Below, piece by piece: positions 1 through 64,000 of a stretch of 64,000 nucleotides of DNA. The DNA is taken from UHGV virus genome UHGV-1367859; one strand, 5' to 3'. Numbering within the stretch: position 1 is the stretch's first letter; the number at the start of each line of letters is the position of its first letter. The DNA is from a virus. The translations under genes and the position numbers were made by a program. Under the pieces are notes generated by a model, which was given only the letters and a program-made list of their open reading frames with translations, ran no database searches and had not been told where the DNA came from.

Positions 1-168
1 TGCCAATCTTCTGATTGGCAGTCACAACCAGGAACTTCTCTTGCTCCAATCCAGGAAACAGCCTTCTAAACCTTGGGAAAGGAAATGGGATGCAATTATA
101 CTTCCCATCAAGAACTCTTTGTCTCCTGTTTCGGAGTCTTTGAATGTCATTTCTTAACTTTCCCATAG

Positions 169-765
169 TCAGATAGTTGTTGATGTCCAGTCATCTTTGA
201 GAACCTCTTCCTTTCCTGCATTCTCCAGATAGTTAAGCAAGTCTGAGGTATATTCTCTTTCACCTGCTATGTCTCTATCTTTGAAAATGAAGTACTTAAG
301 AGTTCTCATGAATTGATAGTTCCCATTGAAGCTCTCAACATACTTCTTTGCAGCATTTACAATTTGCTCATCAGTATAGCCTGTGCCATATTTCTTAAAG
401 AATGCTTTTAGCCTTTTCGCAATAAGAGCCTTACCCTCAGCCCAGTAGTTTGATGTACCATCCTTTCTCCCAGCAGGGAATACTTCTTTGAGTTTCTCTG
501 CCAAAGAGAGAATGTCAGCATCACTTTTTTCACTACTTTCAGAGTCAAGTACAACAGAATCAAGTAGCTCTTGCCCTTTCCTCGTCACTCTCCATCCATT
601 TTGTTGAAACAGGCTATCCCTTTCAGCAGTGATATAACCTTTCTGTATAAGGAGGTCTTGAGCTTTTTTAAGTTCAATTTTATTTTGATGCGCTAGCAGC
701 ATAAGCACTTCCCCTAGAGACACTTGGTTACTGAAACAACCTTCCTTACTTAAAACTATCCTCAT
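169..765 (-). CDS. hypothetical protein
   Basis: 198-aa intact ORF on the minus strand in the early block. No recognisable motif. Confidence 0.45.
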   Translation of the reverse strand: MRIVLSKEGCFSNQVSLGEVLMLLAHQNKIELKKAQDLLIQKGYITAERDSLFQQNGWRVTRKGQELLDSVVLDSESSEKSDADILSLAEKLKEVFPAGRKDGTSNYWAEGKALIAKRLKAFFKKYGTGYTDEQIVNAAKKYVESFNGNYQFMRTLKYFIFKDRDIAGEREYTSDLLNYLENAGKEEVLKDDWTSTTI

Positions 766-1937
766 AATTGTATTTCTTCAACAAAGTTAACAGTCTTGAC
801 AAGGTCTGGGTTATAGTCTTCAAGCATCTTCTCAACAAGTTCTTCTTCCCTCGTTCCTTTATAATAAGGAATGATAATGATAGGATGAGAGTGTCTTAAC
901 AATCTACCAGCTCTTTGTTTAATAATAGTTTCAGAGCTATTCAGGTTTGCATAGATACCAACTCTGCAATCAATAAGATTCATACCCTCATTAAGCATAT
1001 TACAGGCTGTGATATGATGAACTATTCCTTTGTTAAACAGTTCAAGAGCATCACTTGACTTTGAGTTCTGACTGTTGATGCAATATTCACCAAGTCTCTT
1101 TGTCTGTTCTATACTATTGCAGAATGTTAGTGTCCTTTGATAGCCACAATGCTGGAGTATTCTAAGTACAGTAGGTACTTTGCAGTCACTAAGGTACTTG
1201 AGCCTGTCTCCACAAAGTTTGAGCCACCTATTCTTACAGACAATATTTCCTCTCCTGTTCTTGAACCATTCTATCTGACCATTAAGGTCATCAAGGTACT
1301 GTACTTGAGTACAGAAAATGTGGACAGGATTGCTTTTCTGCCTTATATAAGACCATCTCTCAGCCCAAGAACTATAAATAACCCTACCTTTTGCTTTAGG
1401 GTTCTTTATAATTCTCTCATTGGGAAGTCTATTATCAAGAGAGAGAGGAAGTAGGTAGACTGTTGGGTCAGGAAGTACACCATTATCAATAGCTTCCCTT
1501 AGGGCAGTATTGTAATAGTAGAGGTCATCAAAGACCTCTTTAAGTTCTTCCCTCAAATCCTTCTTTACTGTAGCTGAAAGTAGCACAGTATAGTCTGTTG
1601 TAAAGTCACATAGTGCCTCTCTACACCTCTCTGAAAGGTGATGAGCTTCATCAAAGATGATAAAGTCCCAACTACCTTTGTGCTTGGGGAAAGATACATA
1701 TGTTGTGAAAGTAATATTGAGCTTACAATCAGCCCACCACTTTGCAAATTCTGCTGTCCAGCTTACCTTAAGAACATTCCTTGGTATTACTATAAGCAGG
1801 TTCTTATGCTTCCTCTTTGCAAAATGTTTTATCCTCTCTATAGCATTTCTGCTCTTTCCAAACCCAGTTGGTAAGGTCAGCAAGACATTCCTGTTGGGGA
1901 TAGTCTTTACCTCCTCCAAGACTTCTTCTCTTGTCAT
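762..1937 (-). CDS. superfamily-2 DEAD/DEAH-box helicase
   Basis: Walker A motif LPTGFGKS, a DEAH box (IIFDEAHH) and an SAT-like LLSAT motif in the translated ORF. Its start overlaps the end of the upstream ORF by about 130 nt, so the true start is uncertain. Confidence 0.65.
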   Translation of the reverse strand: MTREEVLEEVKTIPNRNVLLTLPTGFGKSRNAIERIKHFAKRKHKNLLIVIPRNVLKVSWTAEFAKWWADCKLNITFTTYVSFPKHKGSWDFIIFDEAHHLSERCREALCDFTTDYTVLLSATVKKDLREELKEVFDDLYYYNTALREAIDNGVLPDPTVYLLPLSLDNRLPNERIIKNPKAKGRVIYSSWAERWSYIRQKSNPVHIFCTQVQYLDDLNGQIEWFKNRRGNIVCKNRWLKLCGDRLKYLSDCKVPTVLRILQHCGYQRTLTFCNSIEQTKRLGEYCINSQNSKSSDALELFNKGIVHHITACNMLNEGMNLIDCRVGIYANLNSSETIIKQRAGRLLRHSHPIIIIPYYKGTREEELVEKMLEDYNPDLVKTVNFVEEIQL

Positions 1938-2418
1938 TACTGTTAACTATCTGTTTAAGTTTGTGAATGTACTTGGGGTCTTTTGCATACCCCATTTTCC
2001 GAAGGAAACTATAGTAGTCCTCCGGAGGTTTGTATCTCTTTTGTATCCACTCCTTGTATGCTATAACACTCTCTGTCCAGTGGTTGAATCTACAATATCT
2101 CTTAGCTTTGTTGTTATATAAGCCAAATAAATTATTATGTCTCAAGCATCCTACTGACTTAAAGTGACCTGTTTCAAGCAATGCTTGAGCATATACTATA
2201 TTAGGATGCTGAATATCATAATACTTGAGGGCATCTTTCAGTCCCTCTTTTGCAGATTTGTTCATGAACACTGGAACTGATGCTACAGTATCAGGAGGGG
2301 TAACATTATGATTAGGAGTAGTGGCTTTTCCTTCAAGTTGATATATGAAGAAAATACCAGCCAAGCATGTCCCTATCATCAATGCTACTTTGATGAAGTT
2401 TTTGATTCTATCTTTCAT
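1804..2418 (-). CDS. membrane-anchored peptidoglycan hydrolase (glucosaminidase-like)
   Basis: N-terminal hydrophobic helix. The segment AQALLETGHF...NLFGL...W resembles the mannosyl-glycoprotein endo-beta-N-acetylglucosaminidase / FlgJ-type motif. Confidence 0.4.
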   Translation of the reverse strand: MKDRIKNFIKVALMIGTCLAGIFFIYQLEGKATTPNHNVTPPDTVASVPVFMNKSAKEGLKDALKYYDIQHPNIVYAQALLETGHFKSVGCLRHNNLFGLYNNKAKRYCRFNHWTESVIAYKEWIQKRYKPPEDYYSFLRKMGYAKDPKYIHKLKQIVNSNDKRRSLGGGKDYPQQECLADLTNWVWKEQKCYREDKTFCKEEA

Positions 2419-2960
2419 CTTAGTTGTTTGATGTTTGATTCAACACTGTCATTGTAGTAGACATGGCCTGGTACATAGATGAGGTTCTCTGTAATCCTCT
2501 TACCTATTTCCTCAACAGCCCATTTTCTGTTCATAGGGCCACAGTGGTGTTCAACACTCTGTTTATCAAGGAAGTCAAAGTAGTAGCCTTCCTTGCTTTG
2601 ACATACATCCATATGTGTAACAACTAAGTTTGTAGAGATGTTGAACCTCTTCACATAGTTGTCTATATGGTGTCTGTCATAAGCTCTGTTAAGAAGGTCT
2701 ATCTCCAATATGCCTGTCTTGAAGTCTCCTTGGAACTCATTGGTCACATTGGATTCATACTTGTCTTCCATAGAATACCTTATAGGACTTCTTGGAATGT
2801 AACCATTACCATGCCTGGTAGTATAAGTTCTAGTGACTAGGTACAACTCTGCATCTTGAAGGATATTCTCTTGAATGCCATTAAGACCTACTTTTGAGGG
2901 AGTAACATTAGGATAGAATCCATTGTCCATTGTAGTCCATGAGATTGATATGATATACAT
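2415..2960 (-). CDS. hypothetical protein
   Basis: 181-aa ORF, translationally coupled to its neighbours by a 4-nt overlap. Confidence 0.4.
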   Translation of the reverse strand: MYIISISWTTMDNGFYPNVTPSKVGLNGIQENILQDAELYLVTRTYTTRHGNGYIPRSPIRYSMEDKYESNVTNEFQGDFKTGILEIDLLNRAYDRHHIDNYVKRFNISTNLVVTHMDVCQSKEGYYFDFLDKQSVEHHCGPMNRKWAVEEIGKRITENLIYVPGHVYYNDSVESNIKQLR

Positions 2961-3597
2961 CCCATGACTCCTGTACCCTATTGAGTAGCTGAGAAGCAGT
3001 CATAGAGTCCACCTCACTTGAGGTACCAAATAGAGTGTTGAACTCTGACTTGGTTATACTTCTGTGAACAGGCTCATCACCAATGGTGATAAGTACACCC
3101 TTCTTACCTCTCTTTTCAATGTGGTCTGCACTAACATGGTTAGCAGCAAACCACCAGGCAAGATTATAAGACTCTCCACCATTACCACCACCATGTCCTT
3201 CGAGCCATATGGTCTTGAGCCACCTGTCAAGAAGCTCATCTGAAGACTCAAACTGGCCTACTTGAATAGGTGCAAGGTCACTATATTGGTCTCCTATTCC
3301 TAAGAAACATACTTGTGGATGTGCAATCCCCTCATCCATGATTTTCTTCATGATTTCAGGGAAGTCACTTGTGATGAGTTTGTGAGGAATCATGCCCATA
3401 GAACCAGTGACATCAAGTGCAATGATAATGGGAAGAGTCTCAGGATGTTCCTCACTATCCTTACACTCTCTTACCTTGTTCTTTATGTCCATGTCAGGAC
3501 TCATGCTCCTCTGCTGGAACACCTCTTCTCTTGACATATGAGAGTTGCTTAGTTTCCTAGCATTATCTCTTATGTATGAATAACATCCACCTCCCAT
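2908..3597 (-). CDS. von Willebrand factor A (vWA) domain protein
   Basis: IIALDVTGSMG is a DxSGS MIDAS-like motif, followed by a Gly-rich region. Confidence 0.5.
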   Translation of the reverse strand: MGGGCYSYIRDNARKLSNSHMSREEVFQQRSMSPDMDIKNKVRECKDSEEHPETLPIIIALDVTGSMGMIPHKLITSDFPEIMKKIMDEGIAHPQVCFLGIGDQYSDLAPIQVGQFESSDELLDRWLKTIWLEGHGGGNGGESYNLAWWFAANHVSADHIEKRGKKGVLITIGDEPVHRSITKSEFNTLFGTSSEVDSMTASQLLNRVQESWDVYHINLMDYNGQWILS

Positions 3598-4001
3598 TAC
3601 TCTTCAACTTTGAATTGATAGTTAGGAAGGACTTTGAGGATGGCACTCTTATCAGTGATAGGACCAAAGAGATATTCATACCTCTCAATTACAATCTCAA
3701 GCTTGATAATAGCATCCCTCTTGTTGAGACCTATCTCTACATCCTTTGCAAGGAAGTCAGCAGGTTTGAAGTCAGAGGGTACTACATTGCCATTGAAGGC
3801 ACTTGAGGGACTGAGGTCAAGGATGAGGTTTTCCCTATCCCTGTCATAGTTCCTTATCTGATGACACAGGTCTTCAATCTGTCTCTTGTAGATAATCTCT
3901 ACATCTTCTGCTACACTCTCAGCTCTTGACTCTTTGAGCTGCTTGAATGTTCTCATGAGGTCTGTCTTGAAGACACCATGTTTGTTTTCCATTTCTGCCA
4001 T
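3597..4001 (-). CDS. hypothetical protein
   Basis: 134-aa ORF. Confidence 0.4.
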   Translation of the reverse strand: MAEMENKHGVFKTDLMRTFKQLKESRAESVAEDVEIIYKRQIEDLCHQIRNYDRDRENLILDLSPSSAFNGNVVPSDFKPADFLAKDVEIGLNKRDAIIKLEIVIERYEYLFGPITDKSAILKVLPNYQFKVEE

Positions 4002-4003
4002 AG

Positions 4004-4345
4004 TTATATTTCTTTGTTTAGAATGTTTATAAGTTTCTTCATTAGCTTACTATGTAACCTCCAGTAGGTGTTATCACCACAGTCATTGTCAGTATCTCTT
4101 CCTGCCTTAAGTCCCCATACTATCCAAAAGATGGGGAAAGTTATAAGACTGACCCATCCTATATTACCAAGAGCTAAGAGGATAACCCACCAAAGTCTTA
4201 CTTTGACAGGTTTCTCCTCTTTACTTCTTTCCCATCTCTTACAACCCCAACCATCTTCTACTTTTTCAAGCCAAAAATAAGTGGTGTTCTTGAGGATGGT
4301 AAGCTCTATGATAAATAGTATAATACCTATTACTATCCAGGTCAT
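4004..4345 (-). CDS. small membrane protein
   Basis: 113 aa with three predicted hydrophobic helices. Confidence 0.35.
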   Translation of the reverse strand: MTWIVIGIILFIIELTILKNTTYFWLEKVEDGWGCKRWERSKEEKPVKVRLWWVILLALGNIGWVSLITFPIFWIVWGLKAGRDTDNDCGDNTYWRLHSKLMKKLINILNKEI

Positions 4346-5133
4346 TTTGTAATATCCTTAAATAGTGTAGGTACCTGACCATACTGAGGGAGTTTTCCAT
4401 CCCACTTCTCAATCCACATCTTCTCAAGAATCTGAGGAGTGAGAGCCTGCTGTTTCAGCCTATTGGCTTCAGCTTCTGCCTGTGCAGCCACAAGTAAGCT
4501 CTTTGCATTTGCCTCAGCTACAGCTACTTCATTCTGAGCTTTCTGAGCCTCTTGAATTGCCTTATTCTTAGCATTTACAGCCTCTACAATAACAGCAGGG
4601 TACTTGAGACCTGAGGTAAGCTGTTCAAGCTGAAAATTCTCTCTGAGCAAGTCAGCAGCAAGATACCTTTCAATGGCTGATTCAATGGAATCCCTGTTAC
4701 TTACAATGTAGTCAGTAGTGAAGTTGTTGAGCTGGATTCTGAAGGCATTCTTTACATAGTTGTAGAGAGTTCCATTGATTACATCCTTCAGTTCTTTCCT
4801 GTACTTCTTAAATACAAGAGGGGACTTACCATCTACAATCTTAAGAGAGATAGTAGGGTCAACTGTGAACTCTGAACCATCCTTTGCATTGATAGTGAAA
4901 GGCTCATAGTCTACTGTCTGCACAAAGGTAGGATACTCATACACACTCTGTGTGAAAGGATTATACCATACCATGCCAGTACACATAGATACATCACCTA
5001 CACCCTTGTCACCACCATAGAGGTTTACAAGGATACCTTCATGTCCTGCATCTACTTTTTCACAGGAACTCATGCCAACCATAGCCATTACAGCTACAAG
5101 CAGCATCAGAATTTTACTTTTCATTGCTTTCAT
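4342..5133 (-). CDS. SPFH/band-7-like lipoprotein
   Basis: Signal peptide with a lipobox (VGMSSC). The C-terminal AEAEANRLKQQ coiled segment is typical of prohibitin/HflC-type proteins. Confidence 0.45.
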   Translation of the reverse strand: MKAMKSKILMLLVAVMAMVGMSSCEKVDAGHEGILVNLYGGDKGVGDVSMCTGMVWYNPFTQSVYEYPTFVQTVDYEPFTINAKDGSEFTVDPTISLKIVDGKSPLVFKKYRKELKDVINGTLYNYVKNAFRIQLNNFTTDYIVSNRDSIESAIERYLAADLLRENFQLEQLTSGLKYPAVIVEAVNAKNKAIQEAQKAQNEVAVAEANAKSLLVAAQAEAEANRLKQQALTPQILEKMWIEKWDGKLPQYGQVPTLFKDITK

Positions 5134-5320
5134 TTTGCTTTTTGTTTATTTTAATTGATGTGAAACACTTAGTCTGTATAGACAATACTATGAATAGTAC
5201 TCCTACAATAAAGCCAATTACATTGACTATATTGCTAGAGTATGTGAGCATATAGCCCACTTCTGTCAGTGCAATCATAAGCACTACTACCCAAATTGAT
5301 AATGCTATGAAATTCTTCAT
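5114..5320 (-). CDS. small membrane protein
   Basis: 68 aa with two hydrophobic helices. Confidence 0.3.
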   Translation of the reverse strand: MKNFIALSIWVVVLMIALTEVGYMLTYSSNIVNVIGFIVGVLFIVLSIQTKCFTSIKINKKQNESNEK

Positions 5321-5811
5321 TTTATTATTAAGTTATAGTATCCTTCAGTATGAGTATTATAGTTATATATGAAGTGCCAAGAACCAAAGTGAATTTTTTC
5401 TCTGTAGTGAAGTTTTTCATCTATGACTTTGCTCATACATATCATACTACCATACCCAACTATGTTCGCTTCTTTGGAAGCAAGGTAGAAAGGAAGAGGG
5501 GATATGAATACACTTTTAAGTTTTACTTGGGTGTAGCCTTCTCTAACATAGAATCTTCCAAGGAATACAGGTTGTCTCCAGTTAGATGCCTTCTTACACA
5601 GCTTGATTATCTCGCTCTGTGAGGGCATATTTTTCTCATTGGTAACTCTATAAAGTGGATTTAGAGTAGGCTGTATATACCTTCTTCTCTTCTTATAGTT
5701 AAGGATTCCATTTGTAATATAGAACCCACCCCCACCTTGAGATGTTTTCTTTCTTTTGTATACTCCTATAAAACTCTCTTTTAAGGTTATACCTACGCAC
5801 AGATTTACCAC
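5317..5811 (-). CDS. hypothetical protein
   Basis: 164-aa ORF. Overlaps the next ORF in a different frame. Confidence 0.3.
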   Translation of the reverse strand: MVNLCVGITLKESFIGVYKRKKTSQGGGGFYITNGILNYKKRRRYIQPTLNPLYRVTNEKNMPSQSEIIKLCKKASNWRQPVFLGRFYVREGYTQVKLKSVFISPLPFYLASKEANIVGYGSMICMSKVIDEKLHYREKIHFGSWHFIYNYNTHTEGYYNLIIK

Positions 5812-6040
5812 ACCTCTTTAAGAACTCAGAGTAAACCTTGTCTATTGGCTTGCCTACATTTGCTAGTAGGAATTTCTCTAAGTATTCAGCGACATGTACA
5901 ATTCCTATCCCTCCATATAACCCTCTCATACGCATGTGAGAACCCTCGAAATTCTTGAACTTCTTTGTTCCTCTTACGAACTTAGGAAATCCTCTACTTC
6001 TCTTGCCATTTCCACACCTTCTAACTTTGAATGTTATCAT
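5699..6040 (-). CDS. hypothetical basic protein
   Basis: 113-aa Lys/Arg-rich ORF. Confidence 0.3.
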   Translation of the reverse strand: MITFKVRRCGNGKRSRGFPKFVRGTKKFKNFEGSHMRMRGLYGGIGIVHVAEYLEKFLLANVGKPIDKVYSEFLKRCGKSVRRYNLKREFYRSIQKKENISRWGWVLYYKWNP

Positions 6041-6264
6041 ATCTCAAACAGGTATTTATATACTCTTCCTTTGTAACATGGACCATCCCAAGCATTGTAC
6101 CACAGATAGACCCTATAGTGGGAGATAAGCACTACCACTTCAATCTTTGGTTCATAATGTCTGAACATGGGCCATATAGTACAAAAGAGAAGTACTGTAA
6201 TTAGTATCATTATATCCATGTTGTTGAACTTTGCAAAAAAAAAGAGGTAAGGGAGTGAATACAC
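6037..6264 (-). CDS. small membrane protein
   Basis: 75-aa hydrophobic ORF. Confidence 0.25.
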   Translation of the reverse strand: MYSLPYLFFFAKFNNMDIMILITVLLFCTIWPMFRHYEPKIEVVVLISHYRVYLWYNAWDGPCYKGRVYKYLFEI

Positions 6265-6307
6265 TCTCTCACCTCTTCTTGTACTTAAAGTACTTTTTTT
6301 TTGCTAC

Positions 6308-6694
6308 TCAGTCATCCAAGACCTCATAGCTGAAGGAAGTTGCACCGAAGTTCTCTGCTATGAGACTGAGGTGATATTCAAGTCTTTGAGCAGTTGTCAT
6401 ATTCCCCCATACTTTGAGCATTCTTGCTGAGGGGATTTCCCTTCCATCAGTCATGTAGCTATATGCCTCCTTGCTGATGGAGATGCACTGCTTTGCGGGC
6501 TTTGACTTCCTTGTATTGATGTGAAGGGTTTCTTTTTCTGTTACCAGTTTCTTTCCCTTCTTTACCTGATGTTCCACTACTATTGTAGTGTGGTCAAAGG
6601 CATCTTTTTTTTTGGACATTTTTTCGCAGTCCTGCGAGCTTAGCATGGTAGCACCTGGTACTTCCATGCTAAGTCTTACTTTGATTTCACTCAT
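6308..6694 (-). CDS. hypothetical protein
   Basis: 128-aa ORF. Confidence 0.4.
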   Translation of the reverse strand: MSEIKVRLSMEVPGATMLSSQDCEKMSKKKDAFDHTTIVVEHQVKKGKKLVTEKETLHINTRKSKPAKQCISISKEAYSYMTDGREIPSARMLKVWGNMTTAQRLEYHLSLIAENFGATSFSYEVLDD

Positions 6695-6870
6695 TCTTCT
6701 GAGGTTGTATCTTCTTTGTCTTTCTCGGCTTCCAGCTTAGCTTTCAACTCTTTCAGAGCTGTCATTCTGAGCAAAGTGTTCTTGTGTAAAGTTTATTTTT
6801 GCCATTGTTTACTTTATTAGCCAGTTGAAGTATAATTTGTCAAGCCATACTCTAAGTAGGATTGAGAGAA

Positions 6871-7251
6871 TTATGACAATGACTGCAACAAATGCAGCTT
6901 GTTAGGAAGATAGAACCTTACCCAGCTATAGTAGATGTCTCCCTTGGTGAGTTTAGGCTCCCAACCTCCATTAAGAGCCTTGCGGATGATGTCCAGTTTG
7001 TAGATGGCTATAAGGTGCTTGCCAAGTCCACACTCTGCCTCTTCTATTCTCTCTATGTCATAGTTTACATTGCCTTCACTAAGACCAAGAGCCTTGCAAG
7101 CATCCTCAAAGGTCTTGATGTCAGTGTAGTGTACTTCCTTGAGTTCATTCTCTGTGAAGGCTTGCAATGCTACCTCTCTGAGAGCATCATTGCCACTGTT
7201 ATAGAACTCTTTAGCCTTGTCAAGAGTCAGTGTTACATTTCTTGTTTCCAT
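6871..7251 (-). CDS. hypothetical protein
   Basis: 126-aa ORF. Confidence 0.4.
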   Translation of the reverse strand: METRNVTLTLDKAKEFYNSGNDALREVALQAFTENELKEVHYTDIKTFEDACKALGLSEGNVNYDIERIEEAECGLGKHLIAIYKLDIIRKALNGGWEPKLTKGDIYYSWVRFYLPNKLHLLQSLS

Positions 7252-7260
7252 TGTTTCTAT

Positions 7261-7581
7261 TTAGAATCTGAGTAATCTTTTAATTCTGTTCCATAAACCA
7301 TTTGTGTTGTGATTAGGAGTGATATGCACTCCTTCTCTGTTGATGGTCCTGTTTCTCATGTTGCTCTCTGTACCTACCATGGTAAAGAGGCACCCTACAT
7401 ACTTGCTATGGTTGGGATTAGATAGTATATTATACCATCTCCATGAAATACTTGATACAGCTCTGTTGAGCTGCTGTGAAACTTCCCTGAAAGCTTGAGC
7501 TTTGTTGTGAGGATTTGCTTTTACAGCTTGGACTAAGACTTGGTCTTCCTCAGCAGTCCATCTTTTTTTTTGTTCTACCAT
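7261..7581 (-). CDS. Myb/SANT-like DNA-binding protein
   Basis: RWTAEEDQVL...W...W spacing resembles a Myb-like helix-turn-helix. Confidence 0.4.
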   Translation of the reverse strand: MVEQKKRWTAEEDQVLVQAVKANPHNKAQAFREVSQQLNRAVSSISWRWYNILSNPNHSKYVGCLFTMVGTESNMRNRTINREGVHITPNHNTNGLWNRIKRLLRF

Positions 7582-7608
7582 TTTGTTTACTTGTAATTTG
7601 TTCAGTTG

Positions 7609-7690
7609 TGGAGCATGAGGGAGTCGAACCCTCGTCTTACAAACTTCACATAAGAGAATTGTACATGCTTTTCAATTTGGAGTGTTTTCT
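7609..7690 (-). other. tRNA-like 3' fragment (T-arm plus acceptor 3' strand, no 5' partner found)
   Basis: The minus strand reads ...gaggg-ttcgact-ccctc-atgctcc-a, a canonical T-arm and acceptor 3' strand. No complementary 5' acceptor strand or canonical anticodon arm could be found nearby. Confidence 0.3.
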
Positions 7691-8196
7691 TCACAGGGTT
7701 GACTAGTTGTCTTTCCACCACTCTGTTTTATTGTCCATAAACAGAGAAAAAGTTGGCTTACCTTCTCCGTGCATATCAGAGCTAATTAAGCACTAGGACC
7801 TCGGACTGCCAGTCTTAGTTTCCTTTCAGACTTTTGCACCTTTCTGTTTCCAAGCAAGTGCTGCTCAGAGTCAAGCTTATGCAGCCATTCTCACAGGAGT
7901 TTCATCAACTTCTGCATCTAAGTTTACTTGCTATTTATAGAGTATGCCCTCTTGCATGTTCTCTTACCTAATAATTTGCAATCAAATACCAGATATGCCC
8001 CAAATGTTGCTTCTTCAAAAAGAAAATCTTAAACAAAACTCCGAAGCAAGTTTTGTATTTAGCCTTATTCTTTACTAACCTTTTGTTTCTCTCCCTTGTA
8101 GTCTTCAATAAAGCGAACTTATCTTTTAGGAGCCTACATTAGAGTATGCAGGATACTGCCTTTTAGAGTCGAGGTCATGACTGTCTAATAAATCAT

Positions 8197-8245
8197 TGGT
8201 GATTCCAGTGAGACTCGAACTCACAACCTACAGATTTATCTGTGA
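8197..8245 (-). tRNA. 3' half of a split Arg-like tRNA gene, with encoded CCA
   Basis: Minus strand: tctgt-aggtt-gtgag-ttcgagt-ctcac-tggaatc-a-cca. The acceptor 3' strand and the anticodon-stem 3' strand pair perfectly with the 5' half at 8800-8838. The stop codon of the HNH ORF lies inside the former anticodon loop. Confidence 0.45.
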
Positions 8246-8652
8246 TGATTATGATGATAAATTCTATCACTATTCTTATTCTTGCTTTTGTATGTGTCTA
8301 ACTGTGAGTCACAATTAGGGCAAACAAGTCTAAGATTAGTTCTAATATTGTTGTTAGCATGACCATCAATGTGGTCAAGTATAAATACTAATGGTTTATT
8401 ATTCCAAGTATCAACACATCCACAAATAGAACATTTATGTTCTTGTTCTTTTAGGATATGTTTCTTTACCCAAAACATATTACTCTGTCCTTCATACTCT
8501 TCGGGATGTTGTAAATATCTTTGGTATTTTTGCTTGGATTGGTATTCCATCTGGCATTTATTTGAACAATACTTTCCAGACATATTATATGCTGGATAAA
8601 ATTCATCACCACAATTTACGCAGATACAATTACTTCTTCTCTTTGGATTCAT
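8236..8652 (-). CDS. HNH homing endonuclease
   Basis: A Cys-rich zinc-binding pair (CICVNCG, CSNKC) and HNH-type motifs (LDHIDGHANNN ... LVCPNC). It is paralogous to the ORF at 15485-15961 and sits between the two halves of a tRNA gene. Confidence 0.75.
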   Translation of the reverse strand: MNPKRRSNCICVNCGDEFYPAYNMSGKYCSNKCQMEYQSKQKYQRYLQHPEEYEGQSNMFWVKKHILKEQEHKCSICGCVDTWNNKPLVFILDHIDGHANNNIRTNLRLVCPNCDSQLDTYKSKNKNSDRIYHHNHHR

Positions 8653-8672
8653 AATATATAAATTTATTTTAG

Positions 8673-8745
8673 TCTCCCCTCCCAGACTCGAACTGGGGTT
8701 TATGGTTTAGAAGACCATTGTTACTATCCGCTGAACTAAGGGGAG
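8673..8745 (-). tRNA. tRNA-Arg (anticodon UCU)
   Basis: Manual cloverleaf: acceptor ctcccct/aggggag, anticodon stem atggt/accat, loop cttctaa, T-arm cccag-ttcgagt-ctggg. It lies within the insertion that splits the neighbouring tRNA. Confidence 0.7.
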
Positions 8746-8750
8746 TTATG

Positions 8751-8790
8751 CAAAGTTAGTAATAAATTTCTATACTATGAAATCCTTAGA
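8751..8790 (-). promoter_or_regulatory. Bacteroidetes-type sigma-A promoter (-7 motif TAnnTTTG), minus strand
   Basis: The minus strand reads tactaactttgcataac immediately upstream of the tRNA-Arg(UCU) gene. Confidence 0.4.
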
Positions 8791-8799
8791 GTTAAAGTA

Positions 8800-8838
8800 T
8801 CTTAAGTCTGTTGCTCTATCCATTTGAGCTATGGAACC
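8800..8838 (-). tRNA. 5' half of a split Arg-like tRNA gene
   Basis: Minus strand: ggttcca-ta-gctc-aaatggata-gagc-a-acaga-ctt... The D-arm is nearly identical to that of tRNA-Arg(CCU) at 9009-9082. The structure stops in the anticodon loop. Confidence 0.45.
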
Positions 8839-9008
8839 ATTTGCATCACTTCTTTACGTATATTGCTAATGCTACTAGATATATGGCATCAAGTGTCATA
8901 CCTATCAAATAGAATAGGCTGGCTACAGTAATTGCTATGCACTGAAAAATCAGTATTGCTTTCTCCATTGTTTCTGTTTTCATTTTCCTTCTTACTTTAA
9001 TTGTTTAG

Positions 9009-9082
9009 TACCCCCAGAAGGACTCGAACCTTCCACCTACAGTTTAGGAAACTGTTGCTCTATCCTGATGAGCTATGAGGGC
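9009..9082 (-). tRNA. tRNA-Arg (anticodon CCU)
   Basis: Acceptor gccctca/tgggggt, D-stem gctc/gagc, anticodon stem acagt/actgt, loop ttcctaa, T-arm gaagg-ttcgagt-ccttc. Confidence 0.75.
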
Positions 9083-9172
9083 AAGTAAAAACTCCACATT
9101 ATCTTCACAGACTATGTGAAGTGTTGCGACGTCATCCTAAAATAATCATCTTTTTACCTTAAAAAACACAAA

Positions 9173-9403
9173 TCACAATTCATCATCAGGCATTCCTCCG
9201 AAGAGTTTATTTCCTGAGAGTATATCAAATTCTTCCTCTGTGATAGTCTTGTAGCATACATATATGAGTAATGCTACAATACCTGTTGCAGGAAAGAAAT
9301 AACCTTGGTCATAGATGCTGTCTACTCCACATATAGAGAACATAGCCATTACCATGGTAGTGTAGAGTAGGAGTCCTTTAAGGACAAGTTTCATTGTCTT
9401 CAT
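9173..9403 (-). CDS. small membrane protein
   Basis: 76 aa with two hydrophobic helices. Confidence 0.3.
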   Translation of the reverse strand: MKTMKLVLKGLLLYTTMVMAMFSICGVDSIYDQGYFFPATGIVALLIYVCYKTITEEEFDILSGNKLFGGMPDDEL

Positions 9404-9440
9404 ATGTCTCTTTCTGGTTTTTCTGTTGTGAGTGCGCCAC

Positions 9441-9767
9441 CTACCATATAGAAGGTAATGCCCTTAAATGATTTCCTTCTCTCTCTCTTGCCTGCTTTAT
9501 TGCTTTGGCTTTGTCATAAGTCTTTTTCACAGCAGTTCTATTAGCTGTGTTATACTCCTCAAGTATTATAGCATAACTGTGTATATCCATATCTACTAGA
9601 GTATATGTCTTTGAGTATTTGACAAGATTGTTCCTTTTGAGAGCAGCCCAGAAATGAGATGACTTTGGACAGCCACATTCTTTCAGGATTATATCCCATT
9701 GCTTCTTGGTGAAGCTTAAGTTATTGAACCAGGATAATCTTTCAACAACTTGTTCTTGCTGTGTCAT
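9441..9767 (-). CDS. hypothetical protein (terminates with TAG)
   Basis: 108-aa ORF. Its stop codon is TAG, so amber still terminates this early-block gene. Confidence 0.4.
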   Translation of the reverse strand: MTQQEQVVERLSWFNNLSFTKKQWDIILKECGCPKSSHFWAALKRNNLVKYSKTYTLVDMDIHSYAIILEEYNTANRTAVKKTYDKAKAIKQAREREGNHLRALPSIW

Positions 9768-9772
9768 TTGAT

Positions 9773-10156
9773 TTATTCATTGATACCTAACTCTTGTTTG
9801 ATTTGGGTCTGTACTTCTTTAGGTAGGTAATACTTATATTCCTTGCCTGTCTTCTTTGATACTCTCTTGACATAACAAGCACCTTTCTTAGTGATAAAGA
9901 TAGGATACTTGTTACCTTGTTTGTCTTCCCAAATATACTTGGTCTGAGTATCATTTGCAGTAGATTTGGTTTGTTCAACCTTGAAGGTGTCACCTTCTCT
10001 TTTGACCTCTGCATATCCTGTTACTGCAAATATTGATAGGAGAATGCAGATTATGAGCTTTTTCATCGTTTGTTTTTGTGTTCTGAGTATTTTATTAGAA
10101 GGAAAAAGATGAAGAATAGTATGATTGTTCCTATTATTAGGTCTAAGTTTTTCCAT
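9773..10156 (-). CDS. secreted hypothetical protein
   Basis: The internal Met MKKLIICILLSIFAVTGYA looks like a signal peptide, so the true start is probably that internal ATG. Confidence 0.4.
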   Translation of the reverse strand: MEKLRPNNRNNHTILHLFPSNKILRTQKQTMKKLIICILLSIFAVTGYAEVKREGDTFKVEQTKSTANDTQTKYIWEDKQGNKYPIFITKKGACYVKRVSKKTGKEYKYYLPKEVQTQIKQELGINE

Positions 10157-10201
10157 TGATTAGTCAGTAAAAACAGTTATACATTATAGATTAAGCCCAA
10201 T

Positions 10202-10468
10202 TTAGATGTCCCCGTCAGAGAGCCATTTACATAGGAGGATTGCCAATGCCCAACAAACGAGCATTGCAGTAAAGAATAGTAAAATATCCATATTATTAAT
10301 ATTCAAGGGATTACAGTAGAAAAGAGGGATAATAGAGAAGGAATGTTTTATCCTATCCCATACTATCCCTCTTGTATAGAGTGTCAAGTAACAGAACATT
10401 CTATATCCACTATCAACATTAATACCTTTCAAGTGTAAGACACATAATAGGATACTATTAATGTTCAA
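10202..10468 (-). CDS. small membrane protein
   Basis: 88-aa ORF with a C-terminal hydrophobic helix. Confidence 0.3.
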   Translation of the reverse strand: MNINSILLCVLHLKGINVDSGYRMFCYLTLYTRGIVWDRIKHSFSIIPLFYCNPLNINNMDILLFFTAMLVCWALAILLCKWLSDGDI

Positions 10469-10492
10469 ACATTATTAATGTTCAGAGGATAA

Positions 10493-10522
10493 AAAGGGGA
10501 GCAGGCTTTCGCCTGCCCTCCA
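10493..10522 (-). terminator. rho-independent terminator (minus strand)
   Basis: Minus strand: ggagggcaggc-gaaa-gcctgctcccc followed by ttttta. It overlaps the stop codon of the ORF at 10523-10837. Confidence 0.6.
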
Positions 10523-10837
10523 TCAGAACTCTGCTACTACAGGTGCACCGCCCTGACCTTCCTCATGGAGGAGGTAGAACTGCTCACCTTCATTGCCTTT
10601 GACAAGGCTAATCATTGGGTGTGCAGGTACACCTTTGGCTGCAACTGCGCCTGTCTTTGCGCCGAAGGTGAAGAAGAGCTTGCCTGTGTTGGGATTCTTC
10701 TTCACTTGGATTTTGTCTACGCGCTTTTCAGCTTTGAACTGTTCGACTGTGAGAGTGTCGAGGAACTCAAGGTTTTTGTTTGCTTCCATTTGATTGTGGA
10801 TTAAACGATTGAACATTTTGCCTACCAGGGGTAACAC
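10523..10837 (-). CDS. hypothetical protein
   Basis: 104-aa ORF followed directly by a strong terminator hairpin. Confidence 0.45.
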   Translation of the reverse strand: MLPLVGKMFNRLIHNQMEANKNLEFLDTLTVEQFKAEKRVDKIQVKKNPNTGKLFFTFGAKTGAVAAKGVPAHPMISLVKGNEGEQFYLLHEEGQGGAPVVAEF

Positions 10838-10889
10838 CCCATTGGGCTAAGTGATGGGGAGGGTGTGGTTGGTGTATCCCCCACTCACG

Positions 10890-10935
10890 ACAATATCCAA
10901 AAAATTTTTTTAAAAAAAAAATTAAAATTTTTCCT
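10890..10935. repeat. AT-only palindromic tract in the divergent intergenic region
   Basis: The sequence aaaaaattttttttaaaaaaaaaattaaaattttt lies between the leftward and rightward gene blocks. Confidence 0.5.
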
Positions 10936-10942
10936 TAGCCTC

Positions 10943-10975
10943 TTGCATATATCAGATATTTTTACTAACTTTGCA
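10943..10975 (+). promoter_or_regulatory. Bacteroidetes-type sigma-A promoter (-33 TTG / -7 TAnnTTTG)
   Basis: TTG at 10943-10945, then a 20-nt spacer, then TAACTTTG at 10966-10973. Confidence 0.5.
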
Positions 10976-11256
10976 CCCACTAGGACATAACAAGTACTAG
11001 GCTACATATCCAACCTACTAAGGTTGAAGAGGTTAAGATAGTTGAGAAGTCTCCAAGCCAACATGGGAAAGTAAAGGATACCATAAGTAGGGCAGAGGTA
11101 ATTGGAGCTTGAGATAAGAAGAGAAGAACTAATAGTATATAAACGCCTTCAATGCTATCTTAATACTATACCAGAGAGCTTAATTGGTGAATTGCTCTAG
11201 GTCTCTTTATATCTTTAAGTGAATAGGTTGATTATGGTAGCTAGGAATTAGAATAA

Positions 11257-12315
11257 TTGTACGAAGATATGTGGGATAATCTTTCAATGGCTGAAAAAGC
11301 TAATATTATAATGTTAGGTATAAAATCGGGTATTGTAGATTTGCCAACCATAAGAAGGGGTTATAATAGTTTTGCTAGAGGGGGATATACTAAGTGGAAA
11401 GAGAAGATTCAAAAGCATAAAGGAATTATTATAGATGGTGATGACACCTATGACTATAGAGGGTTTTATGATAGCAATCCTGATGCTGCTTGGGAGATGC
11501 TGAAAGAGTCTGGTACAAGTCACTTTCCTGATAGATTTAAGACTGCAAGTCACCCATCCTTCTCAGATGAATCTCAATACTCTGGCAGAGTAAGTAGACA
11601 CAATCCTAAAGGTATACAAGGTGGTCATTGGTATAATGACCACATATACCAAATGTCGGAAGACCAGTTCAGCACAGACTGGGATACAGATAGAACTTTA
11701 GATTATTTCAGTCAAGAAAATGAGTCTCCTGTATTATACGGACCAGATGGCTCTACAGTACTAAGAAGTATACAAGTTACGCCTCAGTCTTCTGCACTAA
11801 ATAGAAGTAGAGAGGCAACAAGCCCAAATACTGACTTTAGTAATGCACAGGACATGACAGGAACACAACAGTTTGGGGCTAATTGGTTAGCAGAAATACC
11901 TATTATAGGTACTAATCCTCACACTTGTCTTAATACAGTTACAGGGTTTTATGACCCTAAGAGTACTGTAGCATCTAATGCTAATATGGTAGCTAGACCT
12001 GAAGATTTTGGGTATAGAGAGATACCACAAACTGAGGCAGTCCCTGGAGATATTATTATACTTTCAAATAGTGATAATCATCCTACTCACGCTGTAATGT
12101 TTGACAGTGTATCTGAGGAAGAGGGGATACATAATGGGTATCATATTGAAGTAGGAGATACCTTAGTTAACTATTCTAATGGAGGGAGAAATAAAGGCGA
12201 CTATAGGTTGCAAGGACCATTGCCTAGATTTAATGACCCAGAGAGAGCAGGAGGAGATTTTTCAGGGGTACATAGGTACTATAGATACACTGGAAAAGGA
12301 AGAAAGAAAAAATAA
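11257..12315 (+). CDS. putative CHAP/NlpC-P60-like peptidase (cell-wall hydrolase)
   Basis: The C-terminal region has Cys...His spacing (GTNPHTCLNTVTGFY ... PGDIIIL ... HPTHAVMF) reminiscent of CHAP/NlpC-P60 domains. Confidence 0.35.
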   Translation: MYEDMWDNLSMAEKANIIMLGIKSGIVDLPTIRRGYNSFARGGYTKWKEKIQKHKGIIIDGDDTYDYRGFYDSNPDAAWEMLKESGTSHFPDRFKTASHPSFSDESQYSGRVSRHNPKGIQGGHWYNDHIYQMSEDQFSTDWDTDRTLDYFSQENESPVLYGPDGSTVLRSIQVTPQSSALNRSREATSPNTDFSNAQDMTGTQQFGANWLAEIPIIGTNPHTCLNTVTGFYDPKSTVASNANMVARPEDFGYREIPQTEAVPGDIIILSNSDNHPTHAVMFDSVSEEEGIHNGYHIEVGDTLVNYSNGGRNKGDYRLQGPLPRFNDPERAGGDFSGVHRYYRYTGKGRKKK

Positions 12316-12477
12316 TTCAGTAAAAAAAAAGTTGTATATAAAAAACATAATATGAAACTAGGCACACATAATTCAATGTCTTATCTTAAACCTAAAAGAT
12401 GGTGGATGAGACCTTTTCACTTCATAGCTAAATGTCAAAGTAGACATATAGACCATTAGTACAAGCTAGGTGCTAGA

Positions 12478-12924
12478 ATGTTTGATATAAGAGTCTCTTA
12501 TAATAAGTATGGAGAAGCTGAATTTAGACATGGCTCTATGGCATTTGAAGGAGATGTAGAAGGAGTATTTAAATATTTGAATAGTCGTAATAGAGCTATC
12601 TATGTAAGATTAATTCTAGAAGTGTCAAAGAATACTAAGAACAGGGAAGATAAAGAAAGACTGTTTATTAATGATTGTAAGAGATGGGCTGAGACATATA
12701 CCCATATTAAATTTTTCTGCGGAAGAAGAAAATTTGATTGGGTTCAGTTATATAAGTTTGAACTAGATGATATAGAGCTTGTTCAGAAAATCTCCTCCAT
12801 GACTGGTACAGTACTAGATGATTGGTGGCCTTGGCTATATGCAAGGTTCTTCAATAAGAAGAATCTAGAAAAGCATAGAGATAGTAAGGATTGGATGTTG
12901 ATTGATTTTATTGGAATGGTATAA
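12478..12924 (+). CDS. hypothetical protein
   Basis: 148-aa ORF. Confidence 0.4.
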   Translation: MFDIRVSYNKYGEAEFRHGSMAFEGDVEGVFKYLNSRNRAIYVRLILEVSKNTKNREDKERLFINDCKRWAETYTHIKFFCGRRKFDWVQLYKFELDDIELVQKISSMTGTVLDDWWPWLYARFFNKKNLEKHRDSKDWMLIDFIGMV

Positions 12925-13005
12925 AGTGTGATAATTTATCTATGGTAATATAAAAGCCATAGATAAATTATTTTATTATATAAGCTAAAAAAAACACTTA
13001 GCCTA

Positions 13006-13040
13006 TTGGATATATCATGGCTATTATATAACTTTGCATT
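13006..13040 (+). promoter_or_regulatory. Bacteroidetes-type sigma-A promoter
   Basis: TTG at 13006-13008, a 20-nt spacer, TAACTTTG at 13029-13036, and an ATG at 13055. Confidence 0.45.
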
Positions 13041-13054
13041 ATATATAAGAATAA

Positions 13055-14089
13055 ATGAAAACTAGAAAAGAGACTGTACTAGGTAAGAGATTAGTGTAGG
13101 GAGACCCTAATCTAGTTACCAAAGATGAAATACTTGTAAAAGAAGTTGGGAATGAAGTTAAGTTATATGAGAGAAGTGATAATGGTAAACTTGTGTTATT
13201 AACTCCTGAAAGTAATAAACCTGCACCTAAAGATTATTTAGAGGTTTATTGGGCTAATTTCTCATGTCATATGAACCCAGGAAACATGGTACCTACTGAC
13301 ACTGCGTATACCATAGCTATAGACGCTCTACCATTAAAAAGAAATGGAAAAAATATATAGTATTTTTTATTTTCATTTCCTTTTTAGGGAGACTACTCCC
13401 TCGATGAGGGAGAAGTGACTGTTCTTACGAGATTAAGAACAGTCGACAACTCCCATTTGTTGGAGTTGCAAGAATTAAATAAAATACATAATATACAAGA
13501 CGTCCTTAATATAATAACTAAGGATGCGTTTGTCGAGGACCTACATACAACCAATTATATTCCATCTATAATACGCCAAAAATCTAGAGGAATTCTTGGT
13601 TTAATTAAATTAACTGCTAATACAGACGATTATCATATTCTAGATGCAAACTTAGAATTTCTTCCTGCGTTTACACAGAAAGAGGAACTTGAGGAGTAGA
13701 AATCTTTATTAGATGGGTCATTCAGAGAATGGAGGTGGAAAGCTAACTTTAAAATAAAAAATATAGATAATTAGGTTAGAACCTTCCTAGCTGAAGAAAT
13801 GTGTTATGTAGATGGAACTGTGATAGCAGGTTCTATAGGACCTACTTATCTTCAAAGCATTCGCCAGGCAATTATTAAGAATAAAGAAGTCTATGTTGGA
13901 GAGGTCCCAGCTAATGGAGGCCGTCATAAAGTAGATAATGGGGTAATACAACATGCTAAGTATCTATTTACTAGAAATACCTATGTTGTTAACTAGGCCT
14001 ATAAAAGCAGATAGACTCCTGTCTCTCAGGAGGATCTTCGCAGGTATTTTATAAAAAACATAAGCCAACACAAAATTTTAACAAAATAA
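13055..14089 (+). CDS. hypothetical protein with in-frame TAG codons (amber-recoded)
   Basis: A single frame stays open from ATG 13055 to TAA 14087-14089 with about 7 in-frame TAG and no TAA/TGA. It joins the track ORFs at 13415-13699 and 13799-13996, which are in the same frame. Confidence 0.5.
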
Positions 14090-14168
14090 AAAAAAAAGAG
14101 AAGGAGAACATGCCACCTGTACCCGACGCGTCGAGTGTGGTGATTCTCCTTTTTTTTCTGTCTAAAAA

Positions 14169-14205
14169 TTTGCATATATCAAAAATTTTACCTAACTTTG
14201 CACTG
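14169..14205 (+). promoter_or_regulatory. Bacteroidetes-type sigma-A promoter upstream of the tRNA array
   Basis: TTTG at 14169-14172, a 20-nt spacer, and TAACTTTG at 14193-14200. The first tRNA starts at 14222. Confidence 0.5.
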
Positions 14206-14221
14206 TAATTCAAGAGAACAT

Positions 14222-14293
14222 TGCCACTTGGTGTAATGGTCAGCACATCAGATTTTGGTTCTGAGTGTAAGGGTTCAAGTCCTTTAGTGGCAA
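14222..14293 (+). tRNA. tRNA-Gln (anticodon UUG)
   Basis: Acceptor tgccact/agtggca, D-arm gtg-taatggtcag-cac, anticodon stem tcaga/tctga, loop ttttggt, T-arm aaggg-ttcaagt-ccttt. Confidence 0.75.
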
Positions 14294-14297
14294 CTAT

Positions 14298-14369
14298 GCT
14301 CCCTTAGTTCAATGGAAGAACAAGGGTCTTCTAAGCCCTAAGTTGTAAGTTCGAGTCTTACAGGGAGTA
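14298..14369 (+). tRNA. tRNA-Arg (anticodon UCU)
   Basis: Acceptor gctccct/agggagt, D-stem gttc/gaac, anticodon stem agggt/gccct, loop cttctaa, T-arm gtaag-ttcgagt-cttac. Confidence 0.75.
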
Positions 14370-14454
14370 CAAACTTGTTCGTGAAAAGAATGTAAATGGC
14401 AAAGAAGTGAGAATCATTACCTACCTAGCCTGTGAAGGTGCAAGTAGGGTGCAT

Positions 14455-14527
14455 GGTGCCATCTTCTAAATGGTCAGGAAACTGCCCTTTCAAGGCAGTA
14501 ATCTGGGTTCAAACCCCAGTGGCACTA
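14455..14527 (+). tRNA. tRNA-Glu (anticodon UUC)
   Basis: Acceptor ggtgcca/tggcact, anticodon stem ctgcc/ggcag, loop ctttcaa, T-arm ctggg-ttcaaac-cccag. Confidence 0.75.
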
Positions 14528-14536
14528 CAATATATA

Positions 14537-14609
14537 GCTCATGAAGTGTAATGGTTTTGCATATCACACTGTCAATGTGAGGGATGGGGTTCAATTCCCC
14601 CATGGGCTG
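14537..14609 (+). tRNA. tRNA-Asp (anticodon GUC)
   Basis: Acceptor agctcat/atgggct, anticodon stem tcaca/tgtga, loop ctgtcaa, T-loop ttcaatt. The D-stem is weak. Confidence 0.6.
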
Positions 14610-14643
14610 CTGGCTATGTAACAAAGGCTCAGAGGAGCCAAAT

Positions 14644-14730
14644 GGAAGTCTAATCTATCAGGGATAGAAGCAGTCTTGAAAACTGAATGCTCATGTGAAA
14701 GTGGGTGGGGTTCGAGTCCTCAGGCTTCCT
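14644..14730 (+). tRNA. tRNA-Ser (anticodon UGA), long variable arm
   Basis: Acceptor ggaagtc(t)/(a)ggcttcc, possibly an 8-bp stem. D-stem tcta/taga, anticodon stem cagt/actg with loop cttgaaa, a roughly 20-nt variable region, and T-arm tgggg-ttcgagt-cctca. Confidence 0.5.
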
Positions 14731-14921
14731 CTATGATAACAATATTGAGAAGAGAAGGGTGGGTACTCAACCCTAATGATAAAGTAGTCAACTCAATACT
14801 TAAGAGAGTTGAACAGAACAATGGACTATGTCCCTGTCAGAATGACTCTGAGGATAAGCATTGTCCTTGTTCGAACTATAGAGTACTAGACCACTGTTGC
14901 TGCGGTTTATATAAGAAACTT

Positions 14922-15006
14922 GGAGAGTAATTTATCAAGGTGATAAACCTATCTGCTAAATAGTGTGGTCATTAATTTGGCTTTGGTTCGAGTCCAATGC
15001 TCTCCT
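14922..15006 (+). tRNA. tRNA-Ser (anticodon GCU), long variable arm
   Basis: Acceptor ggagagt/gctctcc, D-stem ttta/taaa, anticodon stem ctat/atag with loop ctgctaa, T-arm tttgg-ttcgagt-ccaat with one mismatch. 85 nt long. Confidence 0.45.
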
Positions 15007-15012
15007 CAACAT

Positions 15013-15087
15013 AGAGTAGTAGGGTAATAGGTAACCCCCTTCATTTGGGATGAAGTGATACTGCAAGTTCGAGTCTTGTCTACTCTA
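15013..15087 (+). tRNA. tRNA-Pro (anticodon UGG)
   Basis: Acceptor agagtag/ctactct, D-stem gggt/accc, anticodon stem cttca/tgaag, loop tttggga, T-arm gcaag-ttcgagt-cttgt. Confidence 0.7.
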
Positions 15088-15093
15088 CTTAAT

Positions 15094-15167
15094 GGGCGTT
15101 GTGGTGTAATTGGCTAACACATCTCCTTTGCAAGGAGAAGTTCAGGGTTCAAGTCCCTCATTGTCCA
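15094..15167 (+). tRNA. tRNA-Ala (anticodon UGC)
   Basis: Acceptor gggcgtt/attgtcc with the G3-U70 wobble that is the Ala identity element. Anticodon stem tctcc/ggaga, loop tttgcaa, T-loop ttcaagt. Confidence 0.7.
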
Positions 15168-15252
15168 CTTTGTTTTTCATGTTTTCATAAAATTGTAGGA
15201 CTGTTGTTAGTCCCTCTTTTCGGCAGTTAGAGGATAAAGAAACTGCCCACTT

Positions 15253-15323
15253 TGGGATATAGCTCGAAGGTCGAGCGTGAGACTGTTAATCTCTTGGTGA
15301 GAGTTCGATTCTCTCTATCCCAG
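15253..15323 (+). tRNA. tRNA-Asn (anticodon GUU)
   Basis: Acceptor tgggata/tatccca, D-stem gctc/gagc, anticodon stem (t)gaga/tctc(t), loop ctgttaa, T-arm gagag-ttcgatt-ctctc. Confidence 0.7.
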
Positions 15324-15442
15324 CCTAATAAAGAGAATAGTACTAGTGTAAGACTCAACGTAACATGTTCAGATATTAGCTCTGTTCTGAGTGTCGTATA
15401 ACTCAACCTAGCTACAGGGGGTGGTTAAAGGTAGCAACTGGT

Positions 15443-15483
15443 AGGTATGGTACTAGTAAAAGTTCGATTCTTTTACCTACCAC
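15443..15483 (+). other. tRNA-like minihelix (acceptor plus T-arm only)
   Basis: ggtaggt ... aaaag-ttcgatt-ctttt-acctacc-a gives a perfect acceptor and T-arm, but there is no room for D or anticodon arms. It lies directly upstream of the HNH ORF start. Confidence 0.25.
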
Positions 15484-15484
15484 T

Positions 15485-15961
15485 ATGAGAAGAAAAGGTA
15501 CAAGTAAAGTATATAGTATCTCTGATAAGGAGTTTATAAATTTAATAAATAGAGTTAATAGTTACTCTGATGCCCTGAGAGCATTAGGACTAACTACTAA
15601 AGGGGGTTCTTCACAAGATGTCTTGAAAAGAAGAATCCAAGAACTAGGATGTTCAACATCTCACTTTGGAGATGTAAGCATAAAATCTCCAACGCAAGTA
15701 TATCCCATTGAGAACATACTAGTAAAGAATAGTAGCTATGCTAATATAGCTTCACTTAAAAGAAGGCTTATAGACAATAAGTTGCTAAAATATGAATGCA
15801 GTAAATGTGGTATATCCTCGTGGAATGGTCAGCCACTATCTCTACATCTAGACCACATAAATGGTATAAATAATGACCATAGATTAGAGAATTTAAGATT
15901 CTTATGCCCTAACTGTCATTCACAGACAAGTACATACGCAGGTAAAAACAAAAGAAAATAA
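15485..15961 (+). CDS. HNH homing endonuclease
   Basis: CSKCG ... LDHINGINNDHRLENLRFLCPNCH is an HNH/Zn-finger motif. It is paralogous to 8236-8652 and embedded in the tRNA array. Confidence 0.75.
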   Translation: MRRKGTSKVYSISDKEFINLINRVNSYSDALRALGLTTKGGSSQDVLKRRIQELGCSTSHFGDVSIKSPTQVYPIENILVKNSSYANIASLKRRLIDNKLLKYECSKCGISSWNGQPLSLHLDHINGINNDHRLENLRFLCPNCHSQTSTYAGKNKRK

Positions 15962-15970
15962 TCATTACTC

Positions 15971-16042
15971 ATTGGTGTAGTGTTAATGGTAGCACAGTGA
16001 ACTCCAAATTCACAAGTGAGGGTTCGATTCCTTCCACCTTTG
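15971..16042 (+). tRNA. tRNA-Trp (anticodon CCA)
   Basis: D-stem gtgt/gcac, anticodon stem gtgaa/ttcac, loop ctccaaa, T-arm gaggg-ttcgatt-ccttc. The acceptor stem has two mismatches. Confidence 0.55.
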
Positions 16043-16048
16043 CCACAT

Positions 16049-16122
16049 TGGGATATAGCTTAGATGGTTAAAGCATCTGACTGATATTCAGAAGACCGTA
16101 GGTTCAAGTCCCACTATCCCAA
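16049..16122 (+). tRNA. tRNA-Ile (anticodon GAU)
   Basis: Acceptor tgggata/tatccca, D-stem gctt/aagc, anticodon stem tctga/tcaga, loop ctgatat, T-loop ttcaagt. Confidence 0.7.
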
Positions 16123-16124
16123 CT

Positions 16125-16206
16125 GTACTAGTAGCTTAATGGTAAAGCACCACACTGTGAATGTGGAAGATGTGAGTTCAATTCTCACCTAGCACCCCAA
16201 CATATG
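16125..16206 (+). tRNA. tRNA-His (anticodon GUG)
   Basis: Acceptor gtactag/ctagcac with one mismatch, D-stem gctt/aagc, anticodon stem ccaca/tgtgg, loop ctgtgaa, T-arm gtgag-ttcaatt-ctcac. Confidence 0.6.
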
Positions 16207-16214
16207 GATGTATC

Positions 16215-16291
16215 CCCTGTGTCTTATACACACTAGAAAGGGTAGTTGGTCACACGCAGGTTCAAGCCCTGCCATCCATACAATACTCATG
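16215..16291 (+). tRNA. atypical tRNA or tRNA pseudogene (isotype undetermined)
   Basis: It has a perfect acceptor (atggatg/catccat) and T-arm (gcagg-ttcaagc-cctgc), but the internal 43 nt does not fold into canonical D and anticodon arms. The only good hairpin is tgtgt-cttat-acaca. Confidence 0.3.
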
Positions 16292-16338
16292 AGTGGCATA
16301 GTAGTCCCTGGGGTGGTTTCAAACTGCTATGTCTGTAT

Positions 16339-16410
16339 CTCTAGGATTCCGAATGGTTAGGAGCTGGTCTGCAAAACCAGTATTTGTGGGTTCAATTCCC
16401 ACCCTAGAGT
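16339..16410 (+). tRNA. tRNA-Cys (anticodon GCA)
   Basis: Acceptor ctctagg/cctagag, anticodon stem ctggt/accag, loop ctgcaaa, T-arm gtggg-ttcaatt-cccac. Confidence 0.7.
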
Positions 16411-16522
16411 CCTTGGAGGAGCAGGTAGTCTATCCATGGAAAAACCTCCGTAAAAACAGCTACAATTGACTACTAAGGAGAAGGAAGGGATAAATAACTC
16501 CTTAACAAATACCCTTCTACCA

Positions 16523-16594
16523 CTTCCTATAGCTCAATGGTAGAGCTACTGACTCTTAATCAGAAGGTTCAAGGTTCAAATCCTTGTAGGAAGA
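16523..16594 (+). tRNA. tRNA-Lys (anticodon CUU)
   Basis: Acceptor cttccta/taggaag, D-stem gctc/gagc, anticodon stem ctga/tcag, loop ctcttaa, T-arm caagg-ttcaaat-ccttg. Confidence 0.75.
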
Positions 16595-16776
16595 CATAAC
16601 ATTTTAATTAAATAACAGTGTTATGAGAGTACTTAGATTTATTAAGAAAGCAGTCAAAGCTTATTTTAGAATGACTGCTGAGAACTATTCTATAAGGTGT
16701 ACAGGTGATGTATTTATACCTGTCCCTTAAGGATAGTTCCTCCTTCCTCTCTGACAAGTTATTTGATAATAAATAT

Positions 16777-16857
16777 GGGAGTATCGCGTAGTGGCAATCG
16801 CAGTTGACTGTAAATCAACCCTCTAAGAGTTCATAGGTTCGAGTCCTTTTGCTCCCA
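16777..16857 (+). tRNA. tRNA-Tyr (anticodon GUA), long variable arm
   Basis: Acceptor gggagta/tgctccc, D-arm gcg-tagtggcaat-cgc, anticodon stem gttga/tcaac, loop ctgtaaa, a 13-nt variable arm, and T-loop ttcgagt. Confidence 0.75.
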
Positions 16858-16922
16858 CTTCAATAGAACTTTGGCTTTTATCTATAAGCCTGACAGGGGT
16901 AGAGACCTGAATAGATAATATT

Positions 16923-16996
16923 GGAACTTTGGTGTAGATGGTTTGTCACATCAGATTGAAGCTCTGAGGGCTGGGGTTCGACTCCCTGAGGTTCCA
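16923..16996 (+). tRNA. tRNA-Phe (anticodon GAA)
   Basis: Acceptor ggaactt/aggttcc, anticodon stem tcaga/tctga, loop ttgaagc, T-arm tgggg-ttcgact-ccctg. Confidence 0.75.
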
Positions 16997-17019
16997 CTAC
17001 ATAGTAAAAAGAGAAAGAT

Positions 17020-17619
17020 ATGGTAATAAAAAGAGGGGATAAAGGTCCTAATGTAAAGCTCCTTCAGAGGAAGCTTAATCTGAAAGATGATGGAATATTT
17101 GGACCTCTCACAGAAGAAGCAGTCAAAGAATTTCAGAAGGCTAATGGTCTTGTTGTAGATGGCATAGTGGGAAATAACACATGGTCTAAGCTGAATGTAA
17201 CTCAGAACAAGAGGAATATAAAGGAAATTATAGTTCATTGTTCTGCTACTCCTGAAGGTGAGGACTTTACTACTGCGCAGATTAAGCAATGGCACCTTCA
17301 AAGAGGTTTCTCTGATATAGGTTATCATTATGTAATCTATAGAGATGGGTCAATACATGCTGGTAGACCAGAGGCTATATCTGGAGCACACTGTACTGGG
17401 CACAATACAATGTCTATTGGAGTATGCTATATCGGAGGATGTGCCAAGGATGGAAAAACTCCAAAAGATACTAGAACTGAAGCTCAAAAAGCTGCTCTAG
17501 TACAGCTTCTTAAACAGCTTAAAGCAAAGTACCCTAATGCTACAATACATGGCCATAGGGAGTTTGCAAATAAAGCATGTCCAAGTTTTGATGCTAAAGC
17601 AGAATATACTTCTCTCTAA
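17020..17619 (+). CDS. endolysin: peptidoglycan-binding domain plus N-acetylmuramoyl-L-alanine amidase (amidase_2/PGRP type)
   Basis: An N-terminal PG_binding_1-like repeat (GDKGPNVKLLQRKLN...DGIFGPLTEEAVKEFQ) followed by an amidase_2 signature (GYHYVIYRDGSIHAGRPEAISGAHCTGHNTMSIGVCYIGG). It is embedded in the tRNA array. Confidence 0.8.
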   Translation: MVIKRGDKGPNVKLLQRKLNLKDDGIFGPLTEEAVKEFQKANGLVVDGIVGNNTWSKLNVTQNKRNIKEIIVHCSATPEGEDFTTAQIKQWHLQRGFSDIGYHYVIYRDGSIHAGRPEAISGAHCTGHNTMSIGVCYIGGCAKDGKTPKDTRTEAQKAALVQLLKQLKAKYPNATIHGHREFANKACPSFDAKAEYTSL

Positions 17620-17630
17620 AAAGAGAGACA
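17609..17630 (+). terminator. hairpin at the endolysin stop codon
   Basis: The hairpin tctctc-taaaaa-gagaga spans the TAA stop codon and is weakly terminator-like. Confidence 0.3.
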
Positions 17631-17634
17631 ATAA

Positions 17635-17716
17635 GCCTCTGTGGTGAAATGGTAAACACAAGGGACTTAAAATCCCTCGGATTTAATCCTTGAGGGTTCA
17701 AATCCCTCCAGAGGTA
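17635..17716 (+). tRNA. tRNA-Leu (anticodon UAA), long variable arm
   Basis: Acceptor gcctctg/cagaggt, anticodon stem aggga/tccct, loop cttaaaa, T-arm gaggg-ttcaaat-ccctc. Confidence 0.75.
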
Positions 17717-17720
17717 CAAT

Positions 17721-17807
17721 GCCCCCTTGGTGGAATGGTAGACACGCTGGTCTTAGGAACCAGTATGAAGTAATAGTAGTGTGAGGGTTCGAGTCTCTCA
17801 GGGGGTA
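17721..17807 (+). tRNA. tRNA-Leu (anticodon UAG), long variable arm
   Basis: Acceptor gccccct/agggggt, anticodon stem ctggt/accag, loop cttagga, T-arm gaggg-ttcgagt-ctctc. Confidence 0.75.
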
Positions 17808-18252
17808 CTGAAATAAGAAATTAAGTATTTATATAACATTGAGTTTTACTGTAAATATTCAGGTGGCGTAATTCATGTTATCATAACCCCTTTACTATTT
17901 GTAAAAGTATGAAATACACAGTTTAGTATAATAAACAGAAATATCAAGTAGACATATCTGATAATAATATAGCTATTTATGATTCCTATAAAATCACTTC
18001 ATTATCTGATATGAGTAGTTTCTCATTCATTTAAAAGCTAGATTTTACCCATACAGTTCTATTAATAACAGAACTATGTTTAGCTTACTTAATGAATGGA
18101 GAACTCACAATTTATTATATTCTCTTGGTGTTCAAAAAGAAAGAACTGCTAGTGTAGACCTGGAGTCTAATCAATCTTGGTATATGACCGTAGCTTATGC
18201 TATATTATCTCCATTTTATTTACACTTTTATTAAAAATTTATTATCAATTTA

Positions 18253-18292
18253 TTTGGTAATTTAAATTATTTTTCATACCTTTGCATTGTTA
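18253..18292 (+). promoter_or_regulatory. Bacteroidetes-type sigma-A promoter dedicated to the suppressor tRNA
   Basis: TTG at 18254-18256, a 20-nt spacer, TACCTTTG at 18277-18284. The tRNA starts about 18 nt downstream. Confidence 0.5.
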
Positions 18293-18301
18293 ATAAAATA
18301 T

Positions 18302-18373
18302 TGCCTCATGGTGTAATGGTTAGCACAGAGGACTCTAAATCCTTTGGTCTCTGTTCGAGCCAGAGTGGGGCGA
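18302..18373 (+). tRNA. amber-suppressor tRNA (anticodon CUA), Gln-like body
   Basis: Acceptor tgcctca/tggggcg, 7 of 7 paired counting GU pairs. D-arm gtg-taatggttag-cac is nearly identical to that of tRNA-Gln(UUG) at 14222. Anticodon stem gagga/tcctt, loop ctctaaa with U33, CTA at 18335-18337, and A37. T-arm ctctg-ttcgagc-cagag. Confidence 0.75.
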
Positions 18374-18706
18374 CTAACTTTAATCACAATGAATAAGGAA
18401 GCTTTAAAATGGTTTATGTCCAATGTAATGCTCTAGCTAGAGCAGATTGACAAAGAGGTAAGTAACTCACTGTTGCAGGATGAACAGTTTGTTCTTGATT
18501 TTTATGATAAATTAAATGAAATAAGTGTTAGAAAATAAAAAAAATATAATTATGGAACAGGTAAAGATACCACACCCTATTGCTAGGATGGTGCTAACAC
18601 AGACTAAAATTATTCTTAATAGCCCCAACAACCAAGACAAAGAGTGGCTCAAAACTTTTAAAGAAGAACTTAATAAACTTATTAATCCTGAGTAATCTTT
18701 AGGAAA

Positions 18707-18779
18707 GCTTCCTTAGTTCAGCTGGTAGAACTACTGTTTTGTACTCAGTATGTCAGGGGTTCGAGTCCTCTAGGAAGCT
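18707..18779 (+). tRNA. tRNA-Thr (anticodon UGU)
   Basis: Acceptor gcttcct/aggaagc, D-stem gttc/gaac, anticodon stem actg(t)/(t)cagt, loop tttgtac, T-loop ttcgagt. Confidence 0.65.
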
Positions 18780-18788
18780 CAAGTAAGT

Positions 18789-18859
18789 GCAGGATTAGTT
18801 TAATGGTAAAATGCCACTCTTCCAAAGTGGATTTGGGGGTTCGATTCTCCTATCCTGCT
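18789..18859 (+). tRNA. tRNA-Gly (anticodon UCC)
   Basis: Acceptor gcaggat/atcctgc, anticodon stem ccact/agtgg, loop cttccaa, T-loop ttcgatt. Confidence 0.7.
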
Positions 18860-18865
18860 CTATAT

Positions 18866-18938
18866 TGTGGGGTGTTAGCAGTGGTAGCTAGTCAGGCTCA
18901 TAACCTGAAGGTCGGAGGTTCGAGTCCTCCTCCCGCAA
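18866..18938 (+). tRNA. tRNA-Met (anticodon CAU); the initiator / elongator / Ile2 distinction is unresolved
   Basis: Acceptor tgtgggg/tcccgca, D-stem tagc/gcta, anticodon stem tcagg/cctga, loop ctcataa, T-arm ggagg-ttcgagt-cctcc. Confidence 0.6.
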
Positions 18939-19111
18939 CTAAATCGAAATATTATGGGAGAAGATATGTATAAGAACGGAAAGATAATGAATGCTGTTGA
19001 AGCTCAGACTATCAGGGAGCTAGCAGATTTTGCCAATGATTATAAGATACCTAGGGAGGATGTGGTTTCAATCCTTCCTTCAAGAGAAGGATATGTAATG
19101 GTTTACTACTA

Positions 19112-19354
19112 TTGAACAACATGGAAGAGAACAAAGAGAATGTAAAGGAACTCACACTACTTAGGTTTGAGGCAGTGTCAAAGTTCAAATCTGTAAAGAG
19201 GGCTTGGAGAAGAGGTCATGTTTCAATTTATGGGTTCATTTACCCAAAGAGACCTTTCAATAACAGGACATCAAGAAAGAACAGCAGGCCCTTTAATGAA
19301 CTTAGAAAGGAGATATATGGGCAACTCAGAGATAAAGGCAGACTTGCAGTCTAA
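19112..19354 (+). CDS. hypothetical protein
   Basis: 80-aa ORF that overlaps the next ORF in another frame. Confidence 0.3.
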   Translation: MNNMEENKENVKELTLLRFEAVSKFKSVKRAWRRGHVSIYGFIYPKRPFNNRTSRKNSRPFNELRKEIYGQLRDKGRLAV

Positions 19355-19541
19355 ATATAATAATGAACCAGTATTCTATTGCAAACATTGCCTATCTCTT
19401 AAAATAAGAGATGCTGGTCTTCCTGACCTACTTTACTGTGATGACTGTGGCTCAGCTGATGTCCTTTCAACAAGTATAGAAGAATGGGAGAAGATGTACA
19501 AAGAGAAATATGGATTTAAGTTTTTAGATAAGGGTTTATAA
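19218..19541 (+). CDS. hypothetical Zn-ribbon protein
   Basis: CKHC ... CDDCG cysteine pairs. Confidence 0.4.
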   Translation: MFQFMGSFTQRDLSITGHQERTAGPLMNLERRYMGNSEIKADLQSKYNNEPVFYCKHCLSLKIRDAGLPDLLYCDDCGSADVLSTSIEEWEKMYKEKYGFKFLDKGL

Positions 19542-19553
19542 TACAAAATAAAA

Positions 19554-19853
19554 ATGGAAGAGAAGAATGAAAAAATGGCTGAACAGCCTACGAGATTTAC
19601 TTATGAACAACTTGAGCAGATTGCAAGTAATCTAAGCACTCAGGTACAACAGCTCGGAGCAAGGCTCCAGGAAGCTAATATGTTCAATATGTTCAAGAGA
19701 CTGGACTACTGCTTCAAGGTACTTGAAGTTGCTCCTACTCTGTCTGCTGCTATGTTTAGCCCTGATTTTGTAGAAAGATGTGCCAAGGAAATTGAGGAAC
19801 TTATGACTCCTCCTACTCCCACACCTACAGAGGAAGAACTTGAAAAGGAGTAA
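19554..19853 (+). CDS. hypothetical protein
   Basis: 99-aa ORF. Confidence 0.4.
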   Translation: MEEKNEKMAEQPTRFTYEQLEQIASNLSTQVQQLGARLQEANMFNMFKRLDYCFKVLEVAPTLSAAMFSPDFVERCAKEIEELMTPPTPTPTEEELEKE

Positions 19854-19858
19854 AAGCT

Positions 19859-20242
19859 ATGATGGGGAAAATGAACAATGTTATTAGAATCCCCACTTCA
19901 TTAAGCACAGGTTTCTTTAGATTTTGGTTTGAGTTCCTTAGACCTTTTCACAATCTTACTGACAGAGAGATGCAGGTAGCTTCCTCCTTACTTAAGAGGA
20001 GATATGAGCTTAGTAAAGTCATCCATGATGAAGACATCCTTGATAAGGTTGTGATGAGTGAAGATACAAAGAAAGTAGTGAGAGAGGGGTGTAACATCTC
20101 TCTCCCCCACTTTCAAGTAATAATGGGGAAACTCAGAAAGAACAAGGTCATCCTTGAGGGCAGAATCAATCCAAAGTTCATTCCAAACCTCACAGAAGAA
20201 CAAGGTTCTTTCAGGTTACTTCTTAATTTTGAACTCAGCTGA
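19859..20242 (+). CDS. hypothetical protein
   Basis: 127-aa ORF. Confidence 0.4.
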   Translation: MMGKMNNVIRIPTSLSTGFFRFWFEFLRPFHNLTDREMQVASSLLKRRYELSKVIHDEDILDKVVMSEDTKKVVREGCNISLPHFQVIMGKLRKNKVILEGRINPKFIPNLTEEQGSFRLLLNFELS

Positions 20243-20514
20243 TGAACTACAATGACCTTGTAACTCAATTATCTAAAGAACTTAACTTACCACCTAGAGT
20301 AGTGGATAAAGTATACAAGTCTTATTGGAAGTTTATAAGGGATTCTATTCAAGGACTACCTCTTAAAGAGGATATTTCTGAAGAGGAGTTTCAGAAACTA
20401 AGGACAAACTTCAATATACCCTCTCTTGGTAAGTTATCATGTACTTATGATAGAGTTAAAAGGGTAAAAGAAAGATATAAATACATAAGAAATTTAAGGG
20501 AGAAGAATGATTAA
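20242..20514 (+). CDS. hypothetical protein
   Basis: 90-aa ORF. Confidence 0.4.
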   Translation: MNYNDLVTQLSKELNLPPRVVDKVYKSYWKFIRDSIQGLPLKEDISEEEFQKLRTNFNIPSLGKLSCTYDRVKRVKERYKYIRNLREKND

Positions 20515-20929
20515 AGTAAAGAAAATAAAGCCAATGTTCACTGCTCTCATTACAACAATGGACTTGTATGAGACAGACTCTCTCACTTCTGGAGGTATCA
20601 TTGACTCTACAAAGCAGAAAGGTACTGTAAAGGAGTATCAGAAGGTAGTTGCAGTTGGTGACTCAGTCAGAGGTATCAAGGCAGGTGACTTGGTTTGCAT
20701 AGATGCTACAAGATTTGCCGTAAAGAAGCATAAAGATAACTCAATAAAGACTGACATTGAAGGAGGCAATCCAATCCTTGAATACAGGTTTGATATTGTA
20801 GAGATGGATGGTAAGAGTTACATGCTTCTTCAAGATAGAGATATTCAATTCATTATTGAAGAGTATGATGAGATTGAGGAACCTAAGAAATCCAATCTGG
20901 TAACAGCTCCTCCTGACATCATAATCTAA
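20507..20929 (+). CDS. GroES-like co-chaperonin candidate
   Basis: The ETDSLTSGGIIDSTKQKGTVKEYQKVVAVGDSV...KAGDLV pattern matches the GroES/Hsp10 mobile-loop and core layout. A strong terminator follows. Confidence 0.4.
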   Translation: MIKVKKIKPMFTALITTMDLYETDSLTSGGIIDSTKQKGTVKEYQKVVAVGDSVRGIKAGDLVCIDATRFAVKKHKDNSIKTDIEGGNPILEYRFDIVEMDGKSYMLLQDRDIQFIIEEYDEIEEPKKSNLVTAPPDIII

Positions 20930-20936
20930 TAATCTA

Positions 20937-20975
20937 AGCCTGTATAGATTAAGTTCTGTACAGGCTATTTTTTTT
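20937..20975 (+). terminator. rho-independent terminator
   Basis: Hairpin gcctgtatagattaagttctgtacaggc followed by tattttttttt. Confidence 0.6.
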
Positions 20976-20979
20976 TGAT

Positions 20980-21645
20980 ATGTACACAGTATATAAACAC
21001 ACCAATAAAGTTAATGGCAAGGTCTACATAGGTCAGACCTCTTTTAATGTGGGAAAGAGATGGAAAGAGGGGAGAGGATACAAAACAGGTATCTTTAAGA
21101 GAGCCATAGAAAAGTATGGGTGGGATAACTTTAAGCATGATATAATAAAAGAAGGACTAACTAAAGAGGAAGCTAATCTGTTAGAGATAACCTTAATTAA
21201 AGAATATAAGGAGCTAGGCATATCTTATAATATAACTGATGGCGGGGAAGGGTCTCTTGGATATAGGCATTCTGAAGAGACTAGAAGAAAAATGAGTGTT
21301 AAAGGCAAAGGTAAAAAGATACCTGAGCATGTTAAGCTCTTAGTAAGTTCCAGATTCAAAGGTGTTCCTCTCACAATAGAGCATAAATTAAAGATAAGTT
21401 TATCCTTACAAGGAAAGCCTAAGTCTGAAGAGGCTAAGCTTAAGATGAGACTTAATCACAGTTATCATGACTTAATTGAAATAGTTAAATGTGATAAAGA
21501 AGGAAATATAATTTGTACATACCCATCAATAGCTGATGCAGCTAGAGATACTGGAGTTTTGGAGACTCACATATCAAGATGTGCTAGAGGTAAAAGACCA
21601 TCAGCTGGAGGTTATAAATGGAAATATAAAAATGAAACTACTTAA
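20980..21645 (+). CDS. GIY-YIG homing endonuclease
   Basis: N-terminal VYKHTNKVNGKVYIGQT (GIY-YIG), the NITDGGEG motif, and C-terminal NUMOD-like basic repeats. Confidence 0.8.
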   Translation: MYTVYKHTNKVNGKVYIGQTSFNVGKRWKEGRGYKTGIFKRAIEKYGWDNFKHDIIKEGLTKEEANLLEITLIKEYKELGISYNITDGGEGSLGYRHSEETRRKMSVKGKGKKIPEHVKLLVSSRFKGVPLTIEHKLKISLSLQGKPKSEEAKLKMRLNHSYHDLIEIVKCDKEGNIICTYPSIADAARDTGVLETHISRCARGKRPSAGGYKWKYKNETT

Positions 21646-22174
21646 ATTTGAAGGTTATAAGGTAATCATATCTCCTGAAGCTTTAGCATTAACTCCTTTT
21701 AAGAAGATATGGAACAGGGACAGGTCTGCAAACAAAAATAGAGCAATAGCCGAGATTTCCTACATATATTTTATGGCTGACCCAAGAAGTGACTATCAGT
21801 ACATTATAGATGAGGAAAGTAGGAAGGCTTCTATTAAGGAAGGTGAAGGCTTACCTAATGACTGGGAGCCTGATAACCTTGTACTTGAGGCAATGGAGTT
21901 CTATAAGACTTTCAAGCCAGCATCTGCATTACTTCTTGAAGATACCAGAGTGGCAGTTGATAAGCTGAGGACTCTATTGAGGGAAATAGACCTTGGTGCC
22001 CTTGATGATAAGGGTAAACCTATCTATACTCTCAATACTATCACTGCAACTATCAAGCAGATTCCTACTCTTGTGAAAGATTTGAATGAAGCTGAAGCAG
22101 CTATTGCCAAGGAAATTGCTCAGAGCAATAAGGTAAGAGGTGCTCAGGAAAAAGCAATGTATGAAGATTTGTAA
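21632..22174 (+). CDS. hypothetical protein (terminase small subunit by position only)
   Basis: The start was taken at the internal ATG 21632 to avoid overlap with the GIY-YIG gene. It lies immediately upstream of the large terminase. Confidence 0.35.
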   Translation: MKLLKFEGYKVIISPEALALTPFKKIWNRDRSANKNRAIAEISYIYFMADPRSDYQYIIDEESRKASIKEGEGLPNDWEPDNLVLEAMEFYKTFKPASALLLEDTRVAVDKLRTLLREIDLGALDDKGKPIYTLNTITATIKQIPTLVKDLNEAEAAIAKEIAQSNKVRGAQEKAMYEDL

Positions 22175-22583
22175 TATGACACTTGAAGATGTAATTGAAT
22201 CACTTAATGTGCATATACTGAATAAAAGAAGAGACTTGCACATCTTGTCAAACAGCCAGGAACACCTTGTTCTACAGAGAGTTATAGAACCTCATCCTAC
22301 ATTTAAGTCATATAAGAGGTATGAGTTTATATTATGGGTGGTTGGTAATGATTCAAAGTATAGATTACTTACTTTGACTAAGCAGGTTAATATGAGTGAT
22401 ATTCCTTCATATGCACAAGAGAGCTTTATTAAAGCTACAGAATCTGAATTTGTTACTGGGCTATTCGGCCTTATTCTAGATGGCAAGTCTTTTAATAAAA
22501 AAGACAGAACAATACTTGAAGATATTATCTATGGAGAATACCTCGGCTATGGAGATGAATGTGTACTAGACCCCCTTGACTGA
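22140..22583 (+). CDS. hypothetical protein
   Basis: 147-aa ORF. Confidence 0.4.
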   Translation: MLRKKQCMKICNMTLEDVIESLNVHILNKRRDLHILSNSQEHLVLQRVIEPHPTFKSYKRYEFILWVVGNDSKYRLLTLTKQVNMSDIPSYAQESFIKATESEFVTGLFGLILDGKSFNKKDRTILEDIIYGEYLGYGDECVLDPLD

Positions 22584-25500
22584 AGAACTCCTTGGGTCTT
22601 TACCTGAGGAAGTCAAGGAGGAGTTATTGGACACTATAAATAGTGTAGAACTTATAAAAAGACTTATCTCTCCTAATAGGGTATATGCTAAGGATAGACC
22701 AAGAGATGAGCAAGGAAGGATTATAGTAGACCTTGCCAATCCTCATATACTTGAGGATATGGATTATTTCAGACAACCAGCCTTACACTTTATGAAGCAT
22801 GGCTGCTATACTTTTCTAAGACCAAATTCTAATCCTAACAGTGAATACAGAAAGCACTGGGATGAGGAGATGAGGAGATGTAGAGAGGGTTATGTAAGGG
22901 AGAGTGATGGAGAATGGGTCACAGGATTCCTTTATTGGTTTCTTAATTACTGTCCCATGATGGTAAATAAGGTAATTTCTGGCACAAGGAAAGCTGTCAG
23001 AGTTGAGTCTTTCCCCTTCTTCTTTGAAGGAATCTATTGGAGATTTCACTATCTTCATCAAGCAAGAGAGGCTGGTAAACATGCCATAGAACTTGCAAAG
23101 AGAGGTTGTGCAAAGTCATATAGTCTTGCAAGTATAATGTCTCACAACCTTATACTTGGTGAATCTACTGAAGTAAAGAGGAGGGTTATTACTGTACTTA
23201 CTGCTTATCAGAAAGAGTATCTTAGTGACAGTAAGGATGGCACACTCTCTAAGTTCAAACCTGGAATTAACTTCTCCTTCAAAAATACTCCATTCCCTAG
23301 GCTCATGTTAAAGAACTCTCCTAATGAGATGGCATGGCAGATGGGCTACAAGGATGAGTTTGGTATTGAAAGTGGGTCATTGAATCAGGTGCTTGCTGTT
23401 TCTGCAAAGGATGACTCAGAGAAGTTAAGAGGTAAGAGAGGTTGGATTCTATTCGAGGAGATGGGTTCTTTTAAGGGACTTCTATCCCTGTATGACATCA
23501 CAAGAAAATCTGTAGAAGATGGTGACTATACATTTGCTACAATGTACCTTGTAGGTTGTGTATGTGCTGGTACTAAGGTATGGACATTAGATGGCAGGAA
23601 TATCAATATAGAGGATTTAAAGAGAGAGGATGGTATCATAGGATTTACAGACTCCTTTGAGTCAGGTACTGAACCTAATATTCGCCTCACAAGAGGGATT
23701 ACCAAAGAACCTATAATGAGTTCTATAAGTATTGCTAAAAAACCATGTGTACTTATTAAACTGAGTAATGGAAATGAACTTAGATGCTCTACAGACCATC
23801 CAATTCTTACTCAGAAACAAAGAATGAATCATAATGGGTCTATAAGGTATTATGAAGAAGTATTCAAAAATGCTGGAGCTTTAAGTGTAGGAGATAGAAT
23901 TATAGAGAGTAGGGAAGTTCCAATATTTGGGACAGATACCATGTTTGACCCTAGATTAGTAGGTATGCTTATTGGAGATGGTTCTTATGGATTAAGGCAA
24001 TCCCCCAAGTATAGTTCTGAGGATAAAGAGCTTTTAGACTATGTAAAGCATAGATATGAATGGTCATTATCTGCTACTCATATTACCAAGAAAGGAAAAA
24101 TATACGAGGATATAAGAATTAAAGGTATTTGTAATAAATTAAGAGAATTAGGTATTTAGGGGCAAGTAAAATCCAATAAAAGGCTTCCTATCAACTATTA
24201 GACTCTTACAAGAGATGATACCTCACTATTGCTATCTGGATTATATGATACTGATGGTAGTATAAGCTTTAATAGAGACGGATATATATCTTTAACTCAA
24301 AGCAATAGGAAAATATTAGAGCAAGTTAAAGTACTGTGGAGAAAATTTGGAGTAGTTGGCACTATTGTGGAGACCAAGCCAAAACTATGTTCTGATAGGA
24401 AAGATAGAAATTCTTGGTTTACTCTATCTATATCAGGGAGACATAATTGTACAAGAGTGTGTGGTGTGCTTCAACTTCTTGTTCCACACAAGAGAGATTG
24501 CCTTAAAAGGATAATGGACTATTATAATAGCAATCCGAGTATGAAGGCTCAAAAATATCCAGAGGATATAATAGTTCACAAAGTTACTTCTGTAGAAGAG
24601 ATAGGTGAACAAGAAGTATATAATTTAACTGCTGGATTAAGTCATACCTACTTGGCTAACAATATAGTAACTCATAATACTGCTGCTGAGGATGAGTCAG
24701 ACTTCAGTTCGGCAAAAACTCTTCTTTACAATCCAGATGGTTACAATATTCTGGCTATTGAGAATGTCTATGACAGACCTAAGCAAGGAAAGCCTACCTT
24801 TGGATTTTTCTTTCCTTCTTATGTAAATAGGGCAGGATGTTACAACAAGGATGGTGTTTCTGATGTAACAAAGGCTCTCATAGAAATTCTGTTGGCAAGA
24901 CACAAAGCTAAATATTCTGCTGACCCTAAGTCAGTATTAAGAGTTATTGCCGAGGACCCAATTACACCAGCTGAAGCTATCATTAAAGTGAAGGCTGCCT
25001 ACTTTCCTACAGTAGCTCTTACTGAGAGATTGGCTCAACTTGACTCAGACCCTCATGCTTTTGATGATGTTTACATAGGTAATCTTGCCCTAGCAAGTGG
25101 TAATAAGGTAGAGTTTAGAATAGGTAATGATGTGCCTATCAGAAAGTATGGAGTTGACAATTCAACAGTAGGTGCTATTGAGATATTTGAAATGCCTGAG
25201 AAACAAGCAAATGGGGATGATTTCAATATGAGATATATTATAGGCCATGACCCTGTGGATAATGATTAGGCAGAGTCTTCTTCTCTTTCTTCAACCTTTG
25301 TACTTGACCTGTTTACTGACAGAATTGTAGCAGAATACACTGGTAGGCAGGCATTTGCAGATGATAACTTTGAGATAGTAAGAATGCTGTGTCTATTCTA
25401 TAATGCCAAGTGCATGTACGAGGCTCATCCATATAGTCAGTCTGTACCAACACCAAATGGTATGAAACTGTGGAAGGATGTTAAAATAGGGGATAAACTG

Positions 25501-26904
25501 TTTTCCCCCACAAAGGGTGAAGTAACAGTAACTAATATACCAGTTGATGAGTACATGCCTATATATAAGGTTAAATTAGCTGATGGCAGAATTGTAGAAG
25601 CTAGTAATAATCATATATGGCTAGTATATAAAGGAACTTCTAGAACTCCTATCGAAATTACTACAGAAGAAATGCTTAGGTCAGGGTTAATAACTAAACA
25701 CAAGCAACATAAGTTTTTTATACCTGAGCATAATGGGGTTGATTATAGTTATAAAGAATTGCTCATAGACCCCTATACTATGGGTTTATTGCTTTCTGAA
25801 GGGAGTCTAACAGGAGGTCATTGTGGCAAAAATTATGTACAGATGTCCTCTTCTAGGGAAGATATGGATTTCTACAAAAAGAATATCCCATATAGAGTTA
25901 ACTATATTGGTAACAAGGGGTACTCTTGGCATATTTATATTCCAGGATGTAGAGATATAATGACTAAATATGGGTTATATGGAGCTACAAGTCACACTAA
26001 GTTCATTCCAAATGAATATCTTTTCAGTAACTATGTTCAGAGAATGGAACTACTGAGGGGAATAATGGATGGAGATGGGTGTGCCAGAACTAGGGGGGCT
26101 AGTGTATTTATTACATGCTCACAGTCACTTGCAAATAATGTATTATCCTTAGCTAGAAGTTTAGGGATGAAAGCATGGCTTCAGACTCCTAAAGAAGGGG
26201 TATATAGAGTGTTGATATCTTCCATATATAAGATATTCAAACTCCCTAGGAAAGTAGTGGAGCAACATACTTATAAGCCTTATAGTAAAGGAAGTAGAGC
26301 CTCAGCTATATTAGGAAAGACTGCGATAGATAGTATTAAATATTCTCACATGGAAATGGGCAAATGTGTCACTGTAGACTCAGATGATGGACTATATATG
26401 ATAGGAGATTATGTAGTAACTCATAATTGTAATAAGAAAGGACTATATGCCTATTTCAATAAAATGAATTGCACACACCTACTGGCAGATACTCCTGAAT
26501 ATTTAAGAGACAAACAGATGATTAAGTATTCTGCCTTTGGCTCAAATGCAAAAGGTATCAATGCGAATGCTACTATCAACAATTATGCTAATAACCTGAT
26601 AAGGGATTGGCTACTTCAGCCAGTTCCAACTATAATAAAGGAGGATGGAGAAGAGAAAGAGGTCAATATTCCAAGGCTCTATTCTCTAAGAAATAGAGCA
26701 TTACTTGAAGAGTTAATTTCCTACACTCCTGAACTTAATGTGGATAGAATCAGGGCATTAGGTATGGTTATGCTGTATAGACAAGAGAAGATTATACTGT
26801 ATAGAGATAATCTTAATGCTAAGGCACAGGAGGAAGTCAGTAGTTCATACTTAGGCAATGATTCTTTCTTCCAAAGGAATTACTCCCAAGGGTATATACA
26901 GTAA
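22576..26904 (+). CDS. terL: terminase large subunit interrupted by two LAGLIDADG inteins; contains 3 in-frame TAG codons
   Basis: The track ORFs at 22576-24159, 24229-25269 and 25384-26904 are all in frame 1, separated only by TAG codons at 24157, 24211 and 25267. Intein hallmarks are C-VCAGTKVWTLDG ... LIGDGSYG ... LYDTDGSI ... VTHN|T, and C... LLSEGSL ... IMDGDGC ... VVTHN|C. The exteins carry a terminase ATPase/nuclease-like sequence. Confidence 0.65.
23557..24678 (+). mobile_element. intein 1 (Hint splicing domain plus LAGLIDADG homing endonuclease)
   Basis: Begins at a Cys (block A CVCAGTKVWTLDG) and ends at ...NIVTHN with +1 Thr. It has two LAGLIDADG-type motifs and contains two in-frame TAG codons. 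Confidence 0.55.
25411..26427 (+). mobile_element. intein 2 (Hint plus LAGLIDADG), N-terminal boundary approximate
   Basis: LLSEGSLTGG and GIMDGDGCA are LAGLIDADG motifs. The C-terminus is DYVVTHN with +1 Cys. The N-terminal Cys could be 25390 or 25411. Confidence 0.45.
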
Positions 26905-26949
26905 ATTTAGCAAAAAAGAGTACTAAGACTTAATATTTTACTTATGGGC

Positions 26950-26990
26950 TTGCACAAGTTAAAGGTTTTGCTTACCTTTGCAGCACATTT
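26950..26990 (+). promoter_or_regulatory. Bacteroidetes-type sigma-A promoter
   Basis: TTG at 26950-26952, a 20-nt spacer, TACCTTTG at 26973-26980. The ATG is at 27005. Confidence 0.5.
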
Positions 26991-27004
26991 AAGTTGAAGA
27001 ATAT

Positions 27005-29400
27005 ATGAGTGATTTCACAAATTTACCCCCACAACAACTGCCATTCTCCAGAAAGAATAAGGCTTGGAGAAAGAAGCACCTTGACTGGGCTGGCTCTAAG
27101 ACATTTTTCAACTATTCTTTGGTAAGGAAGAGTGTGATACATAAGAAAATCAACTATGATTTACTTAATGGTAGGCTTCACATGAGTGACCTTGCAATGG
27201 TATTGAACCCTGATAACATAAAGGCAGGTTACATACCTGAAAGGATTCAACATTACCCTATAATGAATAGTAAGCTGAATGTTCTTAGGGGAGAAGAGTC
27301 CGATAGAGTATTTGACTATAGGGTAGTTGTAACTAATCCAAATGCTATTTCTGAAATAGAGAATAATAAAAAGCAGGAATTACTTGCAAGAGTTCAGCAA
27401 CTATTAGCTGAGGAGACTCAATCAGAGGAAGAGTTCAATGCAGAGCTTGAAAAACTCAATGACTTCTTTACTTTTGAGTGGCAAGACATGAGAGAGGTAA
27501 GAGCCAATGCTCTCCTTAATCACTACTCTAAAGAGCTTAATTTCCCCTTCCTCTTTAACCAAGGTTTTACTGATGCAATGGCAGTAGGTGAAGAGATTTA
27601 CCAATGTGATATTGTAGGTGGTGAACCTATCATAGAAAGACTAAATCCTCTTAAAGTCAGAGTATTCAAGTCAGGATATAGTAACAGGATTGAGGATGCT
27701 GATATGATTGTACTTGAGGACTATTGGAGTCCTGGTAAAATCATAGACACTTATTATGATGTCCTTACCAAAAAGGACATGGAGTACATAGAAAAGATGC
27801 CCAATAACACAGACCAAGTAACTGACTCTATGGATAACATAGATGATAGAATGGGGTTTGTAAATGGGCACATGATAGGGGAAGAATTTACTTCTCAGGA
27901 AGGTTTCTTCTGGGACCCCATAGGAATGACAGATGGTGTAGGCACTTCACTTCTTCCTTTTGATGTTGCAGGAAATATAAGGGTACTTAGAGTTTACTGG
28001 AAATCAAGAAGGAGAATTAAGAAAGTTAAGTCTTACGACCCTCAGACAGGTGAAGAGGTATTTAATCTCTACCCAGAAACTTACGTTATAGATAAGGACA
28101 AAGGTGAGGAGGAAAAGATATTATATATCAATGAAGCCTGGGAAGGGACAAAGATAGGTAATGACATCTATGTCAACATGAGACCTAGAGTAGTTCAGTA
28201 TAACAGACTATCCAATCCTTCAAGGTGCCATTTTGGTATTATAGGTTCTATCTATAACCTTAATGACAACAAGCCTTTCTCTCTTGTTGATATGATGAAG
28301 CCCTATAACTATCTCTATGATACAATTCATGATAGGCTCAACAAGCTAATCTCAAGAAACTGGGGTATGCTTATTAACCTTGACCTTGCTAAGGTTCCTA
28401 AAGGATGGGAGATAGAGAAATGGATGTACTTTGCTAAGACTAATGGTATTGTAGTTACAGATAGTTTTAAGGAAGGCAATATTGGTGCTGCTACAGGTAA
28501 GCTTGCAGGTGCTCTTAACAATGCAAGTTCTGGAGTTGTCAATGCTGAACTTGGTAATACTATACAGCAATATACCAATCTTCTTGAGTTTATCAAGATG
28601 GAAATGTCTGATGTGGCTGGTATTTCTAGGCAAAGAGAAGGTCAGATAAGTAATAGAGAGACTGTTGGTGGTGTCGAAAGAGCTACCTTACAATCTTCTC
28701 ATATAACTGAATGGCTCTTTATCATACATGATGATGTAAAGAAGAGGGTTCTTGAGGCATTCCTTGAAACAGCTAAGATAGCTTTAAGAGGCAGAAGTAA
28801 GAAGTTCCAGTATATTCTTTCTGATAATTCAAGTAAGGTTATGGACATAGATGGAGATGAGTTCTCTGAAAATGATTATGGCCTTGTTGTAGATAATAGT
28901 AATGGACTACAGGAGTTACAGCAGAAGATGGATATGCTTGCTCAGGCAGCTTTGCAGAATCAGACTCTTACCTTCTCCACTATCATGAAGCTCTATAATA
29001 GCTCTTCTCTTGCTGAAAAACAGAGAATGGTTGAGAAGAATGAACAGGAGCTTATGCAAAGACAGCAGGAAGCTCAACAGCAGCAATTACAGGCTCAGCA
29101 ACAATAGGCTCAGATGGAAGCTCAGATAAGGGAAGCTGAAATGCAGCTCAAAGATACAATGAATCAGAGAGATAATGAGACTAAGATACTTATAGCAGGT
29201 ATAGGTTCTCAAAGTCAGGAAGATGGCATCCAAGAGCAGGAGTTTTCTGAAGAGGCAAGAGCTAATCTGTTTGAAAAGATGAGAGAGTTTGATGAGAGGC
29301 TCAAACTTGACAGAGAAAGGTTAGCCTTTGATAAGAAGAAAGCTCAAACTGATGCTGAACTCAAAAGAAAATAGATTAATAAGAAACCAAATACTAGTAA
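27005..29400 (+). CDS. portal protein candidate (reads through 2 TAG codons)
   Basis: A large protein of more than 700 aa directly after the terminase. The frame stays open through TAG at 29105 and 29372 to TAA at 29398-29400, and has a Gln-rich C-terminus. Confidence 0.45.
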
Positions 29401-29403
29401 GTA

Positions 29404-30318
29404 ATGAGAAAATTTGATAATATAATACATTCAAATTCAGCCCCTCCTACCAATAGTCTGTGGCTCCATAATGACAAACTTCAATACCATAACAATGGCA
29501 AATGGACTGATATAATATTAACGATAGGAGAAGACAATCCAGAGGCTAAGTTAAAGTTTGAAGAGAGAGAACTGAGTCCCCTACATGACTATGTACCTGT
29601 TATACTTGTAAATAGAGACCGCGACGCGCCACTCAAAATTTTAGCAACGTTTTATAATGGTCAAGTAACAGCAATTGCCGATGGCAAGGCTATTATTTTC
29701 AATGTAGACTACAATGAGAATTGGCTTGTAAAGGAGACTAGAATTATTGACCTTACTCTACTTCCTACCTATGTTGACCTTGAACTAGGTGACTCTCCTG
29801 AGATTGAAGCATATAATAGAGAACAGCTGTCTAGGGTGGCAGGAACATAGTTCCTTGTTCATGCTGACTATGGCATTGGAGTAGGTTCTTGGTATTATAA
29901 TGCAGGTGGAGAAGCTACCATCACTACAGCATCAGGTAACAGAGTGCATTACATATTAACTGCGGATGGAGCTTGTAGAAGGGATGCTGACCACTTTGAC
30001 CATTCTGAATTATTTTATGATTTAGGGGTTATTAACTTAGCTGAAATAACTCCTACAACTATAATAAATAAAGAGATAACTGACTCTGTAGGGGTGGCTC
30101 AGTTCAAAAAAGCTTCGAATGTAGTTCTGACTGTTCACACTTCAAATGGAGATTTTGAAGTTAATTGCCCTCAGGTTTCAATGGGTCCTATTCAAAAGAC
30201 ATTTAATAGTCCTAGCATTGTAGCTGGTAATGAAGATAGTTGGAATTATCTTAAGATAATAGCTAACATCCAAACTGACCCAAGCAAAGTATTAATCACT
30301 ATTGAGGCAATGCAATGA
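29404..30318 (+). CDS. virion structural protein candidate (1 in-frame TAG)
   Basis: Track ORFs 29404-29850 and 29944-30318 are in the same frame and are joined only by TAG at 29848-29850. The gene ends with TGA. Confidence 0.5.
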
Positions 30319-31109
30319 GAAAGTTTAGAGCAATAGTACAAACTCCAAAAGAACCATAGGACCATGAAGTCTTATGGTATTGGAAGGGTAATCTACTATA
30401 CTGGAATAATGGAGGTTGGGAACCATTTCATACCAATATTAAAGCTTCAGATATAAAATTTGAGTCTATCTTTTTTGATAATAAAGATAATGTAGATGAG
30501 GTACTAAGGGCATTACTTGAGATAGTTATAAGTAACCAATGGAAAATAGAGAATGCTTTTACAGTAATTGAAGCTGACAATATCCTTACTAATTCATTCT
30601 TTATTGATAGTACTAAGTATTGGTTATCTGAGATTCTTCAACCTTTTACAGTAGGGGCTAAATTTATTAAGGTAGGGAAAGGGTTTCTCTCTAAACAGAG
30701 AGCTAAAGCTGCTGTAATCAGAGAAGATGGAGTTCCTGTATTAGCTGTAAAGGGTTCCACTATACCTTGTACCCTTACTTAGCCTTTCTTATTCTTAAAT
30801 CTGGAAGCAATAGACCCTGATTATAAATTCCCATTCTATGTTACTTTAACATTCAAATTTAAAGGAACTTCATTTGGTAATATAGAAATAGCTACCGTAG
30901 ATTAGGATGGTGAGTCTATTGAAATAAAAGATACTTTGAGAATAGAACCTGATAATAAATGGCACATATATAAAACTACTTTTTTACTTGATAGGTATAA
31001 AGGAATAAGGTTTAATTTAAATGCTGATGTAAGGATAAAGGGGTTAAATATGAGAATGAATGAGGCTAGGACCCTTCATCTCAAGCCAGAAAGTTTAATT
31101 AATAAATAA
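30315..31109 (+). CDS. amber-recoded structural protein
   Basis: Manual translation gives 264 codons with 3 in-frame TAG and a TAA stop. The ATG overlaps the previous TGA (ATGA). Confidence 0.5.
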
Positions 31110-31152
31110 TGTAGATATGACTAAATAGGAAAAGGATGAACTATTTAATGAG

Positions 31153-32214
31153 TTGCTAGCTTTTCTCTCTAGGTCTTCAGTAAGTGTTGAAGACCTTCCA
31201 GAGGCTGGCAGCTTAGATGATGTGAATAGTTTTCCTGCATATAAGAAAGACTCTAAGGAGCTGGTAACCATTCCTTCTAGTGCTCTTAAAGAAGCTTCAA
31301 ATAAAGCTGATGCAGCTGCTCAGTCTGCACTTAGTGCATCTTAGCAATGTATGATTGCTGGAGCTAATGCTAACAATGCTGTATAGAGAGTCAACTAGAC
31401 CTTGAATTCTTTGCCTGGTTAGGTAGAAACACTGGTTAATAATTCTACTAGTGCACAGTCTAATGTAAATTCTAGAATTATTAATTTCTATACAAGTAGA
31501 CCTTCTTCTAATGCACTTGAATTAGAAATAACTGTATCAGAAAATGATTATAGAACTTTTGAATAGCTTCTGGAAGAAGAGTATGACTATGCTGATAGTT
31601 ATGACCATAGACCAATAATATTTACAGTTCTACAGAATAATGGTGTACCTAAGTATAGGAAGATTGTTTATGACAATAACCTTAGGGATAGTTAGAACTA
31701 TATTGACTATGACTTAAGTGGACTTCATGAGAGAATAGATACTCTTGACAGTAGGGTTCCTTATGATGCAGGAATAATAGAACTAGATTTAGTAAGTCAA
31801 GGAGAAACAACTTCCAAACAGGAAACTTTATTGCCTTCTAATAAAAATTATTTCAAATTTATAGAGATACTAGAATAGAGGGATAATAGGACTGTGCTAT
31901 GTACTATTGTCCCATCTAAAACTTAGGTAGGAAGTCCTTATACTGGTTTCAGATTCTTATGTTCTCTTCATAAGGATGGCTATGACTGGTCTATTCTTAC
32001 AGGTAAATATATTGATGTTGGTGAGGATGCAATAAACATTTATTATCTTTGTATTAAATGTTATAAGCCAACTTTTGGAGTAGGTGATGGGATGAGTATA
32101 TTAAAGTATCCTATTAAACAAGTAACTATTAGGCTTACTGAAGGTGAAGGAGATGGTCATTGTACAGAATTGTAGGAGATTAAAGCAACTGAAATAGTTG
32201 AAAAAATGATATAA
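31153..32214 (+). CDS. amber-recoded structural (tail-fibre-like) protein
   Basis: 353 codons with about 10 in-frame TAG and no TAA/TGA until 32212-32214. Confidence 0.5.
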
Positions 32215-32237
32215 TAAATGATAAATGAATTTTAAGT

Positions 32238-33295
32238 ATGGAAATTGAATATTTAGGAAAAAGCTCTTTTAATAAAATATAGAACTAGCTTCAGCTTCTT
32301 AATTCCTATAGTGAATGGAAAGACATCACTGAAGAGTGTGTTCATATTGGATATAAAGTTAATCCACAGATAGTTCCTTAGGATTTGCAAGAAGGTAATG
32401 ACATTTTTGTGGAAGATGAAAATAGTATTGCAATAAATGCTGTAAGCCTCTTATCAGAGGATGCTACTTGGTGTGGTGACTTGAACGTTGCGTATAACTT
32501 TAAAATATTAATTTAGCCTAAAGCTTCTTCTAGCTCTGACATGGGTTTAATTGCTCAAACTATCTTAAGTAAGGATTTTGTTGGAAAAACCCTCGTAGTA
32601 AAAGCTGCTAATATTGGAGAGGAAGTGGAAGAGGATTACTCCATATAGGACATAACAGTTAGTGAAGTTTTAGAAAATGGACTTACATATAAATAGAGGG
32701 AGAGCAGGTTTTTCAATGAGAAGGAGCAATTTGTGGCAAGCCTAATGGTAAGTTAGGCAGTAGTATCTTTCCATTATAACCAGGAATATAAATACAAGGT
32801 AGTTTACAAAGACTCTGTCTTTACAACGCCAGCCGACTTTGTAAATAAAATGGTATATGGAGACGCTCCTTTTAGTATGATTGGTTAGAAGCTCTCCTCC
32901 GCAACTTTCAGTGATGATACCGATTAGATAAGGACCCTCTGGCCATAGGGTTGGGCCTCTTTTATAGTTGTTCCAGTATATGAAGGCGAGCCGAATGGTA
33001 ATGTTAAGTCAGGTCTAAGAGTTGAATATTATAGTGGTGATAACACTAAACATGAAACTATAGTGGACAATACATCATACCAGTCTATATATGGTTAGAC
33101 TGATTATCTTATTATACCAAAAGTAAAAGGAGCTACCTAGTCAGACTACCTAGTTATAGGTAGGATTGACTCAGCTTTTAAACCAGTGGGAGTTGAAATC
33201 TATGAGATGACTGCTCCTTATAGATAGATTGTCGATAGGGTAAGTGATGTAGACTATAGAATCAGAGAATTAGAAAAGTAGCTGAATGCTACATA
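32238..33295 (+). CDS. amber-recoded structural (tail-fibre-like) protein
   Basis: About 352 codons with about 15 in-frame TAG, terminating at TAA. Confidence 0.45.
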
Positions 33296-33317
33296 AATAT
33301 AATATTTTTTTTTCTAA

Positions 33318-33360
33318 TCACAATAAATCTACTTATTCTATCGTGTAAGTAGATTTATTG
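33318..33360 (+). repeat. long perfect inverted repeat (hairpin)
   Basis: acaataaatctact ... agtagatttattgt, a 14-bp stem, directly upstream of a -7-like TAACTTTG at 33364-33371 and the ATG at 33374. Confidence 0.5.
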
Positions 33361-33373
33361 TTTTAACTTTGTG

Positions 33374-33801
33374 CGATGAAAAAATATATAATTTGTTGGA
33401 TAATAGTAATAGCAAGTATACTTTCATCAAGCTTAATATCCTGCACAACTACAAGAGAGGTTGAAGTTCCTGTTTACATCGAGACTACAAAGACTGAATA
33501 TATCAACTAGCTTTATAAAGATAGCATATTTATACATGATAGTATTGATAGATATATTTCAGGAGATACTGTGTATCAGTATAAATACAAGTACATATAT
33601 AAGTATCTGAACAGAACAGACACTATAGTTAAGACTGATAGTATAGAAGTCCCTGTTGAAGTAAAGACAACTGAAATAAAGGAAGTCAATAAGTTAAAGG
33701 GCTATCAATCATTTCTTATGTGCTTTGGATTTGGCTTTATCCTTATCCTGCTTTATAAGGCTATTAACTTTGGGAGAACCATTTTTAATAAGAGCAACTA
33801 A
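33374..33801 (+). CDS. lipoprotein with C-terminal TM helix (unimolecular-spanin-like); 1 in-frame TAG
   Basis: MKKYIICWIIVIASILSSSLISC is a signal peptide with a lipobox Cys. The C-terminal segment FLMCFGFGFILILLY is a TM helix. There is a TAG at codon 45. Confidence 0.4.
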
Positions 33802-33980
33802 CTAGTTGTTAGCCTAAATAAACCTTCTAGTTAGCAGTTATGATAACTACAGGTACTACGATAGTCTCAGTAACTTCAACTCTAGGTATGAGTACAGTAA
33901 CTCGAATGCTAATTTAGGCTTGCTCAAATCTTTCAAGTGATAATGCTTAAAAGAGCAAAACTCAACTTGAAAATCAATAT

Positions 33981-34340
33981 ATGGAAATGATTGGGATGGA
34001 AACACTCATTACTGGAGGTATAGGGTTACTTACTACTATTGTTAGTGCTTGGGCTTCCTGGGTATTTGCCAGGAAGAAATATAACAGTGAGGTAGATAAT
34101 AACTTAATACAAAACATGCAAGAATCTTTGGACTTTTACAAGAAGTTGTCCGATGATAATAGGGCAAGGCTGGAAGAGGTTCTGAAGAGAAATGAAGACT
34201 TGGAAGATGAGGTTAGAGAACTAAGGGCACAGCTATTCAGCCTTATGAGTTCTATCTGTACTGACCTCTCTTGTCAAATAAGAAGAAGGGAACTTACAAA
34301 CTTAGATACATTCAAACATGAAGAAAGTAAATCTGAATAA
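33981..34340 (+). CDS. TM plus coiled-coil protein (lysis-associated candidate)
   Basis: An N-terminal TM helix followed by charged heptad-like repeats (EEVLKRNEDLEDEVRELRAQL). Confidence 0.4.
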   Translation: MEMIGMETLITGGIGLLTTIVSAWASWVFARKKYNSEVDNNLIQNMQESLDFYKKLSDDNRARLEEVLKRNEDLEDEVRELRAQLFSLMSSICTDLSCQIRRRELTNLDTFKHEESKSE

Positions 34341-34572
34341 CCTATATGAGTCCCCTTATTCCCCTACAGACATCAAGATTTTATGGGTAGATAGGGATGA
34401 ATCAACTGGGGACATTAGGGCAATCCACAGGTACAATGTTAAGACCAAGACTTGGGAACCTTATCTAGTATCAGTGGATTATATGCAACCTACTCCTCCT
34501 GAATCTGAGACCACTCAAGTAATCAGTGAGGAACCCAAGAAAGAAGAAGTAACTAACTCTAAAGAAGAATAA
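34318..34572 (+). CDS. hypothetical protein
   Basis: 84-aa ORF. Confidence 0.3.
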   Translation: MKKVNLNNLYESPYSPTDIKILWVDRDESTGDIRAIHRYNVKTKTWEPYLVSVDYMQPTPPESETTQVISEEPKKEEVTNSKEE

Positions 34573-34629
34573 CTATGGCTAGAAGAGCAAAACCTATGTC
34601 CCCTAAAGCTGGACTTAAAAAGAAAAGAT

Positions 34630-35037
34630 ATGGCAAAGGAGGATGTCTTAAGAAGTGAAGTCCTGTATAAGGTACTTTTAGGCTCCTTAAAGATTATACC
34701 AATGCTGATAGCAATGTGCTATATGTTAAACACAGCACTTGCATATATAGATATTGACATTCCAGTGTTGAGTAACCTCGCTGGGATGTCTTTGTTTACA
34801 TGGGTATTCATTTACTTAGCCTCTATAGTATTCAGATTTTGTGCATATCATAGAATGTTTCTGTACTATATACTTGTCATAGACATACTGAATATAGTTG
34901 ATTATTATGTAGGAATACCTATATCAGACTTTAATTTAATGATGATTCACAGTGTCATAACAGGACTGACATTATTCACAATATTATATCTATATGTTAA
35001 ACATAATAAGCAATCTATTAAGACGTATAGCCGATAG
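34630..35037 (+). CDS. multi-pass membrane protein (holin candidate)
   Basis: Three to four hydrophobic helices in 135 aa. It is adjacent to the spanin-like genes. Confidence 0.35.
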   Translation: MAKEDVLRSEVLYKVLLGSLKIIPMLIAMCYMLNTALAYIDIDIPVLSNLAGMSLFTWVFIYLASIVFRFCAYHRMFLYYILVIDILNIVDYYVGIPISDFNLMMIHSVITGLTLFTILYLYVKHNKQSIKTYSR

Positions 35038-35290
35038 AATTGATGAAGGTTCCATTAGTTCTAACCATGAAGAGACTATGCAGGTTGTGGAGGCTATTCA
35101 AGGATTTGTTGATAAGGAACAGAGACTCAGTAAGTATGAAGCCTGTAGATACCTTAATATAAGTAGAGCTACATTTGATAATTATGTCAGAGCAGGCAGA
35201 TTGCCTAGAGGTAAACATCAGGCAGGTTTCAAAGAATTATCATGGTCTAAGAAAGAACTTGATTCTATTATAAGGGAGAATAGAAAATAA
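34994..35290 (+). CDS. HTH DNA-binding protein (AlpA/excisionase-like)
   Basis: ACRYLNISRATFDNYVRAGRLP is a helix-turn-helix signature. Confidence 0.35.
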   Translation: MLNIISNLLRRIADRIDEGSISSNHEETMQVVEAIQGFVDKEQRLSKYEACRYLNISRATFDNYVRAGRLPRGKHQAGFKELSWSKKELDSIIRENRK

Positions 35291-35519
35291 TTGGGTATTG
35301 TAGGGGAAGACTAGATAAAAGTGGTAAATTCTCCTACTAGTAGAATATATGATGGATTTATTTGGATATACTTAGCATAATAATGCTAAAGATGTTGGCT
35401 GGTTTTCAGTAAATTATGTGAGTGGTAGCACTGTTAGGTGTACCACTTTTTATTTATAATTTTATCCTCTGTAAGCTTACAATAACAACAAAGTTAACCA
35501 ATCAAATAATCTAACAATT

Positions 35520-36419
35520 ATGGAAAAAACTTATGTTTTTGACACTGCCGACAGAGGTGGATTTGATTCTACTGCACTCTTAGCAAGTCTAATGGGTAAC
35601 AGAGGTGTAGACCCTAATCTAATGGCTATGCTCACTAATGGCTCCAAGAACCAAGATGCTTGGGGAGGTGGAGGAATGTGGTGGATTTGGGTAATCATTA
35701 TGTTCTGGCTATGGGGTGGAAATGGTAGAAATGGTATGTTTGGTAATGGTGCTGCTGATGGTATTCCTAATCAGCTTAATAATGATTGGGGTAGAGAAGT
35801 ACTTCTTCAAGCTATCAATGGTAATGGTCAGGCAGTTTCACAACTTGCCACAACTCTTAATTGTGATGTTAATGCCCTACAAGGTGCTATAGGCAATGTA
35901 CAGAACTCTGTACAATCTGTAGCTAGTCAGCTTGGTATGACAGGTCAGCAAGTTATCAACTCTATTCAGCAAGGTAACTGTCAGTTAGGTAATCAAATGG
36001 CCCAGTGCTGCTGCAATATTCAAGATGCCATCACTAGGACTAACTATGAGAGCCAACTTTCTAATGTAAATCAAACCAACACTCTACAGAATGCTATTAA
36101 CTTTGTTAATAGTTCAGTGGAGAGAGGGTTCTCATCTACAGCCTATGCTACTGCACAGCAGACTTGTGACCTAAAGAATGCTATTGCACAACAGACCACA
36201 CTTATTAATGATAAGTTCTGTCAGCTAGAAATGAGAGAAATGCAGAATAAGATTGATGCTCTAAGACAGGAGAACAGCCAATTAGCTCTAGCTGCTTCTC
36301 AGCAAGCACAAACTGCTAATATCATTAGTCAAGTAAGACCTACCCCAACTCCTGCTTATGTAGTTGCAAATCCTTATTGTAACTGTGGTAGCCCTTATAC
36401 TAATGGATGCAATTGTTAA
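35520..36419 (+). CDS. Gly/Asn/Gln-rich, Cys-containing structural protein
   Basis: Low-complexity GGGMWWIW...GGNGRNG and CCCN / CNCGSPYTNGCNC cysteine clusters. Confidence 0.45.
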   Translation: MEKTYVFDTADRGGFDSTALLASLMGNRGVDPNLMAMLTNGSKNQDAWGGGGMWWIWVIIMFWLWGGNGRNGMFGNGAADGIPNQLNNDWGREVLLQAINGNGQAVSQLATTLNCDVNALQGAIGNVQNSVQSVASQLGMTGQQVINSIQQGNCQLGNQMAQCCCNIQDAITRTNYESQLSNVNQTNTLQNAINFVNSSVERGFSSTAYATAQQTCDLKNAIAQQTTLINDKFCQLEMREMQNKIDALRQENSQLALAASQQAQTANIISQVRPTPTPAYVVANPYCNCGSPYTNGCNC

Positions 36420-36437
36420 TTTCTAAAGTATACAATT

Positions 36438-36869
36438 ATGGCAGTAACAGTTTCACCAGTAGGATTAGCCACTGCTCCAGTGGCTAATGAGTTAGCCTTC
36501 ATGGCTACTTACAAGGAAAAGCTATGCCGTCCGTTCTGTGTAGATTCAACTATACAACCTCAGGTATCTGTAGTTTATACTACAGGTACCCCAAGGTTGG
36601 TTGAGACAACTGTCTTTATCCCTGTCAAGGCAGTGATAACAGTTGTAACTCAGAATAGTCAGTGTGGTTGCAATGCACATACTCAGCTATTTACTGAAAA
36701 CTTTGTAGTTGCATTCCAGGGTCAGACTGCTCTACCTACAACAGTAACACTTACCAATGTGGGAAGAGACCAGTTTGGGTCTAATATAAATTGTGGATGT
36801 GCTTTCTCATACACAATAAATGACTCTCTGACTCTTGCTATAACACCACCTGCTGCACCAGCGGCATAA
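36438..36869 (+). CDS. hypothetical structural protein
   Basis: 143-aa ORF. Confidence 0.4.
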   Translation: MAVTVSPVGLATAPVANELAFMATYKEKLCRPFCVDSTIQPQVSVVYTTGTPRLVETTVFIPVKAVITVVTQNSQCGCNAHTQLFTENFVVAFQGQTALPTTVTLTNVGRDQFGSNINCGCAFSYTINDSLTLAITPPAAPAA

Positions 36870-36895
36870 ATTTAACCAACTAAATTATCAACAAT

Positions 36896-37408
36896 ATGTT
36901 TTCCAACTTAAGAACTAACAGTCAGATATACATACTGCACAAAGAATCTACCCCCTATGTTGAAGTGGGTCAGGTACTGAGTGTTTCACAACCTCAGCCT
37001 AGATTCCCAGTGGCTAACTTCATGAACCCTCAGGAACTCGTAGTAGATGTTGTAGTGAGGATAAATGGTAATGATGTTACATTGCAGAAGCTTCCTGCAA
37101 ACCTTGATGTTGCAGACCAAGGAACTTCTAACGGAGCTTTGGTTATAACTACATCAAGAGAAGCTATGAATGCAGAGGTAGATTCACTCAGACAGAAGAG
37201 TCTTGGCATCCTTAATAGTGTAGATTATCATAAGAAAATAGTTCAAGATTGTGAAGTATTACTTCAAAGATTAAATCCAGAGTTTGCAGAACAGAAACAA
37301 CAAAAGCAAGAGATAGATATGCTGAAGTCTCAGATGTCTGAAATGATGACAGATATGAAAGAATTAATGGCTCAGCTTAAGTCAAAGGAAAGCACAACTA
37401 AATCATAA
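36896..37408 (+). CDS. hypothetical protein (coiled-coil C-terminus)
   Basis: 170-aa ORF. Confidence 0.45.
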   Translation: MFSNLRTNSQIYILHKESTPYVEVGQVLSVSQPQPRFPVANFMNPQELVVDVVVRINGNDVTLQKLPANLDVADQGTSNGALVITTSREAMNAEVDSLRQKSLGILNSVDYHKKIVQDCEVLLQRLNPEFAEQKQQKQEIDMLKSQMSEMMTDMKELMAQLKSKESTTKS

Positions 37409-37413
37409 AAACT

Positions 37414-37644
37414 ATGGGAAGAATTTATCAAATAATGGATGAAGATGAAAGAGGTGGCAGAGGCTCTAGGAGAGAGGATGAAGACTATATGCTTGAAAAG
37501 GCTTTCAAGGAAGGTTGTGAACATGGCTATAAGAAAGCTATGAGAGAAGCAGGCTTTGATGAAAGGAGAGGTGGTCTTTATAGAGGAAGCTATAGAGAAG
37601 GCTTTGAGGAAAAGATTGAAAAACTCAAAGAAAAATATAGATGA
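37414..37644 (+). CDS. small charged protein
   Basis: 76 aa, rich in Arg/Glu/Gly. Confidence 0.35.
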   Translation: MGRIYQIMDEDERGGRGSRREDEDYMLEKAFKEGCEHGYKKAMREAGFDERRGGLYRGSYREGFEEKIEKLKEKYR

Positions 37645-37795
37645 TATGGGTCTCAGGCAGCAGTTCAAGATAAGGAAGTATGACTGGGATGTAGTAATAT
37701 ATTACACTGTAGATGAGAAATAGAAGACTGAGATAGTCACTGAACTTAAAGAGCTTCAGCCTGACAAAGAAACCTTTGAGAAACTGGAAAGGAAC

Positions 37796-38047
37796 TTGAT
37801 GAACTCGGAACTTGATACAGGTTTCATATACTCAAGCTTCTATAAGAAGTTCTCACTTATAGTCATACATAAGGCTTCAAGTATAGGAGAATTTGTTAAC
37901 ACCTTTGAGCATGAAAAGAATCATCTTGAAATGCACATATGTGAGGCTCTTGACATCAATCCTTACTCTGAGGAAGCTGCAATACTTAGTGGTGAAACAG
38001 CTATGCAGATACTCAATGAAGCACTCTATAATATAGCTGAGCTATAA
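37796..38047 (+). CDS. hypothetical protein
   Basis: 83-aa ORF followed by a terminator. Confidence 0.35.
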   Translation: MMNSELDTGFIYSSFYKKFSLIVIHKASSIGEFVNTFEHEKNHLEMHICEALDINPYSEEAAILSGETAMQILNEALYNIAEL

Positions 38048-38090
38048 TACGAAGGGAGACAGTAGTGTCTCCCTTTATTTTTACATTTTT
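38048..38090 (+). terminator. rho-independent terminator
   Basis: Hairpin gggagacagtagtgtctccc followed by tttattttt. Confidence 0.6.
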
Positions 38091-38123
38091 ATTTACACTT
38101 CCTATAATATTTCATTTAGGCTA

Positions 38124-38160
38124 TTGTACAGTACAGAAACTTTTTCTACCTTTGCAGCGA
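38124..38160 (+). promoter_or_regulatory. Bacteroidetes-type sigma-A promoter
   Basis: TTG at 38124-38126, a 20-nt spacer, TACCTTTG at 38147-38154. The ATG is at 38183. Confidence 0.5.
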
Positions 38161-38182
38161 AGTTTAATAATGAGAAGTTAAT

Positions 38183-39331
38183 ATGGAAGAACTATCACTA
38201 GATAACATTCTGACAGGCTCTGAGGTAGAGAACCTGTTCATAGATGATGACACATCACAGGAGCCTGCACCTGATGATACAGGCAAAGAAAAGAAGGATG
38301 ATAAACCCGATGAGGGTAAAGAAAAAGAAACTACTGAGGTTAATGTAGACTCCTTGTTTACAGACAAACCAGAGAGCGTAGGTAGTGGAGATACAGAGGA
38401 AAAGGAAGATACTGACCCCGACAAAGGCAGTACTTCTCCCAAAATTTACTCTTCCATTGCCAAAGCCTTTGCAGAGGAAGGTATCTTCCCAGACCTTGAT
38501 GAAGAAGCTATTTCTAAAGTAGAAACTCCTGAAGACTTAAGAGAGCTTGTAGAGCAACAGATTAAAGCTGGTCTTGATGAAAGACAGAAGAGGATTGATG
38601 AGGCTCTCAATGTTGGAGTGGAACCTGATACTATCAGGCAGTATGAAGGTGCCATCAACTATCTTGACAGTATCAAGGATGACTCTATTGCAGCTGAGAC
38701 TGATGAAGGAGAAAAGCTTAGGAAACAGCTAATATATCAGGACTTCATCAACAGAGGTTACAGTAAGGAAAGGGCTTCAAGAGAAGTTCAGAAATCCCTT
38801 AATGGAGGTACTGATGTAGATGATGCAAGAGAGGCTTTGAAAAGCAACAAGGAATACTTCAAGTCCAAATATGAGGAAGTAATTGAAGATGCCAAGAAAG
38901 AGGAAGAGGCAGAAGTAGCAAAGAGGAAGGAACAGGCTGAGAAGCTGAGAACATCTATCCTCACTGAGAAGAAAGTCTTTGGTGATATAGAAGTTGACAA
39001 GACAACAAGGCAAAGAATATATGACAATATTGCCAAGCCTATATATAAAGACCCTGAGACAGGGGAAATGCTCACTGCCATTCAAAGATATGAAATGGAA
39101 CATAGGACAGAGTTCTTAAAGAATCTTGGTCTTATATTCACACTTACAGATGGCTTCAAGAACCTTGATGGGCTTGTAAAAGGTAAGGTAAGAAAAGAAG
39201 TAAAGAGAGGGTTCAGAGAACTGGAAAATACTCTAAACAATACTGCTAGAACCTCAGATGGTAATCTTAACTATGCAAGTGGAGTTGATTCAGAATCCTT
39301 CATAGGTAAGGGCTGGACCATTGATGCTTAA
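38183..39331 (+). CDS. acidic scaffold-like protein
   Basis: 382 aa, very Glu/Asp/Lys-rich. It lies immediately upstream of the capsid-candidate gene and behind its own promoter. Confidence 0.4.
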   Translation: MEELSLDNILTGSEVENLFIDDDTSQEPAPDDTGKEKKDDKPDEGKEKETTEVNVDSLFTDKPESVGSGDTEEKEDTDPDKGSTSPKIYSSIAKAFAEEGIFPDLDEEAISKVETPEDLRELVEQQIKAGLDERQKRIDEALNVGVEPDTIRQYEGAINYLDSIKDDSIAAETDEGEKLRKQLIYQDFINRGYSKERASREVQKSLNGGTDVDDAREALKSNKEYFKSKYEEVIEDAKKEEEAEVAKRKEQAEKLRTSILTEKKVFGDIEVDKTTRQRIYDNIAKPIYKDPETGEMLTAIQRYEMEHRTEFLKNLGLIFTLTDGFKNLDGLVKGKVRKEVKRGFRELENTLNNTARTSDGNLNYASGVDSESFIGKGWTIDA

Positions 39332-39359
39332 TAAAATATAACCAATAATCAATTTATTT

Positions 39360-40874
39360 ATGGCTGGAAAACTGAATAAGTTCCAAATGATTGGCTTTTC
39401 TCACTGGAAAGGTCTGACAAAGGACAACCACCTTGGTCAAATCTTCCAGCTTGCTCCACAGAAGGCAACTAACCTAATGGTACAGCTATTAGCTTGGTAT
39501 AGAGGTAAGACTCTTGATACCTTCCTAAGCCAGTTCCCTACAAAAGAGTTTGAAGATGACTCAGAATATTACTGGGATGTAATTGGCTCTACCAGAAGGA
39601 ACATTCCTCTGCTTGAAGCAAGAGATGAGAATGGCAATGTAGTAACCGCAACAACTGTTGCCAATGTGGGTGTTGGTACAGCTGTATTTGAGCTTGTCTT
39701 CCCTGAAGACTGGTTTGCTGATGGTGAAGTAATTGTAGGTAATCTGAATGAAGTATATCCCATGAGGATTCTTGGTAATCCGAGAATGGAAGGTACTAAT
39801 GCAGTTTACAAGGTAGAGCTAATGGGTGGAATAACCCAAGGTATTCCTGCTGAGAGACTCCTTCCAGGAGAAAGATTCAGCTATGAATATGCTCCTGTAG
39901 AAAGAGCACTTTCAAGGAAAGTTGGTGATGTTAGATTCACTTCTCCCGTATCTATGAGAAATGAATGGTCTACCATCAGAATCCAACATAAGGTACCTGG
40001 CAATATGCTCAACAAGAAACTTGCATGTGGTATTCCTGTAACAAAGGAAACTCCTACAGGTTACACTAAGTCTGTGGTTAACATGTGGATGCACTATGTT
40101 GACTGGGAAGTTGAACAGACATTCTCTGAATACAAGAATAACATTCTTGCTTTTGGTAGAAGCAATAGAAACAACAATGGAGAGTATCTGAACTTTGGTA
40201 AGTCAGGTGAAGTTATCAAGATGGGTGCTGGTCTGTTTGAACAAATGGAAGTAGCAAATACCCAATACTACAACAAGTTCAGTCTGAAACTTCTTGAAGA
40301 TGCTCTGTATGAACTGTCTGCATCCAAGCTTGACTTTGGTGACAGGTACTTCGTCATTAAGACAGGTGAAAGAGGTGCTATACAATTCCATAAGGCTGTA
40401 CTTCAGACTGTAAGTGGATGGACTCAGTTCACACTTAATGGTGATGCTCTGAATGTTGTTGAGAAGACACAAAGTACTCTTCATACTAATGCTCTTGCAG
40501 CTGGCTTCCAGTTTGTAGAGTACAGGGCACCTAATGGTGTAAGAGTGAAGCTTGATGTTGACCCATACTATGATGACCCAATAAGAAACAAGGTACAACA
40601 CCCTGATGGTGGACCTGCCTTCTCTTACAGGTATGACATCATGTACATTGGTACTATGGACCAGCCCAATATCTTCAAGTGTAAGATTAAGGGACAAGAT
40701 GAGTTCAGAGGTTATCAATGGGGATTGAGAAATCCTTTCACAGGTCAGCTTGGTAATCAATTCATGTCATATGATGAAGATTCAGCTACCTTCCATAGGA
40801 TGGCTACTCTTGGTATTTGTGTTCTTGACCCAACTAGAACAATGTCACTTATCCCTGCTATACTACAGGGCTAA
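39360..40874 (+). CDS. major capsid protein candidate
   Basis: 504 aa with no TAG. It follows the scaffold-like gene and is followed by a very strong terminator. The assignment is by context only. Confidence 0.45.
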   Translation: MAGKLNKFQMIGFSHWKGLTKDNHLGQIFQLAPQKATNLMVQLLAWYRGKTLDTFLSQFPTKEFEDDSEYYWDVIGSTRRNIPLLEARDENGNVVTATTVANVGVGTAVFELVFPEDWFADGEVIVGNLNEVYPMRILGNPRMEGTNAVYKVELMGGITQGIPAERLLPGERFSYEYAPVERALSRKVGDVRFTSPVSMRNEWSTIRIQHKVPGNMLNKKLACGIPVTKETPTGYTKSVVNMWMHYVDWEVEQTFSEYKNNILAFGRSNRNNNGEYLNFGKSGEVIKMGAGLFEQMEVANTQYYNKFSLKLLEDALYELSASKLDFGDRYFVIKTGERGAIQFHKAVLQTVSGWTQFTLNGDALNVVEKTQSTLHTNALAAGFQFVEYRAPNGVRVKLDVDPYYDDPIRNKVQHPDGGPAFSYRYDIMYIGTMDQPNIFKCKIKGQDEFRGYQWGLRNPFTGQLGNQFMSYDEDSATFHRMATLGICVLDPTRTMSLIPAILQG

Positions 40875-40875
40875 A

Positions 40876-40920
40876 CAAAATAAGGGGGAGAGAGCAATTC
40901 TCTCTTCCCCTTTCTTTAAC
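40876..40920 (+). terminator. rho-independent terminator
   Basis: Hairpin gggggagagag-caat-tctctcttcccc followed by tttcttt. Confidence 0.65.
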
Positions 40921-40936
40921 TTCATAAGGAGAAGAT

Positions 40937-41464
40937 ATGGCAAAGAAAAATATGGAAGAAATAGATGTAGCTCAGATTGACCTATCTGATGAGTTGCCTC
41001 TACAAGAGGTGCCAAAAGTTGTTCCTATAGTTGAGGAACAGCCCGCAAGAAGAGCACCAAAGCAGCTAATAAACTGCTTAAGAAATGAAAGAATCATTGT
41101 GAGACATATACCCAAGCTTGGTGGTATGATTACTAATCCCAAACATATACTCTATGGAGGTATGGCCGAGAATGCTACCAAGACATTTACAGTACCTAGG
41201 TTAAGCTCAGGTATGTACGTGAATGTACTGACAGATGATGAAAAGGCTTTCCTTGAACATATCATGAGACTTGAGGTAAATGCTCTATCTATCTATAGAA
41301 AAACAGATAACTTCTGGGATGACACAAATGATAAGGGTATCTCAAGGGTAAGACTTACCAAGCAAGATAATTATTTTAATCTGGCAGACCCAGAAGATTA
41401 TATCAGATATAAGATTCTTCTAGCTAATAAGAACTATATTGCTCCCTCACTTGAGGCACTATAG
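40937..41464 (+). CDS. hypothetical structural protein
   Basis: 175-aa ORF. Confidence 0.45.
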   Translation: MAKKNMEEIDVAQIDLSDELPLQEVPKVVPIVEEQPARRAPKQLINCLRNERIIVRHIPKLGGMITNPKHILYGGMAENATKTFTVPRLSSGMYVNVLTDDEKAFLEHIMRLEVNALSIYRKTDNFWDDTNDKGISRVRLTKQDNYFNLADPEDYIRYKILLANKNYIAPSLEAL

Positions 41465-41536
41465 GATGCTCCCAAGGCAAGCTATCAGTTTGTAATCATT
41501 TCTGAAGGTGATGAAACTAAGAATGCTAAGGTTAAC

Positions 41537-41932
41537 ATGAGTACTACAATGAAGTGCTATAAGGAGTTTGGTAAGATAGAGGAAGATGCAGATACACTGA
41601 GAGTCATCATTGAAACTATTGATGGTAGACCCCTTGCTTCTACATCTAAGCTTGAGTTCTTACAGACCAAGGCTAATGACCTTATCCAAGCAGATAGTAA
41701 AATCTTCCTTAGAGCTATTACAGACCCAATGCTTCCTACCAAAGTCCTTATTAGGAAAGCTATTGAAGCAGGTCTTATCTCTAATAGAGGAAATTATCTA
41801 TATCTAAGGAGTGATAATGCCCCATTATGTGAAGCTAATGAAGAACCTACACTCAACATAGCAGCTAAGTATCTTAATAATCCCAAGCATCAAGAAATTA
41901 AATTTTCTCTTGAGGCTAAGTTAAGGCAGTAA
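41537..41932 (+). CDS. hypothetical structural protein
   Basis: 131-aa ORF. Confidence 0.45.
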   Translation: MSTTMKCYKEFGKIEEDADTLRVIIETIDGRPLASTSKLEFLQTKANDLIQADSKIFLRAITDPMLPTKVLIRKAIEAGLISNRGNYLYLRSDNAPLCEANEEPTLNIAAKYLNNPKHQEIKFSLEAKLRQ

Positions 41933-41950
41933 CTTTAATCTTTAAGTTAC

Positions 41951-42745
41951 ATGTCGCAAATTGAAAACCTTATGACTGCGGAAGAAAGAAGAATAAGAAA
42001 TTAGGAATTTAGTAATGAGTTTGATATAATTTACAACAGCATTACAAGTAATCAGGCTCCTGGTTTGGATGAATATGAGAAGTCTGTATTTCTAACTAAG
42101 GCTCAAGATGAAGTAGTAAAAGCTTATTTTAGTCCAAAAACTAATAAGTCTCAAGAAGGTTTTGACGGAAGTGAGATAAGGTAGATTGATTTCTCTATGC
42201 TCGTGGGAGACCGTACAATAGCAGATGCAGACTCTTTTTTAGATGCACACTTTGGCAATAGAAAAAGCAGTAAAAGTATCATCCTTCAAGATGATATATT
42301 CATGTTTATCAACGAGTATGTTACAGTTTAGAGAGGTAATAACGAAACTAGATTAACTGTTATCCCTATTAGTTACTTGGAGTATAATAGACTCACTAGC
42401 AAACCTTACAAATATCCTCTAAAAAACCAAGCTTGGAGATTGCTTATTTCTGACAGTAATAGAAAGAAAGTTGAATTAATTTTAGGATATTAGGATTCCT
42501 TAATTAGTTATACCTATAGATTTGTTAGACGTCCTAAAGCTATTAGACTAAGTACATTTGACGGTCTTACTATAGGAGGTGAGAGTAGTGAGGAATGTTG
42601 TGAGCTTGACCCAATACTATTTCCAGAGATTATTCAAAGAGCTTGTGAGCTAGCTAAGGCTGCTTATATTGGAGACCTTACTTCACAGGTTGCTCTTGGT
42701 CAGACATCACAGACTAATATGGGTATTGTAACTCAAAGTAGATAA
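41951..42745 (+). CDS. amber-recoded paralogue of the downstream gene (4 in-frame TAG)
   Basis: 264 codons. The N-terminal EFSNEFD...DEYEKSVFLTKAQDEVV aligns with EEFSNEFD...DEYEKSMFLTKAQESIV of the ORF at 42748-43443. It ends with TAA. Confidence 0.5.
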
Positions 42746-42747
42746 TT

Positions 42748-43443
42748 ATGACAAATGAAGAGTTCTCAAATGAATTTGACAGCTTAGTCAACAGCAACTC
42801 TATCATCAAGCCATTTGGTGTAGACTCTATGCCATTGGAATTTGATGAATATGAAAAGTCAATGTTCCTTACAAAGGCACAGGAGAGTATAGTGATAGCA
42901 CTCTACAATGGAAACCTTATAGGAGATTCATTTGAGAAAACAGAGGAACTTAGAAGGTACTTAAGTGGCCTAGTAAAGGATTACCCTGCTACTGAATATG
43001 TAAGAGGTAATAGCCTGACAGGTGACTCTTATATCTTTAACCTTCCTGAGGATGTTTGGTTTATAACCTATGAAGCTGTAACATCAGATGATGAGAAACT
43101 AGGTTGTGCTAAAGGTTCCATTATGGAAGTAGTTCCTGTATCTCAAGATGAACTTCATAAAACAAGAAGCAATCCATTTAGAATGCCTAACAAGAGGAGG
43201 GTATTAAGGCTTGATGTGGAAGACAATAAGGTAGAACTTATCTCTGCATTTACTATAAGTAAATATCAAATTAGATACTTATCAAAGCCAGACCCCATAA
43301 TCCTTGTAGACCTGCCTGATGGACTGACAATAAATAAATTATCAAAAGCAACTAAATGCAAATTAAACCCTGCAATACACAGAGTAATACTAGAAATGGC
43401 AGTTAGCCTTGCCTTGAAGAGTAGAACCAGTGCAGGTAAGTAA
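42748..43443 (+). CDS. structural protein; standard-code paralogue of 41951-42745
   Basis: 231-aa intact ORF without TAG. Confidence 0.5.
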   Translation: MTNEEFSNEFDSLVNSNSIIKPFGVDSMPLEFDEYEKSMFLTKAQESIVIALYNGNLIGDSFEKTEELRRYLSGLVKDYPATEYVRGNSLTGDSYIFNLPEDVWFITYEAVTSDDEKLGCAKGSIMEVVPVSQDELHKTRSNPFRMPNKRRVLRLDVEDNKVELISAFTISKYQIRYLSKPDPIILVDLPDGLTINKLSKATKCKLNPAIHRVILEMAVSLALKSRTSAGK

Positions 43444-43461
43444 AACTTAATAAAATAAATT

Positions 43462-44505
43462 ATGGTATTTTCAACTAACCAAGTAAGACAACTTTATGTA
43501 GTCACAGCAGTACAGGGTGCTGCAAAGGGGACAGATGGTAAGGTGAGTGAATCAGATGCTGCTGGTACCATTGCTCTCAAGGCTGATGCTGAAGGTAAGA
43601 ACCTGTTCTTCCAGTATAAGGGGGCTGATAACCTTATGAGGAGTGACCTCATCAACATAGACAATATTCTCTATGCCAAGGCTGTAAGTGCAGAGGCTGC
43701 TACTCAGAAGTATGCACTCAAGCAGGCTGTAGTTAAACTTGATGCTACTGTAAATGGTGGTGCTCCTATTGGAGGTCAGGATTACATCCTTAGAATCTGC
43801 ATCAATCCTTATATAGGCATGTCTGATGAGGGACCCTATTATAAGTATGGTGCTGTACATGCTACAAGAAACATGACTGCTGCTCAGTTCTATACTAAGC
43901 TTGCAGCTTCTCTCTACAAGAACTTCAGCAGAGAACTTAGCAAGATGCTTGAGTTCACTATAGCTGGAAAGGTTGTAGGAAGGGTAAAGACAGATGTCAA
44001 TGGGGAAGAAACTCTGATTGATACTACTGGAGCAGCTATTACTGTAGCTGAGGACTATGAGGATGGTGTTACTATCACAGAGGTAGAACAGGAATGGACT
44101 CGTGGTATCAAGGAGCAGTCTGAGGTTAATTTCACAGTTACTCCTACTACAGTAACCTTTGATGGTGAAGAAGTTAAGTGGGGTACAGTGACAGTAAGTG
44201 ACTCTGCTAAGGTAAGAAACAATGGCAGAATGATTGCAGACCTTGAGTACTTCTGCATGGGTGAAAGAGGTGACCAATACAGAGATATTGGATGGCCTAA
44301 TAGCATTCCAACCAAGTATCTTATTGACAACCCTGATACTGCATACAATGTCCTTGAAATCCACTATGCTTATGTAGGTTCTAATGAAGGACCACAAAGG
44401 TCAGAGAAGGATATCACTATTGTATGTGCTGACAAGGCACAGCTAAACAAGCTCATTGGTCAGTTTGCTGAAGCCTCTAAGGTACAGGTTGCAGAACTAG
44501 CCTAA
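43462..44505 (+). CDS. abundant virion structural protein candidate
   Basis: 347 aa, followed by a strong terminator. No TAG. Confidence 0.45.
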   Translation: MVFSTNQVRQLYVVTAVQGAAKGTDGKVSESDAAGTIALKADAEGKNLFFQYKGADNLMRSDLINIDNILYAKAVSAEAATQKYALKQAVVKLDATVNGGAPIGGQDYILRICINPYIGMSDEGPYYKYGAVHATRNMTAAQFYTKLAASLYKNFSRELSKMLEFTIAGKVVGRVKTDVNGEETLIDTTGAAITVAEDYEDGVTITEVEQEWTRGIKEQSEVNFTVTPTTVTFDGEEVKWGTVTVSDSAKVRNNGRMIADLEYFCMGERGDQYRDIGWPNSIPTKYLIDNPDTAYNVLEIHYAYVGSNEGPQRSEKDITIVCADKAQLNKLIGQFAEASKVQVAELA

Positions 44506-44507
44506 TC

Positions 44508-44546
44508 ATAAGGGAGGTCAAAAGCCTCCCTTTTTTATTTTATACA
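44508..44546 (+). terminator. rho-independent terminator
   Basis: Hairpin gggaggtcaaaagcctccc followed by ttttttatttt. Confidence 0.65.
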
Positions 44547-44548
44547 CT

Positions 44549-45064
44549 ATGATAAAGTATAATAAGCTACAGATAGATGGTAACAAGCTCATAATAGACT
44601 TTGAGATAGAAGACAAGCCCTATTATGACAGTTTAAGTATAGAGGGTGTAAGAGTTGATACCCCTCTTACTTATGGAACTGACACTCCATACTTTCTTTA
44701 CGATGAAGATGATGTAACCCAATATACTACAGAAATCTTCATTCCAGATGCCAAGAAAGAACTTCTTATCATCACTCCTATAGTCTATATCTCTCTCCCC
44801 CCTGATACTCCTTGTGGAGCTGATGTTATTGATATGGCTGCCATTTATGATAGAAATATCTTGATAGATAAGGGGCTTGGATACCTTAAAGAGCTTGGGG
44901 ATACCTGTGAAATATCAAGGGGCTTTGTTGATTTCATACTTAACAGATATGCTCTTGATATGGCTATAGCTACTTGCAACTATAGTACTGCTATTAAGTA
45001 CTGGAAGATGCTCACAATGGTAAAAGGAACAACTCTAAAAGGATGTGGATGCAATGGAAGATAA
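44549..45064 (+). CDS. hypothetical protein
   Basis: 171-aa ORF. Confidence 0.4.
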   Translation: MIKYNKLQIDGNKLIIDFEIEDKPYYDSLSIEGVRVDTPLTYGTDTPYFLYDEDDVTQYTTEIFIPDAKKELLIITPIVYISLPPDTPCGADVIDMAAIYDRNILIDKGLGYLKELGDTCEISRGFVDFILNRYALDMAIATCNYSTAIKYWKMLTMVKGTTLKGCGCNGR

Positions 45065-45290
45065 TAAGCTATATGAAACACTCAACAGATACTTCAAGAG
45101 GTTATCTCAGGTGGGTTATATTGCTGATAGTGACACATTCTCTGTTCTAGTACTGACTTACATTACAGAGTTGAAGAAAGAACCCTCACTAACTACTGAA
45201 CAGAAGTATATTATAGAGAGAGCACTTTCTTGTCTACAAGGAAGCTGCCTCATTCCTTATGATTCATGTAAAGGAACTTGTATACAGTAA
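45045..45290 (+). CDS. hypothetical protein
   Basis: 81-aa ORF. Confidence 0.3.
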   Translation: MDAMEDNKLYETLNRYFKRLSQVGYIADSDTFSVLVLTYITELKKEPSLTTEQKYIIERALSCLQGSCLIPYDSCKGTCIQ

Positions 45291-45311
45291 AAAATAAAAA
45301 TTATTATGCTC

Positions 45312-45345
45312 TTGCAGGATAAGTAAATTTTGCTTACCTTTGTAC
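45312..45345 (+). promoter_or_regulatory. Bacteroidetes-type sigma-A promoter
   Basis: TTG at 45312-45314, a 20-nt spacer, TACCTTTG at 45335-45342. Confidence 0.5.
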
Positions 45346-46035
45346 CTAAATATAATCTTAGTGCAAAGGTAAGCATTTTTAGTATGGTTAGAGGAATTAT
45401 ATACAGATATTTATCTCCTAGTGGGAAGTCTTATATTGGACAAACTACTAATGAGAAACTAAGACGAAGAAGTTGGATGTCTGATAAATACCACTATGCT
45501 GGAGCTAAAATAGATAGAGCCAGAGCCAAGTATGGTAGTAGCTCATTCTTATATGAAGTATTATATATCTAAGAAGCTCGCAATAGAGGACCTAAATAGA
45601 TTAGAAATATACTACATAGGGCTTTATGATTCATATAGGAATGGTTATAATTGTACTATAGGTGGGGATGGAGTCCAAGGATTCAATATGAGTGTTTCTC
45701 AAAAAGAGCATCTCAGGGAATGTAATCTAGGAAAGAAATTATCTGCATCTACGAAGAGAAAGATAGGAATTGCTTCTAGAAGATGGCAAAATACTCCAAT
45801 TAATAGAGGAAGGATGTCCTCTATAAGAAAAGGCAGAAAAAATCCGAATGCAATAGCAGCAATGACCTTAGCTAAAGAGAGACCTATATTGCAGTTCACA
45901 ATGTCTGGTGAGTTTATTAGAGAGTTCCCCAGTATTAAGGCAGCTTATGAGTTTCTTGGTAAAGAAGGTAACATAACAAGTGTGTGTAAAGGTAGAAGAG
46001 CCTCTGCCTTTGGCTATGTATGGAAGTATAAATAA
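45330..46035 (+). pseudogene. GIY-YIG homing endonuclease split by a frameshift
   Basis: ORF 45330-45572 carries IYRYLSPSGKSYIGQT (GIY-YIG). ORF 45532-46035, in another frame, carries YNCTIGGDG plus NUMOD-like repeats. Together they make one GIY-YIG protein interrupted by a +1/-1 shift. Confidence 0.5.
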
Positions 46036-46786
46036 ATCAAAAAAAAGAAAAATAAATATGACATATAGAGAAATTGCTTACATGTGTCTAGATTCTTTGA
46101 AAGTAGTATCTGATGACTCATACATAACATTGGAGCATGTCCTATTTCTAATATCAAAGTTAAGAGCTTTAATACTGAAGCAAAGATATTCTGATATAAA
46201 GAAAGAGATACCCCAAAGTAACTACCAAACTATCTGTTTAGACCTTATACAAGTACCTGCTATTGCAGGAGAACCTTGTGAGGGTGGTACATATCTTAGG
46301 AGTGAAAAGAAAGTGCCTTCAACTATGTCTATAGGTACAAACACAGTGTATCCTGTAGACTTCTATCAAGGTACCCATATTACTTATGTAAGTAGGGAAA
46401 GAATGAGATATGTGGGTGAAAATAAATGGCTTAAGAATATTATCTATGTATCGAAAGGCCCAGATGATTACCTATATTTCAAGTCAAGTAACCCCCAGTT
46501 CCTATACCTTGAAAAGGTAAGAATGACAGGCATCTTTGAAGACCCTGACAAAGCAGCAGAACTTGAGTGTGACTCAGGTGATAAGAAATGTGATGTACTA
46601 GACAGGGAGTTCCCTCTTGAAGAAGGACTTGCATCTACACTGATTGAACTTGTAGTCAAGTATCTCTCTGGTGCAGTGTATAGGGGAAAAGATACTGCCA
46701 ACAATGCTTCAGATGATTTGTCGGATATAGCAACATTTATTAGAAGAAATATGAAGGGTAATTTTCAAAAGCAATTAGAGGAGTAA
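45980..46786 (+). CDS. hypothetical protein
   Basis: 268-aa ORF. Confidence 0.4.
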   Translation: MCVKVEEPLPLAMYGSINKSKKRKINMTYREIAYMCLDSLKVVSDDSYITLEHVLFLISKLRALILKQRYSDIKKEIPQSNYQTICLDLIQVPAIAGEPCEGGTYLRSEKKVPSTMSIGTNTVYPVDFYQGTHITYVSRERMRYVGENKWLKNIIYVSKGPDDYLYFKSSNPQFLYLEKVRMTGIFEDPDKAAELECDSGDKKCDVLDREFPLEEGLASTLIELVVKYLSGAVYRGKDTANNASDDLSDIATFIRRNMKGNFQKQLEE

Positions 46787-46787
46787 G

Positions 46788-47495
46788 ATGAAAGAATATT
46801 GTTTATATAAACATACCACCCCATCAGGCAAAGTATACATAGGTATAACCAGCCAAGACCCACTTCACAGATGGAACAATGGTAAGGGTTACTTTAACTG
46901 CAAGAACTCTCCCTTCAAAAATAGTATAATAAAGTATGGATGGGACAATATAACGCATGAAATACTTTATACTGGAATGACAGAACAAGAAGCTATAAGT
47001 AAGGAGAAACAATATATAGCCTATTATAAAAACTTAGGGGTCAGTCTTAATATAACAGATGGGGGAGAAGGATGCACAGGGGTTACTCCTTGGAACAAGG
47101 GTATTAAAGTTCCTTATGAAAAATCCAATAAGAGAAGGGGATGTACTCTTACAGAATCTCATAAGAAGAAGTTGAGTATAGCCCATAGAGGAAAATCATC
47201 TAGAGGTTCTGGATGGAAAATGAGTGAGAAACAAAAGGAATGTCTTAGACAAGTAAATCTTGGTAGGAAAAGACCTATGTGTGAAAGGTTGAAAATATCT
47301 GAGAACTCACCAATGTCTAAGATTGTACAAATGCTTGATAGGGAGGGAGAAGTACTAGCTGTGTACAAATCAGCTACAGAAGCAGCCTTAGCTCTAGGAG
47401 TAGATAAATCATGGTTAAGTAAGTGTTGCAGGACTGGTAAGCTTTGCAGAGGATACAAGTTCAAATATGGAGGAGTTCAGAAAGAAGGTACTTAA
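46788..47495 (+). CDS. GIY-YIG homing endonuclease
   Basis: LYKHTTPSGKVYIGIT ... NITDGGEG with C-terminal NUMOD-like repeats. Confidence 0.75.
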   Translation: MKEYCLYKHTTPSGKVYIGITSQDPLHRWNNGKGYFNCKNSPFKNSIIKYGWDNITHEILYTGMTEQEAISKEKQYIAYYKNLGVSLNITDGGEGCTGVTPWNKGIKVPYEKSNKRRGCTLTESHKKKLSIAHRGKSSRGSGWKMSEKQKECLRQVNLGRKRPMCERLKISENSPMSKIVQMLDREGEVLAVYKSATEAALALGVDKSWLSKCCRTGKLCRGYKFKYGGVQKEGT

Positions 47496-47991
47496 AGTAA
47501 GTGAGTCAAGAGTCTATAGAGTGAATAACTCATATGGAGTATATGATGCCTACAAGTATATCAGAAAGAACAAGTGGTTTGATATAGGACAACCTGTCAC
47601 AGAGCATCAGTTCTACTCCATTATAAGAAGAATGAATAACCTCCTTGCTGATACACTCATACATGGACATGACATAGAACTGCCATGCAGGATGGGTACC
47701 ATAGAGGTAAGGAAGTATGATGCAAGAGTCTCAATTGAAGATGGCAAGGTTAAGACAAACCTTCCTATAGATTGGGACAGAACACTTAAACTATGGTCAG
47801 AAGATGAGGAAGCCTATAAGGAAAGAACACTCATTAAAATGGAGGAAAAAGAAATCTTCAAGGTCTACTATAACAGGATTGATGCAGACTACAACAATAA
47901 ATCCCTCTATGAATTTGTAGTGAACAGAGACCTTAAAAGGAGATTGAAGCAAAGAATTAAAAGTGGTAACTTTGATGCTTTTAAGATATGA
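47467..47991 (+). CDS. hypothetical protein
   Basis: 174-aa ORF. Confidence 0.4.
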   Translation: MEEFRKKVLKVSESRVYRVNNSYGVYDAYKYIRKNKWFDIGQPVTEHQFYSIIRRMNNLLADTLIHGHDIELPCRMGTIEVRKYDARVSIEDGKVKTNLPIDWDRTLKLWSEDEEAYKERTLIKMEEKEIFKVYYNRIDADYNNKSLYEFVVNRDLKRRLKQRIKSGNFDAFKI

Positions 47992-48686
47992 CAAAATATA
48001 TAAGCATAAGACAAGTTCTTGATAACCTGATGGATAATCCCTTGCTACAAGATTTATCTTTAGAAAGGGCAGTCAATTATGCTGTCAGGTTCATACAGAA
48101 GGTAGGTATGCCCTCAATATTCCTTGAGAAAACAGAGAAGGTTGAGATAGAGAATTATAGAGGTAAGCTACCTTGCGACTTCTATGAAATGATACAGGTA
48201 AGAGCAGTTGGTCATAACTGTAATGGAGTACTTCATGAAGTATTCAGATACTCTACTGATTCATTTCATATGAGTCCTGATAAGACAAGAGATAATGACC
48301 TTACCTATAAACTACAGGGAAGTTGTATTTTTACTTCTATGAAGGAAGGAACTATAGAAGTAGCTTATAGAGCTTTCTCGACAGATGAAGAAGGATTCCC
48401 TCTCATACCAGAGAATGGTTCTTTTGAGGAAGCACTTGAGCTATTTATAAAGGTAAAACATTTTACAGTTCAGTTTGAGCTTGGTAGGATAACTCAACAG
48501 GTTCTGCAACACGCAGAACAACAATATGCTTGGGCAGTGGGTCAAGCTCAGTCTGACCTTGTTAGGCCCTCTATTGACCAACTCCAATCTTTCACTAATT
48601 CTTGGAATACTTTAATCTCCAGGACTAATGAGCATAGCAAAGGGTTTAAAACTCTTGGTTCTAAGGAGTATATCAAACTTCATTAA
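47988..48686 (+). CDS. hypothetical structural protein
   Basis: 232-aa ORF. Confidence 0.45.
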   Translation: MTKYISIRQVLDNLMDNPLLQDLSLERAVNYAVRFIQKVGMPSIFLEKTEKVEIENYRGKLPCDFYEMIQVRAVGHNCNGVLHEVFRYSTDSFHMSPDKTRDNDLTYKLQGSCIFTSMKEGTIEVAYRAFSTDEEGFPLIPENGSFEEALELFIKVKHFTVQFELGRITQQVLQHAEQQYAWAVGQAQSDLVRPSIDQLQSFTNSWNTLISRTNEHSKGFKTLGSKEYIKLH

Positions 48687-48696
48687 TTATATTAAC

Positions 48697-51600
48697 ATGA
48701 TGTATTCAGATAATCATATATTTAAAGGCCTAAGGAGAGATGTTCACCCATCAAGACAAGATGAGTCTTTTTTATGGGATGCTTTAAATGTGAGACTTAC
48801 TAATAGGGATAGTGATACTGGGTTTTCTATCACTAATGAGAAGGGAAATACGGACACTGGTGTTGTTTTTGATGGGTAGTACGTAGGACATTGTGTGCTT
48901 AATAGATACTTAGTAGTATTTACTGTAAGTTAGAATGACACTCAGGAAGTATCTAGAATATATAGACTCCATGAAGATAAAGGGGAGTGGATTAAAGTTA
49001 CTCTATTTGAAGGAGTGCTAGGTCTTGATGCTAATCACCCTCTAGAAATATTAGGGGATAGTGAGTCAGTTCTTGTGAATAAGTTGTATTGGACAGATGG
49101 AATTAACCAGCCTAGAGTTATTAATATAACTGCCCCAGAGTTGAAACTTCCTGAAGATATAGCTAGTAAAGTTATAGTAGACGGAGTTAATTTCTCAAAT
49201 CCATAGAAAAGTGAGGGAGTTTCCTAGGAAGTTATAGAAAATCTAGAAAAGTGGTATGAAAAAGGAAATTGGATATACAGAGCTGAGTCTCCATTTGATT
49301 TTGTATAGAACCTATAGTTAAAAGAAAGAGTACTGGTAGGTAGAAGTTCCAGTCATGGAGAATTTTCTCCTGGAGTAATTCAATATGCTCTTACATACTT
49401 TAATAAGTATGGGCAAGAAAGTAACATATTCTATGTATCTCCCATATAGTATATAAGGAATTATGATAGAGCTGGTAATCCAGAAGAGAAGGTTATAACT
49501 TCTTTCACAATTAAAGTAGAAAATGTTGATAACTTTGATTATATAAGGGTTTATTCTATACATAGAACTTCACTAGACGCATAGCCTACAGTTAAGATTG
49601 TAGCTGACTTAGACTTAAAAGATTGCTAGGAGGAAAGTGCTGAAGGAGAATACTGGTATGATGTGTTTGGTTCTGAGGATTAGCTGGTAAAAACAATTGA
49701 ATATACAGATACTGGTCTTACTGGTTCAATAGAAGACCCTGCTAAACTATTATATACTGGGGGACAAACAATATTAGCTGGAACTATCACTAGCAAAGAA
49801 GGAGTGATGTTTTATGGAAACATTACTGTTCAGAAAAATACTAAAGAACTAACTACATTACTTCAATAGGAAGAGGCTGAAAATGGGGACTCTTTAGGGT
49901 TAACAGATTGTTTTTTAGCCGAAGATACTTATGATAATTAGGGTATAAATAAATACTATCCTTATCTACCATAGTTTAAGCCTGGTCATTTTAAGGCAGG
50001 AGAAACATATAGATTAGGAGTTCAATTTTAGTTTAAGACTGGAGAATGGTCAGAACCTATTCCATTAAACAAAGTCATAAGGAATAGTGATGGTGATGGT
50101 GATGGTTTTCTTGATGTAGAGTTAAATAATTCATATTCTTGGGGCACTATTGACGGGGTGGATACTAAGGAACTTTAGTTATTCCCTAATGCAACTGCCT
50201 CATTATTAAAAGCTGGAGTAAGAAGGGCTAGAACTTGTGTTGTTTTCCCTAAGCCAGCGGAGAGAAATATTATATGTTAGGGAGTTTTAAATCCTACTGT
50301 CTACAGTGTGAGAGGAAGGCACATGAATAACCCATATGCAATGTCATCTTGGTTCTTTAGGCCATCTCCTGTATATGTAGATGGAAAGCCAAAAGAAACC
50401 TCTACCTCGATAGATTAGGGGTCGACTATTTAGTATAAACATAATTATACACTTTTCAGTGGAGGTAATAGAAGTGCTGAAATATAGTCATCTCTGCCAG
50501 GAGATTCCAATAAGTCAATATAGGAAATTATTTCTCCCTCTGATGGTATAAAGTCTCATTATTCAACTTTTGCTGTTGATAGTAACTTAGTTACTTTACA
50601 TTCCCCAGAAATTGAGTATGGGTCCTATATAAATACTACTCAATTAGAAGGAGCAAGGCTAAATATTGTTGGAGCCGCTAGCCTACATGGATTGTATGGA
50701 GATATAGATTTAGCAGTGACCTCTAAAGCTAGTTCTCAGGCTGGAGGATTTATACATCATCCTGTAGGATTTCCAGTGAACTGTACTACTCCTAATACTA
50801 CTGTTAATGGAGGATTTGTATCATCATGTTGTTTTGAAGATAAAATACTAAGAGGGGATTTTTTAGATGAGGATAGGACAGGTATTGTTAAATATTTAGT
50901 TTATCCTTGGCATAGAACAGGCTCACTAAATAATGATATTGTCAGGTCTCCTGAGATTATAGAGAAATCCGGAAGTGATAGAACAGCTATACTAAAATGG
51001 AAGATTATTTCCAATTTAAAGTATTTTGAAAGTAAGTCAACTTTTTTTAACTCTAATAACCACAATATTAAAATTACAACTCCTAAGTTATTCTCTTCTA
51101 AAGAGGTTACAGGCTTAACTGTTCGTGTTCCACATTTAGACTAGGATGTACTATACTTTGGAAATGTAGATGATATTGTATCAGCCACATCAGATTATCC
51201 TATTTATGCTGGTACTGATGATAGTATTTCACAAGTATCCCCTACTAATGTATCTACTTCTGGGGAGTCAGTAAGAATGAAGTATAAATCATCTCCTCAC
51301 TTAGTATTCTCTTTATATGATGAGGATAACCCTAAGGTTATTCCAGTACTACCATACACTTCTGTTACTGGTGAGACTATAACTTCATAGTATACCCCCT
51401 CTGGATGGGAGAATAATACTTCTACCAGTACTTCATATCCTATCCTTTCATTTATAGGCTCAAAAACCTTTTATGGGACTTATAACAAAGAGGGGAACTT
51501 AGTACTAGATGTTGACGATACAAGTGTGACTGCTCTAGGAACCTATCAGATTGTAATGGCTTACATTGGATCCATAGCTAAGCGTGTATTGGTTAAAAGG

Positions 51601-53466
51601 GTAAAGATAGGAGAAGCAGGGTATTGGCAGGTACAAAACTCAGGAACTAAAGTGACTGTTTTAGTGAAGAAAGGATGTATAATCTATCATCACTATGTAA
51701 ATGGTGAGTGGGTAGGAGTTCTTCAGAATGCGGGGCCAATAAAATGGGGTCCTTTTGAAAACTTACAGGATGGTCATGATAACTTTTAGTATCTTGGGGA
51801 TTAGGTATTATTAAACTTAAAGGTATCTCTCGGAAATATAGTTGGTATTACATCTTATAAAATGTATTCAGAGCCATCTACAGATAATACAGATAATACA
51901 GATAATACAGATAATACGTTTACCATCCAGAATAGCACTCTGTAGTTACTTGAAGAGGATAAAGATTATTCCCCCACATTACCTATAGCTGAATTAACAT
52001 AGTGGGTTGACCCAGACACTAGGTTTGGAGGTAAATCGGATGAAGCTATCAAAAATAACTTATGGGTTCCAAGTAGTGAGTCAGTTCCTCTTGTATCAAC
52101 TCCACATAAGATAATTACGATTCCTTATGCCTATGGGGATACATGGTGTACAAGATATGATTGTGTAAAGACTTATCCTTTTGCAGATGATGATACTAAT
52201 TAGATAGTAGAAATAGGTTCATTTATGCTTGAGTCACATATTAATCTTGATGGAAGATACGATACTAAAAGAGGGCAGCTATCCAACTTCGACATTACTC
52301 CTGACTCTTATAAGATAAATGAAGTATACTCTTAGTTAGATAACTTCTTTAACTACAGAACACTAGACAAGGACTATTATAAAATAGATACATTTCCTTA
52401 CTAGGTAGCATGGTCCTTAAAGAAAAATCCCTAGTCTATAATTGACCCATGGACTAATGTCACTTTAGCTAGTACCTTAGACCTTCCTGCTGATAAAGGG
52501 TCTGTAACATGTCTAACCTCCATCAATGATACTCTTATTGGCTTCTAGGAAAAATCTATTAGCTAGATTATGTTTAATTCTAGAGTATAGCTCAATCCTA
52601 CAGACGGAGTACCTATTGAGATAGGAAATTCAAACAGAGTAGATGGGTTCAGGATTCTATCCTCTACTATTGGATGTGCTAATAAATGGTCTATTATTCC
52701 TACCTCAACAGGTCTATTCTTCATAGATAACGAGTCCAAAAGTATTTATAGATATGGTTAGGAATTAGTAAATGTAAGTGAGCTTTCAGGAATGAGTTAG
52801 TGGGTTAAGAATGATGTTGACTTATCAGAGTGGACTCCTACAGGAATGGGAGTAAGAAGCTTTGTTGATAATATGAATGGGGATGTATATTTCTCTCCAG
52901 CTCATGGCGAAGAAGCTTTATGTTTCTCAACTAAGCTTAACTAGTTCACTTCCTTTTTAAGTTATGGTGAAACTGAAGGTATGTTTGACTTTGAAGGTGG
53001 TTTTTACTCTATAAAATAGGAATAGGATAAAGTTAGGCTATGGGAGAACTTCACTGGGGTATATAATGAGTTCTATGGTAACTTTAAACCATTTAGTTTC
53101 ACTTATATATCTAATGGTAATTCTCCTTACACAAAAATTTTTGACACAGTGGAAGTTAATGCTGAAGTACGGAACTTTGGCCAAAAGGATAATTCTGATA
53201 AGCCATTTGATTTTATCCAAGCAGAGAATGACTATTAGAAAGCTTATACTGACCTCACTAATAGTAGAGATATAAGGAAGAAGTTTAATATATGGAGGAT
53301 TAATATTCCTAGGTCTCCTTATGTAGCACAAGATGGTAAAGATGTTATAAGGCACTATGGTAGGGCAAGGATTAGAAATCCATGGAGTGAAATAACTCTA
53401 GGGAGTGCCTCACATAAAAACTAGAGAGTGACAATATATAATGTATCTACTAAGTACTCTATGTAA
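48697..53466 (+). CDS. giant tail-fibre/tailspike-like protein, about 1,590 codons with about 50 in-frame TAG codons
   Basis: Frame 1 stays open from ATGATG at 48697 to TAA at 53464-53466 with no TAA/TGA. It absorbs the track ORFs 48628-48879, 49015-49206, 50692-51144 and 51526-51789, which are all in this frame. It carries DNT and DG repeats and is followed by a terminator. Confidence 0.6.
51888..51923 (+). repeat. 4 tandem copies of a 9-bp repeat (gataataca) inside the tail-fibre gene
   Basis: gataatacagataatacagataatacagataatacg encodes (DNT)4. Confidence 0.6.
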
Positions 53467-53467
53467 T

Positions 53468-53512
53468 TAAAAAGGTGTAAGAAAAACCTTACACCTTTTT
53501 AATTAATTGTAT
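53468..53512 (+). terminator. rho-independent terminator
   Basis: Hairpin aaaaggtgtaag-aaaaac-cttacaccttttt. Confidence 0.55.
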
Positions 53513-53516
53513 TATA

Positions 53517-53555
53517 CTATTGTATTAGTGGGATATTTTTGCTACATTTGCATAC
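53517..53555 (+). promoter_or_regulatory. Bacteroidetes-type promoter (-7 TACATTTG; spacing to -33 about 23)
   Basis: TACATTTG at 53543-53550 upstream of the ATG at 53569. Confidence 0.35.
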
Positions 53556-53568
53556 AAAATTCATTTAG

Positions 53569-56043
53569 ATGGCAAAGAAACTTATTAAAAAAAGAACAAA
53601 TAAACTCCTTTTTGGGAGGAATAATTATTTTGCATGGGGAGGTACTCCTGATTATCTAGCTGGAATACCAGGTATGGATGATGCTTTTTCTATGCCTGGT
53701 ATTAGAGAAACTATGCCTGGAGAAGCTATATCAACAGGGCTGCAAGCTCTTACTAAAACTACTCAACCAACTGCTGCTTCAGCAACCCTTCCTCTTCCAC
53801 CATCTGGAACTACTAATCCATCCTTAGGACTTACTCAATTGGGCAAACAGGGTATAGGACTAGGAAGTGCCTTAACTGGTTCAATTGTAGGTAATGTAAT
53901 TGGAGGAAAAAGGTCTAGTGCAGTAGGAAATGGAATTAGTAGTATAGGCTCAACTGTAGGTGGAGCCTTAATGTCTGTAAACCCAATGGTTGGGGGTATA
54001 GTAATGGGAGCAAGTTAGCTACTTGGAGGAGTTACTAATAACTTATTTGGTTCTGAAAGAAATGAAAAACTTATAAGTTCTTTAAATAATCAAATATCCC
54101 AGGCTGGACAGTTTAAATCAAGTGCTACTGATTATGATGCTTTAGCTTAGGAGATGGCTACTGCTCCAACAGTTGGATACTTTAATCATGATGATTTAGG
54201 CAGTTAGGGTGCATTTAGTCATGATATAGATGATTTATATTAGGATATGAGCAAAAGAGCTGATACTGCTAGGCAATATGTTAGTTCTTCTTTAGAAAAT
54301 GCACAGTATAATATAGGATAGACTAGGAAGAGGGATATACTTAGAAACATAGCCTCATATGGAGGTCCATTGTACTTTGCAGAAGGTGGAGGAATACATA
54401 TTAACCCAGAGAATAGAGGTAAGTTCAATGCTACTAAGAAGAGAACAGGAAAGACTACAGAGGAATTAACCCATAGTAAAAATCCTTTAACTAGAAAGAG
54501 AGCTATATTTGCTTAGAACGCTGCTAAGTGGCATCATGCCTTTGGAGGAGACCTTATGACACATGGAGCTGACTTTGATACAGGACTTGTTCTTGTGGGT
54601 AATGGAGGTACACATGAAGAAAACCCTAATGAAGGAGTTCCTATGGGAATGGATGCTGAAGGCATTCCTAACCTTGTAGAAGAGGGAGAAGTTATCTTCA
54701 ATGATTATGTATTTAGTAACAGACTAAGAGTTCCAAAAGCAGTAAGAAAGAAATATAAACTAAGAGGAACAAAACCTCTCACCTTTGCAGATGCTGCTAT
54801 TCAAATGAGCAAAGAATCTGAAGAGAGGCCTAATGACCCTATAAGTCAAGCAGGTCTTGTAGATAGTATGGCTAAGTTGATGTCAGTACAAGAGCAAGTA
54901 AGAACCAAAGGTGATAAGAACAAGTTTGCAAAAGGTGGTAAGATGGGAAGAGTCTATGCTGGTGAGCAAGGAGACCCTTATTCTAACCTACTAGCTTTAG
55001 GTTTAGGTCCCATAAATCCTTCCTTTACTACATTCGGTTTTGATAGTCCTACCCCACAAGATACCCCAGCACCAAGAAATAAAATGGGCATTGTACTTGG
55101 AGGATACACTTCAAATCCTACTGTAATAAAGCCAGGTGAATCTACTATACCAGGAATAATTAGAACTAACAATACTAAATATCCATCTCCTCCTCTTATA
55201 AATAAAAAAGATTCTATTGGAGATAGCACATCAACTGAACTGGCTCCTACTTGGATGAGATATGTACCTGCATTTGCTTCTGGTGTAATGTCTATCACAG
55301 ATGCACTAGGTTTGACCAATAAACCTGACTATGGAGAAGCAGAAGCTGCACTTGAAGCATCAAGAGGAGCAGGCAACTATACTCCTGTAAAATTTAGTCC
55401 TGTTAGTAACTATTTAACCTACAGACCTTTTGATAGGGATTTCTATATTAACAAACTCAATGCTCAAGCTGGAGCTACTAGGAGGAGTATCCTTGATACT
55501 TCAGGAGGTAACAGAGCAACTGCAATGGCAGGGCTTCTTGCAGCTGATTATAATGCACAAGGAAGGATGGGAGACCTTTTCAGGCAAGCTGAAGAGTATA
55601 ACCTTGCACAGAGACAAAAAGTTGAAGAATTTAATAGAGCAACTAATATGTTCAACTCTGAAGGAATATTCAAAGCTGACCAAGCTAACCAAGCAGCACA
55701 GCTTCAGGCAAGGTCTGCATCTCTTAAGGGAGCACTTACTGCTGCTGAACTCAGACAAAGAGAGAGACAGCAAGCTGCTGCTGCTAGGAGTGCTAATCTA
55801 TCAAACTTTATCAACTCTATTGGTGATATTGGCAGGGAGAACTTTTCAAGAAATATGATTATAAGCGACCCATCTAAGTACTATAGCATCGGGGATAATG
55901 GAGAAATTTCCTATAAAGACCCCTTCTATGATTTATCCGAAGCAGAGCAGGATTATGTAACTGGCCATGCTAGTAGAAAGAGTAAAAGCAAAGGTAGTAC
56001 TAAGAAAGCAAAAGGTGGTTATTTAACTATAAATAGAAAATAA
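53569..56043 (+). CDS. large virion protein with a Gly-rich N-terminus (tail-associated candidate); about 6 in-frame TAG in the first third
   Basis: Track ORFs 53569-54018 and 54556-56043 are in the same frame. The intervening 540 nt is open apart from TAG codons. It ends with TAA. Confidence 0.5.
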
Positions 56044-56044
56044 T

Positions 56045-57823
56045 ATGGCAAGCTACGGTTTAATACTTAATACTAAATTCAAGCCATTCTCCTATGCAGA
56101 GATGCTTGCACCTGTAGCTGCTGCTACTCAAGCACATCAAGCTCTAGAAGAGGAATATGGCAAACTATCTGCTAAGGCTAATGTATGGGAAGAAATGGCT
56201 AATGAACAAACAGACCCTTACGCATATAAGATGTATAAGACCTATTCTGATGACCTTGAGACTAGAGCTGAACAGTTAATGAGGTATGGTCTTAATCCAG
56301 CAAGTAGGAAGAGTATGCTTGATATGAGAGCAAGATATAGCAAGGAAATAGTCCCTATTGAAACTGCTTATAAGAGAAGAGAGGCACTGGCACAGGAACA
56401 GAGACAAGCTATGGCTAAAGACCCTACTCTAAGGTATCAAAGATATGCTAGAGATATGAGCTTAGACGATTTTATAAAATCTCCTTCATTAGATTATGGC
56501 AGTAGTTATTCAGGAGAGCTGCTTAGAAAGCAGGTAAGTCAAATAGTAGCTAATTATCAGAGAGAATTGACTGACCCAGGCAAGCTGGAGAAACTAGGAC
56601 TACCTTATCAGTATAAGATTAAGAAACAGCAAGGAGCTACTTCTGCTGATATATGGGCTACCATAAACAGAGATGCTAGTATGGGAAATCCTGAAGCAGT
56701 GGCCTTTCTTACAAGAATGAGGGATTCAGCTTTACAAGCATCTGGAGTATATGACTGGGCCAGTAAAGAGGACTTGGTGCACTTCCAGAACTTTGCTAAT
56801 CTTGGATTGGCTGATGCTATTGGTAAATCTGACATAAGTACAGTTAAAGATGACTATAGTATAGCTATGGCTAAAGCTGCTTATAGTGGTCTTGGAAGGT
56901 CTAGAAGGACTAGAAGGGGAGGTGATTCAAATGATAATGACAGATTGCCCTACAGAAGAATATCTACTATTTCTGACACTGATAAGAAATCAATGAGTAA
57001 AGGGAAATCAGTACTAGAATTTGTAAATGGGATGATGGGTCATTACGGAGAATTAGCTAATGCCAACAAGGCAGTAACCCTTTCTAGAAAAGACTCTAAG
57101 AAGTTGCTAGAGACTCCCGCAGATGCCACAAGAACGCAGGTTAATATCGGGGCAAGGACTAATGGGCAAGAAATAGATACAAGCCTTACTTCTGCAAATG
57201 CTGGTAGACGGAGGAAATCTCTTGATGAATATGCTTCCAAATATGGTACTTCTATAGACTACTCTAGTGAAGCAGCATATGAAGCTAGTATAAAAAAACT
57301 GCAAGGAGCTGTACAACAAGATATACAGAAGTCAATGTCACTTAGCTCTGTATGGTATCCTAATTCTACAAATCTTGAATATGTAACGGAGCCAATTGTC
57401 CAAGCAGTTCAGACTTTAAGTACTACAGCTGCATTAAGAGGTGAAAGAACAGGCATAGTTGATAAAAAGGGCAAAGCAGTTTCTTCAAAAGACTTAGACA
57501 AAATAGTCTCAAGTAGAGCCAAAATTCAGTTTAATTTTAATAGAGGAGGTGACATAGAGGCATGGTTGAGCTATAAAGAAAAGGAGAATGGGGAAAATAA
57601 ATATATTAAAATACCTGTTGATGCTCTTGATATGGGGGATGGAACACTTATAGGCCTATATAGTAAAGCCTCCTCAGCTCAAAAATCTGGGGACTTTATA
57701 AGAGCAGCAGAGTATATGGATGATATACAATCATATCTAGATGCAGCTGCAAATTCTAGAGCAGAGGTACAATCAAAATCAAGTTCAAATTTAGAATTTT
57801 CATTCCCATGGCTAGAGGATTAA
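56045..57823 (+). CDS. large virion protein
   Basis: 592-aa intact ORF with a TAA stop. Confidence 0.5.
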   Translation: MASYGLILNTKFKPFSYAEMLAPVAAATQAHQALEEEYGKLSAKANVWEEMANEQTDPYAYKMYKTYSDDLETRAEQLMRYGLNPASRKSMLDMRARYSKEIVPIETAYKRREALAQEQRQAMAKDPTLRYQRYARDMSLDDFIKSPSLDYGSSYSGELLRKQVSQIVANYQRELTDPGKLEKLGLPYQYKIKKQQGATSADIWATINRDASMGNPEAVAFLTRMRDSALQASGVYDWASKEDLVHFQNFANLGLADAIGKSDISTVKDDYSIAMAKAAYSGLGRSRRTRRGGDSNDNDRLPYRRISTISDTDKKSMSKGKSVLEFVNGMMGHYGELANANKAVTLSRKDSKKLLETPADATRTQVNIGARTNGQEIDTSLTSANAGRRRKSLDEYASKYGTSIDYSSEAAYEASIKKLQGAVQQDIQKSMSLSSVWYPNSTNLEYVTEPIVQAVQTLSTTAALRGERTGIVDKKGKAVSSKDLDKIVSSRAKIQFNFNRGGDIEAWLSYKEKENGENKYIKIPVDALDMGDGTLIGLYSKASSAQKSGDFIRAAEYMDDIQSYLDAAANSRAEVQSKSSSNLEFSFPWLED

Positions 57824-60800
57824 CAGGTATAAATACAAAAGAAGGGGCGGCTAGAGAAGCAGACAGGATGGGTCAAGCTCCCACAAGTTTTAAATCAGCA
57901 GTAAGGCAGAGACTAAGAGAAACTCCCTCAACTCAGTATATAGGAGATACTGTACCAGAAACATTTGGTGACTCATCATATGATTATAATGCTGTGCTTC
58001 CTAGTGAACTTGAAGACCTTCAGGAGCTGAGAGCTTCTGAACAATCAGGTGTGAACCAACTAGCAGCAGGTATAGCCAAGGGGGCTATACTTGCTGGCGC
58101 TACATTTTTAGATGGTACTGTCGGACTGCTCCTAGGAGCTGGAGCTGCTATAAATGAGGGGAGATGGTCAGCTATTTGGGATAATGACTTCTCAAAAGCT
58201 ATGCAAGCTGTAAATGAGTGGTCAGAAGAAGCTCTTCCTAATTACTATTCCAAAGAAGAGCAAGAAGGGCCATGGTATGACAACATATTTACAGCTAACT
58301 TTATTGGTGATAAGTTCATTAAGAACTTAGGGTTCTCAGTAGGAGCCTTATATTCAGGAGGTGTAACCTCAGCTGGGCTTAAAGCTACAAAGCTGCCTCA
58401 ATTGATAGGAGCTATAACTAACAGTGCTAAAGCTCCTGCAATGGTATCTACAGCTGTTGGGGCTGTTACTTCGGCAGTAAATGAGGGAAGAATTGAGGCT
58501 TTGAACAATTCTAAGGACTGGCAAAACCTTAAAGTACAGGAGCTGGATGATATATGGAAGCAGAAATTAAACGAAAAGTATCAGCCTGAGCTAGATGCCT
58601 TAAAAGCAGAATATGATGCTGCTCTCGCAGAATATGAATCAACCAAAGGAACTCTTCAAAGAGCAGGTTCAGGGGATAGTACAGCTTTGGCAGACCCAGC
58701 TTATTAGAAGTACAGAGCCAAACTTGATAGTCTTGACAAAAAGATGGAGGCCCTACAAAACACTATGAGTGCTATGTGGGACAACAGGTCAGCTGATAAG
58801 ACATATAGGGAAGCCTTAGGTAGAATCTCAGAGGATAGACTTAAGATGGGAAATACAGACTTGCTTCTCAATCTTCCTATACTCATGGCCTCTAATATTG
58901 TTCAATTTACTAAGTTTTATTCTAGGGGATTTAACACTGGCAGGAGAGCCAGTGTGGGATTGGCTGAAGGGGCAACTAGAAATGCACCAAGATACATTGG
59001 AAAGGAATTTTCGCCTATAAAGGCAGCTGGAAAAGTTATAAAGGGCGCAGCAGCAGAAGGTACAGAAGAAATATCTCAGAGTGGCGCCAGTGCAATATCA
59101 GGGGATTATTATTCTACCGATGTTAACAACTTCATCAAATCAAAGATAGACCCAGATGCAGAGCAAGAGACCTTAAGTTGGACTAAATCTTTTGCTAAGG
59201 GTATCAATGAGACTATTAATGATAGTTCAGCTTGGGAGGAGTTTTTCATTGGTGCACTTACTGGTGCTTTGGGGATTCCCACATTTAGAAGTATGAAGAA
59301 CTCAGAGGGGGGATTTAGACTTCCTATAGAAATACAAGGTGGTGCTTGGAATGAAATAAAAGAGTATCAAAGAGAGGTTGCAAGGTCCCAAGAAGTTGCG
59401 AATTATCTTAACCAAAGGGTGCAATCTCCTGAGTTTCTCAATTATTATCAGGGTCTCATCAGACATAATAAGTACCAAAGAGACATGAATCAGGCTGTTG
59501 AGGATGATGATGAGTTTAACTTCAAAAATGCAGAACATGCTCAGTTTGTATCTGATATTATAATGTTTGATAATGCAGGAAGATTGGAAGACCTTAGAAC
59601 TCTTATAGATTCTTCCTTTGATATGTCAGATGAAAACTTGCAGTCTATAGTAGAGAATACTACTTCTACTGATGAAAATGGTAAAAGGATTGGCCCGTTT
59701 GTAGATAATAATGGGAATCCTATGTATGCTACTGAAGAGGGCAAGAAGTAGATGACTGCTAAGCTTACTGCTTCCAGGGATAATATGATTGCTACTTTAG
59801 ACAATTATGTAAAAACTAAAGAGAACATTGATATAAGAACAGGTGGAAATCTCACAGATGAGCAACTGTCAGAACTCACTTGGATGAAAACTCAGGTAGA
59901 TGACTGGACTAAGAGAGCCAATGAAATGACTCCCCTAGTCAAAAAGACTCTTGCTGATTTAAGCAACAATTTGGAACTCAGACTTGCATCTACTCTTAAT
60001 AATGTAAGTAGTGAAGGAAATGCCAGTGATATAGAAGCAGTAGGAGAACTTGCTAATAAACTTGGCATAGGGAGTAAAAGAATTAAGCAACTTATGGAAC
60101 TATCTCACATGGAAGATAGTAGGTTGGCTGCAATTTTGACATCCCCTAAAAATGAGAAATTTGTAGAGGGTCTCATAGAAGATATTAACAGCTTTGGTAG
60201 TGATATTATAGCATCGTTAGATAAACAAAATGTGGTGAGGCTCCTACAAGACTTACCAAAAATAGGTAAGGGGGTACAGACCTATAATAAGAAGTTAGAA
60301 GAGTACCTTACAGACCCTGCTAAAATTCAGGGGGATATTGAAGCTGCTACCCAACAGGTAGCTACTCAACAAGCTGAGAAGAAAGCTGCTGATTTAAAAA
60401 GCAGACTATCAGCTGCAAATAGTGTATCTGAACTAAGGTCTATCATTACTGAAGAGAACATGGATTCTGCTGTAGAGGGTGTTTTAGGGGAACTTGAAGC
60501 AGAAGGCAACCAAGTTGCAAAGAATTATAGAGAAACTGCCCAATACAATAGAGAACTGAATAAGGCTCTTTCAGAAACTGGGGAGGATGAATAGGTACTT
60601 CAAGATGCCATGTCCTTGTGGTAGGAACACTCTAATGCTGCTGAGAATCTTGAACAACTTGCTAATCCTAACTCCATCTTTATCAATAATGAAGAAGCCT
60701 TTATGGAAGACTCAGGTGGTGATGTAGATGTTGCTGGTAATAGGTTCCAAAATGCAAGATATGCTCTTCAGAGAGCCATGTCAAAGGTTAATAATGACAT

Positions 60801-63800
60801 AAAGTTTAAGAACAGGTTCTCTGAGGAATATAAGAGACCTATAAATGAGCCTGTAAATGACAAAGGTATTGATAAGGATGAAACTGGAGACAGTGGCACT
60901 TCTACTGTACCTCATGTGAACCCAAATGCAACTCCTATTGAAACAACCCCTGCTCCTGTTGGCAATGTAACTGCTGAGATGGTTGCATCTGAGAATAGTG
61001 ATTCTAATAGGAGAGTGGAGACTCAGAGAGACCTTGACAGGGGTCAACAAGGTCAAAGGAAGTACTATAGACCTGCTATTCCTGAACTTCATATAGAAGC
61101 AAGTAAGGAAGGGGACTTTAGACCTTTCGACACTGTAGTATCTGAAAGAGAGTCAGGTGTAGACTTCTCAGGTATCTATAGTTACCTCAGAGACAATGGA
61201 GCATTCAACTATGTTAATGCAGCTAAGTTGAAACCTGGAGATACTCTTGGTTTCATGATTGACCCTGAGTTTAATGACCATACTATCTTCTTAGTAGATA
61301 CTAGAAACAATCAGATTGTCGGTAGTATTGATGAATCAGATGCTTCAGTTGCTAGATATGAAGGTCTTGAAAACATCATAAGAAAAGTAAGAGATGAGTT
61401 CCAAAAAAGAGGGGAGGAGGCTACTGGCAAGTTTTTTGCTACCCCTCAAACAAGAGTGTCAAAAATGATGGTAGGTAGAATCCCTTATAGTACAGAAGAG
61501 AGAAGCCTTGCTGATATTCCTGGTGTACTTGATGGAGAAACTAAGCCTATCTTTGGTATTATCAAAAATGGTGTGCTCACTACTAACGAGAAGATTGATG
61601 ACAGGCTTATAATCAAGCCTGTTGATATGTCTCAGAAAGAAGGTAGACTCTACTTACTTGTACCTAATGGAGCTGGTACTTATAGTCTTGCTGCTGTGAG
61701 AGTTAGGCACTTTAATACACAAGAGTTCAACCTTGCTGATGCTACAGTTGCAAATACTCCTATAGGTAAAGGTATCAATGAATCTCTTGATAGGCTTGCA
61801 GATGCAACATCACAGGATGACGTATCTATAGCAATGAAGGAACTTGCCCAGGACATCTATATGCAGGATGTTATGGTAACTTGGTTTGATGCTAAAGCTG
61901 GTAGTGGTATTGTAGTAAGTAAGAAGGTGAGGAAGCCTGATGGCACTTATGAAATGGTTACTATCAATGGGCAGGAGCAAATTAAGGAAGAGAAAACTAC
62001 TATCTATTATCAGAGTAGCAAGAAGGCTATTGAAGTAAATGGTCTTGAGTATACCTTTGAGGCAGCTAAAGATGCTGGTATAGATATGTCTCTCTTTGGT
62101 CAACCAAGAGACCCCTCTGAAATAAGAAGAGACATACTTGATACTATACTTAGGTATAATCTTCCTCTTCAAGTAAGTGCTTCAAAGATAAATGAGTCAA
62201 GTTACAATAATAGGGTAATTAAGTCTAACATACTTACTTCAAACCTTAGAGAAGCTAAGGTTATAGGGAGCTGGTTTACTACTGACTACTTTGACAATCA
62301 AGGCAATCTTCAAAGAGCTATAAGTCCTTCCTCAGTTAAGCCTACACCAAGTAGAAGAACATCTTCTCCTGTAGGAGGAACTGAAGGAGTAGTACAAGGC
62401 ACAAGAGTAGTAATTGGTAATACTCCTTATGTAGTTGACCTTAAGCATAGTATAGCTGTCAATGAGAAGACTGGTGAAAGAAGAGCCTTCTCTACTTTCA
62501 ATTCTCAGGGACTTATTGACATGGCTTGGGCACAGGAAACCTTTGGGGACTCTACTGAATCCTCAAGGATGACTGAGAATAAAATTATTACACCTAGGGG
62601 AGAAGTTCTTAATAGAAATACTGGTAAATATATAACTGGTACAGAGGCACAAAGAATAAAGGACAAGATAGCTGGAAGGAATCAGGTTGATGAAGTGAGA
62701 ATTGCTCAATCCAAGAGAGTTATTGCTGACATCTATGAGAACCAAAAGAGAGTAGATAAGACAAGAACTGATAGTGACTACTATTATATTCTTGAGGATG
62801 ATGGTCAGTACCATCAATATTCTAGAGTTCATAGTAGACTAGGAGATAACTGGCTTGGGGAGAGAACTGCTAACAATAATTCAGAAAGAGCACTTAAGGC
62901 AGGCACTGCTGTTGATAAGGTAATTAGAGATTTCTTCACATCTAAAGAAACCCCTGTAAAGCCTGATACTCTCTCAGAGTCTGCATTTATAGACTTGATT
63001 TCAAAACTTACGGAAATCAAATCTAGGATGGAACAAATGGGAGAAACCTTCATGGCAGATAATATTGTTCTATTCCAGAAATATGCTGATGGTTCAAGAG
63101 TGGCAGGAGAGGTTGATATTCTATCAGTTGATAAGAATGGCAACTTCAAAATCTACGATGTGAAGACTAGCAGGTATAGTTTCAGTGATAGATATTTTAC
63201 TGAGAAGTCTTCTAAGCAAAGGATGAGCACTAAAGACTACTATACCCTACAACTCTCCGCCTATCAGAACCTCTTTGAATCTCAGTATGGTGTAAGACCC
63301 ACAAGGTTAGCTATTCTTCCTTTTGTACTTACATATGAGAATATATCCTCATCCAAGACAACTTTACCTAATGGTAAAAGAATAAGTTTAGCAGTACCAT
63401 CTCAAACTTCTACTGGAGGCTATTTTAGAACTGATAAGACTGTATCTGAGGATGAAGCTAGATTTGAAATGGTGGAGACTTCTAATGAAGAAGTTGAATT
63501 TGCTCCTATTTTAAGTTCTCAAGCTCATAAGACTTCTATGAAAGCTACTGATGCAAATAAGGCAGCTATAGAATTTGTAGGTGGAGACCCTAAAGAAGCT
63601 GTAGACCTTATATTAGTTGAAACAGGTAAAGGAACTAAAGGAGATAAAGGAAGGGTGACTATTACTAAGAAAGCAAAGATATTTGCTGTTACTCCAGGTA
63701 CTCCTTACGTGCCTCAAACTGAATCTAGAGTAGCTTCAATAGAAGGACAAAAAGGTATACCTATTACCTATAATCCTGCTGTTAATGTACCTCTTGCTAG

Positions 63801-64000
63801 CTCAGTGAGAGCACCTCAGCAACAGAACTCTCTACCTATCTTTGACTCTACAATGGAAACACTGATTACTGACAAAGAGCAGAATAGGGTTCTTCCTGAG
63901 AATGCTTTTGAAGAGGGAGGTGAGATAGGCTACTATGAGAAAGATGGTAAAGTCTACACTGGTTATCTTAAGAAGATAGGTGAGATAGAAATTACACATC
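57808..64000 (+). CDS. giant ORF (over 2,060 codons, 3' end beyond the window) with 4 in-frame TAG
   Basis: Frame 1 is open from 57808 to the window end. TAG at 58705, 59749, 60592 and about 60619 are the only interruptions. Track ORFs 57808-58707, 58744-59751 and 59752-60594 are consecutive pieces of this frame. Confidence 0.45.

Follow-up and report, generated by a model that had tools for sequence, protein, structure and literature searches.

Tandem tail-barrel ring genes in a TAG-recoded crassvirus: four in-frame TAG codons in R4/5 and none in the Gln-poor R3

The DNA analysed here, called the window in the following, is a stretch of 64,000 nucleotides of the virus genome UHGV-1367859. 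All features described below are located on the + strand. A block of structural genes appears in the order major capsid protein (MCP), gp33, ring protein 4/5 (R4/5), ring protein 3 (R3) and auxiliary capsid protein (AuxCP). The MCP gene (39360..40874) matches PF23898 with E=2.8e-219 and contains no in-frame TAG. It is followed by a gp33-like gene (40937..41932), which lies directly upstream of R4/5 in conserved synteny and has one in-frame TAG at 41462. R4/5 is encoded by ORF A (41951..42745; 264 aa), which starts with the ATG at 41951 and stops with the TAA at 42743-42745, and R3 by ORF B (42748..43443; 231 aa). At the A/B junction (42743..42750), the TAA of R4/5 and the ATG of R3 are separated by a spacer of 2 nt (TT). 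The AuxCP gene (43462..44505; PF25650, E=5.8e-109; no TAG) is positioned directly downstream of R3. Further on, the window encodes the paralogous tail-barrel ring protein 2 (R2; 46016..46786; PF25702, E=7.5e-66) and ring protein 1 (R1; 47988..48686; PF24228, E=4.4e-71), both free of TAG, and the muzzle protein (48628..53466; PF25731, E=3.4e-236, and PF25729), whose gene holds 40 in-frame TAGs. In addition, ARAGORN detected an amber suppressor tRNA with the anticodon CTA in the phage tRNA array (18302..18374).

A consensus scan revealed terminator-like hairpins 3' of the MCP gene (40882..40912; a 13-bp stem followed by a T-rich tail) and 3' of the AuxCP gene (44510..44532; a 9-bp stem followed by TTTTATTTT), and no site of this kind between ORF A and ORF B. 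These hairpins bound a putative gp33-R4/5-R3-AuxCP transcription unit, in which R4/5 and R3 are probably co-transcribed. Due to the short stop-start spacing, translation of R3 may be coupled to the completion of R4/5. A scan for sigma-70 promoters, using a consensus that is unsuited to Bacteroidota-type promoters, showed no excess over shuffled sequences (16 sites compared to 11.6±3.2).

Both ORFs were assigned to the Pfam family PF25710 (CrAss_Ring_3_4) and pass the curated Pfam threshold of 27 bits over their full length. The match covers residues 16-239 of 264 in ORF A (E=2e-51, 174.9 bits) and residues 1-228 of 231 in ORF B (E=8.8e-89, 297.1 bits). Comparison with the solved chains of ΦcrAss001 resolved the two members of the pair: ORF A matched 'Ring protein 4/5 gp34' (PDB 7qoj_E; E=3.4e-60, 207 bits) and scored well below that against gp35 (E=8.6e-17, 65 bits), and ORF B matched 'Ring protein 3 gp35' (PDB 7qoj_D; E=4.3e-69, 235 bits) and scored well below that against gp34 (E=6.6e-23, 84 bits). 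By this one-to-one orthology of the sequences, A to gp34 and B to gp35, the two products are the crassvirus tail-barrel rings R4/5 and R3, which are distinct subunits and not isoforms. Neither ORF was matched in a search of PHROGs. A megablast search against GenBank phages gave no match for the ring genes, with partial matches of 74-76% in DAC15/DAC17 and cr85/cr128 for the MCP and gp33 regions.

The relationship between the two ORFs was analysed by BLASTP with TAG read as Q. Residues 15-235 of ORF A align with residues 1-222 of ORF B at 32% identity (E=6e-24), and judged by this alignment the paralogy is far beyond chance. An initial annotation of the locus had described a duplicated structural gene in tandem with similar N-termini. 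The two ORFs, their TAG counts of four and zero and the N-terminal motifs were all found again in the sequence, and the similarity is even larger in extent than described, as it does not end within the N-terminal 40 residues but spans the whole length of the proteins. Of the 118 distinct loci compared in relatives, 110 also keep the tandem arrangement: 100 show the order R4/5-then-R3, and 10 more carry an extra paralogue in the middle. R4/5 and R3 form an anciently diverged paralogue pair.

In ΦcrAss001, ring 5 binds to the muzzle. The tail barrel of this phage consists of five stacked dodecameric rings, and its R3 and R4 are 30.6% identical (PMC10172136). Within the virion, gp35 (R3) accounts for a single ring and gp34 (R4/5) for two, located between R1/R2 and the muzzle (PMC10172136); the structures of gp34 and gp35 are available as PDB 7QOJ, 7QOK, 7QOL and 8CKB (Bayfield et al., Nature 2023, PMC10172136). 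A single R3/R4 homologue suffices in many crassviruses (PMC10172136). Based on orthology to ΦcrAss001, we infer corresponding ring positions and copy numbers of 24:12 for R4/5 and R3 in the phage studied here. [quoted passage not shown]

The four in-frame TAGs of ORF A are located at 42002-42004, 42182-42184, 42329-42331 and 42491-42493, corresponding to residues 18, 78, 127 and 181. Scanning of the reading frame yielded zero TAA or TGA stops and zero frameshifts, so that every interruption is a TAG, and with the standard code the ORF is split into five fragments of 17-83 aa. In ORF B, no in-frame TAG is present. More generally, long ORFs in this low-GC DNA (37%) do not terminate with TAG, and full-length homology is restored across the TAGs for R4/5, portal, muzzle, cargo 1 and gp33. 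Among the tRNAs of the window, the closest one to tRNA(CTA) is the phage tRNA-Gln(TTG), with a near-identical D-arm. An alignment of orthologues showed 42% Q in the TAG columns, which is a 9.7-fold enrichment. For residue 78 of R4/5, 92 of 98 orthologues have Q and the remaining 6 have TAG; this residue, residue 176 of gp33 and residues 701 and 790 of the portal correspond to CAG in standard-code relatives. The tRNA(CTA) is present in a twin genome (L178) and missing at the syntenic site in four standard-code loci (L179-L182). On the strength of these sequence features, the phage is a TAG-to-Gln recoded (code 15) lineage with its own tRNA(CTA). Such late-gene recoding together with a suppressor tRNA is known in crAss-like phages (PMC7886860; bioRxiv 10.1101/2021.08.26.457843; PMC9523058), and metaproteomics shows Gln at TAG in other members of this group (PMC9523058). 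It was also observed that the recoded lineage falls within a group of standard-code relatives that have no suppressor tRNA.

The initial annotation had emphasized that only one copy of the pair requires the suppressor. The count of four versus zero is real, but statistically unremarkable. Relative to the Gln codons (4 TAG and 11 CAR in ORF A, 0 TAG and 3 CAR in ORF B), Fisher's test resulted in p=1.0, and relative to all codons in p=0.13. Under pooled late-gene rates, the probability that ORF B has no TAG is 0.19-0.57, and 14 of 29 late genes are without TAG. Leaving the muzzle out of the pooled rate placed the four TAGs of ORF A mildly above expectation (P=0.037). ORF B has three Gln codons in all (2 CAA, 1 CAG), and R3 is without TAG because these offer hardly any site for a CAG-to-TAG change. 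Related loci show the same tendency: the median number of Gln-type codons is 4 in R3 and 11 in R4/5, and R3 has fewer than R4/5 in 94% of 109 pairs.

A comparison with eight other recoded lineages gave R4/5:R3 TAG counts of 7:7, 3:8, 9:4, 6:4, 1:4, 1:1, 4:1 and 0:2. R3 of the recoded relatives therefore carries 1-8 TAGs, and all TAGs counted in their ring genes were verified as internal. Counted per Gln codon, TAG is if anything more frequent in R3 than in R4/5. The near-twin genome L001/L167 shares the 4:0 pattern, which is not an independent case as its R4/5 matches that of the window with 99-100% nucleotide identity. ORFs in the census were defined with TAG as sense. Of the 32 loci counted as recoded on this basis, about 20 with a lone TAG in gp33 were rejected: this TAG is the genuine gp33 stop, and the loci belong to standard-code phages.

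TAG codons are also found in other virion genes, with 2 in the portal, 5 in the terminase, up to 14 in the fibres and the 40 of the muzzle, where they represent 65% of the Gln-type codons. TAG use is over-dispersed among the late genes (chi-square p=7e-26). Its placement is not purely random, and a gene-level cause exists, which is either history or selection. For the tandem pair itself, we consider it very probable that the two ORFs are the known R4/5 and R3 and that chance together with a Gln-poor R3 produced the 4-vs-0 contrast. Since many other virion genes need the suppressor, this contrast is without demonstrated regulatory meaning. In-frame TAGs are scattered unevenly over about half of the late genes, with four of them falling in R4/5. 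R4/5 and R3 would both be made late, as far as timing can be predicted, and both would be needed in every virion, while assembly of the whole virion would be suppressor-dependent through many other genes.

A second explanation, possible but in our view unlikely, interprets the asymmetry as the footprint of a mosaic history. R4/5, the muzzle and the fibres would long have resided in a recoded background, and the TAG-free R3-AuxCP-THA segment would have been exchanged recently with standard-code relatives. TAG-free genes can enter a recoded phage, whereas TAG-containing genes would be non-functional if moved out. In agreement with this idea, the window and its twin L167 share 99-100% nucleotide identity up to ~42700 (gp33, R4/5) and 79-92% from 42700 to 45100 (R3, AuxCP, THA), and this alignment places a recombination breakpoint at the A/B junction; dS between window and twin is 0.000 for R4/5 and 0.685 for R3. 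In comparison to the standard-code locus L170, dS is higher in R4/5 (2.66) and the muzzle (saturated) than in the TAG-free neighbours (0.33-1.3). Close relatives whose MCP is 98-99% identical lack the tRNA(CTA) as well as any in-frame TAG along ~42 kb, and the share of TAG among Gln codons has a bimodal distribution, with ~2% for the backbone genes and 27-67% for those that are divergent. However, R1, R2 and THA combine a dS of 1.0-1.3 with a complete lack of TAG, the Gln-poverty of R3 alone already accounts for its zero count, and the same pattern could arise if TAG were counter-selected in some genes. The nearest non-twin alleles of R4/5 are 60-66% identical, and the closest one is found in a standard-code phage. 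IMG/VR protein, profile, metagenome and muzzle scans aimed at a donor of the TAG-bearing R4/5 allele retrieved only the twin or distant relatives, and the import hypothesis is therefore not confirmed.

A wider form of the mosaic explanation, which we regard as rather doubtful, would extend it to the whole genome. Here, a standard-code backbone (MCP, AuxCP, R1-R3 and others) would be combined with a long-recoded distal-tail and host-range set (R4/5, muzzle, fibres, cargo 1) that is locked to tRNA(CTA). The R4/5-R3 junction would be one seam between the two parts, and the reassignment would let genes flow in one direction only, like a valve. The backbone genes share up to 99% amino acid identity with relatives lacking the suppressor. 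If the mosaic reading is true, TAG-free modules enter recoded phages and TAG-rich cassettes cannot leave without the tRNA.

Compared with the preferred reading of chance and a Gln-poor R3, the proposal of the initial annotation that the pair could serve as a built-in switch between two isoforms, or control their ratio, appears very improbable. According to this proposal, R3 would be made with every translation of the operon and R4/5 only with an active suppressor or in proportion to it, which would time or tune tail-barrel assembly. The 4:0 pattern in the window and its twin and the over-dispersion of TAG among late genes are consistent with such a mechanism, as is the published idea that TAG recoding delays the translation of late genes (bioRxiv 10.1101/2021.08.26.457843; PMC9523058). 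In contrast, the asymmetry is not significant given the Gln content and is absent or reversed in the eight other recoded lineages, and the orthologues of gp34 and gp35 are distinct ring subunits that are both required. Portal, terminase, muzzle, cargo and fibre genes also carry TAG, so that no virion would be formed without suppression and the pair cannot be a private switch. Moreover, the TAG-bearing R4/5 is the double-dose protein in ΦcrAss001; if TAGs cut the yield, the 24-copy protein would fall relative to the 12-copy one, contrary to what a ratio control would have to achieve. The 2-nt spacing suggests that R3 may itself depend on the completion of R4/5.

That ORF A is a decaying pseudogene and ORF B the sole functional ring 3/4 gene, as its fragmentation under the standard code and the sufficiency of one homologue in many crassviruses might suggest, is hardly credible for a gene that is interrupted only by TAG, matches Pfam over its full length, is intact in ~100 relatives, evolves under purifying selection (dN/dS 0.11-0.13, compared to 0.13-0.15 for R3), repeats the identical four TAGs in another genome with one of them at an invariant Gln, and resides in a genome which encodes a suppressor tRNA and carries TAG in the indispensable portal and muzzle genes as well. 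The same evidence supports the earlier view of an intact upstream copy that depends on amber suppression.

The observation as such is ordinary and already known: the ring paralogues were described in 2023 and have a Pfam family, and uneven TAG-to-Gln recoding has been published. It is useful for annotation, as gene callers working with the standard code would break up the R4/5 gene. The case further advises caution, as counts of recoded stops per gene should be normalised by Gln codons before any regulatory story is built on them. A recoded lineage among standard-code kin, with seams in its structural module, could be a handy natural system for the spread of a code change; nested situations of recoded and standard-code phages are of a known kind.

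The locus closely resembles that of ΦcrAss001. Both share the gp34-then-gp35 adjacency, with a paralogue identity of 32% here and 30.6% there, and both have MCP and gp33 upstream, AuxCP and the tail hub downstream and R2, R1 and the muzzle further on. The deposited gp34 and gp35 chains of ΦcrAss001 were aligned without needing any in-frame TAG; in contrast to gp34, R4/5 of the present phage has four TAG-encoded Gln residues and an N-terminal extension of 17 residues. In comparison to the putatively related head-to-tail adaptor or 'tail-joining' proteins of HK97, Mu and P22, crassviruses have multiplied the protein into 3-5 paralogous rings.

With regard to the genetic code, the phage behaves like other code-15 crAss-like phages, having a tRNA(CTA) in its array, TAG limited to some structural and late genes, a low GC content and close standard-code relatives. 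We see no difference in kind, and the R4/5-R3 contrast is a detail of the known uneven TAG distribution. A further parallel is provided by the Agate phages, in which standard-code and recoded genomes occur at >90% ANI (Borges et al., bioRxiv 10.1101/2021.08.26.457843). In both cases, a recoded lineage lies amid very close standard-code kin, structural genes are recoded and the suppressor tRNA tracks the code. The Agate phages, however, belong to another phage group and use TGA-to-Trp recoding, whereas the phage described here is a TAG-to-Gln crassvirus with a strongly mosaic dS between genes that ranges from 0.3 to saturated within one module.

The segment has a GC content of 37% and belongs to a crAss-like phage, in which the long structural module on the + strand is continuous only if TAG is read as a sense codon. 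Two ORFs lie there in tandem, separated by TAA-TT-ATG: ORF A (41951-42745, +, 264 codons, ending in TAA) and ORF B (42748-43443, +, 231 codons). ORF A contains exactly four in-frame TAGs, at residues 18, 78, 127 and 181 (nucleotides 42002, 42182, 42329 and 42491), and ORF B contains none, which confirms the initial annotation of two tandem paralogues with this TAG distribution. Using BLASTP with TAG translated as Q, residues 15-235 of A aligned with residues 1-222 of B (32% identity, E=6e-24). The similarity spans the whole protein, beyond the N-terminal 40 residues considered initially, and the paralogy is therefore real.

No PHROGs model was found for either ORF. In Pfam, both hit PF25710 (CrAss_Ring_3_4, phage tail ring protein 3/4), with E=2e-51 for A and E=8.8e-89 for B, and the matches cover nearly the entire length of each protein. 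Among PDB sequences, A matched the ΦcrAss001 'Ring protein 4/5 gp34' (7qoj_E) with E=3.4e-60 and gp35 with 8.6e-17, and B matched 'Ring protein 3 gp35' (7qoj_D) with E=4.3e-69 and gp34 with 6.6e-23. Both copies resemble their ΦcrAss001 orthologues far more than they resemble each other, indicating that the duplication is older than the divergence of these phages. The tail barrel of ΦcrAss001 consists of four paralogous proteins forming five stacked dodecameric rings, with R3 and R4 described as 'more recent paralogues' of 30.6% identity (PMC10172136). Because gp35 forms R3 and gp34 forms both R4 and R5 in that phage (PMC10172136), the products of A (R4/5) and B (R3) would occupy different ring positions rather than being isoforms.

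The ring-protein context is confirmed by the neighbouring genes, namely the major capsid protein (MCP, 39360-40874), a gp33-like gene (40937-41932), the auxiliary capsid protein (AuxCP, 43462-44505), tail hub A (THA, 44549-45064), ring 2 (R2, 46016-46786), ring 1 (R1, 47988-48686), the muzzle (48628-53466) and cargo 1 and cargo 2. Ring 2 is flanked by two homing-endonuclease-like ORFs (45496-46035, NUMOD1/I-HmuI-like; 46788-47495, GIY-YIG). Neither is present in the standard-code relatives L168, L170 and L171, and a near-twin recoded genome (the twin, IMGVR_UViG_3300045988_037736) carries a 37%-identical ORF in place of the first.

Three IMG/VR scans returned 166 loci with 118 distinct ring-gene signatures. 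R4/5 is followed by R3 in 100 of the 118, and the block MCP, gp33, R4/5, R3, AuxCP, THA is essentially invariant. In about 10 more signatures, a third tandem paralogue lies between the two (for example L003:3438-4382, L004:3819-4490 and L032:2477-3256; also L054, L055, L062 and L082). These middle paralogues constitute a separate orthologous group, sharing 37-57% identity with one another and 27-42% with the R4/5 or R3 encoded in their own genome, and may represent a ring protein specific to R4 or to R5. Genomes with a smaller set of ring genes are noted in the ΦcrAss001 paper; we found no mention of a five-gene state in it (PMC10172136).

Among close relatives, no gene of the head-proximal module diverges more than R4/5. 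The length of R4/5 ranges from ~243 to ~400 aa across loci by mid-protein insertions (L088, 329 aa; L044, 337 aa; L093, 375 aa; L154, 401 aa; 264 aa in the window), and R3 is steady at ~228-241 aa. The R4/5 of the window carries a 17-residue N-terminal extension, MSQIENLMTAEERRIRN (41951-42001), preceding (Q/S)EFSNEFD, the conserved start in most orthologues; the first TAG sits where many of them start (MTN-S/Q-EF). The extension is common to the closest relatives, whose alignments begin at residue 5.

Several lines of sequence evidence point to TAG being read as glutamine in this phage, in agreement with the published code-15 recoding in crAss-like phages. ARAGORN detected 23 tRNAs in the window, one of them with anticodon CTA (18302-18374); among the phage tRNAs, tRNA-Gln(TTG) resembles this suppressor most, and the D-arms of the two are almost the same. 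When 99 distinct R4/5 orthologues were aligned, the position of the residue-78 TAG was Q in 92 sequences and TAG in the other 6, and that of residue 18 was Q in 46. When every TAG of all recoded orthologues is considered, Q accounts for 42% of the matching positions in TAG-free sequences, a 9.7-fold enrichment. Close standard-code relatives have CAG, a single C-to-T change away from TAG, at R4/5 residue 78, gp33 residue 176, portal 701 and 790, and cargo 1 194 and 316. Apart from fragments of longer TAG-sense ORFs, no long ORF of the window ends in TAG. Direct proof of glutamine insertion at TAG comes from proteomics of other crAss-like members (PMC9523058).

The four-versus-zero asymmetry between the two genes is not meaningful. 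A has 15 Gln-type codons (4 TAG, 7 CAA, 4 CAG) and B only three (2 CAA, 1 CAG), and the genes do not differ in Fisher tests of TAG versus CAA+CAG (p=1.0) or per codon (p=0.13). At the pooled late-gene rate, the probability of B lacking TAG is 0.19 per codon and 0.57 per Gln codon, and 14 of 29 late genes have none. Low glutamine content characterizes R3 across the family: among 109 distinct pairs, R3 has a median of 4 Gln-type codons and R4/5 one of 11, with R3 lower in 94%. Other recoded lineages have R4/5:R3 numbers of internal TAGs of 7:7, 3:8, 9:4, 6:4, 1:4, 1:1, 4:1 and 0:2 (all TAGs counted in the ring genes checked are internal), and TAG per Gln codon is if anything higher in R3 (35:44 versus 35:110, some near-duplicate loci being pooled). 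The 4:0 pattern recurs only in the twin, which is not an independent case because its R4/5 has 99-100% nucleotide identity.

As a complementary explanation, TAG content could partly reflect the time that an allele has spent in a recoded background, a possibility we consider rather doubtful. TAG use is strongly over-dispersed across late genes (chi-square p=7e-26), indicating gene-level structure, and the TAG fraction is bimodal, reaching 59% and 67% in the fibre-like genes 31117-32214 and 32238-33296. Per-gene dS against the standard-code relative L170 is a mosaic with the TAG-rich genes at the deep end: 0.32-0.40 for MCP, AuxCP and two others, 0.65 for gp33, 0.85 for R3, 1.0-1.3 for THA, R2, R1 and cargo 1, 2.66 for R4/5 and saturation for the muzzle, which is only 36-39% identical to that of relatives with 99% identical MCP. 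Identity to the twin is 99-100% through gp33 and R4/5 and drops at a sharp recombination breakpoint, the A/B junction (~42,700), to 79-92% through R3, AuxCP and THA (to ~45100); in R1 and the muzzle it is again about 100%. Together with the twin dS (R4/5 0.000; R3 0.685), this indicates different recombination histories of R4/5 and R3, which is compatible with the residence-time explanation. However, neither IMG/VR nor the metagenome collection holds a closer R4/5 or muzzle allele, R1, R2 and THA are TAG-free although fairly diverged, and Gln-poverty alone explains the absence of TAG from R3. A mosaic 'one-way valve', in which TAG-free modules enter recoded phages but TAG-rich cassettes cannot leave without tRNA(CTA), is likewise unproven.

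The proposed isoform switch or ratio control between the copies is not supported, since the asymmetry is neither significant nor conserved and many other genes need suppression: portal (2 TAG), cargo 1 (6), gp33 (1), the muzzle (40, or 65% of its Gln-type codons), an intein-bearing terminase-like gene (5) and four fibre-like genes (1, 3, 10 and 14). Thus, the two genes cannot form a switch of their own. On the assumption of a ΦcrAss001-like architecture, 24 copies of R4/5 are required against 12 of R3, and a TAG penalty would therefore hit the wrong partner for ratio control. Terminator-like hairpins flank the block (40882-40912 and 44510-44532), and the 2-nt stop-start spacing with no terminator-like site between A and B suggests translation from one mRNA, possibly coupled, a further point against ratio control. 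What stands of the proposal is the duplication of a structural gene with a suppressor-dependent, functional upstream copy; both genes are intact throughout the related loci and under purifying selection (dN/dS 0.11-0.15 against close relatives), which excludes a pseudogene, one of the refuting cases named in the initial annotation.

The closest non-twin relatives (contigs …042591, …049815, …031323 and …025205) share 98-99% MCP and 89-95% portal protein identity with the window. Their tRNA arrays (L179-L182) have the same order, except that no tRNA(CTA) separates tRNA-Leu(tag) from tRNA-Thr(tgt), and their homologous late genes contain no in-frame TAG over about 42 kb. The window phage and its twin therefore represent a recoded lineage that lies within a group of standard-code phages. 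The terminase-like ORF (22411-26904, 1497 aa) is interrupted by two inteins (Intein_splicing and LAGLIDADG_3, ~residues 404-756; Hom_end, ~1208-1262), and of the five TAGs in this ORF, those at residues 583 and 597 fall within the first intein; L181 (1082 aa) has one intein, and L179 and L182 (about 750-765 aa aligned) have none. The gp33 orthologue ends in a genuine TAG stop in L046, L059, L079, L095, L132 and about 15 similar loci, aligning exactly with a CAG (Gln) that is followed by TAA in the window; with ORFs called with TAG as sense, the gp33 stop of these about 20 standard-code loci appears as a false in-frame TAG.

Taken together, the tandem genes encode the ring proteins R4/5 and R3 in a crassvirus with TAG recoded to Gln; the pair is a previously described and structurally solved feature. 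Both the ring pair and the recoding were already known from the literature and from Pfam and PDB entries, and Borges et al. (bioRxiv 10.1101/2021.08.26.457843) have reported recoded lineages nested among standard-code relatives in other phages.

Follow-up and report, generated by a model that had tools for sequence, protein, structure and literature searches.

A crAss-like phage muzzle protein gene with 40 in-frame TAG codons, a TAG load probably owed mainly to replacement of a genomic block

In phage crAss001, gp44 is a hexameric gatekeeper of the tail tip (the muzzle protein) that closes the tail channel and probably touches the cell surface, while the ring proteins assemble as dodecamers (Bayfield et al. 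2023, PMC10172136). The gp44 gene lies between those of ring protein R1 (gp43) and gp45, and crAss001 uses the standard code. Amber recoding is already known in Steigviridae. In code-15 crAss-like phages (Yutin et al. 2021, PMC7886860; Borges et al., 10.1101/2021.08.26.457843; Peters et al. 2022, PMC9523058) in-frame TAG codons are confined to late genes, the phage encodes a tRNA(CUA), even very closely related phages can differ in their code, and TAG usage differs from gene to gene. For other crAss-like phages, proteomics has proven that TAG is decoded as Gln (PMC9523058).

The window, i.e. the whole stretch of 64,000 nt of virus genome UHGV-1367859 that we analysed, comes from a crAss-like phage (Crassvirales) whose nearest named relatives are Steigviridae. 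It shares the features of the code-15 phages listed above and, unlike the reported cases, has a TAG density that maps onto recombination blocks cutting through genes, as well as sister phages with a 98.6% identical MCP that lack both suppressor and TAGs. Its most TAG-rich gene, at the position of crAss001 gp44, has the following neighbours:

47988..48686, + strand: ring protein R1 gene (crAss001 gp43 orthologue), 0 TAG, ~92% identical to standard-code sisters
48697..53466, + strand: predicted muzzle protein gene (crAss001 gp44 orthologue), 1,589 codons plus TAA; Gln codons are 40 TAG, 12 CAA and 10 CAG
53569..56043, + strand: cargo protein C1 gene (gp45 orthologue), 6 TAGs, all confined to 54016-54514 (first 316 codons)

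Judged by homology, the frame at 48697-53466 is a full-length orthologue of crAss001 gp44. The two proteins are 39% identical over 1,327 aligned columns, collinear from N- to C-terminus, and a phmmer search against PDB returned 'Muzzle protein gp44' (7QOK/7QOL/8CKB, E=8.5e-213) as the sole match. PHROG matches were to 'virion structural protein' families, and 69 full-length standard-code homologues could be aligned. Gene order is that of crAss001 (MCP ... R2, IHF, R1, muzzle, gp45, gp46, gp47); the order R1-muzzle-gp45 is also found in IMG/VR loci spanning both flanks. Conservation between the two proteins extends over the N-terminal segment and the C-terminal third. By our own mapping of the alignment, length differences mostly affect the IG and crass-domain regions, in line with what is described for the family (PMC10172136). 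The window protein, known from sequence alone, is 218 residues longer than gp44 (1,589 vs 1,371) and contains DNT and DG repeats; the five-domain architecture (ring-joining domain, 7-bladed propeller, IG1, IG2 and crass fold) is predicted for it as well. The nozzle gp12 of T7 and the gp10-type tail proteins of P22, from which the GenBank label 'stabilization protein' originates, occupy the same distal position in podovirus tails but have no counterpart to most of the muzzle (IG1, IG2, crass fold), and the PDB search with the muzzle protein gave no direct match to them.

The initial annotation had called the gene tail-fibre-like, partly because of its repeats. The PHROG and PDB matches are not to fibres, no fibre or tailspike homology was found, and a tail fibre or beta-helix adhesin was rejected. 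The repeats amount to two very short runs:

50087..50106, + strand: 6-bp tandem repeat x3.3, encoding DGDGDG (50089-50106)
51879..51917, + strand: 9-bp tandem repeat (TACAGATAA x4.3), encoding DNTx4 (51883-51918)

The DG run thus has three units, not the four originally given. The four-copy 9-bp repeat is real and lies at 51879-51917 rather than at 51888-51923; its DNT copy number varies, with four units in the window and two in an independent IMG/VR contig, L005. Both runs appear to fall in the IG2/crass-domain region, according to our mapping of the gp44 alignment onto the published domain boundaries (PMC10172136). As short runs within a variable part of the protein they carry no evidence for a fibre fold.

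The reading frame opens with ATG at 48697, closes with TAA at 53464-53466 and runs through 1,589 sense codons uninterrupted by TAA or TGA, whereas each of the other five frames of the interval has 59-183 TAA/TGA. The single long recoded gene of ~1,590 codons that had been proposed is thereby borne out, as is its rank as the gene with the heaviest recoding of the window; the number of in-frame TAGs is 40, or one per 40 codons, and not ~50 at one per ~30. In contig L005 the gene recurs, 99.8% identical at the nucleotide level and with 40/40 TAGs kept, so the TAGs are not a sequencing artefact. The nine substitutions between the two copies are all in-frame amino-acid replacements (9 nonsynonymous, 0 synonymous), a ratio suggestive of diversifying selection and not significant (chance ~0.08, by a rough estimate assuming that ~3/4 of random changes are nonsynonymous). 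The standard code splits the frame into 41 pieces, as a set of independent short genes or a decaying pseudogene would have it; homology to gp44 that runs collinearly across all 40 TAGs, the uninterrupted 1,589 codons and the conservation in L005 make either hardly credible. Gene callers using the standard code would cut this 4.8-kb gene into ~40 pieces and miss the phage's main tail-tip protein.

Two tRNA genes bear on the meaning of TAG:

14222..14294, + strand: tRNA-Gln(UUG), the suppressor's closest paralogue in the window, 49/73 identical to tRNA(CUA)
18302..18374, + strand: Gln-like suppressor tRNA(CUA), labelled 'Pyl' by ARAGORN, between tRNA-Leu(tag) and tRNA-Thr in a 23-tRNA array

UAG is read as Gln (genetic code 15) through the phage tRNA(CUA), which is presumably charged with Gln. 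Where the muzzle has TAG, the 69 aligned standard-code homologues have Q more often than any other residue (30.7% vs a background of 3.3%, 32 usable columns), and seven TAGs occupy invariant or near-invariant Q columns (445, 528, 597, 1213, 1284, 1298 and 1514). Thirty of the 33 late-gene stops are TAA and three TGA, with 0/33 TAG. The initial reading of TAG as Gln agrees with these data. Another residue is just as improbable as a broken gene: the ARAGORN name would suggest pyrrolysine, but the tRNA is nearest to tRNA-Gln and to Gln-like CUA suppressors of phages, the TAG columns are Q in homologues, and TAG-to-Gln decoding has proteomic proof in other crAss-like phages (PMC9523058). The base following TAG has the same distribution as that following CAA/CAG (p=0.5), and there is thus no sign of special read-through contexts. 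The tRNA(CUA) shares 59-62/73 positions with CUA tRNAs from other gut phages, more than with the resident tRNA-Gln, which suggests that it was imported; an exact search for its sequence matched only contig L005. The window leaves out about 37 kb of the genome, where release-factor or aminoacyl-tRNA-synthetase genes may lie.

Under this decoding the muzzle would be made as a single 1,589-residue protein, with UAG decoded by the tRNA(CUA) at 18302-18374. As the full-length yield would scale as (read-through efficiency)^40, synthesis should require almost complete UAG reassignment in the infected cell; for half of the products to be full-length, per-codon read-through would have to be about 0.98 or higher.

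TAG makes up 40/62 Gln codons (65%) in the muzzle gene vs 54/491 over the remaining late genes (Fisher OR 14.7, p=1e-19), the comparison with CAA/CAG usage in the same genes for which the initial annotation had called. Heterogeneity over late genes is strong (chi2=218, df 30, p=2e-30). The portal gene has the 2 TAGs already counted; TerL has the reported three in its extein parts, and its intein adds 2 to the total. In gp45 there are 6 TAG / 9 CAA+CAG in codons 1-377 vs 0/19 afterwards (p=0.004). The − strand early genes have no clearly internal in-frame TAG. The TAG-rich regions of interest are:

30315..33296, + strand: three TAG-rich ORFs where crAss001 has its fibre/spike genes, with 3, 10 and 14 TAGs (43-67% of Gln codons)
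48926..54357, + strand: TAG-rich block of 5.4 kb (muzzle codons 77 to end plus gp45 codons 1-263) with 44/46 TAGs of both genes

The three ORFs, for which a fibre role is putative and derived from position, lie almost wholly in DNA non-homologous to the sister phages; Pfam and PHROG searches with them, with the TAG-rich ORFs at 13055-14089 and with neighbouring ORFs gave no match.

In four standard-code sister contigs (L008, L013, L006 and L010), none of the ten genes scored around the muzzle has a TAG (the scoring leaves out the intron-interrupted MCP stretch of L006/L010), and tRNA(CUA) is missing from the same array position. Their MCP is 98.6% identical to that of the window, their muzzle only 42-46%. 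The pair thus presents a clean natural case of code change at very short distance, with capsid proteins 98.6% identical and the suppressor tRNA present or absent. DNA homology to the sisters (80-90%) ends at 48925 and returns at 54358; the block in between has almost none, except two patches of 65-70%. At the protein level, identity to L008 is 92% for R1, 38% for muzzle codons 77 to end, 28% for gp45 codons 1-263 and 78% for the rest of gp45 (264 to end). Among phages with MCP 98.4-99.4% identical there are three muzzle alleles, mutually 42-47% identical. Over the late genes, TAG accounts for 14/251 Gln codons in backbone-homologous DNA vs 80/291 in non-homologous DNA (p=4e-12), and 11/14 backbone TAGs align to CAG/CAA in the sister phages, four of them being Q in crAss001 as well.

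We therefore favour, with a probability of about 0.7, an intact gp44-type muzzle gene in which TAG is Gln by way of the phage's own suppressor and whose extreme TAG load is mainly a matter of ancestry. The muzzle from about codon 77 and the first ~263 codons of gp45 would be a recombinationally replaced block that had evolved for long under TAG=Gln; TAG at 7/10 invariant Q sites of the muzzle fits long residence in code 15 rather than a recent shift. The backbone, whose nearest sampled relatives are standard-code and suppressor-free, would carry CAG-to-TAG changes that are few and recent. Of the two causes that had been offered for the gradient of TAG density, different gene ages and tuning of expression, the former (ages or origins) is strongly supported: density follows the edges of recombination blocks that cut through genes, and sisters with near-identical capsids have neither TAGs nor suppressor. 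A donor of the muzzle allele was sought in IMG/VR with the single protein (only L005 matched) and with a profile (79 loci, all <=46% identical), with the gene cut into six segments (no closer match for any part) and in JGI metagenomes (nothing closer). The closest homologues besides L005 are 40-46% identical, recoded and standard-code alike. As the donor lineage was not found, we infer the direction and source of the transfer.

Tuning would mean that the 40 TAGs were selected so that the muzzle, of which a virion needs only 6 copies and which is added last when the tail is assembled, awaits the suppressor, its yield falling as r^40 with read-through efficiency r. Borges et al. (10.1101/2021.08.26.457843) reported gene-family preferences for TAG in crAss-like phages and read them as tuning of this kind, but the four families preferred there are amidase, spanin, 'tail tube' and unknown function, none identified as muzzle, the most TAG-rich gene here. 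The muzzle hexamer, set against the dodecameric ring proteins, would suit such control, as would the near-absence of TAG from MCP, AUX and gp33 (0-1 TAG here, 0 in two recoded relatives, L009 and L077) and the excess of TAG over CAA in the muzzle (40 to 12, p=1e-4). On the other hand, the sisters' muzzle orthologues serve the same virion design with 0 TAG; density switches inside genes at the breakpoints (muzzle ~codon 77, gp45 codon 263) and not at gene boundaries; and R1, R2, R3 and gp46 have 0 TAG here, yet in recoded L077 54-78% of the Gln codons of these genes are TAG. Tuning to suppressor abundance is possible, but function is a poorer predictor of TAG density than ancestry, and tuning strikes us as unlikely. 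More generally, uneven TAG density in late genes can record recombination history, and regulation is not its automatic reading.

Ancestry may not account for everything. The recoded relatives L009, L062 and L077 have TAG in tail genes and none in capsid-associated genes, a functional pattern beyond ancestry alone, and selection may add to the replaced block in that abundant capsid proteins shun TAG while tail-tip proteins tolerate or favour it. A neutral model of exchange among CAA, CAG and TAG predicts parity, so the 40 TAG vs 12 CAA in the muzzle may reflect a degree of selection in favour of TAG, or a bias in the tRNA pool.

Divergence in place, with no import, would need fast evolution of muzzle and fibre genes and AT-biased C-to-T mutation after gain of the suppressor, CAG to TAG going fastest where constraint is weakest. 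The TAG fraction of genes is indeed anticorrelated with their GC content (rho -0.66, p=0.002), the muzzle is hypervariable across the order, and the backbone genes show true in-situ CAG-to-TAG changes. Yet ~55-60% amino-acid divergence of the muzzle would have to be set against 1.4% change in MCP, and homology steps abruptly from 28% to 78% inside gp45. Equally non-homologous DNA is free of TAG at 35520-37408 (0/56 Gln codons) and in gp46 (0/28), and TAG at 7 of the 10 invariant Q sites also argues against drift. As the whole explanation this is very improbable; fast divergence in situ and AT-biased mutation could be contributors to a TAG load set mainly by the replaced block.

A further idea is speculative, and we consider it rather unlikely: recoding might act as a compatibility lock on module exchange. 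TAG-rich host-interaction cassettes (the muzzle with the N-terminal part of gp45, and the fibre genes) would work only with a suppressor tRNA, tRNA(CUA) and host-range modules would have been gained together, and recoded and standard-code phages with near-identical capsids would be partly isolated for recombination at the tail tip. If the link between suppressor and TAG-rich host-range modules were general, recoding would shape which crAss phages swap receptor-contacting parts.

As to the flanks of the muzzle gene, the R1 stop (48686) is 10 nt ahead of its ATG, and R1 and muzzle are therefore probably co-transcribed. A promoter-like motif had been reported beside the gene; we found none directly upstream. 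The sigma-70-like promoter scan around the gene gave 25 matches vs 26.3 expected in shuffles, and the nearest TAnnTTTG (Bacteroidetes-type) motifs are at 47967, ahead of R1, and at 53534/53543, ahead of gp45. The terminator claimed on the other side has a good candidate:

53464..53505, + strand: perfect 18-bp AT-rich hairpin overlapping the muzzle stop, terminator-like

It is one of three + strand hairpins directly 3' of late genes, the others following MCP (40882-40912) and AUX (44510-44532).

The nearest blastn neighbours of the window are crAss-like phages, among them IAS virus and crAss001, both Steigviridae. With TAG translated as Gln, the check proposed in the initial annotation, the gene at 48697-53466 (+) has 1,589 sense codons, a TAA end, 40 in-frame TAG codons and no internal TAA or TGA, and its product is collinear with crAss001 gp44 from one terminus to the other (39% identity, 1,327 columns). 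Since the remaining five frames contain 59-183 TAA/TGA codons, a frame of this length with TAG as its sole stop triplet is very unlikely to have arisen by chance. The initial annotation was thus right about a long gene with in-frame TAGs, although its count of ∼50 was too high (we found 40, one per 40 codons); its counter-case, several short genes, does not agree with a single ORF with gp44 homology throughout. The only solved structures matched by the protein are those of 'Muzzle protein gp44' (7QOK, 7QOL and 8CKB; E=8.5e-213), and gene order follows crAss001 from MCP through gp47.

Late genes from MCP to the window end, in order
39360-40874, MCP
gp33, ring proteins R4/5 and R3, AUX, R2 and IHF-like protein, in that order
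47988-48686, ring protein R1, directly before the muzzle gene
48697-53466 (+), muzzle gene (gp44 orthologue)
53569-56043, gp45 cargo protein
gp46
gp47, RNAP subunit, incomplete, extending past the window end

Muzzle proteins are an already known family, and its crAss001 member gp44 forms a hexamer of ∼1 MDa at the tail tip, with ring-joining, seven-bladed propeller, two Ig-like and 'crass fold' domains; it acts as the gate of the tail channel and probably touches the cell surface, and its length varies from phage to phage through insertions that lie in the IG2 and crass parts (Bayfield et al. 2023, PMC10172136). Compared with crAss001 gp44, the window protein has ∼220 additional residues and two short repeats, most of which fall in the IG2 and crass regions when the gp44 alignment is mapped onto the published domain boundaries. 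Homology together with this placement identifies the product, at the level of sequence, as the tail-tip gatekeeper, not a fibre; the full-length gp44 match, the synteny and the sole structural match displace the earlier label 'tail-fibre-like'. Both repeats reported earlier exist, the 9-bp one at 51879-51917 instead of 51888-51923 (four DNT units at 51883-51918) and the DG run with three units (50089-50106), shorter than DGDGDGDG.

We aligned the muzzle protein with 69 non-identical full-length homologues, all from standard-code phages. At 32 usable TAG columns Q was the commonest residue (30.7% versus 3.3% background), and seven muzzle TAGs fell in invariant or near-invariant Q columns. TAG terminates none of the 33 late genes, the base 3′ of TAG is distributed as that 3′ of CAA/CAG, and an independent IMG/VR contig (L005) has a muzzle gene that is 99.8% identical and keeps every one of the 40 TAGs. 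On this comparative evidence TAG is a Gln codon in the muzzle gene. TAG-to-Gln reading is established in crAss-like phages, proteomics included (PMC7886860, PMC9523058).

The window has 23 tRNA genes, 21 of them in an array at 14222-18939 and two on the − strand at 8672-9082. One, at 18302-18374, has anticodon CUA (labelled 'Pyl' by ARAGORN) and is Gln-like, its closest relative in the window being tRNA-Gln(UUG) (49/73 overall, 23/26 in the 5′ part). CUA tRNAs from other gut phages match it better (59-62/73) than the resident tRNA-Gln does, which is consistent with acquisition from outside. Four standard-code sister contigs (L008, L013, L006 and L010) have the same tRNA order with no tRNA(CUA) between tRNA-Leu(tag) and tRNA-Thr, where L005 has an identical copy; this spacer is 898 nt in the window and shorter in the sisters (array comparison, L085-L088). 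In 77 IMG/VR contigs (L165-L240), many of 140-190 kb, we observed tRNAs that share the Gln-like D-arm and have a CUA anticodon loop. In 34 of the 77, identity to the window suppressor is 59/73, and those inspected are near-identical to each other; the set looks like a widespread phage amber suppressor family. GC skew and coding strand flip at ∼10,000-10,500, where − strand orthologues of crAss001 gp86-gp94 (1-10.2 kb) run divergently to the tRNAs and late genes of the + strand.

Of the 553 Gln codons in the late genes, 94 are TAG, and these are distributed very unevenly (chi2=218, df 30, p=2e-30).

TAG among Gln codons of late genes
Muzzle gene, 40/62 (CAA 12, CAG 10)
All other late genes together, 54/491 (OR 14.7, p=1e-19 versus muzzle)
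MCP, 0/23
R1, 0/15
gp46, 0/28
Portal, 2/50
Three ORFs at the fibre position, 30315-33296, 43-67% TAG
ORF at 13055-14089, 44% TAG

Both the uneven TAG density and the two portal TAGs seen initially are real. The 344-codon ORF at 13055-14089 immediately precedes the tRNA array and is not part of the main structural block; it has low GC, seven TAGs and no match in PHROG or Pfam searches. An early-region ORF, 9378-9767 (− strand), has a single TAG, at codon 109 of 129, which may be a genuine terminator; an active suppressor would then lead to its read-through.

Sequence comparison points to mosaic ancestry as the source of the uneven TAG load. We fetched 79 muzzle-centred and 80 portal-centred loci from IMG/VR. 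The sisters match window proteins at 97.8-98.6% (MCP), 89-92% (R1) and 92-94% (gp33), with no TAG in ten scored genes of the muzzle-centred loci, the intron-interrupted MCP stretch of L006/L010 excepted; yet in the muzzle protein their identity to the window drops to 42-46%. Three muzzle alleles, mutually only 42-47% identical, occur among phages whose MCPs share at least 98.4% identity. Sister DNA homology (80-90%) ends after codon 76 of the muzzle gene (48925) and restarts at 54358 inside gp45.

Protein identity to L008 across the block
R1, 92%
Muzzle residues 1-76, 63%
Muzzle residues 77-end, 38%
gp45 residues 1-263, 28%
gp45 residues 264-end, 78%

The 5.4-kb block in between holds 44 of the 46 TAGs of muzzle and gp45. 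All six gp45 TAGs fall within codons 1-316 of gp45. Over the late genes TAG accounts for 14/251 Gln codons in DNA homologous to the sisters versus 80/291 where such homology is lacking (p=4e-12); the TAG-rich DNA and the replaced blocks coincide, in favour of the 'different gene ages' suggested initially. Divergence by itself does not create TAGs, as non-homologous stretches at 35520-37408 (0/56 Gln codons) and in gp46 are TAG-free. Eleven of the 14 backbone TAGs stand opposite CAG or CAA in sisters, four of these also being Q in crAss001, and seem to be recent CAG-to-TAG transitions that occurred in situ. The window and L005 are mutual mosaics, in which blocks of ∼100% identity (47.9-54.7 kb included) alternate with blocks of 60-93%.

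Selection may contribute as well: muzzle TAG outnumbers CAA 40:12 (p=1e-4), and recoded relatives (L009, L062 and L077) have capsid-associated genes without TAG and tail genes with many. However, ring genes are TAG-free in the window and TAG-rich in L077, which makes function a poorer predictor of TAG load than ancestry.

For crAss-like phages it is already known that late genes are recoded from TAG to Gln with suppressor tRNAs, that the code can switch between close relatives and that TAG preference differs by gene family (Yutin et al. 2021, PMC7886860; Borges et al., 10.1101/2021.08.26.457843; Peters et al. 2022, PMC9523058). New here are a muzzle allele that diverges deeply from the others, a clear case of TAG density following recombination blocks, and phages of nearly the same capsid that differ in whether they have the suppressor. 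A further reading, with recoding as a compatibility lock that binds host-range cassettes to the suppressor tRNA, seems to us unlikely.

In the proposed mechanism tRNA(CUA) would be charged with Gln and outcompete RF1; full-length yield would be r^40 for 40 UAGs, so 50% full-length muzzle protein needs ∼98% read-through per codon. The block would derive from a lineage with long use of code 15, since TAG at 7 of 10 invariant Q sites suggests equilibrium usage. Speculatively, the breakpoints make functional sense: the N-terminal muzzle segment, which has stayed closest to the backbone in sequence, might dock on the backbone ring by analogy with the gp44 ring-joining domain, and the N-terminal part of gp45 might travel with the muzzle to which it binds.

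The muzzle gene may be internally mosaic: its central, most divergent part (codons 611-1030, 50527-51786) has 2 TAG versus 8 CAA/CAG, compared with 38 versus 14 elsewhere (Fisher p=0.0025). Against L005 (10001-14746) it shows nine substitutions, all nonsynonymous and eight in residues 481-974, a 1-codon indel and a two-unit difference in the DNT repeat; the substitutions, alone not statistically significant, hint at diversifying selection on exposed loops.

The terminator noted initially is a perfect 18-bp hairpin (53464-53505) overlapping the muzzle stop codon; similar + strand hairpins lie directly 3′ of MCP and AUX. The promoter-like motif did not hold up just upstream of the gene, where the R1 stop is 10 nt away and sigma-70-like matches are as frequent as in shuffles. 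A TAnnTTTG motif precedes R1 at 47967, and others precede gp45 at 53534/53543; given the motif's mild over-representation (49 versus ∼35 expected), they are weak evidence that R1 and muzzle form one unit closed by the hairpin.

Elsewhere, 35520-37408 contains three ORFs, the first (299 aa) very rich in Gln, Asn and Cys; a hydrophobic segment rich in Trp and Gly lies close to the N-terminus of this first ORF. The TerL ORF (22411-26904; 1,497 codons versus 762 aa in crAss001) has in-frame insertions at 23557-24677, with two TAGs, and 25423-26430, absent from sisters; Pfam matches (Intein_splicing, LAGLIDADG_3 and Hom_end) indicate that these are probably two inteins, and intein content differs from that of the near-identical relative L084. 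Homing-endonuclease-like ORFs among late and structural genes (20980-21645, 45496-46035 and 46788-47495, similar to crAss001 gp37/gp18) each lie in a stretch missing from, or different in, relatives. In L006, L010 and L017 the MCP match covers ∼780-800 codons with many stops of all three kinds, which suggests an intron or other insertion within the gene.

Follow-up and report, generated by a model that had tools for sequence, protein, structure and literature searches.

Four in-frame UAG codons in the giant cargo gene of a TAG-recoded crAss-like phage very probably encode glutamine

We analyzed a 64,000-nucleotide stretch of the viral genome UHGV-1367859 (the window). At its right-hand end, frame 1 of the plus strand is open from 57808 to 64000, comprising 2,064 codons with no TAA, no TGA and four TAGs. 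This agrees with the original prediction of a frame of more than 6 kb that starts at 57808, runs off the window and is interrupted by TAG only. Over the same interval, frames 2 and 3 contain 138 and 303 stops, respectively, which rules out chance as the cause of the openness of frame 1. Three listed ORFs (57808–58707, 58744–59751 and 59752–60594) and an unlisted open stretch of 1,125 codons following 60622 share this frame. The unlisted ORF of more than 1,100 codons that had been noticed earlier is thus present, but not its proposed start at 60697, since the last TAG is not followed by an ATG until 60703. The four TAGs are codons 300 (58705–58707), 648 (59749–59751), 929 (60592–60594) and 939 (60622–60624). 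Only the second is followed directly by ATG, where two such junctions had been claimed; the other three read TAG AAG, TAG GTA and TAG GAA. All four lie within the first 38% of the gene, which is only lightly recoded (TAG makes up 4% of its Gln codons).

The giant gene begins with a 16-nt overlap with the gene for crassvirus cargo protein 2 (56045–57823, plus strand), a gp46 orthologue identified by synteny and by Pfam crAss_CARGO2 (E = 1e-86), which has no TAG. Further upstream on the same strand, the muzzle gene (gp44-like; 48628–53466), fragments of which match Pfam crAss_MUZ, contains 40 in-frame TAGs against 22 CAA and CAG codons combined, and the residue most often aligned to its TAGs in relatives is Gln. 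The order muzzle, cargo 1, cargo 2, gp47 and then RNA polymerase genes on the opposite strand is kept (Pfam crAss_MUZ, CARG1 and CARGO2). The earlier attribution to a crAss-like phage holds, and the placement is Steigviridae/Asinivirinae: the MCP is ~80% identical to those of cr85_1 and crAss001, its best matches among named phages being at ~80% amino acid identity and an unannotated 4-kb fragment at 81%. No lineage at close identity was found in INPHARED or IMG/VR.

The giant gene (57808–64000, plus strand, for its first 2,064 codons) is the orthologue of crAss001 gp47. Across the window part, the protein is 45% identical to crAss001 gp47 (1,819 aligned residues, colinear), 57% to its counterpart in cr85_1 and 57% to that in bajarodcaudo virus 1, and the alignment to each of the three passes through every TAG. 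Conservation likewise crosses the stretches that have no ORF call under the standard code. Independent homologues of the individual pieces had been proposed as the observation that would speak against continuity; in the unrecoded relatives the gene is instead one colinear ORF of 2,341–2,671 aa. Together with the tRNA-CUA in the window (see below), these relatives bear out the idea that the gene makes a single uninterrupted protein exceeding 2,000 aa and depends on TAG suppression to do so. A search of IMG/VR for close recoded relatives with CAG-to-TAG changes gave a best gp47 match of 54% identity and mostly unrecoded genes; 70 of the 80 relatives had an open frame without TAG over the 5–8 kb fetched. 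Intermediate relatives for comparing the TAG sites were therefore drawn from the protein database. In the closest of these, L093 and L094, CAA or CAG covers all four positions: codon 300 is CAA and codon 648 is CAG in L093, and codons 929 and 939, CAA in L094, are Gln in L093, L094, cr85_1 and bajarodcaudo virus alike. Codon 648 is Glu in cr85_1 and bajarodcaudo virus, inside a conserved NGNPMYAT.EGK context. An apparent frameshift in L093 was rejected as a scaffold gap of Ns.

The stop codon falls outside the window, and the full length of the gene is therefore taken from an identical contig. That contig, locus L006, shares 17,956 nt with the window at 100% identity and has a TAA at codon 2451 of the gene. 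Judged from this sequence, the gene most likely has 2,450 codons, with its TAA ~1.16 kb past the window end; the window holds the 5' 84% of a gene of about that length. Six independent metagenome assemblies, 99.9–100% identical to the window, share all four TAGs, which are thus not sequencing errors. Samples that carry this phage include those behind ERZ28645365 and ERZ27274998. Five sister strains (L004, L005, L007, L008 and L009) carry a 160-codon ART-PolyVal insert (Pfam, 44 bits; cut-off, 31.2), which bears a fifth TAG seven codons into the cassette; the strain matching the window has no ART domain.

In two strains, TGG is changed to TAG at the otherwise invariant W1682, the codon just upstream of the nuclease domain (see below). 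This is not the expected Gln-to-TAG route, and we counted it against the recoding account.

TAGs are widespread among the late genes. Window-wide, 97 in-frame TAGs fall in 12 plus-strand late genes, including those for TerL, portal and muzzle, and in two genes neighbouring the muzzle TAG accounts for 59–67% of Gln codons. All 20 tabulated plus-strand genes with a stop inside the window terminate in TAA or TGA, as do 18 of the 19 standard-code ORFs on the minus strand. In a tblastn comparison, the residue most commonly aligned to TAG was Gln (35 of 155; background, 4%). Upstream of the late genes lies a phage tRNA array, one member of which is a well-formed, UAG-decoding suppressor tRNA with a CUA anticodon (18302–18374, plus strand; ARAGORN anticodon cta; Rfam tRNA, 55 bits; gathering score, 29). 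In the 5' acceptor strand and the D arm, this tRNA is almost the same as the phage tRNA-Gln(UUG) at 14222–14294, and the syntenic array of the unrecoded cr85_1 is present without the CUA tRNA. A search of the window for a release-factor gene or other code-change factor found none, nor any GGQ-type motif, which also counts against the recoding account.

The window is thus from a TAG-to-Gln recoded crAss-like phage, and we consider it very probable that the four UAGs are Gln codons in one cargo gene of ~2,450 codons, read by the phage tRNA(CUA). UAG would have been reassigned from stop to glutamine, so that the four in-frame UAGs would be ordinary Gln codons; the tRNA at 18302–18374 would read them, charged presumably by host GlnRS, and termination would be left to TAA or TGA only. 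How suppression is timed against late-gene expression is inferred. The product would be a ~260-kDa protein that is carried inside the capsid and then ejected into host cells, packaging in this phage being presumed from its relatives.

Several other explanations of the four TAGs were considered. The TAGs may act as leaky stops that give nested products of 299, 647, 928 and 938 aa in addition to the full-length protein, either at set ratios or with truncated forms early and the full-length form late. A suppressor always competes with RF1, and some termination at each UAG is therefore to be expected; the clustering of the four TAGs toward the start of the gene and the sister-strain TAGs in the ART-PolyVal cassette and at codon 1682 also fit such a scheme. 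However, the muzzle gene, which is essential and belongs to the plus-strand block of the giant gene, needs all 40 of its UAGs to be read, which indicates efficient UAG reading in the late block, and together with the heavy TAG usage of its two neighbours it argues for nearly complete read-through at each codon. No 5' bias is seen among the 97 TAGs (mean relative position 0.47), for which reason translational gating via such a bias was rejected, and at the TAG sites of the giant gene relatives simply have Gln and no conserved boundary. Nested products, which the original prediction had offered as the alternative, are accordingly very unlikely. It is also unlikely that the UAGs serve as strain-variable gates on the C-terminal effector modules of an injected polyvalent protein. 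If they did, the ART-cassette UAG and UAG1682 would set the dose of the full-length protein, with its nuclease, protease or ART modules, relative to the N-terminal ejection/scaffold part, and amber codons would be a means of dosage control, not neutral Gln synonyms.

The public standard-code calls amount to four or five separate genes (299, 335, 280 and 1,435–1,485 aa) that share a frame by chance. Gene callers have split every public contig in this way, and one junction does have the TAG-ATG form; against this, the other three junctions lack a start codon, the piece between the TAGs at 60592 and 60622 is only 9 codons long, and the interval from the last TAG to the next ATG, with conserved residues such as ENLEQLANPNSIFINN, would be non-coding. 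A search for promoters at the TAG-ATG junctions had been proposed; no signal marks the junctions in a sigma-70 and terminator scan, a tool whose coverage does not extend to Bacteroidetes-type promoters, and promoter- or terminator-like sites were at background (9 found, 8.6 expected). The colinear single ORFs of the relatives in practice refute separate genes, to which we assign next to no probability. Equally slight is the chance that the gene is a decaying pseudogene or that its TAGs are assembly errors. Multiple premature stops are the classic signature of decay, but here the stop is TAG alone, never TAA or TGA, in 2,064 codons with zero frameshifts; the TAGs are identical across the six assemblies, and the essential TerL, portal and muzzle genes show the same pattern.

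The giant protein contains a PD-(D/E)XK (RecB/Cas4-like) nuclease domain at aa 1683–1837 (62854–63318, plus strand; PHROG 298 exonuclease, E = 1e-9; Pfam PDDEXK_1, 25.9 bits against a cut-off of 22). Its motifs GEVDIL (with D1770), IYDVK (with K1785) and QLSAY, at 63106–63267, are conserved in three relatives. In an AlphaFold model that covers aa 964–2064 with a mean pLDDT of only 59, the top Foldseek matches in the PDB were all RecB, Cas4, RecE or Exo5 nucleases, at weak scores (E 0.008–0.08), and central beta-rich regions (aa ~1290–1480 and ~1530–1650) were confidently modeled with no PDB match. An HEAFH motif is conserved with crAss001 gp47, and a zincin may be proposed from this motif alone. 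The N-terminal 1,600 aa gave nothing significant against Pfam and PHROGs. Thus, the product may be a multi-domain protein of the polyvalent type, with a hydrophobic and coiled-coil N-terminal part, a nuclease, a zincin HExxH and, in sister strains, an ART-PolyVal ADP-ribosyltransferase; the domains are presumed to be enzymatically active.

The orthologue crAss001 gp47 (AXQ62690.1) is annotated as a "putative RNA-polymerase subunit", and a virion RNA polymerase had been suggested for the window gene, with a DxDGD-type motif as the check. The catalytic motif DxDxD, which together with two DPBB domains marks crAss-like virion RNA polymerases, was sought by regular expression. Neither the 2,450-aa protein nor any of three gp47 orthologues has a D.D.D.D-type match; the motif is located in the gp50 orthologues instead (SGSDFDVDK). 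Phmmer and two profile searches returned nothing relevant to RNA polymerase from the PDB, and Foldseek on the model of aa 964–2064 matched nuclease folds only. We therefore rejected an RNA polymerase identity, and the inherited label for gp47-type proteins is not supported. In its domains, the giant protein resembles an injected polyvalent protein, not a catalytic RNA polymerase.

A crAss-like virion RNA polymerase is known in phi14:2 gp66, as described in a later paper's account of it (Drobysheva 2021, cited in PMC10172136). That protein, like the one proposed here, is a giant encoded beside the structural block and is packaged and injected, steps which for the window protein are inferred; unlike it, the window protein has no DxDxD, no PDB sequence or profile match and, over aa 964–2064, no RNA polymerase fold by Foldseek. 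A close known counterpart is crAss001 gp47, a 262.5-kDa cargo protein detected in virions by mass spectrometry (Bayfield 2023, PMC10172136). The two agree in their colinear homology, in their place after muzzle, cargo 1 and cargo 2, and in having both the PD-(D/E)XK and HEAFH motifs. They differ in that the crAss001 gene uses the standard code and that two segments are missing from the window lineage, one of ~28 residues following W1682 and one of 9 residues within the nuclease domain; in addition, sister strains have gained the ART-PolyVal cassette.

Polyvalent proteins, which occur in phages and conjugative elements, were reportedly described by Iyer et al. in 2017 (compare Pfam ART-PolyVal, PF18760). 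Like them, the giant protein would be a virion-delivered chain of nuclease, zincin-type peptidase and ADP-ribosyltransferase modules whose domains are gained and lost as cassettes between strains; unlike them, it has its zincin by motif alone and no ART in the window strain, and its delivery is extrapolated from crAss001. These modules suggest an injected protein for host manipulation or anti-defence, in an abundant gut phage group. The main value of the finding is in annotation: with TAG read as Gln, a 2,450-aa protein with recognizable parts (nuclease, zincin motif and a swappable ADP-ribosyltransferase) is restored from four or five unnamed fragments in public contigs.

What is known of phage code reassignment is unchanged by this locus. 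Earlier papers have described recoding in this phage group: the use of TAG for Gln, with suppressor tRNAs, in late genes of beta-group crAss-like phages (Yutin 2021, PMC7886860), TAG-to-Gln recoding in ~105-kb crAss-like phages (Borges 2021, bioRxiv 10.1101/2021.08.26.457843), and proteomic and metaproteomic proof of Gln at UAG in two other crAss-like phages (Peters 2022, PMC9523058). As in those "code 15" beta-group/Steigviridae phages, TAGs of the window phage lie in late and structural genes and align with Gln, a phage CUA tRNA sits in the tRNA array, the replication-side block fits the standard code and TAG preference is uneven between genes. Between the "code 15" phages and the phage described here, there is no difference in kind.

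Frame 1 of 57808-64000 (+) runs for 2,064 codons to the window end, and its translation is broken only at 58705, 59749, 60592 and 60622. As the original prediction stated, all four breaks are TAG (codons 300, 648, 929 and 939), TAA and TGA are absent, and the three listed ORFs share one frame with the open stretch past 60622. Over this interval, stop codons number 138 in frame 2 and 303 in frame 3, so the open frame 1 cannot be due to chance. Six assemblies made independently, at 99.9-100% identity to the window, have the same four TAGs. Two details needed correction: TAG is directly followed by ATG solely at 59749, not at two junctions, and past the last TAG the next ATG comes at 60703, not 60697.

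The prediction of a crAss-like phage holds. The window has ~70% nucleotide identity to crAss001-like phages (Steigviridae/Asinivirinae); its major capsid protein is ~80% identical to that of cr85_1 (Kahnovirus) and 78% to that of crAss001 (Kehishuvirus); and the order of the muzzle gene (48628-53466, +), cargo protein 1 3' of it (53569-56043), cargo protein 2 (56045-57823, +) and then the giant frame matches crAss001 gp44 to gp47.

In unrecoded relatives, the orthologue is a single unbroken ORF: crAss001 gp47 (2,341 aa), cr85_1 QOR59483 (2,518 aa) and bajarodcaudo virus XHH63388 (2,671 aa). The window translation is colinear with these three proteins at 45-57% identity, and the alignment passes through each TAG and also covers the stretch from the last TAG to the next ATG (ENLEQLANPNSIFINN), which is uncalled by standard-code ORF calling. 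Thus, one continuous protein of more than 2,000 aa is supported, the opposite of separate homologues for each piece. In L093 and L094, the closest relatives recovered (55-65% identity in global alignment, 75-85% in the best local segments), all four TAG positions are CAA or CAG (Gln). An apparent frameshift in the L093 giant gene (~5820-5835) is a run of N marking a scaffold gap and no true split. Among more distant relatives in IMG/VR, 70 of 80 lack TAG in the corresponding open frame (5-8 kb fetched). The promoter signals suggested for the TAG-ATG junctions did not emerge: sigma-70 promoter-like and terminator-like sites near the TAG junctions were at background level (9 vs 8.6 expected).

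Reading TAG as sense lengthens the largest plus-strand ORFs of the window from 1,125, 704 and 596 to 2,092, 1,616 and 1,502 codons; no such lengthening is seen with TGA or TAA taken as sense. In total, 97 in-frame TAGs are spread over 12 plus-strand genes, including TerL, portal and muzzle, and every one of the 20 tabulated plus-strand genes with a stop inside the window terminates at TAA or TGA. Among the 19 minus-strand ORFs (1-10.7 kb) called with the standard code, TAA or TGA is the terminator of 18; the sole TAG-terminated ORF (9441-9767, -) would gain 21 codons, to 9378, by suppression. Window-wide, Gln is the residue most often aligned to TAG (35 of 155 positions vs 4% background). The TAG share of Gln codons is very uneven among genes, being 44% in an unknown ORF (13055-14089) that precedes the tRNA array, 4% in the giant gene and 0% in the major capsid protein and several other late genes. 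A Pfam search with the four non-muzzle genes listed for uneven TAG usage gave no match. The large terminase gene (22411-26904; five in-frame TAGs) has 1,497 codons vs 762 in cr85_1. Two insertions account for the difference, one at aa 404-756 (an intein that carries a LAGLIDADG endonuclease) and the other at about aa 1208-1262 (homing-endonuclease-like).

A CUA-anticodon tRNA (18302-18374, +; Rfam tRNA model, 55 bits) lies within a 21-gene plus-strand tRNA array directly upstream of the late genes, and its 5' acceptor strand and D arm are nearly identical to those of the phage's own tRNA-Gln(UUG). The array is syntenic with that of unrecoded cr85_1, which has no CUA tRNA; at the place where cr85_1 carries a DpsA-like gene, the suppressor stands on its own, with tRNA-Leu on one side and tRNA-Thr on the other. 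The window has 23 tRNA genes in total (14222-18939, +; 8672-9082, -). No release-factor gene was found in the window.

The TAGs are best explained by plain sense-codon reassignment, with one product from the giant gene. The phage tRNA(CUA), presumably aminoacylated with Gln and expressed in time with the late genes, would decode UAG as Gln and outcompete RF1 there. The original prediction offered leaky stops that give nested products as an alternative. This is unlikely, since the muzzle gene in the same plus-strand block requires decoding of 40 UAGs (65% of its Gln codons) and two neighbouring genes 3' of portal (31117-32214 and 32238-33296) have TAG at 59% and 67% of Gln codons, which implies that per-codon read-through is close to complete. 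Also against leaky stops, the 97 TAGs are not skewed towards 5' positions (mean relative position 0.47), and relatives have ordinary Gln sites at the TAG positions.

Contig L006 matches the window at 100% identity over 17,956 nt, and in it the open frame continues to a TAA after 2,450 codons. In five further near-identical contigs (L004/L005/L007/L008/L009, about 18946-19425), a precise insertion of 480 nt, absent from L006, lies close to the gene's 3' end and just past the window end, with no evident flanking repeat. The insertion codes for an ART-PolyVal ADP-ribosyltransferase domain (44 bits vs cut-off 31.2 for Pfam PF18760) and has a fifth TAG, in frame, seven codons in; the gene then has 2,610 codons. 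Presence and absence alleles are both common among near-identical strains. At codon 1682 (62851-62853), which directly precedes the nuclease domain, TGG is replaced by TAG in strains L007 and L008 and in protein cluster P0003, whereas crAss001, cr85_1 and bajarodcaudo virus all keep Trp there. The variant is a W-to-Q substitution if UAG is recoded, or else a truncation.

The 262.5-kDa crAss001 gp47 was found in virions by mass spectrometry and placed in the capsid cargo zone, and its label 'RNA polymerase-associated' rests on inherited annotation only (PMC10172136). The RNA polymerase motif DxDxD was not found in the 2,450-aa protein or its three orthologues; gp50 orthologues carry it as SGSDFDVDK. 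No relevant match in the PDB came from phmmer or from two profile searches run on all its chains. A PD-(D/E)XK nuclease domain was found at aa 1683-1837 (PHROG 298, E=1e-9; Pfam PDDEXK_1 above cut-off), with its GEVDIL, IYDVK and QLSAY motifs kept in the three relatives compared. For aa 964-2064, an AlphaFold model reached a mean pLDDT of 59, with good confidence in the domains; its best Foldseek matches are all RecB/Cas4/RecE/Exo5-type nucleases, with weak E-values (0.008-0.08). At residue 2259 the protein has a zincin-type HEAFH motif, shared with crAss001 and cr85_1. Taken together, the domains predict a polyvalent, injected effector-type architecture and not the catalytic RNA polymerase.

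Public gene calls split the giant gene into unnamed fragments of 299, 335, 280 and 1,435-1,485 aa, so the practical consequence of reading TAG as Gln is better annotation. The recoding itself is already known in kind. TAG-to-Gln reassignment with suppressor tRNAs is concentrated in late genes of beta group crAss-like phages (PMC7886860), occurs in ~105-kb crAss-like phages with TAG preference uneven between genes (bioRxiv 10.1101/2021.08.26.457843), and is borne out by metaproteomic data for two crAss-like phages (PMC9523058).
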